64,000 bases of DNA, from assembly GCA_035221665.1 (NCBI GenBank), contig JAVHYY010000238.1, positions 1 through 64,000 on the forward strand. Reading direction: 5' to 3'. Shown here piece by piece: positions 1 to 64,000 of the stretch (the stretch's first letter is position 1; each line of letters starts with the position of its first letter). The notes under the pieces are model-generated. The model saw nothing but the letters and a program-made list of their open reading frames with translations. It made no database searches and was not told the origin of the DNA. This DNA comes from Okamejei kenojei. Its lineage: Eukaryota. The translations under genes were made by a program, and so were the position numbers.

Positions 1-420
1 CCCCTAATTTGTGGAATGACATTCGTCTATAGAGGAGTACAGCGAGGTTTACAACGTTAATTCCGATGGGGGACTGTCTACGCGAGAGAATGAGCGCTGT
101 CTTTACCCTCTGGATTTAGAAGGATGAGGGAATCTTATTGAAATCATATCAGATTGTTAAAAGGCTGGAAACATGTTCCCGAGTGGGAGTCCAGAACCAT
201 GACCACATTTAAAAATAGGTATAGCCTTAGAAAACGGAGATGAGGAACACTTTGTCTCCAGAGGCTGTGAGTCTTGAATTCTCTGCCCCAAAGGTGTTCC
301 GGTGTCTCTGGATACTTTCAGGGAAGCTAGATAGCTCTAAAGATAGCGGGATCAGGGGATTGGAGAAGCAGAAGGTGTACTGGATTGAGGTGATCAGCCA
401 TGATCAGATTTGAATCCCGG
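1..420 (+). mobile_element. CR1 LINE 3' fragment (degraded/noisy)
   Basis: Matches the RT C-terminus and 3' UTR of the CR1 at 34370-34850 (e.g. GATCAGCCATGATCA), with many indels. Confidence 0.8.
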
Positions 421-879
421 GGACACAGGCCGTTGGACTGCGGTACTCGCGGCTGCTGTGGGGGTGAAAGTCCAAGCATTTTGTGAAATCCCTGAAGATC
501 TGACTGGAGAATTGAGTCCATAGTCTGAGAGCACTGCAGGGGCTCGTGGACAAGAAGTGGCGAGTTTAGTTTTTGAATGACCATGGCTGAGGTTGGGGTA
601 CTGACAGTCGATTTCGAATCATCTGATAGAATTGCCTAAAACCACTTATTGTTTTGCCGGGGGGGGGTGCCACCTCAAAGAGTCGGCTGCTACTGTGGGT
701 GCAGAAGAATGGTTGCTTTCTGTTGGTATGGGGTTTAGCTATTGCAAATCGGGCAGCAGCAACTTTGAGAATGTATCAGCCATGTCAGCCAAAAGCATAC
801 CTTTTGGCAATGTGGGAGGTTCTGCAGTGGGATGGCCCCCAGGGACAATAATCAAAGTACGTGCTGTGAAGATCTTCCA

Positions 880-1220
880 ACAAAGAGCCCAGGAGCCGTT
901 GTGAGAGAGGGTGGAGTACCTGGAGCCTGTGAGGTCCCAGGGAGCCGTGGTGCGAGAGGGTGGAAGCACCTGGAGCTGTGAGTATAACTCATCATCGCGG
1001 GGCTTGCTTTCACAGAGGCCCAGGAGCTGTGGTGAGAGGGTGGAGTACCTGGAGCTATGAGTAATAAAACACATCGCGGGGCTGCTTTCACAGAGGCCCA
1101 GGGAGCCGTGTGCGAGAGGGTGGAGTACCTGTAGCTGTGAGTATAAAACACAATCACGGGCTTGCTTTCGACAGAGGCCCGGAGCCGTTGGGAGAGAAGT
1201 GGAGTACCTGGAGCTGTGAG
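880..1220 (+). repeat. ~80-bp tandem monomers, probable CR1 5' UTR array
   Basis: 4-5 copies of CACAGAGGCCCAGGAGCCGT..GAGAGGGTGGAGTACCTGGAGCTGTGAGT. Shares CGCGGGGCTTG..CAGAGGCCCA..GGAGCCGT with the monomers at 30223-30650. Confidence 0.65.
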
Positions 1221-1289
1221 ACCAACATCTTGTGCAACGTCATCTCACTTCCAAAGAAAGAATCTGTGGAAGCCCACTGAATTGGTGAA

Positions 1290-1935
1290 GAAAGCCCTTT
1301 GGTGTGCTGGCCTTTATAAATCAGAGCATAGAATATAGGCGTAGGGAAGTAATTTAAAATTTACAAGCATTGGTAAGACCAATTCTGAGTAATTGTGTAC
1401 AATTTTGGTCGCCGAATTATAGAAGATGTCAACAAAATAGAGAGATTACAGAGGAGATTTACTAGAATGTTGCCAGGGTTCCAGCAACTATGTTACAGAG
1501 AAAGGTTGAACAAGTTAGGTCTTTATTCTTTGGAGGCGCAGACAGGTCAAAGGGGGGGAAACTTGATTGAGGTCTTAAAAATAATGATGAAAGGGATAGA
1601 CAGAGTTGAATGATATGTTTTTCCCTCCATTGAGGTAGGAAAGATCAAACAAAGGGCATGTCATGAGAATTAATGGACAGAAGTTTAGGGTTAACGTAGG
1701 GGAACTTCTTTTTACTCAGGGTGTGGCTGTGTGGAATGACTTCCAGCAGAAGTGGTGGAGGCAGGATCGATTTTAACATTTAAAAGTAAAGTGGATAGGT
1801 ATATGGACGTGAAGGGAATGGAGGGGTATGGTCTGAGTGCAGGTAGATGGGACTAGGGGAAAACAAATGGTCGGCATGGACTGGAAGGGCCGAGAGGGCC
1901 TGTTTCCGTGCTGTAATTGTTATATGGTTATATGG
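1290..1935 (+). mobile_element. CR1 LINE 3' fragment (different subfamily)
   Basis: Translates to ERLQRRFTRMLPG...YRERLNKLGLYSLE; ends in a (TATATGGT)n-like tail. Confidence 0.8.
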
Positions 1936-1936
1936 T

Positions 1937-4350
1937 GGTAGAGGACCCGAGGAAGCAGCTGATTGGGTGCAACCCCGGGTTTACAATTTTTACATTTCTG
2001 CCTTCAGGTTTGAGGATTCTGGGAGTTAAGGATTCTGGGAGTTAAGGATTCAGTATTAATTAGTAAAGTTTAAAGGATAAGTTTTGTGTTTTTTAATATT
2101 TAATACAGAGTTATTTGGGAGTAAGGTATGTCAGTAGTGATCGGCCCCATGGTTTGTTCAGCCTGCAACATGTGGGAGATCAGGGAGAAGGTCGGTATCC
2201 CGGGTGACTACATTTGCAGGAAGTGTGTCGCATTGAACGATTGGCACTGCGGCTGGATTCATACTGGAGCATCCACGATGCGGAGAAAGTCGTGGATAGC
2301 ACGTACAGCGAGTTGGTCACAGCCGAAGGCAAAAAGGTAAGAGGACAAAAAGGGAACGGGTGGCCAATAGCCAGCAAAGCAGTAGGCAGGTAGTGCAGGA
2401 GTCCCCTGCGGTCATGTCCCTCCTAAACAGGTATAGCATTTTGGATACTGTGGAAGAGAGATGATCATCAGGGGAATGCAGCAGCAGCCAGGTTCATGGC
2501 ACCTGGGTGGCTCTGCGGCACATGAGGGGGAAAAAGAGGGAAAGCGCAACTATAAATAGGGCATTCAATTTTCAGGGTGAAAAAATCAGGATGGTATGTT
2601 GCCATCCCTGGTGCGAGGGTCAGGGATGTCAAACGCTGCAGAACATTCTGGAGGGGGAGGTGTGAACAAGCATCGTGTGGGTGCATATTGGCACCAACGA
2701 TGTAAGTAAAAAAAGGATGAGGTTCTACAAGGAGAATTTAGTAAGATGAAAAGTGGCTCAAAGGTTCAAATAATTCTGGATTACTACCAGTAGACAGTCT
2801 GCAGATGGCTGCACTGTCTCAAATAGGACGGTCTGTCCTTGGGGGGAGTGTTTGCTAGTGGCTGTAGGGGGATGATTAAACTAATGTGGCAGGAGGATGG
2901 GATACAAGAGCAGAGAGGTAGGTGGGTGTAAAGAGGGTGAAGCAATAGGTTACCAAGGTGAAAAGGTTAAAAGTGGCAGGCAGACGACATAAACCAGCAT
3001 TAATGAATTAAGCCTGCATGCTAGTGTCCTCATATGCAAGGAGTATTCGTATAAGGTGGACAAGTTTGAAACGTGCAGATGCAGGTTAGTATTATGCTTA
3101 TCACGGGAAGACACATCTCCAGGTGACGTAGGCTGGAGCTGAACATTCCACACGGATATTCAATATGCAGGAGGATAGAGAGAAAGGAAAAGGAGGTGGG
3201 TGTAGCGTCTGCTGGTTAGAGAGAGATTAACGCAATGGAAAGGAAGGACATACGCGTGAGATGTGGAACGGGTATGGTAAGTGCTGCAAAACACTAAGGG
3301 GCAGAAAAACGCTGGTGGGTGGTTGTGTACAGGCCACCTAACAGATAGCAGTGAAGGGGGAGTATCAAACAAACAGGAAATTAGAATGCGTGCGACAAAG
3401 GCAAAAACAGTTAAAGGTGACTTCAAATCTAATATATGGGTGAATCAAATTGGCAGGGTGCTGGAGGAAGAGGGAGGGGGGGTACGCAGGATAGTTAGCA
3501 ATCTAACATAGAGGAAACCACGAGAGAGCAGGCTATTTAGACTGGGTTTGAGTAATGAGGAAGGTAGTTAGCCGTATTGTTTGTACGTGGCCCCCCTTGG
3601 GCAAGAGTGACTCATAATAGGTTGAGTTCTTCATTAGGATGGAGAGTGACATTGTTAATTCAGAAACAATGGTTCTGAACTTAAAGAAAGGTATCTTGTT
3701 TGAGGGTATGAGATGTGAATTGGCCAAGATTGACTGGCAATTAATTCTAAAGGGTTGACGGTGGATATACAATGGAAGACATTTAAAGACTCCACATGGA
3801 TGAAGTTGACAAAAACTTGTTCATCCCAGTTTGGGCAAAAAGAATAAATCGGGGAAGGTAAAGTGCATCCGTGGATAACAAGGGAAATCGGGGATAGTTC
3901 AAAAGCAAAGGATGTGTATAAAGTAGCCAGAAAAAACAGCATACCAGAGGACTGGGAGAAAATTCAGAGACCCAGCAGAGGAGGACAAAGGGCTTAATTA
4001 GGAAAGGAAAAATAGATTATGAAAGAAAACTAACTGGCAGGGAACATAAAAAACTGACTGCAAAAGTTTTTTAGGGGATTTGTTGAGATATGTGAAGAGA
4101 AAGAGATTAGTTAAAAACAAATGTAGGTCCCTTGCAGTCAGAAGCGGGTGAGTTGATCATGGGGAACAAGGATATGCGGACCAATTGAACTAACTAACTT
4201 TGGATTCCGTCTTCACTACATAAATAATCTGCGGAAATAGCAGGGGACCGCGGGTCACAAGGAGGAATTGAGTGAAATCCAGGTTTAGTCGGGAGTGGTG
4301 TTGGGTAATATTGAATAGATTAAAGGCCGATAAATCCCAGGTCCAGATGG
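1937..4350 (+). mobile_element. CR1 LINE 5' portion (UTR, ORF1, endonuclease), 3'-truncated and indel-rich
   Basis: Colinear with 30715-33350 (GAGGACCCGAGGAAGCAGCTGATTGGGTGCAACCCCGGG; GPMVCSACNMWEIRE; ...RLKADKS). Confidence 0.9.
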
Positions 4351-5038
4351 ATGTTCATTACATCTTTGCACGACATTGGTATATACTGAGCGTTGTCATG
4401 GAATCACTGTTGTGGACGGTGAGTCGAGTACACAGGCAATGTATGATTTGCCTGTCTTCCTGCAGGTGCTCCGGTTGTGGTTCTGCTGAAATTGGGACTG
4501 TTTCAGTCAGTGCCTCATGGCAAATTGTGGGCTCGGGCGCATAGAGAGAGTTGTTGTGACTGGTCCGCGGCCCTGTTGCCACGAGCGCCGGCAGCACCGG
4601 ATAAAGTGGCCTTAATACTTTTTACAGTATGGCAAGTTTTCTCATAAGTGGGGCATTGCACACAGAAGAATTTCGGGTGTGAGCCATCGCAGTACGACAG
4701 TTATGGAGCAGCCCCTGGGTGGGCGGCATCTATGAAAATTCCGAATTCCACTTCGAAGATGCGCCTACCTTCGGCAAATTCGAGTCGAACATTAAAGATC
4801 TGGTTTACGACCCTACATAATAAGCGACGATGGTTCGTTGTAAAAAAAAAAAACTAAACTAAAATTAATTCGGGCAAAAGGGGGTCGGAGACTGGCTCAA
4901 TCCACTTCTGACACCATGTTAATGATTAATCCAAACTAACACACATGGCTAAAAGATCAGCTTTATTCCACAAGTATACAGGACATTTAAACTGCAGCGC
5001 ATTCTCATTCAGCTCAGCCATGGGCTTGTGTTGGGAGT

Positions 5039-5088
<50 letters not shown>
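5039..5088. repeat. (GA)n microsatellite
   Basis: Seen directly. Confidence 0.95.
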
Positions 5089-5091
<3 letters not shown>

Positions 5092-6309
5092 AGCAAGCTG
5101 ACCATGCTAATGTAAAGTGTAGTCGGTACCATAATTCCATGTAAACGGTGGCATGCACACTATGTGTAGTGGAGATTATAATGGCATGGATCAATAAGGG
5201 TTAATCTACAAACCTCACTTTCATTAGCTCATCTCCGATTTGGCAACCGCCAACTTTGTGGTCTAGGTTCCAGGTGTTCTTTTCGTCGCCCTCATCTCTT
5301 CTTCTGTCGCCTCATCTCTGCTCTCAGCTGTTCTTCTTGTCACCCTCATCTCTCCTACCTTCAGCTGTTCTTCTTGTCGCTCAAACTGCATGTTTCTTCT
5401 CCAAGGTATTCAATTCTATTGAGAGAGTGCAGCTAGATCAACTTCTAGCTTCCATTCAAGCAGAGGCCCTTGATGCTGAATGGTTATAGAACCAGATTTA
5501 TGTCCTATACTATCTTGTGGTGTAATCACCTCTTCCATTCCAGCACATTTTTGCGTAGCTTCTTTCAATGTTGGTATGTAAGTTGTGGTATAATGTCAGT
5601 TAACCACCATTCCACCTCTTCCATGAAATCATCAAATAACTTCACCATTTCTTCCCACCACTGGTGTATATTTCACGTTCTCCTGAGGCAACTGAGAACA
5701 CGCAGCAGTACATTTTTGTTTCTCACCAACGTCCATTGTCAGGGTTGAATAGTTGAACGAGATTCATTCAGGTAGGCACTTGGGGCCATATCTGCTTCTT
5801 AATACCTTGGCCTCACTCCACCATCTTGTGGACCTCCTCTTCACCTGCTCCATCTTGCGGCTCCATGGATTTTAACAGATCTTGGCAGAAGATTGCCAAA
5901 TCTGGATTTAGACAAAACAGGGGGTCCTTCAATTTTGCTCAGTCCACCATTGATAAACATAGGTTGAATGTTTCTAAAAACATCAGTAAGAAAACGATAA
6001 CAAATGTGGACTTTCAGACAACATCCAAAATGGTTTTTCGTAGTACAGAAAGTGACTGTCAGTTAGAAAGAATGTGTATTATCTTGACTCAAAACCAACT
6101 CAAGGACAATCCCCTGGATCAATCCAGGCTGGCTAGCGATCAAGCTTCTGGCTTCTTTCCAATCTTTAGCAGAACTAAACTTCTCCAGACTCTTCAGAAG
6201 CCGTTCAAAGTAAACATTCCAGCTTCTGAATTCAGCATAGTATAATAGTTTGTTCTACACATGATTCTGGGCAGTGGGCAGGTGCTATAGACCTGCACAG
6301 TGAAGGTAG

Positions 6310-6720
6310 ACGCCCCGTCCCATGAGTCTTCGGGCAGATGGGGCTTGTCAGCCTGGGAAGGCAGTCCATCTAGGAGAAGGAAAACTCTGATTTAAAAACC
6401 TCACTGCCTTGGGCTATATACCAGTCATGAAAAGGCTCCAGGAGTAAACCTTAAGAAAATCCGGAGTCGGAGCCCCTAAGGCAGTTCGTCGTTTTCCTAC
6501 AACCTCGCTCTGTCAGCTCCTGCATGGCGCCTGGTGCCAAACTGTAACAGACCTGCTGTTCCTTTGGAGCAAACAGTGACATTGAGAGGGGGGAACGCGT
6601 GCTGCACGGGCAAACAGCCTGTCCTCCATAAATGACATCGCCCAGGCTTGCATCCAACCAGGATGCATCACCCATGGTCAGTCATGACTGAGAAGGGCCT
6701 ACCAATTACACTACTACTAC
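6310..6720 (+). mobile_element. Non-autonomous RTE/Vingi-type short retroelement
   Basis: 5' hairpin GCCCCGTC/GATGGGGC, motif GGCAGTCCATCTAGGAGAAGGAAAACTCTGA recalled from RTE/Vingi-type 5' regions, and a (CTA)n tail. Confidence 0.5.
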
Positions 6721-7349
6721 CTCACGTTTCTTCTTTCGTGTGGCGTGCAGAGCTAAAGTCGTTGGACAACTTGTTCTATTTTGTCTTCCATTTGTGCATG
6801 TCGAGTTGATTGCATTTAGTCGAAACAGGGCGGACCACGTGAAGGTTGCAATCTTCCACCGCCCACCTACTCACGATTCCATGGTAAAGTCTTCTTCCCT
6901 TAGATAAGGCGCAATGAAATCTTGAAGCCTGGCTGGGCTGAGATCTATTTTCTTCAGTTTCTCTTTCCAAGGAACCAGTCTTCAGTTGTCATCTCTGTAC
7001 TAATGTTCAGGCGTAATCTCTCTCGCAGAGATCCAGCCCAATCTTCTGTCCCCTCTTCTACACCTCCTGTCTGTAAGGTAGCTTTCGACTTGATATAGTG
7101 GCAGATTATTATATTGTTCAAGGAATTGCTGCCTCCAGCCACACTAGAGAAGACAGGGGTGTGGAGACAGCGTCATTTTACGAATGGGAGCTCTCCATGA
7201 GACATTCAAAGCCATAGAAAGATAAGATCATTCAACACACAGTCTCTTGATTAATAGTTTATTTATTGTCAAAGTAAAACAGTAAGATATTCATCCAAAC
7301 TTCTTCTTGATAAGTACATTTTAACCTTAGTCAAACTCCAGCATGTGGC

Positions 7350-8981
7350 TTCTTCTTCTTCTGTCGTATGTCTTTTAGACCTGCAGCTCCTTGAGGAGAG
7401 CCAGGCCAACGTGTCATCGTCCAGTCAATCAGACCTCATACACCATTCGGTGGCTCGGTGTTTGGGGCAACTGGTGACTATGTGCTCCACTGCTGTGTTG
7501 GGTCCCCACACTCGCAGGAGGCGCTGTCCATGAGGCCCCACCTCTTCCATCGCTACTCCATACCTGTGTCCGCATGCCTGTCCTCAAGTGGTTGAGGTTG
7601 TCCACTGACTTTCGGGGCAGGTCCTGGCCCGGGACGTCCAATGTAATGGTGTAGCCAAGATGGTTCCGCTGACTTCCACTGTCTCTCCATCTCGTCTTGA
7701 GGCATCAGCCGAGTTGTGCAGAACAGCTCTTGGGCTTGGGTGGCAAAGGGGTGCCGTGACTTTGAGGCGTACTCGGTGTGGCTTTTCTCTGTGACGATCT
7801 GATGGAGGAGGTGGGAACTCACTGTTCTGTGCCTTTCGAGAGAGGGCCAGCGGCTGCTTCTCGTCTGATGTTGGCTGGGGCGGTTGCCAGCGAGGACAGA
7901 CAGTTGGTTTACTGTGGTGGCTCGTAGGCATCCGGAGACAGTCCGCAGGGCATTGTTGAGGGCAGCATCCAGCTTCTTGGTGTGATGGCTACAGCACCAG
8001 ACCGGGGCACAGTACTCGGCGGCTGAGAACACCAGGGCCACTGTGGACATGCGCAGTGTCTTCATCGTGGCTCCCCATGTGGTGCCGGCTAGGCGGCGTA
8101 TCAGTGCGGCAACGGCACTTGTCTTTGCCTTGGCACCTTCCAGGTGTTGTTTGAATGACAACATTCTGTCGAGCTTCACACCGAGGTACGTGGGGACAGG
8201 CTGGGACGTAACCGGGCGTTATCCACCATGACGTTCATTTCGTGGGTCGCTTCCTGTTGTTGAGGTGGAACATTGAAGATGTTGTCTTACCCATGCTGAG
8301 CTTGAGGTGCCAGTTCCTCAGGTATGAAGACAGGATGTTCATGTCTTCAGAGAGGCCCTCTTCTGCTGCTTCCCAGGATGGGTAGGATGGCCAGGTCATC
8401 AGCATAGCCATACTTCTTTGACTGGGTTGCAGGCAGGTCATGGATGTAGATGTTGAACAGCATTGGTGCAGCACTGAGCCCTGAGGGACGCTGTTCTTAA
8501 GTTTCCTCACACTGCTGCATTGCCCATTGCTGGTGTGTAGCCTGAAGCTGCGGTTGCTCAGCATCTCCATGATGAAGCTCACCATGTGCTTGTCTGGGAT
8601 GGTTTACAGAAGCTTCATGTGTAGTCCACGCAACCAGACAGTATCATATTGCAGCTGTGAGGTCCCAAGAAGACAGCGCCCAGCCTTCTCCCCTGCCTGG
8701 AAGCTGTCCCCAAAATCTTGGCACAGGAGGGTCACCTGGTCCGCCGTTGACCTACCACTTCTGAAGCCAGCCTGTTCTTTAGGCAGCTGGGGGTCGATCA
8801 CTGGATTGAGACGTGTGTGGAGGAGACGTACCAGGATCTTGTATGGAACACACAGCAGTGAGATGGGTCGTATCCCTGGAGTCATCGCTAGGCTTATTTG
8901 GCTTTTGGCAGAGCGATCACCTTAGCACGGCGCCAGATCGTTGGCTGCTTCAGGCAGCGGAAACACAATGTGCCTGCGAAA
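7350..8981 (-). mobile_element. Vingi/Ingi-clade LINE, 5'-truncated
   Basis: RT motifs RPISLLC, QAGFRSGRST, VPQGSVL and LAGTTWGA..TLR..ALVFSAAEYCAPVW; (GAA)n tail at 7350-7361; frameshifted. Confidence 0.8.
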
Positions 8982-9199
8982 CATTAGAAAAACGTCTTTG
9001 GTGTTGGAAAGCTCTGATCATTGGTCGAAAGCTATTCCATGCTTCCTTTGAACGAAATAAAAAACTACAAGCTTCTTCAAGAATCCCAGCAGCAAACACG
9101 CCTCCCACTACATAATAATCCCACCCACATAATTTCAGACAGACAACATTTAAAGGCAAATTCCAAAATTTATGACACACAAAATTAAGCCAAATGGCC

Positions 9200-9390
9200 A
9201 TTACACTCGCTCTCTCACACTCTCTTCACTCACTCTCATTCACTAACACTCTCTCACTCACTCTCATTCACTAACACACTCACTCACTCTCATAACTCAT
9301 CACTAACACACACACTCACTCTCACTCACTAACACAGTCACTCACACACACTCACTGTCACACTCTCTCTCTCTTCTCTCTCTCTCTGCA
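9200..9390. repeat. CA/CT-rich simple repeat
   Basis: Seen directly. Confidence 0.85.
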
Positions 9391-11789
9391 ACCATGTGCC
9401 TATGATCTCTAGTGAGCAAGTGTTTGAAGGGAGTTCACATACAAAGATCTGGAGTTCTACACTCTTTGTTTCCCGTCTTCCTTTATCCGGTCCACCTTAG
9501 CTGAAACACCAGTAACTAATATGTTCATCAGACACGGAATGCCCCGAACCATCCACCTGCATGAAAGTTTCAAAATCTCGGCCCTTTCTCTCAGCATTGA
9601 GTGCACTAATGTAAAAAGAAAATGTATCTACGGTATTGGACACAAATGTTAAACACAAATTGCCTGCGCATTCAGTGAAACTTTCTGTATGTATACTTTG
9701 TAAATAGTTTTCAATATTCCTTGTTTTTAATTTGTTGTTAGAAATTGCTATTATTAATGAATTTTCTGTGCATCAATTTGTTTTTTTGAAATAAAGTTTT
9801 GAGAAAATTTAAGGCACTAGGCTTTGGCGGCTGTTATTTTTCTGCTCTGAACCATAACCGCTGCTCTATGCATGTTGTTTATTTGTTGTTCTGAGTTTTG
9901 GTTCCATGGTCTGGATTAGGTATTGGCAGTACTGCCATCTCTTACACATCATCAGATCCAAGCACAGCGCCTGATTTCCCAATAAGCTGTTCACACACTA
10001 TCTATGTAACTCCCTTCAATAACATTATCGAGATAGTGGACACAAAGTGTGCTGGAGTAACTCAGTGGGCCAGGCAGCATATCTGGAGAAAAACTATGGG
10101 TAATTTTCTTTTTAGTTTCAGAGATACAGCACGGAAACCGTGGCCCCGGCGGCGGGGCCGAGCCCCACCGAGGGCCCTCCATGGCCTTCCAGCCTTCTCG
10201 ATCCAGCATTTGATGGTCCCACTCACACGCACTAATGTGCTATCCTACACCACACTTACTACTTAGACTTAGTTCCTCCCACTACTGTTAGAATGCATTG
10301 GGCAGCAAGGAGCTTTGGCCATTGTTTGGTTATGTGCGTAGTCGTCTTCCCTTAAAAGGTCCGCTCGGGGTTCGATCCTCAGGCTTTGAGGTTTTGGCAA
10401 GTCCCACAGGCTTGTTGCCAAATCCTACAGGAATATTTAAGTCCAAGGGGGGTTGTCCTCATGTAGCTTTGGTCGGCCTTTTTCCTGGGGTGAGCAGGGG
10501 GGGGGGGCTTAGTGGGTGGGAATACCCATGGGGTCAGGGGGGACGGAGAGGGAACGGGCTGCGGGAATGGGAGGGCTGGGTGAGGGGGGGGGGCATGAGG
10601 GATTGGGAGTGAGCAAGGGGCAAGTGGGGGCGGTGCCGGGGGGGGGTGGGGAGGGGTATGGCTTAGGGGGGGGGGTAATGGGGCGGGGGGGGTTGGCAGG
10701 GGGTGGTTTTATTCTGGGGGGTGACATTCTGGGCGGGAGTACACGGGACTGTTGGCCTGTTTGTTGGTTGGCATTTCATGTATGGGGGAGCGGGAGGTAA
10801 TGCTGCTCGGTCACAATCGAATTGGGACCATTGGCTTGTTTTAGGCATATGTTGGCTTGGTGGATGTCGTGGCCTGCTGAGAGGCTTTGTTGGGGCAGTT
10901 TCCCTCCCGAGGTAAATAGAAAGGGATTTCTCTGCCTCGGTTTTGTGATTTGTGCTCTCTGGTAGCTATTTGAGTCCCTCTTTAGGATCCTCCTCAAACA
11001 GCACAGCCGATTGTTGGGATGCATCCTTCCCCAATTTCCTCCCATTTTTCATCAGGTACATTGGATTTTTTTTGACTCATGTCCGTACACGAACAGTGCC
11101 CATAGTGTTATCGGAATTTTCTTTTTAGCTCTTGATATCCCACCTATTAGTTTGTTCGGGAAAACCCCCTATAGGGCGGTGTGTCCCCTTGTGGTATTTG
11201 TCTGATCGAGCGGGTGGCTTGTGGGGTGGGTGGTAGGCAGGGTGGCGTGGGCTGTAAAATGGTACCGCTTTAAATTAGGTATGGGGTGGGTGTGCCTCTC
11301 GGGGGGAAGGGGGATGTAATCAGGGGATATTCTTCAGTCGAGGTTGAGAGGGGGGGCCCGGGAAAGGGGGGGCAGTGCTACCTCGCTTTTGTTTCGTGTG
11401 GTGGTGGTGTTCGTCTACTGGGGTTTGATCCGGTCCACCTCCTTAATGTTTCTTTGAAAAGTTGAATGTAATATTTTTTTTGTTCATTCAGACACTCCTC
11501 GGGGGGAATGCATTTTCGGAGGAACCATCCACCTGCTATGAAAGGTCACAGGGATGAAAGTTTTCAATATCTCGGCCCTTCTTTCTATCCTCAGCATTTG
11601 AGGAAGCCCTTGTTTTGATCCTTTAACGTGTAATAATATCCAGACGCCCTGTGTTAAGTCCCGTGTTTACTTTTTTTTTTTAAGGCAGCAGCCGCTCTAC
11701 CGCCGCGGGTGACGCTTTATTTCGGGTCCAGGACTTTCCTTCAGACTGAAAAATACGAGGGGGGGTGGGCGAGGGAAGGCGGCCAAACT

Positions 11790-12910
11790 GGAGGTTAAAT
11801 AAGATTAGACTAGAAACATTTTAGAAAATTAGTGGTGAAGGAATAGGAATAGGCCATTCGACCCTTATGAGCTTTAGGTGCACCGCCATTTAAATATGAT
11901 CATGGCGGCTACCTGATCGTCCCCCAAAATAATCAGTATATAAATCCATATAACAATTATCAGCACGGAGTGGAACAGGCCATCTCGCGGGTCCTTCCTA
12001 GTCATGCCGAGCACTTATCCGTCTCACCTAGTCCCATCTACCTGCACTCAGACCATAATCCCTCCATTCCTTTCTTGTCCATATACCTATCCAATTTATT
12101 TTTAAATGATAAAAATCGAACCTGCCTCCACCACTTCCACAGGAAGCTCATTCCACACAAGCTACCACTCTCTGAGTAAAGAAATTCCCCCTTCATTGTT
12201 ACCCCCTAAACTTCTGTCCCTTAATTCTCAATCATGTCCTCTTGTTTGGATCTTCCCTATTCTCAATGGAAAAAGCTACGGGGCTCCATTGACGGGTTGA
12301 ATGAACGCGCGTCAATATCCCCCTCTGTAGGTCTCTGTTATCCCTCTCATCATTTTTTTTTAAAGACCTCTATCAAGTCCCCCCCTTCTTTAACCTTCTG
12401 CGCTCCAAAGAATAAAGACCTAACCTTGTTCAACCTTTCTTTGTAACTTAGAGTGCTGAAACCGCGGGCAACATTCTAGTAAATCAGAATTGACTGTGTC
12501 TTTGTTACAATTCTATTAGGCAAGAACCAGGGGAATTTTGTGCTACACCATACTCCAGAATTGCGGGCCTCACCAAATGCCGTTTGTACAATTTTTTAAA
12601 CATGTACATCCCAACTTCTAACTCAATGCTCTCCTGATTTTTTATAAAAAGGCTAGCATACCAAAAGCTTTTCTTTACCACCCCTATATCTACATGAGAA
12701 TTCCACTTTCACCAGGGAACTATGCACAGAGTGTTATTCCTTTGATCCCTCTGTTCAACTGCATTCCTCAATTCATGTCACTACCATTTACCATGTATGT
12801 CCTATTTTGATTTGTCCTGCCAAGATGTAGCACCTCCACACTTATCAGCATTAAACTCCAGCTGCTATCTTTCAAGCCCACTCTTCCAAATGGCCTAAAT
12901 CACTCTGTAG
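11790..12910 (-). mobile_element. CR1 LINE 3' fragments (noisy)
   Basis: Reverse complement of the CR1 3' end seen at 1290-1935, plus RT C-terminus. Confidence 0.75.
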
Positions 12911-13224
12911 ACTTTTGAAAATCTATTTCATTATCCATGTTCCTGTCCCTGCTTTCGCCCCATATCCCTGATTCCATTAAGCCCTAAGAGCCTAAATCTA
13001 ACTCTCTTGCACACACGGATCAGTATAGAACAAATCAGGGCTGGCAACAGATGACCAAGGAAGGGTGGGAGCCCATAATGGCCCATTGTTGCTGGGAAGA
13101 GGTGATAACGAAGGGATACAATTAACACATAATTTCTGACCCAAAACATTGCCTATCCATGTTCTCCAGAGATATTGTCCCACTCACTCAGATATTTTGT
13201 GTAGACTAGCATCTGCAGAGGAGC

Positions 13225-13625
13225 AGTCTGAAGAAGGGTCTCGACCCAAAACGTCACCCATTCCTTCTACCAGAGATGTTGTCTGACTTGCTGAGTTACT
13301 CCCAGCATTTTATGTCCAGCATCAGCAGTTCTTTGTTTTCATATTCTACCCATTCTACACCCCCCCACTCTCAATTCCTCCCGTCTGCACCGCATCTGCA
13401 CACAGGGTTGAGGTGTTCCAGACCAGGGCATCGGAAATGTCCTCATTCTTTAGGGAACAGGGGTTCCCCTTTGTGATTTACAGATGAGGTTCCCACCAGG
13501 GTCTCCTCTATATCCGGCAGCTCCGCTCTCACTCCCCATCCCCCTACTCGTAACAAGGACAGAGTCCCCCTTGTCCTCACCTTCCACCCTACCAGCCAAA
13601 TCGCTGTGCCCCCACCTTCATCTCC
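13225..13625 (+). mobile_element. Penelope-like element fragments (pLTR with degenerate hammerhead motif, plus coding remnant)
   Basis: CTGAAGAAGGGTCTCGACCCAAAACGTC at 13228-13255; RVPLVLTFHP-type remnant at ~13560. Confidence 0.7.
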
Positions 13626-13854
13626 TTTCCCCATTTTGTGCTGACATTTGATACAGTAATATTTAAATGACGTAGGTAAGAACTACAGATGCTGGTTTAC
13701 ATCAAAGATAGATTAAAAAAAAAACAGTTAGGTGAATAGGTGACATTTGGGTCCAGAACCCTTCTTTGACTCAAGTCTGTTGCCATCTGTAAAACATATG
13801 TCATGTTTCAAAGGTAGACTCCAAAAATATATTGGACAATTGCCAGAAAGTATT

Positions 13855-14148
13855 AGTTTGGAGGTACAGTGCAGAAACAGGCCCTTCAGCCCCACTGAGG
13901 TCCCGTGCCCCGACCAGCGATCACCCGCCACACACTAATACTAGCCCACGCACTAGGGAGAATTTACCATTTTACCAAAGCCAATTAAGCTACAAACATG
14001 GTACATATTGGATAGTGGGAGGAAAAAACCAGAGGCCCCAGAAAAAACCCACTCAGTCATGGGCCCAACGTACAACAGGACCCGTAGTCGAGAATCGAAC
14101 CTGGGTCTCTGGTGCTGTGATCTGCAGCAACTCTACCGCCATGCCATC
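13855..14148 (-). mobile_element. tRNA-derived V-SINE (HE1-like)
   Basis: Minus-strand GCGGTAGAGTTGCTGC (A box) and GGTTCGATTC (B box). Same family as other copies in the window. Confidence 0.75.
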
Positions 14149-16017
14149 CCTGAATGTATCCAACTGTAAATCCTTGGTGTTGTACCATGAATGAGCTTCC
14201 AATTACACAGAGTGTAATTCTCTGTTTTAATTGCTCAAGCTAAATTAAAACATGGCCTCAATATCTTATGGACAAGTAGTGAAAATTGCCATGAAATTTC
14301 CCATTGCTCTGGCAGGAAGTAAAATTATATTTCATTGCCTAGCCAACGTCTTACCTAGTTTGAGTCAAGGTTTTAGCCGAGTGTCTCAGCTATTATCAAA
14401 AGCTTGCATCCACTTAGAAATTGTAAGTAGAGGTGATCTTCGTCTGTCTCTAACAACCATGGACCTGATATTGAAAAACTTCTGAAACTGCATCAGCCAC
14501 AAAGATCTCACTGAATAAATACAGTAAAAAAGCTAATATATATTTGTTTTTATTTTGCCAAAGGATTTTATTTTTTTGGAAGTACAAAAGGAATCATTTT
14601 TTAAAGGTTATTCATTTTCTGGGTGTCCATGGAAGTTTTTTGTCATGCAGCTATATCAGAAAATTAATGTATGATTTATAAATGGTCGTTTTATTGAACC
14701 CACAAAATATTTTTGATGTTTGTGGAATAGATAAAAGAGAATATATGTGCAATTAATAGACACTGATATTTTTATGGAAGGTATTATAATTATTGAAGTA
14801 ACCTTTTTTTTCTGCTAATAATGTTGGGGGGGGCACAGAAAAATTAAAAGATCCCAAGGGGGCCATAAGTTAAAAAAGGTTGGGAACCACTGTCCTAACT
14901 GATACAATAGGTAATGGCACAATATGTACTAGCATGTATGGAATTCCTATTTTCATTTGTGAAATGTTCCTGAACACTCCAGAGCAAACGGCGTCATCTC
15001 GCCTCACGCCAACACCGAGTCTCGGCGGCGTGTGGCCAACCTTCAGCCGTGGCGAGAACAAGCGGCAAAGAGGAACCATGACTGAAACCGGAGCAGTGAA
15101 CGCCGCGTCCCGGCCCGCCGTTTCCTTGGAGACAATAACACGCTAAGATACTCAAGCAAATTTATATTCTAACTGATACAATTGGTAGTGGCACAATATT
15201 GAATAGCATGTTTGGCACTTCTATTTTAATTTGTGAATTGTTCACAAAACTATAAATCACACATAAGGCCACACAGTGTAGGCTAAAAAGAAATGTGTAC
15301 TTGTAAGTAGGAACATCCATTTAAAACTTCCTCAAGCATAATTTTAGACAATATTTAACTTATTTAATGAAACTTCAAAAATCAACCCCATGATTTTCTT
15401 TTGGTAGACTGAGGTTTCGTTTTTGGTAGATGTGTATCACATCTATGTTAAATGATCATTAGCGTATAAATGCTGATTTATTTACATTTATATGCTAAAT
15501 TCATTTCTCTAGTATCTTTGATTCTCAGTCCCACACCCCTACTTCCGCCTCTGACCGACACCTCCCTCCTCCAATGATCACACTTAATTATCATGTCCCG
15601 CCCCCATTGCCTGCTGACCGACGTCACTCTCGCCTAATCGGCGTCCTCGATCATCAGTCCCACCCCCACTGTCTCGCGGAAAGTGGAGATTTCATCTGGT
15701 TTTAAAATCCGGATATAAAAAATGAAGGGGAACGTCCCTCATCCCTCAAAACGGGGGGTGGGTGGGGCGGAGAGAGGGGAAAAATGGGGGGAGAAGGGGG
15801 TGCAAGAACGGGGGAGAAGGGTGGGGGGAGGGAGAAAGGGGGAGACACTTTTAAGAAGCCAAACAACTTTAAATGTCAGAGATACAGAGCTGTGAAGTTT
15901 TACCGGCCGATTTTCCTTGGTTCTGAAAAGGGGGGGGGGGATATTGCGGGGGGAGAAGATTAGGGGGAGGGGAGAAAGGGGGGGGAACATTTTTTGAGAC
16001 TACTCTTCTTCAGACCT

Positions 16018-16585
16018 GAAACATCGCCTATCCACATTGACCAGAAATGGTGTCTGACCCACTGAGTTACTCCAGCATTGTGAAACATCACCTATCCACG
16101 TTCTCCACAGATACTGCCTGACCAATTGTTACTCCAGCACTCTGTGAAACATCACTTGTCCATGTTCTCTACAGATACTGCATGACCCGCTGAGTTACTC
16201 CAGCACCCTGTGAAACATCAATTATCCATGTTCTCCACAGATGCTGCCTGACCCACTGAGTTACTCCACCGCCCGGTAAAACATCACTTATCCATGTTCT
16301 CCACAGATGCTGCCAGACCCGCTGAGTTACTCCAGCCCCCCGTGAACCATCAATTATCCATGTTCTCCACAGATGCTGCCTGACCCGCTGAGTTACTCCA
16401 GCACTCTGTGAAACATCACCTATCCACGTTCTCCACAGATACTGCCTGACCAACTGTTACTCCAGCACTCTGTGAAACATCACTTATCCATGTTCTCCAC
16501 AGACGCTGCCTGACCCACTGAGTTACTCCACCACCCGATAAAACATCACTTATCCACGGGTTCTCCACAGATGCTGCCTCCAGCA
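16018..16585 (+). repeat. ~65-bp tandem array (~9 units) derived from the Penelope pLTR
   Basis: Unit GAAACATCACCTATCCATGTTCTCCACAGATGCTGCCTGACCCGCTGAGTTACTCCAGCACTCTGT. Confidence 0.9.
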
Positions 16586-16779
16586 CTTTGTGACTTTTTG
16601 TGTTTGAACCAGCATCTGCAGTTCCTTGTGTCTGCCAAAGATAGGCACAAAGGGCTGGGGAAAAAATATGGGCAACGTTTCAGGTCAGGACACTTGGCTA
16701 CTTGTCAAACATGCATCGAGTTGAGAAATGTCATTCTCTGATTTTAGTTAACTATCCAACAACCTAGCTCCCTTTTATT

Positions 16780-17860
16780 GATAGCGGTATGAATATTGAT
16801 TTATCTAACTCCAAGTAACCCTTACATCCCATCTCTCTCCATTCCACCCCACCCAAGTCACACCAGCTTCAAAGTCATCCTATTGAGTCGCACTGTCTGT
16901 AACGTGATTTCACGGAGCCCACAGCTAACAATGGCCTTTCCTTCAACATCATCATTTTTTGCATATCCATAGCATCTGCTTTGTTCTGTCATTTTCTCAC
17001 CTCACCCTTCCATATCTCTAGTCTCCCTCTTCCCTGACTCAGTCTGAAGAGTCTCGACCTAAAACATCACCCTTTCCTTTTTCTCCAGCGATGCTGTCTG
17101 ACTTGCTGACTTATTCCAGCTTTTTGTGTCTCTCCCCTTTTTTATCCCTCTCTCTTCCCTGTGCCTGACCTGAACGGGACCAGTTTCCCCGTTTTCCCCT
17201 TCACTTTAATCAATATCCCTTTCTCTGGCTTCACATTCTGCTCATCTTCTCTCACAGCCTTTCCTGTTCTTCCCATCTCTGGCCTTTGTCCACCCATCTG
17301 CCAATCACCCCGCTCCCCCTCACCTGCATCCATCTATTACTTAAAGATGGACACAAAATGCTGGAGTAACTCAGTGGGACAGACAGGCAGCGTCTCTGGA
17401 TAGAAGGAATGGGTGACGTTTCAGGTTGAGACCCTTCTTCAGAATGGTTAGGGATAAGGGAAACGAGAGATATAGACGATGATGTGGAGAGATAAAGAAC
17501 AATGAATGAAAGATTTTCATAAAAGTGATGATGATAAAGGAAACAGGCCATTGTTAGCTGTTTGTTGGGTGTAAACGAGAAGCTAGTGCAACTAGCTTGG
17601 GACAGGCATAGCGAGAGAGGGAATGCCGAGACTACCTGAAGTGAGAGAAATCAATATTCCTACCATTGCGAAATGATCGCCCAGTCTGCGTTTGGTCTCG
17701 CCGATGTATAAGAGTCCACATCTTGAACAACGGAAACAGTAGATGAGGTTGGAGGAGGTGCAAGTGAGCCTTTGTCCCACCCTCACCTCCCTTCCAGCTT
17801 CCCTCCCCAACTACAATCAGACTGAAGAAGGGTCCCCACCCAAAACCTCACCAATCCATG
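16780..17860. mobile_element. Cluster of Penelope-like fragments in both orientations
   Basis: pLTR motifs at 17043, 17415-17442 (minus) and 17822; GIY-YIG remnant CTSSNLIYCFRCSRCGLLYIGETKRRLGDHF on the minus strand. Confidence 0.8.
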
Positions 17861-17881
17861 CACTTGCATTAAACATTATAC

Positions 17882-18085
17882 CAGTGACTCCAACTCTCCC
17901 GCTTTCGGCGGGAGATCGCCCGCTGAAAGGGCATTTTCGGAAAATCTCCCGCTCTCCCGCTTGCGATATAATTTCACCCCGCCCGGGCAGGTGAAATTAT
18001 ACGCAAGCGGGAGAGCGGGAGATTTTCCGAAAATGCCCTTTCAGCGGGCGATCTCCCGCCGAAAGCGGGAGAGTTGGAGTCACTG
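17882..18085. mobile_element. 204-bp palindromic MITE with 6-bp TSD
   Basis: CAGTGACTCCAACTCTCCCGC...GCGGGAGAGTTGGAGTCACTG with ~95-bp near-perfect arms; TTATAC at 17876-17881 and 18086-18091. Confidence 0.9.
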
Positions 18086-18899
18086 TTATACCCAATATTA
18101 CACTGTGGATGGCTCGATTGTAGGTCCCCTACACCTCTCCCTGTCTCACACTCTGTAACAGGCCAAAAGTTTATATCACCAGAGGTAAGCAATGTTCATC
18201 ATTGAAGGCTAAAATGGCTTCAAATAGTGAAGATTGGTGAAGAATAGTCTGAAACAAAATGTAACATTGTTTGCGATCAAAAAAGTATGTTGTGCACAGT
18301 GTGTATAATAATTGCCCTTTTTCTTCTGCAACATTAGTGACGGCTGCATTAGAAAAAGGTGGCAGTGTTCACTAGGAATTGACCACAATTTAATCAATGG
18401 ATCTTATTTTGTACAGCTAATCCATTATTTGTCAGTCATACCTTGCAGTACGAATCTTCAGTCTCTTCATAAAGGCAAGAGTGGGCATGTTGCTATTGAA
18501 ACTCCTTAGAGGAAAGACCCTTGTAGGAAAGGAAACATTTCCTAATCCAATCAAATCCATTAAACAAATAAAATGAACAAACGATATTGCCAAGTGCAGG
18601 AACTATCTTTGAAGTAGTGGGGAGGTGTCCAACTGCCCTACGGCTACAGATATGCATGGAGACAAGTATAATTTCTTATCATTTCTGGAGATGGTTGGCA
18701 TTTTCTTTCATTATTGATATACAACATGAATTCTGAAGAATTCCAAAGAACACAGTGAGGTCAGGAAAAACTGGGAAGATGTTGATTGTCTGATCCTCGA
18801 CAGGGCCAAGGAGGGCTTATGTTAGGAAGACTTCTCCATCCGTTTCTCACCATGGATTGCTGACCTGCTGTATCTACCGGCATTTTTGGAGGGGAATGA

Positions 18900-19190
18900 A
18901 GAATAGACAATAGGTGCAGGAGTAGGCCATTTGGCCCTTCGAGCCAGCACCACCATTCAATGTGATCATGGCTGATCATCCCCAATCAGTACCCCGTTCC
19001 TGCCTTCTCCCCATATCCCGACACCACTATCTTTAAGAGTCCTATCAAGTTCTCTCTTAAAAGTATCCAGAGAACTGGCCTCCACCGCCCTCTGAGGCAG
19101 AGAATTCCACAGACTCACAACTCTTGTGTAAAAAAGTGTTTCCTCATCTTCGTTCTAAATGGCTTACCCCTTATTATTAAACGTGGCGAG
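18900..19190 (-). mobile_element. CR1 3' end
   Basis: Reverse complement of the CR1 3' UTR (GGTGCAGGAGTAGGCCATT..GATCATGGCTGATCATCC). Confidence 0.85.
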
Positions 19191-19789
19191 TATGAACCCT
19201 TTTTTGGACTGATGGAGTCGGGGGAGAAAGCTGTACAAAAGAGATGGTGTTGTGACAGGCTCCGGGACTTGATTAGGAGGAGCGGGGGGGGAGGGGGCGG
19301 GGGGGAAGTGTCTCCTTAATTTGGAGAATTTAATGCTCATGTCATTGGGCTTTAAGCAATGAGGTGCTGTTCTTCCAGTTTGCGTGTCACCTAACTCTGG
19401 CAATGGAGGGCCCAGGACAGAAAGATCAGTGTGGGAGTGGGAAGGGGTTAAAATGGTTGGCAACCGGGAGATCCAGCAGGCCTTGGCAGACCGAGCGCAA
19501 ATGTCGGTGAAATGCTGGAGTAACTCAGCGGGACAGGTAGCATCTCTAGAGAGAAGGAAATTGTGATGTTTCAGGTTGAGACCCTTATTCAGCATCTGTG
19601 GAGAACATGTATCGGTGACATTTTGGGTCGGGACCCTTCTTCAGATTGACACTGTTAACAGATGAGGGGGTGATCAGCAGGTGAGTGAAGTGACAGAGGC
19701 GAGAGAAAATAAAGAGATAAAAGGGTGTGAGATAAGGAGAGAGAAATGTATATGTGCAGCTTTAAGGGGAAGTTGGCAGGCGGCCTCAG

Positions 19790-20120
19790 GATGGGGCAGC
19801 GAGTGCGGCTGGCGGTCCCCGGCTCGTCGGGGAACGGGATCCTCGGGAGTTGGAGCGAGGTTGGGCTTGGGTTGGCACTTCTTCTCCGCGCTGGTTGTGG
19901 GCCTGGCGCTGCCGCTGCTCCGGGCCGGTGTCCCGTCGGTTCTGGGACGCCTCGGACATCTCTGGCCGCCCCCCCCCCCTCCCCCCGGGCGTGAATGGGA
20001 CACTCGGAGGGACGGGGGCGGTCCAGTGACGGTTCGGCAGCGCTTGCGGTGCCGGGGACCCGGGTTTGAACCTGGCTGCGGATGAGGTGCGGGTCTGTGT
20101 GCGCGCAGCAGCGCAGCTGC
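19790..20120 (-). promoter_or_regulatory. CpG island, candidate promoter/first exon of the left-hand gene
   Basis: High GC and CpG density in non-repeat sequence; minus-strand ATG (MSEASQNRRD..) near 19960. Confidence 0.5.
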
Positions 20121-20229
20121 AGAGAATGTCTCTCCCTCTGTCACCCTCTCGCATCTGCCCCCCCTCTCTCTCTGTTATACCTCACTCTCCTACTACCTGG
20201 CAGCCCCGCTCCTCAGATTAAAAATATTT

Positions 20230-22220
20230 TTACAAATAAGTTATGAATAGGAATAGAAAATTAAGGAAGAGGAGAGACAGTAGGCTGTGGGAGAGCTGGG
20301 AAGGGGAGGAGAAGGAGCGAGAAAGCAAGGACTACCTGAAATTGGAGAAGGAAATGTTCATACCGCTGGGGTGCAAGCGAAATATGAGGTGCTCCTCTAA
20401 TTTACAATGGGACTCACTCTGGCCATGGAGGAGGCCCAGGGAAGAAAGGTCGGATTCAGAATGTGAGGGGGAGTTGAAGTGCTGGGCCACTGGGAGGTCA
20501 GGTTGGTTAGTGCGAACTGAGCGGAAGTGTGAGGCGAAGTGATCGCCAAGCCTACGCTTGGTCTCACCGATGTAGACCAGCTGACACCTAGAGCAGCGGA
20601 TGCAATAGATGAGGTTGGAGAAAGTGCAAGTGAACCTCTGCCTCACCTGGAAAGACCGCTTGGGTCCTTGGATGGAGTCAAGGGGGAGTTAAAGCGACAA
20701 GTGCAGCATTTCTTGCGGTTGTAAGGGAAAGTACCAGGGGAGGGGGTGGGTAGGGACGAATTGACCAGGGAGTTACGGAGGAGTGGTCTTTGCGGAAAGC
20801 CAAAAGGGGAGGAGATGGGAAGATGGTTACCAAACTCGCAGAACTGGGTCTCTGCATCCCTCTGCAAATGGATCCTCGACTTCCTCATTCACAGACCACA
20901 CTCTGTTTGTATTGGTGGAAATGTGTCAATCTCGATAACAATCAGCACGGGAGCACCTCAAGGCTGCGTGCTCAGCCCCCTGCTGTACTCACTCTATACT
21001 CATGACTGCGTAGCTGGTCATAGTGCGAACTCCATCATCATGTTCGCTGACGAAACCACTGTTGTGGGACGTATCACTGATGGGGATGAGTCAGAGTATA
21101 GAAGAGAGATCGAGCGACTGTCCATATGGTGCCAGCACAACAGCCTGGCCCTCAACACCAGCAAAGCCAAGCAACTGATTGTGGACTTTGGAAGGAGTAG
21201 GATGGGGACCGACAGTCCTGTTTATATCAATGGGTCGATGGTTGAAAGGATCAAGAGCTTCAAATTCCTGGGCGTGTACATCTGTGAAGATCTTTCCTGG
21301 TCTGAGAACACAGATGCAATTATTAAGAAAGCTCATCAGCGCCTCTGCTTCCTGAGAAGATTACGGAGGGTCGGTCTGTCAAGGAGGACTCTCTCTAACT
21401 TCTACAGGTGCACAGTAGAGAGCTTGCTGACCGGTTGCATTGTGGCTAGGTTCGGCAACTTGAGTGCCCTGGAGTTCATCGGCTCCGACCTTCCTTCCAT
21501 CGAGGGGATCTACCACAGTCACTGTCTCAAAAAGGCTGGCAGCATCATCAAGGATCCACACCACCCTGGCCACACACTCATCTCCCTGCTACCTTCGGGT
21601 AGAAGGTACAGGAGCCTGAGAACTGCAACGACCCAGTTCAGGAATAGCTACTTTCCCACAACCATCAGGCTATTAAACTTGGCTCGGTCAAAACTCTGAA
21701 CATTAATACCCCTCCATCTGTTATTTGCACTTTATTTATTTATTAATTAATGTGTGTATTTACGTATATAACTGTAGTCAATGCCTACTATGTTATGTTG
21801 TGCTATGCAAAGAAAGAATTTCATTGTCAGGGACACATGACAATAAACTTTTTTGACACTTTTGACTCTTTGAGATGTGTCCAGTGGTGGGATCCTGTTG
21901 GAGGTGGCGAAAATGTCAGAGGATTATCTGTTGTATGTGACGGCTGGTGGGGTGGAAGGTAAGGACGAGGGACTCTGTCATTGTTACGAGTGGGGGGGAT
22001 GGGGAATGAGAGCAGAGCTACGGGATATAGAGGAGACCCTGTTGAGAGCCTCATCTATAGTCCAGAGGGGAACCCCCTTTCTCTAAAGAATGAGGACATC
22101 TCCGATGCCCTGGGTGCAGATGCGGCAGGAATTGGGTGTAGGGGATAGAGTCCTTACAGAAAGCAGGGTGGGAAGAAGTGTAGTGCAGATAGCGATGGGA
22201 GTCAGTGGGTTTGTAGTAGA
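20230..22220 (-). mobile_element. Neptune-type Penelope-like element interrupted by a Rex1 LINE
   Basis: GIY-YIG ORF 20332-20646 (FTCTFSNLIYCIRCSRCQLVYIGETKRRLGDHF). The sequence resumes after ~21871; AGATG flanks the insert. Confidence 0.85.
20826..21871 (+). mobile_element. Rex1/Babar LINE, 5'-truncated, open RT C-terminal frame
   Basis: [40 protein letters not shown] (FADD changed to FADE)..SFKFLG..LPSGRRYRS; (TTTGAC)n-like tail. Confidence 0.9.
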
Positions 22221-22900
22221 GAATCCTGAGGCAGAGAATTCCACAGATTTACAACTCTCTGTGTGAAAAAGTTTTTCTTCATCTCAGTCCCAAATGGCCT
22301 AACCCTTATTCTTAAACTGTGACTCCTGGTTGTGGATTCCACCAACATCAGGGCCATGTTTTCTGCATCTTCCCTGTCCAATCCTTTAATAATTTTATAT
22401 GTTTCTACAAGATCCCCTCTCTAAATTCCAGCAAATACAAGCCCAGTCGACCCATTTTTTCATTATATGTCAGTCCCGCCATCCCGGGAATTAACCTGTT
22501 TAAGAAAGACCTGCAGATGCTGGAAAATTCGAAGGTAGACAAAAATGCTGGAGAAACTCAGCTGGTGAGGCAGCATCTATGAAGCGAAGGAATTCCTTTG
22601 TTCCATAGATGCTGCCTCACCTGCTGAGTTTCTCCAGCATTTTTGTCTACCTGCGGCAATTAACCCTGGTGAACCTACGCTGCACTCCCTCAATAAATAG
22701 AATGTCCTTCCTCAAATTAAGAGACCAAAATTGCACAAAATACTCCAGGTGTGGTCTCACCAGGAACCTGTACAACTGCAGTAGGATCTCCTTGCTCCTA
22801 AACTCAAATCCTCTCGCAATGAAGGCCAACATGCCATTAGCTTTCTTTACTGCCAGCTGTACCTGCATGTATACTTTCAGTGACTGTTGTACAGGGGCAC
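22220..22900 (-). mobile_element. CR1 3' fragment containing a palindromic pLTR-derived insert (~22497-22657)
   Basis: AVKKANGMLAFIARGFEFRS..VRPHLEY on the minus strand. The insert has inverted arms AGGTAGACAAAAATGCTGGAGAAACTCAGC and is flanked by AATTAACC. Confidence 0.8.
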
Positions 22901-22985
22901 CCACCTCCCATTCTCCTAAGGGTTACATAAAAAGCTGGAGAAACTCAGCGGGTGCAGCAGCATCTAAGAGGCGAAGGAGATAGGC

Positions 22986-23013
22986 GACGTTTCGGGTCGA
23001 GACCCTTCTTCAG
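22986..23013 (-). ncRNA. Minimal hammerhead ribozyme motif
   Basis: Reverse complement reads CTGAAGA-A-GGGTC-TC-GACCC-GAAACGTC: intact CUGANGA and GAAA cores with a GUC triplet. Confidence 0.7.
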
Positions 23014-23144
23014 ACTGGTCAGGGATCAGGGAAACGGGAGATATAGACAGTGATGTGGAGAGATAAAGAACAATGAATGAAAGATATGCAAAAAAGTATC
23101 GATGATACTCTCCCCATTCCCCCACTCGCAAACAGGGCAGAGAC

Positions 23145-23756
23145 CCCCTGGTCCTCACCTTTCACCCCATCAGCCGGCAAATACAACAGATAGTCCTCCG
23201 CCAGTTTCGCCACCTCCAACGTGACACCTCCACCCGCCACATCTTCCCATCTCCCCCCCTGTCTGCCTTCCGCAAAGACCGCTCCCTCCGCAACTCCCTT
23301 GTCAATTCTTCCCTCCCCTCCCGCTCTACCCCTTCCCCGGGCACTTTCCCTTGCAACCGCAAGAAATGCAACACTTGTCCCTTCACCTCCCCCCTCCACT
23401 CCTTTCAGGGACCCAAGCAGTCCTTCCAGGTCCGACAGAGGTTCACCTGCACCTCCTCCAACCTCATCTACTGCATCCGCTGCTCCAGATGCCAGATGAT
23501 CTATATCGGTGAGACCAAGCGGAGGCTTGGCGATCGTTTCGCCGAACACCTCCGCGCGGTCCACAAAAACCAACCCGACCTCCCGGTGGCTCAGCACTTC
23601 AACTCCCCCTCCCATTCCGTATCCGACCTCTCGGTCCTGGGCCTCCTCCACGGCCAGAGTGAGCAACACCGCAAGTTGGAGGAACAGCACCTCATATTCC
23701 GCTTGGGGAGTCTGCATCCTTTGGGCTTGAACATTGAATGTTCTCAATTCTGTTAG
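23145..23756 (+). CDS. Penelope-like ORF C-terminus: Cys-rich linker and GIY-YIG endonuclease (5'-truncated, no start codon)
   Basis: Open frame PLVLTFHP..FPCNRKKCNTC..RFTCTSSNLIYCIRCSRCQMIYIGETKRRLGDRFAEH..VAQHFN..EEQHLIFRLGSLHPLGLN. Confidence 0.85.
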   Translation, partial: PLVLTFHPISRQIQQIVLRQFRHLQRDTSTRHIFPSPPLSAFRKDRSLRNSLVNSSLPSRSTPSPGTFPCNRKKCNTCPFTSPLHSFQGPKQSFQVRQRFTCTSSNLIYCIRCSRCQMIYIGETKRRLGDRFAEHLRAVHKNQPDLPVAQHFNSPSHSVSDLSVLGLLHGQSEQHRKLEEQHLIFRLGSLHPLGLNIECSQFC

Positions 23757-23992
23757 CCCTTGCTGTCTCCTCCCCCTCCCACCTCTCCCTCAGCCCTCGG
23801 GCCCTGGCATTCCCTCTATCTCTATCTCCCTCCCCCACCCTAGTCGCACTAGCTTCTCATTTTCACACCACAAACAGCTTACAATGGCTTGTTCCCTTTA
23901 TCATAGATACTTTTTTGCATATCTTTCATTCATTGTTCTTTATCTCTCCACATCACTGTCTATATCTCCCGTTTCCCTGATCCCTGACCTGT

Positions 23993-24020
23993 CTGAAGAA
24001 GGGTCTCGACCCGAAACGTC
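23993..24020 (+). ncRNA. Minimal hammerhead ribozyme motif
   Basis: CTGAAGAAGGGTCTCGACCCGAAACGTC. Confidence 0.7.
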
Positions 24021-24754
24021 GCCTATCTCCTTCGCCTCTTAGATGCTGCTGCACCCACTGAGTTTCTCCAGCTTTTTGTGTAACCCTCGATTCTCCAGCA
24101 TCTGCAGTTTCTTCGTTAACACTCCCATTCTCCTAATATTGGCTCATTACCGCTCCGTGTACCGAGATACAGGTGTCAGGGGTTATGGGGAGAAGGGAGG
24201 CAAATGGAGTTAGGAGGAAGAGATAGATCAGCCATGATTGAATGGCGGAGTGGACTTGATGGGCCAAATGGCCTTATTCTGCTGCTATCACTTTTGACCT
24301 TATACAGGTAGAAACCTTGTCTCCGCACTTGAGTCACACAGGTCTTACACTCAACATTATTCTCTTCATCCCGTGTCCGTACACTGTGGACGCGTCGATT
24401 GTAATCACGTGTTGCCTTTCTGACGACTGGTTAGCAGCAACAACAAAGCTTTTCCCTGAACCTCGGTACACGTGACAATAACCTAAACCCTGCCGCCGCC
24501 AATGTTGTCCTCAGATCAGTTTCCAGCCCAACAGAAAGTGCCCGGGATCGGCACGAAATGGTGCCAATCAGAAGCGGGGAAAGTGGAGACGAGATACAAG
24601 GATGGATGCAAACTCCAGAATAATCCAGGTACGAACGGTCTCCTTATAAAGGGAGAGCTGGCAGACATGCCCAGTACTTGCTCCCATGGCGCGGAGCTCC
24701 CTCTGTGTGGCCCTGTGAACGATGCCCTCGAGTGTCTGAATCCACTGCAGCTGC

Positions 24755-25385
24755 ATCAATTCAGTGGGACAGGCAGCATCTCTGGACCCACTATGGATCA
24801 ACTCAGTGGGACAGGCAGCGTCTCTGGACCCACTATGCAGCTGCATCAACTCAGTGGGACAGGCAGCGTCTCTGGAGAGAAGGAACGGGTGACGATTCGG
24901 GTCAAGACCCTTTTTCCCCCACTGGTTAGAGATAAGGGAAACGAGAGATATAGACAATGAGGTGGACATAAAGAACAATTAATGAAAGACATGCAAAAAA
25001 GTTACGATCATAAAGGAAACAGGCCATTGTTAGCTGTTTGTTGGGTGAAAACGAGAAGCTGGTGCGACTTGGGTGGGGGAGGGATAGAGAGAGAGGGAAT
25101 GCCGGGGCTACCTGACGTTAGTGAAATCAATATTCATACCACTGGGCTGGAAGCTGCCCAAGCAAAATATGAGATGCTGTTCCTCCAAGTTGCGTTTATC
25201 CTCACTCTGTCAATGGAGACTAGGCCAGAAAGGCCAGTGTGGGAATGGGAGGGGGAATTAAAGTATTTAGCAACCGGGAGATCAGGTAGGTTCAGGCGGA
25301 CTGAGCGAAGGTTTTCAGTGATCAACGATCGCCCCGTCTACGTTTGGTCTCGTCTTAAAACCAGCATCTGCAGTTCCTTCCTACT
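24755..25385 (-). mobile_element. Penelope-like fragment with triplicated pLTR end
   Basis: DLPVAKYFNSPSHSH remnant; ATCAA(C/T)TCAGTGGGACAGGCAGC occurs three times at 24755-24875. Confidence 0.75.
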
Positions 25386-25969
25386 CACGCCGCTGGGACG
25401 GTCCACTGGAACTCGAACAATCCACATCCCAGTCCCACCAGCTGCCACTCTGATCATTCCCAGTGTTTCTTCCCACACTGGAAAGATGTACAGGTTTATA
25501 GGTTAATTGGCCTTGGTAAATTGTAAAATTGTCCCTAGTGTGTAGGATAGTGTTAGTTAACGGGGCGATCGCTGGTCGGCGTGGAATCCGTGGCCTGTTT
25601 CCGCACTGTATCTCTATACTAAAGTGTAAACATAGTCTAGGGTGAGGGTTATTATTGCCACATGTACCAAGGTACAGTGGAAAGCTTTGTATTGCATGCT
25701 ATCCAATTAGATCAGATAATACCATACATAAATACAATCAAGGCATACTCAAGTACAATAGCCAGAACAAAGGGGAAGATACAGAGTGCAGAATATTGTT
25801 CTCATCATTGCACTGCACCAGTTCCATAGACAAAGTCCAAAGTCTGCAATGCGCTCGAGGTAAATCGGACCGTGCTCTAACATATTGAGGGACCGTTCAG
25901 AAGCCTGTTAGAGGGAAAGAAGGTATTCCTGAGTATGGTGGTGTGCGCTTTCAAACTTCTGTATCAATG

Positions 25970-26650
25970 GAGGATAGCACAGGAACAGGCCCTTCGGCCA
26001 CAATGTTCGTGCCGTTCATGATGACAATTGACACTAATCTCTCTACTGGCATGTGATCTATATCCCTCCATTCCACATCTAAAAGCCTCCTAAACACCAC
26101 TATTGTATCTGCCTCCACCACCACCCCTGGCAGTGCATTCCAGGCACTCACCTTCTTCTGTGTAAATAAACTTACTGTTGTTGTCAAGCTGGAAAGGGTA
26201 CAGAGAAGATTTACGACAATGTTGTCAGAGTCTGAGCTATAGGGAGAGGTGACAAGGCTGGAACTCTATTCCTTGAAGCGCAGGAGGATGAGAGATGATC
26301 TTATAGAGGTGTATAAAATCATGAGAGGAATAGATCGGGTAGATGCACAGAATGTCTTGCCCTGAGTAGGTGAATAGAGGATCAGAGGACATAGGTTTAA
26401 AGTGACAGGGAAAAGATTTAATAGGAATCTGAGAGATAACTTTTTCACACAGAGGGTGGTGGGTGTATGGAACGAGCTGCCGGGGGAGGTAGTTGAGGCA
26501 GGGACTATCCCAAAGTTTAAGAAACAGTTAGGCAGGTCCATGGATAGGACAGGTTTGTTGGGATATGGGCCAAACACGCGTAGGTGGGACTAATGTAGCT
26601 GGGACATGTTGGCCGGTGTGCGCAAGTTGGGCTGAATGTAGCACAATGTT
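25970..26650. mobile_element. Two CR1 3' fragments, head to head
   Basis: Minus strand 25970-26180; plus strand 26185-26650 (NFFTQRVVGVWNELP). Confidence 0.8.
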
Positions 26651-27474
26651 GTACAGTCCTGCATTAATGTTAGATCCACTTGGGACTATTGATTTCATCA
26701 GATCATCTCTCCCCTCCTTCAAGAGGGGAAATTACTGTAATTGGATGAATGATGATTTTATTTTGCTGAAAATTACTATGATCAATTTTAGCAAATACAG
26801 TACATTCCATAATAGTTTTTTTCACCAGAAAATCATTTTTGCCTTTGCTAACAATTAAAAAGATATTTTAACAGAAGTATGGCTGGACTTGGTTTATTTC
26901 GTCTTTTTTTTTTAATTCTGTGACAATTCAAAGTTGTTTTAATTAGTTACTAATCCTGTTGTGTTATTAACATTGACTTGATTTCAGGGTGACAAAGTCG
27001 ACTTTTATTAAGTCGGTTATATTATTGAAGCCTTCAATTGGCCGTTGGGTTAAAGGCCCGTCGTCCTCAATATTCATATTATTTCTGAAAAATGTTGCCT
27101 TGTGATCTGAGGGGAAAGTGTGAGGCCATTTAGTTTTGTTTCTCCACATACAGTAGGTATGGAAACAAAGTTAAGAACATTTAAACTTCTGCTTTTTTTT
27201 ATAGATTGTTTCGTATTTGAACACAAGTTCTCGTTACCATCAAGAGCTCAATATTCCTGAGTTCCTCCCCCACTGGCTATTCTTTTCCTTGGATGGTCAC
27301 AGTTTAACTTTAGAGATTGTTTTAAATTACTTCATTTGATAATTCATTAAATTACTTCATTTGATAATTTCACAGCCCACCCACCGGCACCGATACTCTC
27401 CTCCGTCCACCACCGCTGCAGACATCTTACCGTTCTAGCTGTTAAATGGGCCGAATGGTTCTTTCTCTTCACTG

Positions 27475-27736
27475 GAGTACACAAAGGGCTGGAGAAACTC
27501 AGCGGGTGCAGCAGCATCTAAGGAGCGAAGGAGATACGCGACGTTTCGGGTCGAGACCCTTTTTCAGCCCAGTCTGAAGAAGGGTCTTGACCCGAAACGT
27601 CGCCCCAGTCTGAAGAAGGGTCTCGACCCGAAACGTTGCCTATCTCCTTTGCTCCTTAGATGCTGCTGCACCCGCTGAGTTTCTCCAGCCTTTTGTGTAC
27701 CCTCGATTCTCCAGCATCTGCAGTTCCTTCTTTAAC
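27475..27736. mobile_element. Non-coding palindromic Penelope derivative with three hammerhead motifs; 15-bp TSD
   Basis: TSD TCTTTCTCTTCACTG at 27460-27474 and 27737-27751; motifs at 27540-27567 (minus, core mutated), 27574-27601 (+) and 27610-27637 (+). Confidence 0.9.
27574..27637 (+). ncRNA. Tandem pair of minimal hammerhead motifs (36-bp spacing)
   Basis: CTGAAGAAGGGTCTTGACCCGAAACGTC followed by CTGAAGAAGGGTCTCGACCCGAAACGTT. Confidence 0.65.
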
Positions 27737-27857
27737 TCTTTCTCTTCACTGTCTGTTTAGGTGCTTTCATGTATATTCCACATCTATTCTACTGTCTGCT
27801 TCTCAGTAAATAAGAGGCCACAAAGGTCCAGTTACAATTCTCGGACTACACTAACTC

Positions 27858-28152
27858 GTTTAGTTTAGTTTAGAGATCCAGCGTGGATCTGTAAACTACC
27901 GGCCCACCGAGTCCGCACCAACCAGCGATCCCCGCTCACTAACACTATCCGACACACACAGCAGGGACAATTCACACGTATACCAAGTAAATTAACCTAC
28001 AAACCTGTACATCTTCAGAGTGTGGGAGGAAAGTGAATATCTCTGAGAAAACCCACGCGGTCACGGGGAGAACGTACAAACAGCAACCGTAGTCGGGATC
28101 GAACCCGAGTCTCTGGCGCTGCAACCACTGTAAGGCGGCAACTCTACCGCTG
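27858..28152 (-). mobile_element. V-SINE (HE1-like)
   Basis: A and B boxes, V-domain-like TTTGTACGTTCTCCCCGTGACC, (CTAAA)n tail. Confidence 0.8.
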
Positions 28153-29677
28153 GTCTGATTATTCTTTCACACACACTGTTGAACCAACTTGGACCATCAT
28201 GCCCGTTCCACTGCAAGCTGTGAAATTATCAAATGAAGTAATTTAATGAATTATCAAATGAAGTAATTTAAAACAATCTCTAAAGTTAAACTGTGACCAT
28301 CCAAGGAAAAGAATAGCCAGTGGGGGAGGAACTCAGGAATATTGAGCTCTTGATGGTAACGAGAACTTGTGTTCAAATACGAAACAATCTATAAAAAAAA
28401 GCAGAAGTTTAAATGTTCTTAACTTTGTTTCCATACCTACTGTATGTGGAGAAACAAAACTAAATGGCCTCACACTTTCCCCTCAGATCACAAGGCAACA
28501 TTTTTTCAGAAATAATATGAATATTGAGGACAACGGGCCTTAAACCCAACGGCCAATTGAAGGCTTCAATAATATAACCGACTTAATAAAAGTCGACTTT
28601 GTCACCCTGAAATCAAGTCAATGTTAATAACACAACAGGATTAGTAACTAATTAAAACAACTTTGAATTGTCACAGAATTTAAAAAAAAAGACGAAATAA
28701 ACCAAGTCCAGCCATACTTCTGTTAAAATATCTTTTTAATTGTTAGCAAAGGCAAAAATGATTTTCTGGTGAAAAAAACTATTATGGAATGTACTGTATT
28801 TGCTAAAATTGATCATAGTAATTTTCAGCAAAATAAAATCATCATTCATCCAATTACAGTAATTGGTCGCCTCATGGGAGACGCTCTGGGGGATCCGGGA
28901 TCGACTGCGGGAAGCAGATGAAACAGATGCTGCCCAGCTCTGCACGCACAGACTGTGAACAAACTGCCCTCGGCTTCCCGTTCAGTCTGCAGGGAGTCGG
29001 TATTTATTGCACGGACACTTTCTTTTCGGTATTACATGTAATCAATTAATTGATCATTTCCTTTAACCCAATGGGCAATTCAAGGCGCCAGGCATTGGGC
29101 AGAGAGCGAGGAGTCGGAAACACAGCATCACGAGTTTCCTGGCTTGGGGCATGAAACTCAATACTCAGCGCAAAATACAAATGAACCTTTTATATTCATC
29201 CAATATTATTGTTGATATTTTCCCATCTAACCTACCACAGGAATACCTGGGAGAGTCTAGTACTAGAGGTCATAGCCTCAGAATTAAAGGACGTTCTTTT
29301 ATCGCCTATCCATGTCCTCCACAGATGCTGCCAGACCCGCTGCGTTACTCCAGCGCTCTGTGTTTTTATTTGCAATCCAGCATCTGTAGTTCCTTGTGTC
29401 TTCCCTCCATTTCCTGACACTGCTCTCCCCCTCCCTCCCGCCCACATTCACCGGGGTCCCATACACACACACACACACACTCGTCGCCCACCGCAGGAAC
29501 CTCACGGTGGCCGGAGGAGCAAGGGACCACGTTGCAAGCGCATCGGACACAGACTCGGGGAAACAGCTTGCATGAGCCACGTGTATTGATGCAATGCTGC
29601 AGAGTGCGAAATAATATAAAATGAAATAATATAAAGGAAATTATAACACTGTAAATTGGTGACCTTTCTCTGTGTTA

Positions 29678-30044
<367 letters not shown>

Positions 30045-30222
30045 AAACAGTGGTGTCAGGCTTGAGTGATTACCGTCCGGTGGCTCTCACCCTGATAATC
30101 ACAAAATGCTTTGTAAGGCTGGTTCTGGTCCACATAAAAGGCAGCATTAACATCAATGTGGACCCTCATCAGTACCCTACAGGGAGAACCGGTCTACATC
30201 TGATGCAATCTCATCCCTCATT

Positions 30223-30650
30223 AAAAATCGAGCGCGGGGCTTGTTTTTTGCAGAGGCCCACAGGAGCCGTTGGAAGAAGAGGAGGAGGGGGAGGAGCGAC
30301 ACCCGACCGGTAAGGTTAAAAATCGAGCGCGGGGCTTGTTTTTTGCAGAGGCCCACAGGAGCCGTTGGAAGAAGAGGAGGAGGGGGAGGAGCGACCGAGC
30401 GACACCCACAGACCGGTAAGGATAAAAATCGAGCGCGGGGCTTGTTTTTTGCAGAGGCCCACAGGAGCCGTTGGAAGAAGAGGAGGAGGGGGAGGAGCGA
30501 CACCCGACCGGTAAGGTTAAAAATCGAGCGCGGGGCTTGTTTTTTGCAGAGGCCCACAGGAGCCGTTGGAAGAAGAGGAGGAGGGGGAGGAGCGACACCC
30601 GACCGGTAAGGATAAAAATCGAGCGCGGGGCTTGTTTTTTGCAGAGGCTT
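30223..30650 (+). repeat. ~95-bp monomer x ~4.4 in the CR1 5' UTR
   Basis: AAAAATCGAGCGCGGGGCTTGTTTTTTGCAGAGGCCCACAGGAGCCGTTGGAAGAAGAGG...CCGGTAAGG, starting near 30223, 30318, 30424, 30519 and 30614. Confidence 0.95.
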
Positions 30651-30891
30651 ACCCAAATCCATAACGTTCCATTTGGAGAAGTGGGTTTTTTTTTGAGGAA
30701 GCCGTTGATTGGCGGAAGAGGACCCGAGGAAGCAGCTGATTGGGTGCAACCCCGGGTTTACAATTTTACATTTCTGCCTTCTGGGAGTGAGGGATTCTGG
30801 GAGTTAAGGATTCAGTATTTAGTAGTAAAGTTTAAAGGATAAGTTTTTGTGTTTTTTTAATATTTAATACAGTGTAATTTGGGAGTAAGGT

Positions 30892-31839
30892 ATGGCAGTA
30901 GAGATTGGCCCCGTGGTTTGTTCAGCCTGCAACATGTGGGAGATCAGGGAGATGGTCGGTGTCCCTGGTGACTACATTTGCAGGAAGTGTGTCCAGCTGC
31001 AGCTCCTGGCAGACCGCATTGAACGATTGGAACTGCGGCTGGATTCATACTGGAGCATCCACGATGCGGAGAAAGTCGTGGATAGCACGTACAGTGAGTT
31101 GGTCACACCGCAGGCAAAAGGTAAGAGGACAGAAAGGGATCGGGTGGCCAATAGCCAGCAAAGCAGCAGGCAGGGAGTGCAGGAGTCCCCTGCGGTCATC
31201 TCCCTCCTAAACAGGTATACCATTTTGGATACTGTTGAGGGAGATGGCTCATCAGGGGAATGCAGCAGCAGCCAGGTTCATGGCACCATGGGTGGCTCTG
31301 CAGCACATGAGGGGGGAAAAAAGAGGGGAAGGGCAATAGTAATAGGGGATTCAATTGTCAGGGGAATAGATAGGCGTTTCTGCGGCCGCAAACGAGACTC
31401 CAGGATGGTATGTTGCCTCCCTGGTGCAAAGGTCAGGGATGTCACTGAACGGCTGCAGAACATTCTGGAGGGGGAGGGTGAACAGCCAGTTGTCGTGGTG
31501 CATGTTGGCACCAACGATATAGGTAAAAAAAGGGATGAGGTCCTACAAGGTGAATTTAGGGAGCTAGGAGATAAACTTAAAAGTAGGACCTCAAAGGTAG
31601 TAATCTCCGGATTACTACCAGTACCACGGGCCAGTCAGAGTAGAAATAGGAGGATAATGCAAATGAATACGTGGCTTGAAAAGTGGTGCAAGGGGAAGGG
31701 ATTCAAATTTTTAGGGCACTGGGACCAGTTCTGGGGGAGGTGGGACCGGTACAAACAGGACGGTTTGCACCTGGAATGGAATGGAACCAATGTTCTTGGG
31801 GGAGTGTTTGCTAGTGCTGTCGGGGAGGATTTAAACTAA
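30892..31839 (+). CDS. CR1 ORF1p: zinc finger/leucine zipper plus SGNH esterase-like domain
   Basis: Intact 315 aa; CSAC..CRKC, heptad Leu, IGDS, HVGTND, DGLH. Confidence 0.93.
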   Translation: MAVEIGPVVCSACNMWEIREMVGVPGDYICRKCVQLQLLADRIERLELRLDSYWSIHDAEKVVDSTYSELVTPQAKGKRTERDRVANSQQSSRQGVQESPAVISLLNRYTILDTVEGDGSSGECSSSQVHGTMGGSAAHEGGKKRGRAIVIGDSIVRGIDRRFCGRKRDSRMVCCLPGAKVRDVTERLQNILEGEGEQPVVVVHVGTNDIGKKRDEVLQGEFRELGDKLKSRTSKVVISGLLPVPRASQSRNRRIMQMNTWLEKWCKGKGFKFLGHWDQFWGRWDRYKQDGLHLEWNGTNVLGGVFASAVGEDLN

Positions 31840-34815
31840 TGTGGCAGGGGAATGGGTACAAGAGCAGAGAGGCAGGAGGGTGTAAAATGAGGGTAGAAGC
31901 ATTAGGTAGCAAGGTGAAAAGTAAAAGTGGCAGGCAGACAAAACCAGGGCAAAAATCAAAAAGGGCCACTTTTCAGCAAAATTGTATAAGGGGTAAGTGC
32001 GTTGTAAAGACAAGCCTGAAGGCTTTGTGTCTCAATGCAAGGAGTATTCGTAATAAGGTGGACGAGTTGAACGTGCAGATAGATATTAATGATTATGATA
32101 TAGTTGGGATCACGGAGACATGGCTCCAGGGTGAAGTAGGCTGGGAGCTGAACATCCAGGGATATTCAATATTCAGGAGGGATAGAGAGAAAGGAAAAGG
32201 AGGTGGGGTAGCGTTGCTGGTTAGAGAGGAGATTAACGCAATGGAAAGGAAGGACATTAGCTTGGAGGATGTGGAATCGGTATGGGTAGAGCTACAAAAC
32301 ACTAAGGGGCAGAAAACGCTGGTGGGTGTCGTGTACAGGCCACCTAACAGTAGCAGAGAAGTTGGGGATGGTATCATACAGGAAATTAGAAATGCGTGCG
32401 ACAAAGGCAAAACAGTTATAATGGGTGACTTCAATCTACATATAGATTGGGTTAATCAAATTGGCAGGGGTGCTGAGGAAGAGAATTTTTTGGAATGTAT
32501 GCGGGATAGTTATCTAAATCAACATGTAGAGGAACCAACGAGAGAGCAGGCTATTTTAGACTGGGTTTTGAGTAATGAGGAAGGGGTAATTAGCCGTCTT
32601 GTTGTACGTGCCCCCTTGGGCAAGAGTGACCATAATATGGTTGAGTTCTTCATTAGGATGGAGAGTGACATTGTTAATTCAGAAACAATGGTTCTGAACT
32701 TAAAGAAAGGTAACTTTGAGGGTATGAGACGTGAATTGGCCAAGATTGACTGGCAATTAATTCTAAAAGGGTTGACGGTGGATATACAATGGAAGACATT
32801 TAAAGACTGCATGGATGAACTACAAAAATTGTTCATCCGTTTGGCAAAAGAATAAATCGGGGAAGGTAGTGCATCCGTGGATAACAAGGGAAATCAGGGA
32901 TAGTATCAAAGCAAAGGATGATGCGTACAAAGTACCCAGAAAAAGCAGCATACCAGAGGACTGGGAGAAATTCAGAGACCAGCAGAGGAGGACAAAGGGC
33001 TTAATTAGGAAAGGAAAAATAGATTATGAAAGAAAACTGGCAGGGAACATAAAAACTGACTGCAAAAGTTTTTATAGATATGTGAAGAGAAAGAGGTGAG
33101 TTAAAACAAATGTAGGTCCCTTGCAGTCAGAAACAGGTGAGTTGATCATGGGGAACAAGGATATGGCGGACCAATTGAATAACTACTTTGGTTCCGTCTT
33201 CACTAAGGAAGACATAAATAATCTGCCTGAAATAGCAGGGGACTGTGGGTCAAAGGAGGAATTGAGTGAAATCCAAGTCAGTCGGGAAGTGGTGTTGGGT
33301 AAATTGAATAGATTAAAGGCCGATAAATCCCCAGGGCCAGATAGGCTGCATCCCAGAGTACTTAAGGAAGTAGCTCAGGAAATAGTGGATGCATTAGTGA
33401 TAATCTTTCAAAACTCTTTAGATTCTGGAGTAGTTCCTGAGGATTGGCGGGTAGCAAATGTAACCCCTCTTTTTAAGAAGGGAGGGAGAGAGAAAACGGG
33501 GAATTATAGACCAGTTAGTCTAACATCGGTAGTGGGGAAACTGCTAGAGTCAGTTATTAAAGATGGGATAGCAGCACATTTGGAAAGTGGTGGAATCATT
33601 GGACAAAGTCAGCATGGATTTACGAAAGGTAAATCATGTCTGACGAATCTTGTGGAATTTTTCGAGGATGTAACTAGTAGCGTGGATAAGGGAGAACCAG
33701 TGGATGTGGTATATCTGGACTTCCAGAAGGCTTTCGACAAGGTCCCACATAAGAGATTAGTATACAAACTTAAAGCATACGGTATTAGGGGTTCAGTATT
33801 GATGTGGATAGAGAACTGGCTGGCAAACAGGAAGCAAAGAGTAGGAGTAAACGGGTCCTTTTCACAATGGCAGGCAGTAACTAGTGGGGTACCGCAGGGC
33901 TCAGTGCTGGGACCCCAGCTATTTACAATATATATTAATGATCTGGATGAGGGAATTGAAGGCAATATCTCCAAGTTTGCAGATGACACCAAGCTGGGGG
34001 GCAGTGTTAGCTGTGAGGAGGATGCTAGGAGACTGCAAGGTGACTTGGATAGGCTGGGTGAGTGGGCAAATGTTTGGCAGATGCAGTATAATGTGGATAA
34101 ATGTGAGGTTATCCACTTTGGTGGCAAAAACAGGAAAGCAGACTATTATTTAAATGGTGGCCGATTAGGAAAAGGGGAGATGCAGCGAGACCTGGGTGTC
34201 ATGGTACACCAGTCATTGAAAGTAGGCATGCAGGTGCAGCAGGCAGTGAAAAAAGCGAATGGTATGTTAGCTTTCATAGCAAAAGGATTTGAGTACAGGA
34301 GCAGGGAGGTTCTACTTCAGTTGTACAGGGTCTTGGTGAGACCACACCTGGAGTATTGCGTACAGTTTTGGTCTCCAAATCTGAGGAAGGACATTATTGC
34401 CATAGAGGGAGTGCAGAGAAGGTTCACCAGACTGATTCCTGGGATGTCAGGACTGTCTTATGAAGAAAGACTGGATAGACTCGGTTTATACTCTCTGGAA
34501 TTTAGGAGATTGAGAGGGGATCTTATAGAAACTTACAAAATTCTTAAGGGGTTGGACAGGCTAGATGCAGGAAGATTGTTCCCGATGTTGGGGAAGTCCA
34601 GGACAAGGGGTCACAGCTTAAGGATAAGGGGGAAATCCTTTAGGACCGAGATGAGAAAGACTTTTTTCACACAGAGAGTGGTGAGTCTCTGGAACTCTCT
34701 GCCACAGAGGGTAGTTGAGGCCAGTTCATTGGCTATATTTAAGAGTGAGTTGGATGTGGCCCTTGTGGCTAAGGGGATCAGGGGGTATGGAGAGAAGGCA
34801 GGTACGGGATACTGA
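31839..34815 (+). pseudogene. CR1 ORF2 (APE endonuclease + reverse transcriptase) with two lesions
   Basis: NARS, ITETW, GGGV, YRPP, GDFN, SDH; YRPVSLTS, DFQKAFD, GVPQGSVLGP, KFADD. Frameshift near 32838 and TGA at 33097-33099. Confidence 0.93.
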
Positions 34816-37539
34816 GTTGGATGATCAGCCATGATCATATTGAATGGCGGTGCAGGCTCGAAGGGCTGAATGGCCTACTCCTGCACCTAATTTCTATGTT
34901 TCTATGTTTCTATTCACTCAGCCCTCACTCATCTGGACTACAGGAGTACATATGTCACATTGCTCTTCTTGAACTTTAGTTCTGCCTTCAATACCATCAT
35001 TCCGCAGACTTTAGTCAACAAAATGCTGCTGCTTGGACTTAAACCATCCATGTGCAACTGGGTACTGGACTTCCTGACCAACAGGCCACAGTCTGTTACA
35101 ATCTACGGTGTCTCATCCCCCCCCCCCCCCCCCCCCCATTACCCTCAAAACCAGCTCCCCACAGGGATGTGTCCTGAGCCCCCTGCTCTACACTCTTCTC
35201 ACTTATGGCTGTTCAGCCAAACACCCGAACAGTCATATTGTGAAGATGACACGGCCGTGGTGGGATTAATCTCCCACAATGACGAGTCTGGCAACAGACA
35301 GGAGGTGGGAGAACTTAAAGTCTGGTGTAAAGTAAACAACCTCTACATCAACGTGGGGAAGACAAAGGAGGTGATTATGGACTTCAGAAAAGGCGGCTAC
35401 ACCCCCCCCCCCCCCCCCTCCCCTCCTCTACATCGGAGGAGAAACTGTGGAGATGGTGTCCAGTTTTAAATATCTGGGGGTGCACATTTCTGACGACCTC
35501 ACCTGGACCTGCAACACGGCTAGCATCATTAAAAAAGCCCACCAACACCTTTACTTCTTGAGGAAGCTGAAGCGTGCTGGCCTCAGCACCCTAGTCCTGA
35601 CATCATTTTACAGGTGTGTGGTGGAGTGCGTCCTCACATCGTGTATCACAGCGTGGTACAGAAACTGCTCTGCTGCTGACAGGAAGGTGTTGCAGAGGGT
35701 GGTCAAATCTGCCCCAAAAATTCACAAATAACTGCCTCCCTGCCATTGAGGACATTTACATCAGCAGGTGCAAGAGCAGAGCCTCAAACATCATGAAGGA
35801 CCCCACCCGCCCGGCTAATGGACTCTTTGCCCACCTCCCCTCAGGGAGAAGGCTGCGCAGCATAAAGGCCAGGACAACAAGGCTAAAAGCCAGCTTCTTC
35901 CCCGAGGCCGTGACTGAACCCTCACTACCTCAGTGAACTGTCTGCCGCTACTGCTGCTGCTATGGACATTATCATGCTGCTGTCTTTCAACCATGCTGCT
36001 TTTTACTTTTTACTATTTATTCATAGGCTCATTATTATTTAGATTTATTGTGGAAGGTTTTTATATGTTAGAATTTATTGTCTTTACTGTACTTTATTGA
36101 TGTCTTACTGCACAATTACGCTGCTCGGACCAGAGTACAAATTTCGTTCATGATTCATGTGGAAGCATGTTTTTATCGAATGACAATAAATAAATGAACT
36201 GAACTGAACTGAATTTGCGATAATACGAGTCTGAAGAAGGGGCTCAAACTGAAACGCCTCCCATTCCTCGCTCCAAAGATGCTGCCTGTCCCACTGAGTT
36301 ACTCCTGCATTTTGTGTTCATCTTTGGCATAAAGCATCTGCAGCATCAACATTTCCTTCTTACACAATGCACTATTTGCAAATCACAAAACTCCTGACAT
36401 ACTTGCCAAACATATTTAATCTTCAGCAAAAGACACATGTGAGAGAACTTACTGACAGTCCATCTGATCCCTTGGAGCAGGGGCGGAAATCCTGGGGGGT
36501 ACAGGGGGGACTCGTGCTTTGAGAGGTGGGGGACAATCCCCCCCATGTTTTGTCATCCAGACTTCATCAGCTGCTTTCTAGTGGCTGAATTGGCCCATTC
36601 GCGTGGCCTTTCAGCGTCCGTCGCTGCTTAAAATCAAACTGCTGCATCGAGGCGATCAAGGCTCCCGGTGATCAAGCCTCCGCCGGCCGATGAAAGACCC
36701 CGTGAACGGGCTGATTCGCACTAATGCATCTCGCTCTCTCCTCCAGCCCAGCGCGCCGCTTGACCCGGGGGTGATTCGGTGCAGCGTGGAGTTGGCGCCC
36801 AATGAGCAGAGGGAACCAGGACCGGGTCACCGCCAGGTATGTGGTTCTCTATCTGGAAGGCGGAGCTGGCAGGTACACAGAGAGAGAGGCCACTCAGCCC
36901 GCGTGTTGCTGCTGCCTCACAGCGCCAGGGACACGGGTTTAGATCCTGACTCCGGGTGCTGTCTGTACGGAGTCTTTTTTTCCCCATTAGCAAGATATTG
37001 ATCTCACTCTTGCTGCTGAACAGACTGAGCACCAGCACCGAGTGCTCGCTCCGCCACCTCTCTCGCTTAAGTTTATTTTGACAGTAGGTCTCCACAGCGC
37101 CCACGGCTGAAGCCTCCGAAGCCTCGCGTGTGTGTGAGTGAGAGTGTGAGTGAGCGTGTGAGTGCGTGTGAGTGTGTGTGAGTGTGAATGTGAGTGTGCG
37201 TGTGTGAGTGAGAGTGCGCGCGGCCGCCAAGAAAATGTGTCCCCCCGCGGCCCCCATGCTTTGATAGCGATTTCCGTGCCTGGCAGATCTTACAGCCAAG
37301 ACCCATGAGCATTACTGAAGGGGGCTGCAAATCTGGTCAGTTGAGAAGGAATCAGCTGCCAGGAAGATTGGGGGAAGGGGATTGGACAGGAATCTACAAT
37401 GGGGCTTCCGTTGTAAGTCTTAGCTGATCAGTGGCGCAGGAACAAGAATGATTGGGGTTAGATCTTGGGGATCAAGAGGCCAGTACAGGGCCTACCTTAG
37501 GTTCCAACCAGTGTTGCATTGTGAATGTGGAAAGAAATT

Positions 37540-38180
37540 GTGGAGAACAATACATCCAGAATGAAGGACCCCGGGGAAATTAGCATTAGTAAAACAAAAA
37601 AGCATTGGGGAGAATAAAGTAACTAAAGATGATAAATCTCCATGGCTGGACAAACTGCATCTTAATATTTTGAAAGATGGTTATAGCAACAGTGGTTGTC
37701 ATCTTTCAAAATTCCATAAATTGTAGAACATTTCCCACAAAACAGAAGGTAGCAAATTCCAGAAAGGAGGGAGATCAAAAAAAAATGGAAAGTTACAGAT
37801 CAATCTGCATATTAGAGTTATGGGAAATAATGCAATCTATTAATACAGAAGCAGTAACATGATGCTTCAAATACATAGTCTGGGTAGGGTCAAGATTGAT
37901 TTTCAATGACAAATATATGACAAATCCATTCAAGTTTTTTTAAGGTTTAACTAGCAGGGGTAAGATGGTGTGTATTTAGACTCTCAGAAAGTCCAACTAA
38001 GTCCCATTAATAATTTGGACGAAGGGATCAAAATGTATAGAAGTTTGCTAACCAAAGCAGAGTGTCTGTGTGAGCTGAACAGGATTAGGAGAGGCTTCTT
38101 TGCATAATGACAGGTTAAATGATTGAGCAGGGACATGCAGATGAAATATCATGCAGAAAAATGGTTGGAAGAAACCCAAA
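37540..38180 (+). mobile_element. Old degraded CR1 ORF2 remnant
   Basis: DKSP/LVVIFQNS-type remnants with many stops. Confidence 0.65.
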
Positions 38181-38561
38181 AAAAGTATGTTCTTTATGAC
38201 GCAGTATCCTGGGCATGATCAACTTGGTTGAACGTCGGTGGCAATGCCCCAAAAGAAGAAAGAACGACAACACCCTGCAAAGACCAACGCGGAGACCACA
38301 TCAGCTGCACCACGGGGACAATCACAGTAAATACTGCAGTTTCCAGAGTAAACGGGATTTCAAGACACTGCATGAAACCAGCACCGTGCCAGAATGTCAA
38401 GCGTTAATTGCCTTCACTAGAGTTCATCTCCATTCACTCACTGGTGGCTCCTGGATCATGTGATTGATCTTTGCCATCTTGATCTCCTTTACTGGAATGA
38501 ATCAGCTTGGCATTCTATGAAGCCTTTGCCTGAAGCAAATATGTTTTAAGTGAGAAAATGG

Positions 38562-39008
38562 TGGCACGGAGGCGCAGCGGTAGAGTTGCTGCCTTACAAC
38601 TCCGGGTTCCAGAGTTTGTACATTCTCCCCGTGGGTTTGTCCGAGATCTTCGGTTTCCTTCCACACCAAATACAGGTTTGTAGGTTAATTGGCTTGATAT
38701 ACATGTAAATTGTCCCTCGTCTTGTGAGTCTGTGGAATTCTCTGCCTCAGAGGGCGGTTCGCTGGAAACTTTCAAGAGAGCTAGATAGGGCGCTTGAAAT
38801 AGCGGAGTCAGCAGATATGGGGATAAGGCAGGTACGGGGTACTGATTGTGGATGATCAGCCATGATCACATTGACTGGCAGTGCTGGCTTGAAGAGCTGA
38901 ATGGCCTACTCCTGCACCTATTATCTATTGATAGTGTGAGTGTGCGGGATCGCTGGTCAGTGCGGACTAAGGGCCTGTTTCAGCATTGTATCTCTCAGCT
39001 AAACTAAA
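38562..39008 (+). mobile_element. V-SINE interrupted by a CR1 3' end (~38725-38930)
   Basis: GGCACGGAGGCGCAGCGGTAGAGTTGCTGCC head and (CTAAA)n tail flank a CR1 3' UTR. Confidence 0.8.
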
Positions 39009-39236
39009 ACATGGGTGAAGTCAGCACCAAAACTCAGAATCACAGTTCAAACACCAGTGAGTTAGCTGTCAAATATTGGCACAAGCCAGATTTTGGTTAA
39101 TAGTTACTATATCGCAAAGTATATTTTTGTAAAAGAAAGATAAATATTTGAGGCATAGGAAAATAAAAGCTTGCAGGAAAAGGTCAAGGTTATAGGATTG
39201 TTCCAGCAAAGAATCAATGATCCTTTATTCACATAC

Positions 39237-39329
39237 CTGCACCTCAAACGTCCGGATTGAATCCCCTTCCTCGTTGTACGTGTACTGTCCCAATAGGATC
39301 CCTTCGGCTGGATTTTCATCATCCAAGCC
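39237..39329 (-). CDS. SUN-domain exon GLDDENPAEGILLGQYTYNEEGDSIRTFEVQ
   Basis: Resembles SUN1/2 G..LLG.FTYDQDGE..Q.F; donor gtatgt; acceptor is CGG instead of CAG. Confidence 0.9.
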
Positions 39330-40163
39330 CCGTGAACAAGTAGAAATTAGCAAGCTTTGCACACAGAAAATTACTCTCCACACCCCAACAATTATACCAG
39401 CCTGGTGAAAGCAGGACTTTCACCCTCGCCTGGGAGAAAGCTTGGTTGAATATATAAAGTCATAAAGTAGTTGCCCAAAAGTCAATTGGAAAAATGTCAT
39501 CACCTCATTTAGCACATGAAGTGAGTCTGTACACAATCAAACAGAATGAAACGATGTCCTGCATGTGTAGCATCAACTCTCATCTGTGGGAGAAGATGAG
39601 AGTGGTAGCCCACAGGGGCCTCATCAGGCACCTCTATACCCACAGAACTAGAGTGGAAGCAAGTCATCCTCAATCCTGAGAGAATACCACTGACGAATTG
39701 TTCACCCCAACTCAGGAAAGCACTTGGCATAAAAATTGTCCCTAGCATGTGTAGGATAGTGTTAACTTTAATCTCATCTATTGGTTGTAAAGTTGCTTCA
39801 TCACTGTATGATGCTTTTGTGGTTAGCAGTGTTGAGGATTGTGCAATAAAGTGACAAAACTCAGTGAAGACAGTGACAACCCAGACTCACAGTTCAAACA
39901 CCAGTATGAGCAACTTGTGTAGTATGGAAGATTGAAGATTATATTAGAGGGCCTTCTATTTGAGGGATTATTGTTCTGGACTGAAATGGAATTTGCTCAT
40001 TTTTAACAGAACATGTTAATGCTATTGACGTCGATTGTGAAACCACTCGGGAACCTGAACATGGAATCCAATGTCCAAGAAAGCCTTGCCATGTTCAGCA
40101 GCATGCTCCACACAAACACCATGGTTCCCAAACATTCACTCATATTCTATATGTTTCACTCAC

Positions 40164-40328
40164 ATAAACAGAGAAGTCTTGAGGGGCAATTCTAATTGAT
40201 CCACGCGGAGAAATTGATCTTGGAATGTGCTCTAGGATAAGGGCTGTTGGCCAGATCTGGACAGCAAGCTCAATGACGACAAAGCCTTGGGAGCCTTTAG
40301 GCCAACAGTTCCCAGGTTGAAACTCCGG
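40164..40328 (-). CDS. SUN-domain exon PEFQPGNCWPKGSQG..LEHIPRSISPRGSIRIAPQDFSVY
   Basis: Signature PGNCW..GSQG / LEH / AP.DF.VY; gcag|..|gtgagt; 165 nt; conserved Phe missing. Confidence 0.93.
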
Positions 40329-40369
40329 CTGCAAGACAGAACAAGAACAAAAAAATTAGGAAAGATTCT

Positions 40370-40642
40370 CAGTTTAGTTTAGAGATACAGTGCGGAAACA
40401 GGAAATATTAACACTATCCTACACACATGCGGGACAATTTTGTTTTACATTTACCAAGCCAATTAACCTACAAACCTGTATGTCTTTGGAGAGTGGGAGG
40501 AAACCGAAGATCTAGGAGAAAACTCACGCAGGTCACGGGGAGAACGTACAAACTCCGTACAGACAGCACCCATAGTTGGGATCGAACCGGGGTCTCTGGG
40601 GCTGCAAGCGCTGTTAGGCAACAACTCTACCACTGTGCCGCC
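40370..40642 (-). mobile_element. V-SINE (HE1-like)
   Basis: Same family; further copies at ~43960-44150 (+), 50150-50278 (+), 52138-52245 (-) and 54657-54958 (-). Confidence 0.8.
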
Positions 40643-42414
40643 CACAATTCTCTACCCACAATTATCCGCCTTCTTTTCAACAGAACACTGATTCTTCCTA
40701 AAGGGACAGCAAAGATTTTGATTTTTGGACACGATCCACGTGAGGATACGAAGATACTTACAGAATAATGAAAGGCATAGAGCGGATGTGGAAAGGATGT
40801 TTCCACTGGTGGGAGAGTCTATGACCAGAGGTCATAGGCTCTGAATTAAAGAGTGCGCCTTTAGAAATGAGGTGAAGAGGAACTTCATTGCCACAGAGGG
40901 TTGTGGAGGCCAAGTCAGTGGATATTTTTAAGGCAGAGATAGACCTATTCTTGATTAGAACGGGTGTCAAGGGTTATTTTGGGAACAGGGATGGGTTGTT
41001 GGGGTGGGGGTTGCTATGGCAGGAATCTGCAGTCTCGATCCCTCAATGTTTTCTGCCAATTTACCTCAACCCTGCACAATGAGAAAACGCGCTACAATTT
41101 TCCAGCAGAGCCCATTGCTGCTTTTGGTTCATGGTGTGACAATTATTAAGTTATTGCAGAAAACAGGAGTTACTGAGACATTTTTAACACACAGCCCCCA
41201 AGACAGATACTCTCACACCATTTACAAAGTATCAGGACAAGTACCTGAACCAGCAGGACCTCCGTCTCGGGCAGTGCGATCAAATCCAACCCAAAATATG
41301 CTTTCTTCAATTTCCTCTAAATCTTTCTTTGCTTTAAAACCTCAACCCTCTGGACTTAGGCACCTCTGTAAGCTACAGGCAAATGCTGGCAAACGGGATT
41401 AGTTGTACGTGTGCTAGATGGTTGAGGTGGACGAGTTGGGCACAAAGGGCCTGTTTCTGTGCTATATGACTCCATGTGGATTAAAAAAATCTGAACTCAA
41501 TTGATGATTTGACAAACACACTGGCAATCTACATCCAGGTGAGAGGAATGGGCAGCAGAAAGCGTCAGAGTTTGGTTAAAGCAGATGGAAGGAGCCCACA
41601 TTTCCTTAAGGAAGGATATTTTTGCTATGGAGGGAGCACATCAAAAGTGCAGCAGATTAACTGTAGGGATGGCAGGGCTGACGTATGAAGAGCAATCTGG
41701 TCAATATTCACTGGAGTTTGGAAGGAATGATAATTTTATAGAAACCTACAAAATGTAGAAGTCCTAACAGGACTGGAATATTAGAGGTAAGATGTTCCTG
41801 ATGCTGGGGTTTCAGGACCAGGATCACAGTGCGAAGATAAAGCGAGGTCATGTCCAGAGGGGGAGAAATCTCTTCATCCAGAGTGGTGAACCAGAGGAAT
41901 TCTCTATCATGGAATGCAATTGAAATCATATTGTTGAATATACGCATGAGTTAAATATTGTTCTTGTAGCTAGAGGGGCCAAGAGGTATAGGGAAAAAGG
42001 TATGGGGAGTCCCCCAACTGGCACTCAAGTTGGATGATCAGCCATGATCACACTGAGGGGTTGAGTGGGCTTGAAGGGCCACATTGCTTACTCCTATTCA
42101 TAATTTCCATGTTTCTATTCCATATCCCACAACTGTGGTACTGAACAAGCACGCATGGTAGGCCAATGCATGATTTGTTTCGACATATATATCAATACCT
42201 TGGATTCTTCTGACTGGGAAGAACTGCTATGCAGACAGACTATGTTTCACATAAACCTGGGGAAAGCAGAAGACACCCACTAGTTGTGATACACCCAACA
42301 GCAAATCTTGAAGTTGTGGACCTATAGCGTCCCTGTACCTTTCTGCCTCTAGGAGAGTATTCAAAGGTCTCTGCTTTCAAGACAGAAGGGAGCAGCAGTA
42401 CAAGGATTATATAC

Positions 42415-42511
42415 CTGAATGACAGCTCTGGGTGAGTGAGATTGGTACCACAGTGGAATGCCAAACAGACTAAGAATAGTCTTGGTCTCTAACGTCTCTG
42501 AGCACTGCCAC
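42415..42511 (-). CDS. SUN exon G..CSETLETKTILSLFGIPLWYQSHSPRAVIQ (frameshifted)
   Basis: ttag|..|gtatat; 97 nt, incompatible with the phase 1 to phase 0 neighbours; the ILSTR-equivalent residues are deleted. Confidence 0.9.
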
Positions 42512-44999
42512 CTAACAAGAGAAAAAAATAATCATTATTATATCACTGAATGCGCAAAGTTAATCATGAATCCTTCAAGAAATATGCAGGTTTGCAGAGA
42601 ACTGCAAAACTCTGGCAGAGGGATTGGAAAGTTTTTGCTTGAGTGTTGACCACTAAGAAGAATTTTCCAATTTGTCCAAGAACTCAACACATCCAACACA
42701 ACTGCAGAAATAATTTAATGTTACAATCGCAATTGTTTAAGTAAAGTTGAAAGCTAATTTTCATACAATGTCCAACAGATTGGAGCACAGAATCCAGCTG
42801 AAACTTTAAATGCACAGCTGAATGGCCACCAGCTGGCAGTGGTTGGATAAGTACCCTCCGAAATCTCAATCATTTACTTGCTCTCATCATTTTTCCATTC
42901 AATACAACTATAATAAACAAGGAGCTATTTTTGCAAAAAATTAAATACAATGAGAAAGATTTCTGTAACATAAAATGGAAGCAAAACTTCTACCTGCTGA
43001 CCAAGATATAAAAATATTGTTATTTGTGGGCAGTTTGCTGGGAACATGTGCAACAAATGACTGCTGTTGGCATAGGTTCTTTTTCTCAATTATATAAAGC
43101 CAAATAGCATTACATCTGACCTAGTTTAGAGACTAACCAGAAAGGACAATTTATCATGTAGAACATAAATTTTTCATATATTGTGGAACATATATTTACA
43201 TCGCAGGAACAGGCCCTTTTGTCCCACTGTGTCTGCACCGACCATGATGTCAGCCTAACTCATCCCATCTGACTGGATATGGTCGGCATCCCTCTACTCC
43301 CTGTCTGTACATGTATCTGTCCAAATGCCTTTTAAAGATTACTATTGTGTCTGCTTCCACCACCTCCCCTGACAGCACACCTACAACTTGCCTCACACAT
43401 CTCCTTTAAACTTCCCCCCTCTCACCTTAACTCTATGCCCTTGCGTATTTGACATTTCCACCCTGGGGAAAAGACTGCATACTCCATCTATATATCTCTC
43501 ATCATTTTATATACTTCTATCAGGTCTCGTCTCAGCCCCTGACGCTCCAGCAAAAACATTCCGTTTGACCAACCTCCCCTTATAGCTAATATTCTATTCT
43601 AGCATTCTGTCTAATCCAGGCAGCATCCTGGTGATTCTGTAGATGGCTGAAACCTAAAGTAGATCTTCAGCTTTCTACACAATTCCAATTAAGTCCAATG
43701 TTAGCTTGAGAAGAACCAAGCTTCTATTCACATTTCAAACCATGAGCTTGTCTTTTTTTCTTGCACTTCTACAGGTGTTTAAGATTTCATTTGTCTGCCA
43801 CTAGTTGCATCTCCACCGATCCAGCTGGTATCGACATTCATCTCAAATGTCTCCTGGTCTCCAGTCTATCTATTTTGTTCTCACTTTCTCTGCAACGTAA
43901 ACTTTGCTTCAAGGAATAAAACTGGCTAACCAACAGAAGTGGGGAGCAATTAAATCAGGGCAGCACAGTGACGGATCGGTAGACCTCATGCCTGACAGCA
44001 CCAGAGACTTGGGTTCGATCCTGACTACGGGTGCTTTCTGTACAGAGTTTGTACATTCCCCCTGTGACTGCATGGGTTTTCTCTGGGTGCTCTGGTATCC
44101 TCCCACACTCCAAAGATGTACAGGTTTGTAGGTTAATTGTAAGTTGTAAAATTGGCCAGAGGGCAGAATAAGACCCACCTCTTCTTCACACGCATTAAAT
44201 GACTTGTAGTTCCAGATTTGCAGATGATACTATGAACTGGGGATATTCATGGAATTGGAGGCAAATACAGAATTGGGTTTGAACAGGTTGAAATGTGAAA
44301 TATTTCATTTTGGGAGGAGGAATAAGGCAATGTAAACTAGAGGGCACAATTCTAAAAGGAATGAAGAAACAACAGTGTCTCTGGAATGCGTGAGACCCTT
44401 TATCAGACCTTCACATCCTTCTTACACACGTGGGTGATATATGTGGCTAGTTTAGTGAAAGAAGGAAGTTTAGGATGTTGTTTAAAAACTCCTGTACTTG
44501 ATAAATAATGGCTCAGGGTACAAGAGCAAAGAACTGCTGGGCAATTTTGTAAAACACATGCTTGGCCACAGCTGGATTAGTGCAGTCCTGGCTGCCTTGC
44601 CCTCAGAAAGGCATGATGCTTCGGAGAGAGTGCACAAGAGATTAACCAATGTGTTTGCAGGGATGGTGGGGCAGTGGACAGAATGAAGATGGCCGATGGT
44701 TCCCCAGGGCAAGGCCATCCCACTGATGACTCGGCCTTTAAATGAGTTGTGGCTGGCGCGACATCAAGCAGTTACAAGTTAAATTAACATTCAGCAGTGT
44801 GAACCTCAGCAGTTCTGGTGAAATCTGTACTGTGAGCATAGAGTTGTACTTGCCTATTCAGGACATATTGCCCAGTGTGAAAGAGCACCCCATTCCTCGG
44901 GAGCAAGTCAAACATGACTAAAGTGCTAGCCCACACAACACCCTTTCAGTCCGTTACATTCAGAGTTTTACTTGGCCCGGGCTTTTGTCTGATACTTAC

Positions 45000-45084
45000 C
45001 AGCAGATTCCAGTGCATAATCCACCAATCCAACCCTGTCAGCGCTGTACAGTTTCAGGGCTTGCTCCACAATGCTTTTCACTTC
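45000..45084 (-). CDS. SUN exon EVKSIVEQALKLYSADRVGLVDYALESAG
   Basis: Conserved AL..YS.D..G..DYALES motif; ggtag|..|gtaagt; 85 nt. Confidence 0.93.
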
Positions 45085-45439
45085 CTACCAAAGGAAAAAA
45101 TAACAATAATCTGGGATAAGAAGGGGGCAGTAGTGCAATAGAGTGCAGAGCCCACACACATACAGAAACCAAACGGGCAATGCTCCCTTCAACAGTTCCC
45201 ACAAAATAATCCCTCTTATCCATTCCCATAATCTGGAATTAGCAAGGTGTAATAAAAGTGAGCAATGGAGAGCCCACGTATACTGCATAGAAGGCGGCAG
45301 GATTATGTGATCAGGTCAATAATTATTAAAGTACATTGACCTGGATAGGACAGGTTTGAAGGGATATGGGTCAAACGCAGACAGGTGGGACTAGTGTAGC
45401 TGGGACATGTTGGCTGGTGTAGACTTCTGCAATGTTCCA

Positions 45440-46140
45440 TTCAGTTTGACATTGCCTCACTACCTGTCCTTCACAGAAAGGTTCCTGAAGAAAACTACCC
45501 TTGACCACAAGTGATCAAGGTAGAACGAGCTACAGGCACTATGGGAGAAGGACTCGATGGATCCCATCAGATGGCTCCCCAAGCAGACAGAGGAACTCGC
45601 CAACAGTAGTGTGAGGAGCCCTCCCAGTCAGACCCTGCCTGCTCGGTCAGAAAAGCACCCCACTGCACGCTGCCATTGAGATGGTTGTGGTGTGGACAAC
45701 ATTCACCTCCTTATGCACTGGGTGTTTGACAGGGAGGTCAGAAGAAGAATGCAAGGGCTCTTGTCATGGTTCATCCTGAGCAGTTGTGCATCAATGATCT
45801 ATGAGCTGTTCACAGGGACGCACAACACAATAAATGTCAACTGCTGCTGGAAGATCATTATCTCAGCGGAAGACTCACTTTGGTCTGCCAAAAAATTGAT
45901 CTTCCCGCATAGGATGTGGGTAAATGAATTGCTGCCGACTGGCACATTCCAGGGTGCGAGAGTATGTGGTGTGAGGGACATACTGAAGCTCAGTGCAGTC
46001 ACCGCAGAGGCTGTGGAGGAGTGGCCTTGGTCTAAGGTCCGGCCACCACTAGACACTGAGGGACTCTCAGCCACTCCATGGGAGCACTGTTTAAGGATGT
46101 GGTGTTCATTGACACATTGCAAGTGAAAGTGCTGAATTGA
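45440..46140 (+). mobile_element. Degraded Tx1/L1-type ORF2 C-terminus
   Basis: HLL..VF.REV.RRMQ..LF.GTH..INVNCCWKII.S..DSLWSAK remnant. Confidence 0.6.
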
Positions 46141-46183
46141 TGGAACGTAGAGCAAGACATGCCCCAATTTCATTAACTGCATA

Positions 46184-47036
46184 TCTATATAATTAAAAGT
46201 CTTATCTTGACCACTTCCTGTTTACACTGCATATTGATTTTAGAAAAAACGCCACCACTTACGCTTGTGATTTTTAGCCATCTTACTCAGAGTCCCCCTC
46301 TGCTGCGCAGGACAAGAGGATTTTTCCCATCGATGAAAAATAAAAGAGTTATCTGTGTTTAAAAAATGTTGAGATTTGTCAATCACTGCCATGGAGGCCA
46401 CGCCCCTTCTCGTTGGAAGGGAAGGGACCATAAAACCCGGAAGTGTGGGCATGGCTCAGTCTCTGCAAGATGGGGGAGGGTGAGGTCGAGGTCGAGGTCG
46501 AGGTCGAGGTCGAGCTCAAGCTCAAGCTCACCTTGGTGGCTTTGCACCCTGCTTGAAATGGTAGGAAACTACTTGTGAATTTGGTGGCTTTGCACCCTGC
46601 TTGAAATGGTAGGAAACTGCTTTTGAAATTGGTGGCTTTGCACCCTGTTTGAAATGGTATGAAACTGCTTTTGAATTTTGAGGCCTTGCACCCTGCTTGA
46701 ATTGGTAGGAAACTGCATTTGAATTTGGTGGCCTTGCTCCCTGCTTGAAATGGTATGAAACTGCATTTGAATTTGGTGGCCTTGCACCCTGCTTGAAATG
46801 GTAGGAAACGTCATTTAAATTTGGTGGCCTGCACTCTGCTTGAAATGCAAAGTCAAGGAATAGCCTCGACTCAACTGCCTGCCCATCAGCCGTGAATGAG
46901 TGAGCTGCCAGCACACCAGGCTTGAGAGACTGAGCTGCCAGCCCAAGAATACATTCGGCCCACAATGTCCATACTAGCTCACTGGAAACCAGTCCCTTCA
47001 GCCCACAACACCCATACTAGCGCTCCAGAAAGTTAG
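46184..47036 (+). mobile_element. Non-autonomous Helitron-like element containing a minisatellite
   Basis: 5' A|TCTATATAATTAAAA; 3' end degenerate (TTAG|T). Confidence 0.55.
46532..46850. repeat. 48-bp minisatellite (~6.5 units)
   Basis: TTGGTGGC(C/T)TTGCACCCTGCTTGAAATGGTAGGAAACTGC.TTTGAAT; preceded by (GAGGTC)n. Confidence 0.92.
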
Positions 47037-49710
47037 TGCTCCTCCTTGTAGACATTGAAATCAATGCAAAGTAGTATCTTCGTCATCTTAAAAAAAACAT
47101 TATTTTACAATTGTTGATCCTTTGGTGAGGGAGACAAGGCAAGGGAATACATTATAGCTGAAAGGATACTGAACCATGGTGGGGAACAGAAAGATCTTGG
47201 CAAACGTTGTGTAGGAAGGAAATGCAGATGATGGCTTACACTGAAGATAGACACAAAATGCTGGAGTTACTCAGCGGACCAGAGATCCTGTCAATCCCGA
47301 TGAGTTACTCCAGCATTTTGTGTCTATCTTTGGAGAGCTTGTTGATGAATCTTTGAAGGTAGTGGGACAGTCATCTTGGAACTGTGGAAAACGTTAGCTC
47401 AGCCATACCTGTAACATTGTGTGGATTCTGGTTGCCTCCCTACGGGATTGATGGGAGTGCACTAGCGAGGCACAAGAAAGGTTTACAACATTGGCAGGAC
47501 TGCAGAAGAAAGGTTGCAAGGAGAGAGTCACCAGGAACTGCAGCAGGTAGATTGTTTGAGTGGTTATAATATTATAGAAAAAAAAACAAAATGCTGGAGT
47601 AACTCAGTAGGACAGGCAGCATCTCTGGAGAGAAGGAATGGATCATGTTTCGCATTGAGACCCTTCTTCAGACATCTCGACCCGAAACGTCATCTATTCC
47701 CCCCACCCCTCCCCCCCACCCCTCCCCCCCCCACCCCCCCCCCCCCCCCCCCCCGAGATGCTGCCTGTCTCGCTGATGTCTACCTGCGGTGTAATCTGCA
47801 GTTCCTTCCTACACATAAGGTTATGATATTCTGACTGGTCCATTCGGAGTAAACAAGGTAACCATTTTTCCTACACAAAGTTGGAAATGTAATTCAATTG
47901 GCACAAGGGTTTGATGCAATTAGTACAGTGGGCCAAGGGTTCACTGCCTGAATGGTTGTTGGAAGCAGAACTCGCATTTACTGGGCACCTGGACCAGCAG
48001 TAGAAGAGGCTGTGAGCGAGATTCACCTGGCCTCCCAGCACGTAAAACAGAAGGTGGGAACTATCGGTCAATTGACAGATACATAGATAGAACAGGTTTC
48101 GTGGGATATGGACCAAACGCAGGCAGGTGGGACCAGTGTAGATGGGACATGTTGGCGTGTGAGGGCGAGTTGGGCCGAAGGGTCTGTTTCCACACTGTAT
48201 CACTCTATGATTCAAATTCATCCAGCACTCATAGTTCGCAAGAGGAAATAACTAATCATTTGGTAAGCTGCATCTAATCAAATGTAGCCAACATGGTTTA
48301 TTGAAAATCATGTGCGACAAAACTTGACAGGATGTGATAGGGAGTTGATAAGGGAAACCTGTAAATGTAGTAGGAAGGAACTGCAAATACTGGTTTAAAC
48401 AAAGATAGACACAATAAGCTGGAGTAACTTAGCGGCTCAGATAGAAAAGGACTTTTCTATTTGTTTTCTCCAGAGAAGCTGTCTGACCCGCTGAGTTACT
48501 CCAGCTTTTAGTGTCTATCTGTAAATGTAGTTAGCATTTAGATCTCCAAAAGGCATTTGCCACATATGAGGCTGCTGCAAAAAAATGAAGAGCCTATGAT
48601 ATTGGAGGAAGTGTGTTAACATGGACTGAAAGGTGGCAGTCATACAGAAAAAAAAGTTAGAATAAATTCGTGAAAACTGCAGATGGAATAAATCTGAAAA
48701 ACAAAATGCTGGGTGCACTCGTGTCAGGCTGCATCTGTAGCCAGAGAAACAGAATGCATGTTTCAAGTTAAAGACCCTTTGTCAGAATTGGGGAGGCGAC
48801 AAAAGAAACTTGTAAAGCTGCACAGGTGGGTGGATGGCTCTGATAGTGTAAAACCAGGTGACCATGGAGATAAGCTGCACACAAAGTTATCTGGTCAAGG
48901 AGTGAATAGGAACGGTTAGGTGATAAGAAAAATAGACAAAAGATCGTAGCAGTTGCAAAATGCAGAGCAAGAAGACACGTCTAGGAAGGAATGGCAGATG
49001 CTGGTTTAAACCGAAGATAGACAACGGGACAGGCTGCATCTCTGGAGAAAAGGAATGGGTGACGTTTCTGGTGGAGACGCTTTTCAGACAAGACATGTCT
49101 GGCAGGTCAGCATGGATATGCCCTCCACTTTTGGATAGAGATTTTAAAAAACAAGCCAACCCAATTATCACAAATGGACAACTGATACTAACAGGGGAAT
49201 CAAGTTACCCAAGATGATCAAATTCAGTTTGAGCCCAGAGGACTGGCATGAGCCCAAATGGAAGGTGAGATGCCATTCCTCAAGATTGCTTTGAGCCTCA
49301 TTGCAACAGTGCAAGAAGTCACAGACTGTTTGGTCATTCCCACATCCAAGAGTCTGAATGAGATAGCAGGATGCTCAGCAGTGCCCCATGGGTCGAACAC
49401 AGGTGCTCCGCAAAGTAGAAGCCCAACGTCTGTTTGGTTTCTCCAATGTAGAGGAGACCACGTCATGAACACAGGAAAAGGAGCAGAGGGGAAAAAGGAG
49501 AGATAGTGAGAGAAAGTGAAGAACACAGTACAGAGGGAGGGGGTGAGTGGGAGTTGAGTGTTAAAGAAGGGGAGGGAAGAGGGCAAGATACTTTCCACAC
49601 TTTCCTCTTCACATCAATCTCTTTGTTCATCTCCGGGCAGAAGAAGTGCTAAGTTTTGACCTTTTACAGTTAAATAAAAAACTATTTGGGAAAACTGACA
49701 TCAGTCATAC

Positions 49711-50104
49711 TTTTAAGTCTGCTTTCCAAAGCTTGCATGCTGGAGTCCATGTCCTTCTGTGCCACACGTGCATCCTGCAGCTCCAGCCGTGTCTGGCTGA
49801 GCTGCTCCTCCAGCAGCGCCAGTGCAGTCAGTAGCTGCTTCTGCTCATTTGTCAACTTATAATAATAATAATCAATATAATTTTATTAGCCAAGTATGTA
49901 TACATACACGAACTTGCCTTGATGCTTTGCTTGCAAGGATAAAACCATGATATACAGTAGACAATTAAAAATAAAATATTATAATTTAAACATGTGGAAA
50001 TAAAGTACCAGAGTAAAAAGAGGTAACAGATTTTTGGCTGTTGAGTAGAGCTACTGCTCGTGGAAAAATACTGTTTTTATGTCTGGCTGTAGCCCAGACA
50101 AAAT
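49711..50104 (-). CDS. SUN-like coiled-coil exon ILSGL/..KLTNEQKQLLTALALLEEQLSQTRLELQDARVAQKDMDSSMQALESRLK, split by a LINE tail
   Basis: Acceptor ggacag| at 50105 and donor gtatga; ~230-bp Rex1/L2-type 3' end with (TTA)n tail at ~49860-50090. Confidence 0.7.
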
Positions 50105-50658
50105 CTGTCCAATACAGGACAAAGCAAGCCATCAGAGTGCAGGAGCAGAGGCGGCACGGTGGTGCGGCAGTAGAGCTACGGCCTGACAGCGCCAGAGACC
50201 CGGGTTCAATCCTGACTACCGGTGTAAGGACGATCGCTGGTCTGCACGGACTCGGTGGGCCGAAGGGTCAGTTGACCTGTTTGACGTAGCAACCGACGAA
50301 CACCCCCCTCCCCCACACCCCCAAGGGTCTGCTGCTGCTCCACTCCTGGCTGGAAACACACAGCATCAGCGTTATATTGCTCACAGCTCAGCCACAGGCA
50401 AACCTGCTGCCGTGCCACACCCCAGGGGCATCTTGATGCATCTGCAGATACTGTGGCCTACAACATCAACACCAAATAATTTGTGGCGTGACGCGGCGTG
50501 ATGACGTATGGCTCACGGTGTTTTTTCAAGTGTCGCAACATTTTTTTTGTTGCCGCTGGATTTTGAAATGTTCAAAATCTTTTGGCGACACTGATATGAT
50601 GCCGGCAGTCATCAAAAAAAATCGCCAAGTGGGACAGGCCCATAAATTAGTTATTTAT

Positions 50659-50759
50659 CTCTATCGTTGTGAGCAGTTGATGCAGTCTGGTAACTGCCGC
50701 AGCTCAGCTCTGCACCTTTCCACAGCAGATTCCATTTCCTTCACCTTCTGCAACAACAT
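50659..50759 (-). CDS. SUN-like coiled-coil exon MLLQKVKEMESAVERCRAELRQL..
   Basis: Strong acceptor tttctattcctag|; frame runs into TAG; the probable donor reads ATAAAT. Confidence 0.6.
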
Positions 50760-51261
50760 CTAGGAATAGAAATTAAAAACAAAACTTATTTAAGTTTGGA
50801 GGCTTTTTAATTCTACTCTCAGCTACTTATGTCACAACACGCACGTCAAAGTTACAAATATGCAATGCCGAAAAGTCCCTTCCATACTTCATATTTCCTT
50901 ATGACATGGGCCATTTCAGCCCATCAAATCATTGCCAGCTCTCAGAGAATCCCAGTCCTTCACAAATTTTCCTTGAAACTAGTTCCTCACAAATTCTCAT
51001 CAATTGCCCACAGAATCCAAAGGACAATTATTGTCACATACACCAATTGGTGTAGTGAAATTTGACTTGCCATGCAGCACACAGATAAAGATAAGACACA
51101 GCACTAAAGAATTAACAATAAACATAAAAACATCCCCCCACAATGGGTCCCACTGTGGGGGAAGGCACAAAGTCCAGTTCCCATCCCCTTGTCCACCCAT
51201 AGTCAGGCCTATTGAGGCCTCCACAGTCGCCGCTACGGCGGCCCGATGTTTTAGGCCTTTA

Positions 51262-51581
51262 GGTTTCAAAACGCAAAAGCCGCCTTTGATTTCAAAACGC
51301 AAAAGCCGCCTTTGGTTTCAAAATGCTAAAGCTGCCTTTGGTTTCAAAACGCTCAAGCTGCCTTTGGTTTCAAAATGCTAAAGCTGCCTTTGGATTGAAA
51401 ACGCTAAAGTTGCCTAAGGTTTGAAAACGCTAAAGCTGCCTTTGGTTTCAAAACTCTAAAGCCGCCTTTGGTTAGAAAACGCTAAAGCCGCATTTGGTAT
51501 GAAAACAGCAAACCCGCCTTTGGTTTGAAAATGCTAAAGCCGCCTTTGGTTTGAAAACGCTAAAGCCGCCTTTGGTTTGAA
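51262..51581. repeat. 26-bp minisatellite (~12 units)
   Basis: GGTTT(C/G)AAAACGCTAAAGCCGCCTTT. Confidence 0.92.
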
Positions 51582-51589
51582 ATTGTCTC

Positions 51590-52136
51590 CTTAACTATGG
51601 CTTGATAACGGCAAAAAAACAAACTCAAATTCTGGAAAAATGCTTAAAATGTGGATTTCAAACATGTCTGAAATGTTACATCTCGAAGATATGAGATTTA
51701 TCCTAGCAGGTAAATCAGACCAATTCTTAAAGATTTGGTCTCCTTTTATCGACTTATTACAAGTATATGGTGCCACATAACCCTGGAAATTAACTGTTTC
51801 AGAACTGGGTGAGGGGTGTGGAAAGATACAAAGCAAGTATATCCCTTTTCCCTTTTTTTTTCTGTTTTGTTTTCTTTTTTTTTTAACTTTTTATTTATTT
51901 TGTTCTTTTTTTTCTCTTTCTTTATATCTTTATGGGTTCTTTCTCTCTATTCTTTCACAAACTATCAATATCACCACTATTTTACTTAATTTTCTCTTTC
52001 CCTCTTTTGCTTTTGTTACGTTTCTATTATTAAATTTAAAACAAGAAGTTGTACATGAAATGTATTATGTTATACATGATTTATACTACTGTACATTGCT
52101 TCTAATAAAAATATTAATAAAAACAAAAAAAAAAGA
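51590..52136 (+). mobile_element. L1-type LINE 3' end with poly(A)
   Basis: KMWISNMSEMLHLEDMRF..QFLKIWSPFIDLL, T-rich UTR, AATAAA and A-tail. Confidence 0.75.
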
Positions 52137-53131
52137 AAGCCCGTGCGGTCACGGGGAGAACGTACCAACTCCATACAGACAGCGCCCGTGGTCGGGATGG
52201 AACCCGGGTCTCTGGCACTGTAAGGCAGCAACTCTACCGCTGTGCAACCGTTTACAGAAATATACACGGCAGAGCTTCGTTTCAGAGCACTGTTCCCTCC
52301 TGCTCACCATTGCCCTGGGTTCCTGGGATCTGATGATGGGGCAGAGCATTTTGTGGGCAGCAATCAACAAAAATGGGCATCATCAGTAGGGATGGGAGAG
52401 CACCCACACACACAGCAAGTCTCTGGATACAGCATGTGGCAGGCCAATTGTCTGATTAATAGAACGATCATAAACTGTGATGTGGAGAGGATGTTTCCAC
52501 TAGTGGGAGAGTCTAGGACCCGAGGTCATAGACTTGGAATTAAAAGAATTTCCTTTAGGAAGGAAATAAGGTGGTATTTCTACAGTCAGATGGGGATGAA
52601 TTTGTGGAATTCATTGCCACAGAAGGCTGTGGGTGCGTGAATGGATATTTTTAAGGCAGAGATAGGTAGATTCTTGATTAGTACGGGTGTCAGGAGTTAT
52701 GGGGAGGAAATGGGGTTCGGAAAAAGAGATAGATCAGCCATGATTGAATGGCGAAGTAGACTTGATGGGCCGAATGCCTAATTCTTCCGCAATCACTTTT
52801 GAACTAATGAAACTAGGGTACTGTCCAATTCACCTTCACCCCATTGAGCACATTGGACAGTCTCTTGAACTGCAGCACTACAATGCTGAGAACTATATTC
52901 TGCACTCTGTATCTTCCCCTTTGCTCTGCCTATTGAACTTGATTTGGCTTGATTGTATTGATGAATATTTTTTATCTGATTTGATTGGATAGCTTACAAA
53001 ACAAAGCTTTTCACTGTACGCCAGCACATGTAACAATACTAAAGCGAAACCTGAGGTACAGAAAAGATTCAGGCGCCTTGGCCCATCGAGTCCATGCTGA
53101 CCATCAATCTCCCTTTCATACTAGTTCTATG

Positions 53132-54185
53132 TAGCAATGTTACAAAATTTTGAGATTTAAAAAATCAAGTCTGCAATTTATCCCATCAGATAAAGCATAA
53201 AAATAAGTTTAATTTGACACTTAATTCACTTTCATATTTTCAGTATTAAAAAAAAATATGGCCATTTTCATACTCGGAAATTAGCATCTTGTTCCCAATT
53301 GCTTTTCCATTGACTTAACTCAAAAGTAATGATCGAGGACAGTCAAAAGCCCATAACTTTCTTAAAAATTAAGAGAACTGAAAGACATTTTCAGTTATTA
53401 TAGATTGAAGCAAATATGAAACAATCTTACTTGAATGACCTGAAATTAAAGCATTGTAATCAGTTAGTTACCCAATTGTAGCTAATTACAAAATTCAATT
53501 ACTAGATCTAAACATCTATCCATTTCTTAAGAAAATATTAACATTTTTTTAAAAGCCTAAGTGTCCAAATAACATTCACACAAGAATTCACAATATAACA
53601 TGATTTTAAAATCTCATTGTTATTTATTCATAGGCCAAATTGAAAGAATTTAGTGTTTAATGCCCGTAAATTAATGGCCATTTAAATCAGCTTGCGAGTG
53701 GGATTTTATGGAACGCGATGGATTGGAACGTTGCGGTTGCGGTGAATTTAAACCCCATATCGGCAGGAAAAATACTGCTGGTTCGTATAGGGGAATAAAT
53801 CACCGTTTCGCAACATGAAATGTTGATTAAGGTCATCCAAACAAGCAAGTTTATATGTAAAAATAAACTGATTTCCTTTACCTGTCCCCTACATAAAATC
53901 CGTCCCCATTGTCAGCGTTCACGGCATTAGAAGCTAATTTTTATTTTACTCCAGCGCTGAAGTAGTCGGACGATTAAAAAAAAAAAAAATTCACAGACCA
54001 ACAGACGGAACGAATCTTCAGAAAAAGCTCACACTCCGAGAAAATACAATTCCGGAAGGCATTGGAAAACCGCATTTTAACCTCGCCCCCCCCCCCCCCC
54101 CCCCCCCCTCAAAGGCACCAAAGTCGCGCACACGGCCAGTGACAGAACTGCAGAGCTGCTGTAGGTAAGTTTTATAACATATCTA
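53132..54185 (+). mobile_element. Non-autonomous hAT-like DNA transposon, copy A
   Basis: Imperfect TIRs TAGCAATGTTACAAAA / TTTTATAACATATCTA; TTCTATG duplicated at 53125-53131 and 54186-54192. Superfamily tentative. Confidence 0.75.
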
Positions 54186-55094
54186 TTCTATGTTCATAAG
54201 TTCATATGTTCGAGGAGCAGAATTTCCATTCAGCCCATCATTTACTACACTGTTCAATCATGGCTGATTTATCTTTCCCCATCATCTCCATTCTCCCGCC
54301 TTCTCCCCATAACCCTAAAGCTACTTCATTTTCACATCCACTCCCTTACAATTTACAGAGGCCAATAAACGTACAAATCCGCACGTCTTTGGGACTAGTT
54401 ACAACTAGCTGTATCAAGTGTCTAACACATGGCTACCTGCACCCGCTGCGTGAACGGAAGATAGTCACAAATGCTTGAACAATGACCAATCCCCCTGCCC
54501 CTCGCTCTTCCCCCACTGGCCTGCAAACCCATTCCATTTTCATAATTTCTCCAGTTTCTTTGAGAGGTTCACCGGATCTGCTTCCTTCTCTGTTTCAGAG
54601 CAAATGTGACCAAAAACCAAGAAACCCAGAGGCAGCACTGGTTGTTTCCAATCACTTTAGAGTTTAGGTACAGCGCGGAAACAAGCCTTCGACCCACCGA
54701 GTCCACACCGACCAGCAATCCCTGCACATTAACTCTACCCTACACACACTTGGGACAATTTTATATTTATACAAAGCCAATTAACCAACAAGCCTGTATG
54801 TCTTTGGAGCTTGGGAGGAAACAAAAGATCTCGGAGAAAACCTTCGAGGAGAATATACAAACTCTGTAAATACAGCACCTGTAGTCGGGATCGAACTCTG
54901 GTCTCTGACGCTGCAAGCGCTGTAAGGCAGCAACTCTATACTGAGCCATCGTGCCACCCTTTTAAACCTGCACCGTCAACACTGTGACCTTGTCGTCCTT
55001 ACTCACACCTTCTCCTCACTCACTATCCTTTGTGATTTTACACGTCTCCCCCAACCCCTTCTGCTCACCCCCACCGGCCTGCCCATGTGGCTTG

Positions 55095-55420
55095 TGTAGG
55101 AAGGAACTGCAGATGCTGGTTTACACCAAAGATGGACACAAAATGCTGGATAAACTCAGCGGGACAGGCAGCAACGCTGGAGCAAAGGAAAGGGTGACGT
55201 TTCCTGTCGAGATTCTTCTTCAGACTGATGTCAGGGGATTGGGAGATATCCTTATCTATACACTTATAGATGTCCTTGTCTTTACACTCCCTTATCTATG
55301 TACCTCCCACTCCCCTGATATCTGTCTGAAGAAGCATCTAGACCAGAAACGTCACCCATTCCTTCTCTTCAGAGATGCTGCCTGTCCTGTTGAGTTACTC
55401 CAGCATTTTGTGTCTATCTA
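55095..55420. mobile_element. Inverted pLTR pair (Penelope derivative)
   Basis: GACACAAAATGCTGGA..CTTCTTCAGAC and GTCTGAAGAAG..TCCAGCATTTTGTGTC arms. Confidence 0.75.
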
Positions 55421-56179
55421 AGACAATAATGTCGACAGGTCTGGAGCCATGGGAGGGAGAGGATGAGGCTGCTGCCTAGTCCTTGCCCCAGGTCCCGCTC
55501 CTCTCCCTCCCCTCGGGCCCGGAGCAGCAGCGCCCGGACCCCACACCGGCTCGAACCCCAGCCCAGGAGCCGAGCTCATGGCCCAGTCCGTCCACTCCCC
55601 AGCGACCAAAGCCCGGGCCCGGCTACAGCCCCGAGGCTCGGCCCACACCAGGCATCTTCACCTTCCCTCTTCTTTCCCCTCTCCTCCTCCCTCAATCACC
55701 TCTCCCTCCCTCAGTCACTCCCTTCCTCCCTCCATAACCCCTCTCCCTGCCTGCTCCCCCACTCCTCACCTCTACCCTATCCCACCCCACCCCACACGAT
55801 GTTTAATGTCAATGAGATTCAGATTCCCTGTATGACGTTATTGTGAATGAAAACAGAAGAATTTGAATGAAACAGATTTTGTTTTAAATTTTATGTCAAT
55901 GAGATTCGGGATTCCATCGTGATGTCATTAACAGACAGGGCAAGTGGAAGCGGCTTTAAAAGTCGTTTTTGTAAAGTTACAAATGTCAATAACGTGTACA
56001 ATACTTCTTGTGCGGTTAGTTCATTCAGCGGTGAAGCGCCCCTGGGCTCTGACAGCGCTGCCGTGGGTCAGTGTTTAAGGGGAGACAGTCAAGGGGCTGT
56101 CCCTGTCCGCAGGGCCCCCGGCGCCGGGTGGAGCGGTCACCTGTGCGGGGCCAGGGACCGACACGACAGACAGACTCAC

Positions 56180-56402
56180 CGAGTGATGGTCCCTGCGGAC
56201 ACATCGGACACGTACCGACGGGCTCCTGCCAGCCGCTGCTGCTGTCGAGGTGCAGAGAGTGCTGAGAGCGCTTGGAGGTGTTGCTGACATTGCTGATGTT
56301 GCTGATGTAGCTACTCAGACTGTTGACTGAACTGTTGGACGGCGAATGTTTGACACCAGGCACAGGTCCCAGCCTCTTGCTGTTTGACCTTTTCTTGTGC
56401 AA
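56180..56402 (-). CDS. SUN2-like Ser-rich nucleoplasmic exon LHKKRSNSKRLGPVPG..GPSL
   Basis: tttctag|..|gtgagt; open 223 nt; resembles recalled SUN2 LKRKSSNMKRLSP. Confidence 0.75.
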
Positions 56403-57193
56403 CTAGAAACGATAAAGGGCAATGATTTAGGACAGAGGCAGACCAGGACTGTGAAATAGAAGCAAAAAAGTAATGATGATAAAGGAAACTGGCCATTGTT
56501 AGCCATTTGCTAAGTGAAAATGAGAAGCTGTTGCGACTTGGTGGGGGAGGGATGGAGAGAGTCGCTTGTCAGAGCTGGGAAGGAGGGTGTGGGGGAGAAG
56601 ATTGTTTCACACGGGGAAGGAATATCATGACTCTCTCTCTCTCCTCAAGGAACTGCAGATGCTGGTTTCTAAAAAGTCACAAAGTGCTGGAGTAACTCAG
56701 TGGGTCAGGCAGCCCCTGCTCATGTTCCTTCCAACATCCCTCATGAGCACATCAAGCGAATGACTTCATCAACAACTTATTGGCACGGCAACCCTGCCCT
56801 TGGCCTATGGAAGATACCCTACATCCGATCACCCTCCACCTGAGATTCCAAGCAGGAAAGAAGAGGCTGATGGAATTCTCCTTGAGTTTTTGTCTAGAAC
56901 TTTTTCCTGTAGGGAAAGGTTCAGTTGGGGTTGGGGGGAGGGGGGGAAATGGAGAATGGGAGAGAGGGAGGGGAGGATTGGGAGGGAGGGAGGGGAGGAT
57001 TGGGAGTTGGGAGGCGGTGCTGGGGGAGGAGAGGGAGGGAGGGAGAATTGGAGTTGTGATACACAGCTCCCTGAGTGAGGTACAAGGGTGGAGGCTGCAT
57101 CTTTACTGTTAGAAAGAAGCATAGCTTAGAGAGGAAAGAACGAGAGGGAGGGGGAGGGGGGGAATGTGACAAGAGAGAGTTAGAGAGACGTAA

Positions 57194-57360
57194 CTGACGG
57201 GAATCTCCCTGTAAGAGGGAGCGCCAGATTTGGTGGAGCCGCCACTGCTGCTGGAGGCGTCGTCTTGGGTCTGGTAGTAGCCGTTGGTGGCCAGACAGGG
57301 ACTGCGACGGGACATCCGAACCGTAGCACCACCACCCTGAGCCCCAGCACTGCGAATCTT
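57194..57360 (-). CDS. SUN2-like first coding exon (ATG at 57315) MSRRSPCLATNGYYQTQDDASSSSGGSTKSGAPSYREIPV
   Basis: Resembles the recalled SUN2 N-terminus MSRRSQRL..DDDGSSSSGGS; acceptor tgcag|; donor reads AG|TTACGT. Confidence 0.8.
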
Positions 57361-58729
57361 CTGCATTAATTGTAAGCAAACAGAAAGACAGTGTGAGGGG
57401 CAGCCCTGCACTGGGCACTGGCACCTTGCCGGCTGGCCCAGAGAGGGAGGGGGCGGGGAGACACACTGCTGCCATCCTTCTCACCCTCCCTGCACATGGC
57501 AGGGCACATGGTATAGGGGGTAGAGTGCAGACGTGGATTAAAAATTGGTTGGCAGATAGGAAACAAAGAATAGGGATTAACGAACGGGTCCCTTTCAGAA
57601 TGGCCAGTCCACCACTGCACTTAAACAGAGGGTGACTCAGGAAGGAAGTTGAAATAAATGAAATCAGACAACTTGAAGAGAATAAAAAAACTTAACCATC
57701 ATTAGTAGAAACAAGGAACTGCAGATGCTGGTTTCTACCAAAGCGCTGGAGTAACTCAGGTCAGGAAGCATCTCTGCAGCAAAAGGTTGGGTAACGTTTC
57801 AGGTCAGGATCATTCTGCGAGCCATCATTCATTGATTTCAAATCAGGTGGGAGTAAAGCAAAACAAATTGCAGATTCTGGAAATCTGGCAAATCCAAAAC
57901 TGTGAAATAACTATTTGCCTGAGATGCTGTCCACACCATTGCGTTTGGTCTATATCCCTCCAAACTTTTCCCATCCATGTAGGTATGTTACAAAACTTAA
58001 CTTTAGCGGCGCTGCAGTTCTGTCACTGGCCATGTGCGCGCCTTTGAGGGGGGGGGGGTGGGGGGGGGGTTAAAATGCGGTTTTCCCCTGCCTTCCGGAA
58101 TTATATTTTCGCGGAGTGCAAGCTTTTTCTGAAGATTCGTTCCGACTGCCGGTATGTGAATTTTTTTTTTTTTAAATCGTCCGACTATTTCAGCGCTGCA
58201 GCAAAATAAAAATTAGCTTCTAATTCCGTGAATGCCGACAACGGGACAGATTTTACGTAGGGGACAGGTAAAGGAAATCCGTTTATTTTGATAGATAAAC
58301 TTGCTTGTTAAGATGACCTTAATCCAAATTTCATGTTGCGAAACGGTGATTTATTCCCCATACGAACCGGCAGTATTTTTCCTGCCGATATGGGGTTTAA
58401 ATTCACCGCAACCGCAACGTTCCAATCCATCGCGTTCCATAAAATCCCACACGCAAGCCGATTTAAATGGCCATTAATTTACGGGCATTAAACACTAAAT
58501 TCCTTCAATTTGGCCTATAAATTAATGACAATGAGATTTAAAAATCATGTTATATTGTGAATTCTTGTGTGAATGTTATTTGGTCACAGGCTTTTTAAAT
58601 TTTTTAAATATTTTCTTAAGAAATGGATAGATGTTTAGATCTAGTAATTGAATTTTGTAATTAGCTACAATTGGGTAACTAACTAATTATATGCTTTAAT
58701 TTCAGGTCATCCAAGTAAGATTGTTTCAT

Positions 58730-58827
58730 CTGGTCTGAAGAAGGGTCTCGACCCGAAACGTCGCCTATCTCCTTCGCTCCTTAGATGCTGCTGCATCCGC
58801 TGAGTTTCTCCAGCCTTTTGTGTACCA
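58730..58827 (+). mobile_element. 98-bp solo hammerhead-bearing Penelope unit with 13-bp TSD
   Basis: AAGATTGTTTCAT at 58717-58729 and 58828-58840; single copy at the homologous site in copy A (~53416-53428). Confidence 0.9.
58735..58762 (+). ncRNA. Minimal hammerhead ribozyme motif
   Basis: GGT-CTGAAGA-A-GGGTC-TC-GACCC-GAAACGTC-GCC; 3-bp stem I. Confidence 0.72.
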
Positions 58828-58907
58828 AAGATTGTTTCATATTTGTTTCAGAATGCTTCAATCTATAAAATTTCTTTCAGTTCTCTTAATTTTTAAGAAA
58901 GTTATGG

Positions 58908-59690
58908 GGGCGAGTGTGAGGGGGGGGGGGGGGGTGAGCGTGGGGGGGGGGGGGGTGAGTGTGAGGGGGGTGAGTGTGAGGGGGGGTGAGTGTGTGTGTG
59001 GGGGGATGTGTAGGAGGGGTGAGGGTGGAGTGTGTGTGGGGGGATGTGTAGTGGGGAGAAGGTGAGGGGGGTGAGGGTGAGGGGGGGGTGAGGGTGAGGG
59101 GTGTGAGTATGTGTGGGGGATGTGTAGGGGAGAGGGTGAGGGGGGGTGAGTGTGTGGGGGGTGAGTGTGAGGGGTGTGTGTGTGTGGGGGGGGCGTGTAG
59201 GGGGGGAGAGGGTGAGGAGTGTGAGGAGGGGGTGTGGGGGAGAGGGTGAGGGGGGGTGAGTGTGTGGGGGTGAGTGTGTGGGGGGTGAGTGTGAGGGTTG
59301 TGTGTGTGTGTGTGTGTATGTGGGGGGACGTGTAGGGGGGGAGAGGGTGAGGGAGTGTGAGGAGGGGTGTGGGAGAGGGTGAGGGGGGGTGAGTGTGTGG
59401 GGGTGGGTGTGTGGGGGGGATGTGTAGGGGGGGAGAGGGTGAGTGTGGGGGGGAGAGGGGGGGGAGAGGGTAGGCGAGGGGGAGGGGGGGGGGAGGGGAT
59501 GGTGCTGAGGGGAGGGGGAGAGAGTGAGGGGGGTGTGCGTGTGCGTGTGGGGGGACGTGTAGGGGGGGGGGGAGAGGGGTGAGGGGGTGTGAGTGCATGT
59601 GGGGGGATGTGAAGGGTGGTGAGGGTGGAGTGCATGTGGGGGGATGTGTAGGGGGGGGGGCGAGGTGAGGGGGTATATATGTGAGGGGGG
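58908..59690. repeat. G-rich low-complexity tract (GGGGTGAG/GTGT)
   Basis: Seen directly. Confidence 0.9.
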
Positions 59691-59699
59691 TAATTCTGC

Positions 59700-60430
59700 C
59701 TCAGCCCGCTACAGGGGGCCATTCCGGGTGCCGGGTGGGAACGGCGCCGGTTGACGGGTGAAGCCGGACTGGCCCCGTCACGTGCCGGGGGGGGGGGCAG
59801 CTGGGCGGCGGTTGGCGGTTGGCGGTTGGCGGTTGGGGGCGGGGCCGCTCTCTCCGCGCCGGAGACACTGGAGGATCTTCACTCGGCGCCGGGCCCGCGC
59901 GCGCGCGCTCACTGTGGGCCAGGGAGGGGCTGCAGATGCATCTCACACACACTCACTGTCTGCGAGGCTGCCGCCGCCTCAGCTGCAATGTTGCACCAGT
60001 GCCTCTGGACAGCAAAACCCGTCCCTCACGCTTGGTTGAGACAAAGATACAGGAGGATCTCCTCTAGTGTCTGTGGGCAGGAGGCCGCGGCGGCCGTGTG
60101 GCGGGCGGGCGGGCGGCTGAGGCACGAACGGGCCTCGCCTCGCCTCACCCGCCGCTGCAGGTTGGGACCGGCTCCACCCGCCGGGGCCGCGCCCGCCTTC
60201 CCTCCCTCCCTCGGCGGAGACTGGAAACTACCGGGGAATCGGTGGCGGCACCGACCGGCTGACGAACGGCCGAGGCTCCTCCACCCCGATGCTGGGCCGA
60301 GCGGACGGGCAGCGGCGGCCGGGGATCATCGACATCGGCGGCGGCGCCGGGAGTGAGTGAGTGTGGGGCAGAAGGACGTGTTGGGCCGGGCGGACGGGCA
60401 GCCGCCCAGGGAGGGCGGCGTTGGGGCTTT
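59700..60430 (-). promoter_or_regulatory. CpG island, probable promoter and 5' UTR exons of the SUN-like gene
   Basis: Dense CpG, GC boxes (GGGGCGGGG), minus-strand donors GTGAGG (~60148) and GTGAGT (~59956). Confidence 0.7.
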
Positions 60431-61179
60431 GCCCCCACCACCAAACCAAACTCTGGAAAAATAACAGCATATTGCATTTTATCTGTTTATTTATCGTGTA
60501 TATATATGGTCTATAGTATATAGACACACTGAACCTTTATCTCCTGTTCTGTATTATGTTTACATATTCTGTTGTGCTGCAGCAAGCAAGATTTTCATTG
60601 CCCTATCTGGGACGCATGACAAAACTCTCTTGACTCTTGACTTGGACTTAAGCAAAAAAGGGTTCTTGGGAAAAATAAAGCTACCTTAAATGTAGTTGCG
60701 TCTGGTTGGTACCTATGGTAGGGTGAAGACTATTCCATGTTTTAATAGTGCGGGGGAATTCCATGGAGCAGCCAGCATCTCTGGATAGAAAACATTGGGT
60801 GACCTATGGGGGAAAAAGGCCCTTCGGCCCACCGAGTCCACACCGACCACCGATCACCTGTACTCTAGTTCTATCCCACACATCATGTATTAATTACTGT
60901 GTATACATAATTAGTTAATCACTGAAGGCCTGTAGGTGAAACTTCCACACTCGAGTTGCACCACCAGTGGGTACGTAGCCTGTGGTCACCCTCAGTTCAT
61001 AGCATCCTTCCCACAGCTCACAGTCACCCAGCCCTGCGTCACCTGCAAATCTGCCAATGCCACCATCGCCATCACATTGCATCGGCATACTCGGTTTCGC
61101 GTAGATCTGATGGCTATCAATGTCCCAAGATAGGCGAACAATAGCGACATGTCCATCGCAAGATCTCTCTCGCATCGTG

Positions 61180-64000
61180 GCTGCGTTGGGCCGGCGTTGG
61201 GGCTTAGCGGCTGTCGTTGGGGTATCACAGTTGGTGTTGGTATTTAGCGGCTGGCGTTGGTATTTAGCGGCTGGCTTTGGGGTTTCGCGGCTGGCTTTGG
61301 GGTTTCGCGGCTGGCGTTGGGGTTTCGCGGCTGGCGTTGGGGTTTCGCGGCTGGCGTTGGGGTTTCGCGGCTGGCGTTGGGGTTTCACGGCTGGCGTGGT
61401 TTCGAGTTGACGGGGCTTTGCGGCTGGCGTTGGGGCTTTGCGGCTGGCGTTGGGGCTTTGCGGCTGGCGTTGGGGCTTTGCGGCTGGCGTTGGGGCTTTG
61501 CGGCTGGCGTTGGGGCTTTGCTTAGCGGCTGGCGTTGGGGCTTTGTTGGCGGGGGCTGAGCGGCTGGCTTGGGGCCGGGGCCTGCTTAGCGGCTGGCGTT
61601 GGGCCTGGCTTAGCGCGGCGTTCGGGACTGGCGTTGGGCTTGGGGTCTTGCTTAGCGGCTGGCGTTGGGGCGTGAGAGGCGGGCGTTGGGGCCTGGCTTA
61701 GCGGGGGTTGGGCTGGCTTAGCGGTGCGTGGGGGCTTAGCGGCTGGGAGCGGCTGGCGTTGGGGCCTAGCGGCGGCGTTGGGGCTGGCTGCAGCGGCTGG
61801 CGTTGGGGCTTGGCTTAGCGGATGGCGTTGGGGGGCCTAGCGGCTGGCGGATTGGCTTTAGCGGCTGGCGTTGGGGCTTGCTTAGCGGCTGGCGTTGGTG
61901 CTTGCTTAGCGCTGGGATTGGGGCTTGGCTGGCGTTGGGGCTTTGCTTAGCGGCTGGCGGTGGGGCTGTTGGGGCGTTTTGGGCTTGGGGGCGGCGGCTG
62001 TGCGTTGGGGGCTCCTAGCGGCTGGTGTTGGTACTAGCTGCTGCCGTTGGGCTATAAACAGCTGGAGGTTTGGGTTTCGTTTCGTGGGTTGGGGTTTCGG
62101 GGTGGGTTGTGTGTGGGCTGGCGTTGGGCTGATCGGCTGGCGTTGGGGTGGTGGCCGGTTGGGCTGATCGTGTGCTGGCTGATCGTTTGGGCGTTTGGGT
62201 GATCGGCTGGCGTGGGCTGATCGGCCTTTGCGTTGGGCTGATTCGCTGGCGGTGGCTTATCCGGGCTGAGTTGGCTGGCTGGCCGTTGGGCTGAGTCGGC
62301 TGGCGTTGGGCTGATCGGCTGCGTGGGCTGATCGGCCTGGGCTGATCGTTGGCTGATCGGCTGGCGTTGCTGCTCGCTGGCGGTTGGGCTTCTGCTGTGG
62401 CGGCTGGCTGCGCTGGCGTTGGGTTCTGCGGCTGGCGATGGCTATCGGCCATTGGCGTTGGGCTGCGGCTGGCGTTGGGCAGCGGCCTTGGCGTAGGGTT
62501 ATTCCGCTGCGTTGGGCCTTCGCCGGCCTTGGCGTTGGCTTCGCGGCTGGCGTAGGGCTTCTGCGCTGCGTTGGCTTCGCGGCTGCGTTGGGCTTCGGCG
62601 GCTGGCGTTGGGCTTCCTGCGGCGCGTTGGGCTTCTGGCGCTGGCGTTGTTTCTGCGGCTGTCGTTGGGCGTCTGGCGGCGGGGCGTTTGGGCTTCTGGC
62701 GGCTGGCGTTGGGCTTTCTGCGGCTGGCGTTGGGGTTCTGCGGCTGGCGTTGGGGTTCTGCGGCTGGCGTTGGGGTTCTGCGGCTGGCGTTGGGGTTCTG
62801 CGGCTGGCGTTGGGGTTCTGCGGCTGGCGTTGGGGTTCTGCGGCTGGCGTTGGGGTTCTGCGGCTGGCGTTGGGGTTCTGCGGCTGGCGTTGGGGTTCTG
62901 CGGCTGGCGTTGGGGTTCTGCGGCTGGCGTTGGGGTTCTGCGGCTGGCTTGGGGTTTCTGCGGCTGGCGGGGTTCTGCGGCTGGCCCCCCGGCGTTGGGG
63001 TTCTGCGCTTGCGTTGGTTCTGCGGCTGGCGTTGGGGTCTGCGCTGCGGTGGGGTTCTGCGGCTGGCGTTGGGGTTCTGCGGCTGGCGTTGGGGTTCTGC
63101 GGCTGGCGTTGGGGTTCTGCGGCTGGCGTTGGGGTTCTGCGGCTGGCGTTGGGGTTCCGACTTTGGCGTTGGGGCTAAGCGGCTGGCGTTGGGGCTTTGT
63201 TTAGTGGCTGGCGTTGGGGCTTGGCTTAGCGGCTGGCGTTGGGGCTTAGCGGCTGGCGTTGGGGTTTCGAATTTGGCGTTGGTTGTGGCTGGCGTTGGGG
63301 ATTGGCTTAGCGGCTGGCTTTGGGGCTTGGCTTAGCGGCTGGCGTTGGGTCTTAGCGGCTGGCATTGGGGCTTAGCGGCTGGCGTTGGGGCTTGGCTTAG
63401 CGGCTGGCGTTGGGGCTTGGCTTAGCGGCTGGCGTTGGGGCTTGGCTTAGCGGCTGGCGTTGGGGCTTAGCTGCTGGCGTTGGGGCTTGGCTTAGCGGCT
63501 GGCTTAGCTGCTGGCGTTGGGGCTTAGCGGCTGGCGTTGGGGCTGAGCGGCTGGCGTTGGGGTCTAGCTGCTGCCGTTGGGCTATCACAGCTGGAGTTTG
63601 GGTTTCGGGGTTGGGGTTTCGGGGCTGGGTTGGGGCTGATCGGCTGGCGTTGGGCTGATCGGCTTGCGTTGGCTTGGCTTAGCGGCTGGCGTTTGGGCTT
63701 AGCTGCTGGCGTTTGGATCTGCTTTAGCGGCTGCTTAGCAGCTGGCATTTGGGGCTTAGCGGCGGCTTGGGGCTTAGCGGATGGCGTTGGGGCCTAGCGG
63801 CTGCGTTGGGGCTTGCTTAGGCTTAGCGTCGGCGTTGGGGCTCTTGGCATAGAGGCTGCGTTGGGGCTTGGCTTAGTGGCTGGCGTTGGGCTGGCTTAGC
63901 GGCTGGCGTTTGGGCCTTATCGTGGTCTGTGGTGTATTAGGGGGGTTAGCTGCTGCCGTTGGGCTATAAACAGCTGGAGTTTGGGTTTCGTGTTTGGGTT
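61180..64000. repeat. 20-bp G-rich satellite (GCGGCTGGCGTTGGGG + TTCT/CTTT/TTTC/CTTA), running off the window
   Basis: Perfect runs at 61290-61380, 61420-61520 and 62720-62945; longer CTTGGCTTA variants at 63200-63540. Confidence 0.95.

What the first reader, a model, noticed from the sequence alone, without database searches (positions are those of the whole stretch)
27460..27751. Non-coding palindromic element with three hammerhead motifs, two in tandem
Seen: a 262-bp insert with a 15-bp TSD made only of inverted pLTR arms. It holds one minus-strand motif (core G>A) and two plus-strand motifs 36 bp apart. Established: minimal hammerheads with a palindromic stem III (here ACGT) are thought to work as dimers. 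Inference: the tandem duplication could supply the dimer in cis, though the 8-nt linker may be too short and the enclosing hairpin could sequester the motifs.
Basis: partly seen in the sequence, partly recalled or inferred. Interest (0 to 1): 0.72.

Follow-up and report, generated by a model that had tools for sequence, protein, structure and literature searches.

The report
Truncated Penelope insertion with duplicated hammerhead
This is an ordinary, decaying stump of a Penelope-like retrotransposon whose small ribozyme motif happened to be copied twice side by side, and the surrounding hairpin would almost certainly keep the two copies from working together.

Summary
In detail: a 262-bp insert (27475-27736) with a 15-bp TSD, a minus-strand hammerhead with G8A, and two plus-strand motifs 36 bp apart. 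It is the terminal repeat (pLTR) of a young Neptune/Nematis-type Penelope-like element in a cartilaginous-fish genome, with the published insertion layout: head-to-head inverted copies and a 34-nt tail on one side. A sibling with the GIY-YIG end lies 3.5 kb away, and other pLTR-only palindromes and pLTR tandems, with and without hammerheads, occur in the window. A cis double hammerhead can be drawn (the 8-nt linker becomes a 2-bp stem I), but in the whole insert it lies about 55 kcal/mol above the 91-bp hairpin ensemble, against 16 without the left arm. Six private changes (three CpG>TpG, two in catalytic cores) look like neutral decay. The 36-bp duplication starts within 1 nt of the inversion joint, so it probably arose at integration or by repair there. 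Public contigs appear to hold the empty site; the tandem joint could not be confirmed or counted genome-wide. This scan already noted similar palindromic stumps in two other genomes. Verdict: ordinary.

The parts
27460..27474 (+). Left copy of the 15-bp target site duplication
27475..27567 (-). Inverted, tail-less pLTR copy (positions +1 to about +92 counted from hammerhead C3)
27540..27567 (-). Minimal hammerhead motif 3; G8>A at 27562 breaks the C3-G8 core pair
27568..27603 (+). Extra 36-bp unit (pLTR -4 to +30/31) that starts at the inversion joint; holds motif 1 (C3 27574, GUC, C17 27601; loop II C>T)
27602..27609 (+). 8-nt linker; would form a 2-bp stem I with a 4-nt loop in a cis double hammerhead
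27604..27702 (+). Direct pLTR copy, 5'-truncated at -4; holds motif 2 (C3 27610, GUU triplet, H17 27637)
27703..27736 (+). 34-nt PLE 'tail', on this arm only; family contigs in public runs run out into unrelated flanks at 27702 and 27736
   Evidence: table 7
27737..27751 (+). Right copy of the target site duplication
22920..24121 (+). Sibling insertion of the same young subfamily: inverted pLTR, 3' ORF fragment with CX4CxxC linker and GIY-YIG, pLTR with tail, 15-bp TSD; it identifies the parent element
58730..58827 (+). Sibling solo pLTR stump, single intact motif, no tail, 13-bp TSD

Best explanation
A dead-on-arrival insertion of an endonuclease-bearing Penelope-like retrotransposon (Neptune/Nematis type). 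Shown: the parts, their pLTR origin, head-to-head geometry, a one-sided tail, the TSD. Inferred mechanism: the RT-GIY-YIG protein cut the target with a 15-nt stagger and both ends primed cDNA on pLTR RNA, one from each of the two start sites 34 nt apart. Both cDNAs stopped at the 5' edge of the hammerhead and were joined head to head. During joining, a template jump added one more 36-nt piece (+31 back to -4). The tandem is a by-product. If transcribed, either strand folds into a 91-bp hairpin that buries the motifs, so the likely RNA product is a dsRNA hairpin and not an active ribozyme. Together with the first rival, 'ordinary non-functional by-product' has about 0.87.
For: Right arm 92% identical over 133 nt to the 3' end of a copy with a GIY-YIG ORF fragment. 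Inverted 5'-truncated copy plus a 30-40 bp one-sided tail is the described PLE layout (PMC8557442; PMC3846280). The tail equals the stretch between two RT start sites, and both target strands are cut and extended, in a lizard PLE (PMC11167929). Family contigs end at 27702 and 27736 (73 and 127 in X1, 77 and 145 in X5). The duplication boundary lies within 1 nt of the inversion joint. The two units share no private change and each has one CpG>TpG; overall 6 private changes in 211 positions, 2 in 36 core positions. Hairpin versus cis dimer: 54.9 kcal/mol. Other pLTR-only palindromes with different centres at 22497, 47251, 47586, 48374 and 55100.
Against: No microhomology at the unit joint beyond 1 nt, so a template jump is not positively shown. 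The two-primer model is carried over from a Poseidon-clade element tested in vitro. Mutation counts are too small to exclude weak selection. No genome was held, so recurrence of the tandem was not counted. The tandem joint was not seen in the rows displayed (15 of 883 joints, 32 of 271,729 pieces), which neither confirms nor refutes it.
Confidence: 0.58

Rival explanations
1. Same dead PLE stump, but the 36-bp duplication arose after insertion, by slippage or repair of a nick at the tip of the near-perfect DNA palindrome; the longer spacer (6 to 42 nt) would also make the palindrome more stable. Equally non-functional.
For: Short local duplications are common here: 44 TRF rows over 1-59000, among them a 25-bp duplication 200 bp away and pLTR arrays without a hammerhead core at 16017-16579 (66 bp x8.6) and 24746-24876 (42 bp x2.9). 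A second, decayed two-motif tandem (52 bp apart, joined at a shared CTG) lies at 19592/19644. Fragility of palindrome centres is recalled knowledge, not tested.
Against: The units share no private change and carry about the same load as the arms (1 in 31 against 3 in 90 and 2 in 90), so any later duplication came soon after insertion.
Confidence: 0.29
2. The tandem is a working cis double hammerhead, in effect a 36-nt-unit retrozyme seed that cuts at 27601 and 27637 and releases a 36-nt RNA.
For: Both plus motifs keep CUGANGA, GAAA, a 4-bp stem II and ACGU; the cis dimer is nested, with a 4-bp stem III and two 2-bp stems I. GUU is an allowed triplet (PMC3138052 passages). The 14-16 kcal/mol gap of the isolated tandem is no worse than that of a trans dimer of intact siblings (13.4 and 18.8), so the energy model does not exclude the isolated tandem. 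A PLE hammerhead is protein-assisted in vitro.
Against: It needs a transcript that starts after about 27567. With the left arm the gap is 52-55 kcal/mol, and folding snapshots show motif 1 paired from the moment it is made. Dimer and trimer constructs of minimal HHRs cleaved only weakly (PMC4209133), and 1 of 9 natural Xenopus dimers cleaved (bioRxiv 10.64898/2026.07.22.740005). Core changes are not depleted.
Confidence: 0.05
3. The whole palindrome, tandem included, is a mobile non-autonomous family (copied as a unit, or carried along with the repeated host sequence).
For: The target lies in a sequence that looks multi-copy: flank contigs at depth 526 in X5 and 125 in X1, where listed contigs of about 1 kb have 25 and 10. 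The site is in the spacer of a 657-bp, 98.8% inverted repeat.
Against: Those high-depth contigs stop matching at the TSD and appear to be the empty site. The palindromes in the window have different centres. Only 2 same-strand close pairs among 17 motifs, with different spacing.
Confidence: 0.04
4. The 36-bp duplication is an assembly error at a hairpin.
For: None of the four runs shows the window's letters at 27811 and 27831, no listed piece spans the insert, and the joint was not among the displayed rows.
Against: The units differ at 2 of 36 positions, each a distinct CpG>TpG change, which a duplicated-read error would not give.
Confidence: 0.04

Closest known systems
EN+ Penelope-like element insertions with inverted pLTR and tail (PMC3846280; PMC8557442), Neptune/Nematis type
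   Same: Head-to-head inverted, 5'-truncated pLTR copy; 30-40 bp tail at one end; TSD; sibling ORF with CX2-5CxxC linker before GIY-YIG.
   Different: Truncated so far that only pLTR remains; an extra 36-bp pLTR piece sits at the inversion joint. TSD is 15 bp against 8-10 bp in the rotifer examples read.
Minimal type I hammerheads (min-HHR) of metazoan PLEs (PMC4209133)
   Same: Conserved core, one extra nucleotide between 9 and 10.1, G10.1-C11.1, no loop III, palindromic 15.2-16.2; opposite-strand pairs close together were already reported.
   Different: Stem II 4 bp (5 with a 2-nt loop) against 7-8 bp in Schistosoma; stem I only 2 bp; two copies only 36 nt apart; one copy G8A, one C17U.
Non-LTR retrozymes (PMC7229834; bioRxiv 10.64898/2026.07.22.740005)
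   Same: pLTR-derived tandem with a hammerhead in each unit; the preprint proposes exactly this birth by local tandem amplification of a pLTR.
   Different: Unit 36 bp against 150-450 bp or 51-972 bp; two copies only; minimal and not canonical HHR; enclosed by an antisense arm; no evidence of spread or RNA.

Membership tests
EN+ Penelope-like element insertion | pLTR homologous to the 3' end of an RT/GIY-YIG ORF element | tested here: met
   92% over 133 nt to 23988-24121; ORF fragment hits Pfam GIY-YIG at E 7e-4, 20.2 bits, below the 22.6 cut-off, and is 47% identical to the C-terminus of a 902-aa RT+GIY-YIG protein
EN+ Penelope-like element insertion | Inverted 5'-truncated copy at the 5' end, head to head | tested here: met
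   feature from PMC8557442 and PMC3846280
EN+ Penelope-like element insertion | 30-40 bp tail at one end | tested here: met
   34 nt, 27703-27736; family 3' ends at 27702 and 27736
EN+ Penelope-like element insertion | Target site duplication | tested here: met
Neptune/Nematis clades | CX2-5CxxC linker before GIY-YIG | tested here: met
   CX4CxxC in the sibling ORF; definition
Neptune/Nematis clades | RT phylogeny that separates Neptune from Nematis | not tested
   the window copy lacks the RT
Minimal PLE hammerhead | Core C3UGANG8A9, GAAA, NUH | tested here: met
   met for motifs 1 and 2; not met for motif 3 (G8A)
Minimal PLE hammerhead | Extra nucleotide before 10.1, G10.1-C11.1 pair, palindromic 15.2-16.2 | tested here: met
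   features
Minimal PLE hammerhead | Self-cleavage as a dimer | not testable with these tools
   folding energies only
Non-LTR retrozyme | At least two consecutive tandem units with a complete HHR | tested here: met
   TRF 36 bp x2.0, both cores intact; the preprint's -5 kcal/mol filter was not applied to the two units
Non-LTR retrozyme | Unit length within described families (150-450 bp; 51-972 bp) | tested here: not met
   36 bp; ranges
Non-LTR retrozyme | Canonical type I HHR with 6-bp helix I and loop 1-loop 2 contact | tested here: not met
   stem I 2 bp, no loop III; definition
Non-LTR retrozyme | Dispersed family of the same unit | tested here: inconclusive
   one occurrence in the window; no genome held; read tables cut
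Non-LTR retrozyme | Expressed as linear and circular RNA | not testable with these tools
   no RNA run was laid

The most novel reading that the evidence does not exclude
A transcript that starts at the inversion joint folds the two motifs into a natural cis double hammerhead of about 70 nt, with the linker as stem I, and cuts out a 36-nt RNA. It would be shorter than any retrozyme unit in the papers read and a snapshot of a retrozyme being born at a PLE inversion joint; such junction-anchored duplications would then recur genome-wide. Detectable in vitro cleavage of the isolated tandem is more likely (about 0.25) than any role in the animal.
Probability: 0.05. Interest if true: 0.55.

Novelty: new member of a known kind. 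Interest (0 to 1): 0.15.

Why it matters
Little, as it stands. Inverted pLTR stumps with minimal hammerheads are the normal debris of Penelope-like elements, and cis dimers have already been assayed with other constructs. Two modest uses: it shows both PLE 3' ends (with and without tail) in one 262-bp insertion, which fits in vitro work on two RT start sites; and 27569-27645 is a ready-made, very short natural construct for asking how close two minimal hammerheads can be and still cleave in cis. A 36-bp hammerhead tandem was not found in the literature searches made, which cover only open-licence PMC and bioRxiv.

Tried and rejected
No whole genome is held, so the tandem could not be counted genome-wide. 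Rfam: 0 hits at gathering score; 8 weak matches to E=10, miRNA-hairpin and other unrelated models, none a hammerhead. Collection scans: the exact 31-nt motif gave 0 in metagenome contigs; a degenerate 25-nt motif gave 0 in viral contigs and 6 in metagenome contigs, which match only the first 25-38 nt and come from other families, so all 6 were dropped. Sequencing runs: no RNA holder listed. 4 of 23 listed runs were laid; family contigs swamp the insert and the tables are cut, so presence or absence of the tandem joint cannot be read. In X5 and X6 no contig beyond the apparent empty-site one covers 27756-27779, and X1 has an extra 9.8 of depth at 27769 that may or may not be the filled allele; a hole proves nothing. 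Loose ends before 27570 were rejected as evidence for a truncation hot-spot, because any normal copy with its 3' UTR would give them. The 14-16 kcal/mol gap of the isolated tandem was rejected as evidence against it, because intact siblings in trans show 13-19. The Lunse/Weinberg/Breaker paper on PLE hammerhead dimers could not be read (title and a review's summary only). One search returned only shark-ecology papers and one look-up an unrelated review. Look-ups of earlier findings by sequence and place were blank. Supplements were not opened; the dimer/trimer gels of PMC4209133 and the family tables of the bioRxiv preprint (closed) could hold shorter units or fish motifs that bear on novelty.

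Full report
Observation. The insert runs from 27475 to 27736 (262 bp) between two exact copies of a 15-mer (27460-27474, 27737-27751) that occurs nowhere else in the window. Arms 27477-27567 and 27610-27700 are 95% complementary over 91 nt; the RNA fold has z = -23.3. A 36-bp unit is present twice at 27568-27640. Three hammerhead-like motifs have C3 at 27567 (-), 27574 (+) and 27610 (+); a fuzzy search finds 17 such motifs in the window and none in 3 shuffles. The minus motif has G8>A. Motif 2 has C17>U, motif 1 a loop II C>T. Rfam finds no hammerhead here, so the label rests on the published description of minimal PLE hammerheads (PMC4209133, parts 1-2 of 4 read): extra nucleotide before 10.1, G10.1-C11.1, palindromic 15.2-16.2, all present.

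What it is. The right arm is 92% identical over 133 nt to the 3' end of an insertion at 22920-24121, which has its own 15-bp TSD and inverted pLTR. Its ORF fragment has a CX4CxxC linker followed by GIY-YIG (the Pfam score is just under the cut-off) and is 47% identical to the C-terminus of a 902-aa RT+GIY-YIG protein. The four best of 15 homologues are named from sharks and rays, so the host is probably a cartilaginous fish. The linker marks Neptune and Nematis (PMC8557442, passages); I did not separate the two. An inverted 5'-truncated copy and a one-sided 30-40 bp tail are described as typical PLE features (PMC8557442; PMC3846280, passages). Here the tail is 27703-27736; family contigs run out into unrelated flanks at exactly 27702 and 27736 (73 and 127 in X1, 77 and 145 in X5, table 7). 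In a lizard PLE the tail is the stretch between two RT start sites and both target strands are cut and extended (PMC11167929, parts 1-2 of 4). The insert is therefore read as two cDNAs joined head to head; that step is inference.

It is not unusual in its window. pLTR-only palindromes with other centres lie at 22497-22655, 47251-47323, 47586-47697, 48374-48514 (13-bp TSD, no hammerhead core) and 55100-55419; a convincing TSD was found for only some of them. pLTR tandems occur with hammerheads (19592/19644, 52 bp apart, decayed) and without (66 bp x8.6 at 16017-16579; 42 bp x2.9 at 24746-24876). Two of this scan's earlier notes describe similar stumps in other genomes; they are unchecked notes and not evidence.

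Public runs. Four of 23 listed runs were laid on 27300-28000. In X5 a 250-nt contig at depth 526.3 matches 27737-27928 and has 58 further letters; depth at 27429 is also 526.3 and the mean of 27444-27467 is 350.8, equal to 526.3 x 16/24. I infer that it joins 27459 to 27737, the empty site with one TSD copy; the joint row itself is not among the 15 of 883 shown. X1 and X6 have contigs that also begin to match at 27737. These depths are far above those of the roughly 1-kb contigs listed for the same runs (25 and 10), so the target seems to be a repeated sequence that is mostly empty; the tool warns that depth is no copy number. None of the four runs shows the window's letters at 27811 and 27831, so none is demonstrably the source. 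The tandem joint could be neither confirmed nor counted.

Could the tandem work in cis? The structure can be drawn without a pseudoknot: ACGU of motif 1 pairs with ACGU of motif 2, the 8-nt linker folds into a 2-bp stem I with a 4-nt loop for one core, and the flanks give a 2-bp stem I for the other. Linker length is therefore not the obstacle. In the isolated tandem this fold lies 14-16 kcal/mol above the best alternative, in which the near-palindromic stems II cross-pair. That number does not count against it, because a trans dimer of intact siblings shows 13.4 and 18.8 in the same model, which lacks tertiary contacts. What does count is the left arm. It pairs with either motif at -57 kcal/mol, raises the gap to 52-55 kcal/mol, and captures motif 1 as soon as it is transcribed. 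The minus strand folds into an equally long hairpin (-186.6), and its only sense motif is the G8A one; G8 changes abolish cleavage in the lizard element (G8C). Published activity is low even without an antisense arm: weak cleavage of dimer and trimer constructs and 1 of 9 natural Xenopus dimers (bioRxiv 10.64898/2026.07.22.740005, parts 1-3 of 5).

Decay and origin of the duplication. Against three young siblings the insert has 6 private changes in 211 positions: 3 CpG>TpG, 3 in the 84 motif positions, 2 in 36 core positions where 1.0 is expected. The numbers are small but show no protection of the cores. The two units share no private change, so the duplication is about as old as the insertion. 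Its left boundary lies within 1 nt of the inversion joint, about a 1% coincidence for a random start among 262 positions (my arithmetic). Its right boundary is 2-3 nt past the cleavage site, so it is not a cleavage product, and microhomology is 1 nt. A template jump during joining (0.58) and early repair at the palindrome tip (0.29) both fit, and both make the tandem a by-product.

Comparison and verdict. It is a member of EN+ PLE insertions and carries minimal PLE hammerheads. It meets the formal two-unit rule for a non-LTR retrozyme but fails on unit length and hammerhead type (PMC7229834, passages) and is not filed there. I found no report of a 36-bp hammerhead tandem in searches (listings seen; open-licence papers only), and could not read the Lunse et al. 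paper. PMC6765202 and PMC6466107 were seen as passages. New member of a known kind; interest 0.15. The boldest reading left open is a natural 36-nt-unit cis double hammerhead on a transcript that starts at the joint (0.05).

Noticed in passing
window 26720-27376 and 28217-28876: A 657-bp, AT-rich, non-coding inverted repeat at 98.8% identity with an 840-bp spacer that holds the insert. The arm-spacer joint is present in X1 and X5 contigs at depth 43 and 71, while X6 and X8 have contigs in which the sequence from 27373 is joined to other DNA. Origin unexplained (long-TIR element or local inverted duplication).
   Followed up: partly
window about 53350-54185 and 57980-58910: A second long inverted repeat (about 90%). 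The young PLE stump at 58730-58827 sits in one arm only, so the other arm is its empty site. The two inverted repeats share only a 17-nt match.
   Followed up: partly
window 16017-16579: Minisatellite of 66-bp pLTR units (x8.6) that starts at GAAAC and lacks CUGANGA; it is preceded by an 11-nt inverted remnant of the motif start and followed by a tail.
   Followed up: partly
window 19510-19648 (-): Older tandem of two decayed hammerhead motifs 52 bp apart, joined through a shared CTG.
   Followed up: partly
window 29798-30038 (-): C2H2 zinc-finger array with an in-frame stop, 2 kb upstream on the minus strand; read-through from it would transcribe the tandem in antisense.
   Followed up: no
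window 23014-23030 (-): Pyrimidine-rich stretch ending in CAG just before the motif resembles a 3' splice site; the Drosophila Penelope intron ends at helix I. Untested.
   Followed up: no
window 17877-18090: Near-perfect non-pLTR palindrome, 89-nt arms 99% complementary with a palindromic centre.
   Followed up: no
window 30889-34815: LINE with ORF1-like, endonuclease and RT frames in pieces; the CR1-like label is recalled.
   Followed up: no
window 58900-64000: G-rich simple repeat and a 20-25-bp satellite with strong strand skew.
   Followed up: no
table 5c: An X1 joint from the tail end (27732) to the motif start (27606) at depth 128 may mark tail-to-head pLTR tandems of about 127 bp elsewhere in the genome, a better retrozyme-like candidate than this locus; strand not shown.
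   Followed up: no
L002, L005, L006 and L001, L003, L004: Metagenome contigs carry a related motif start with other stem III sequences, probably from eukaryotic DNA in the samples.
   Followed up: no
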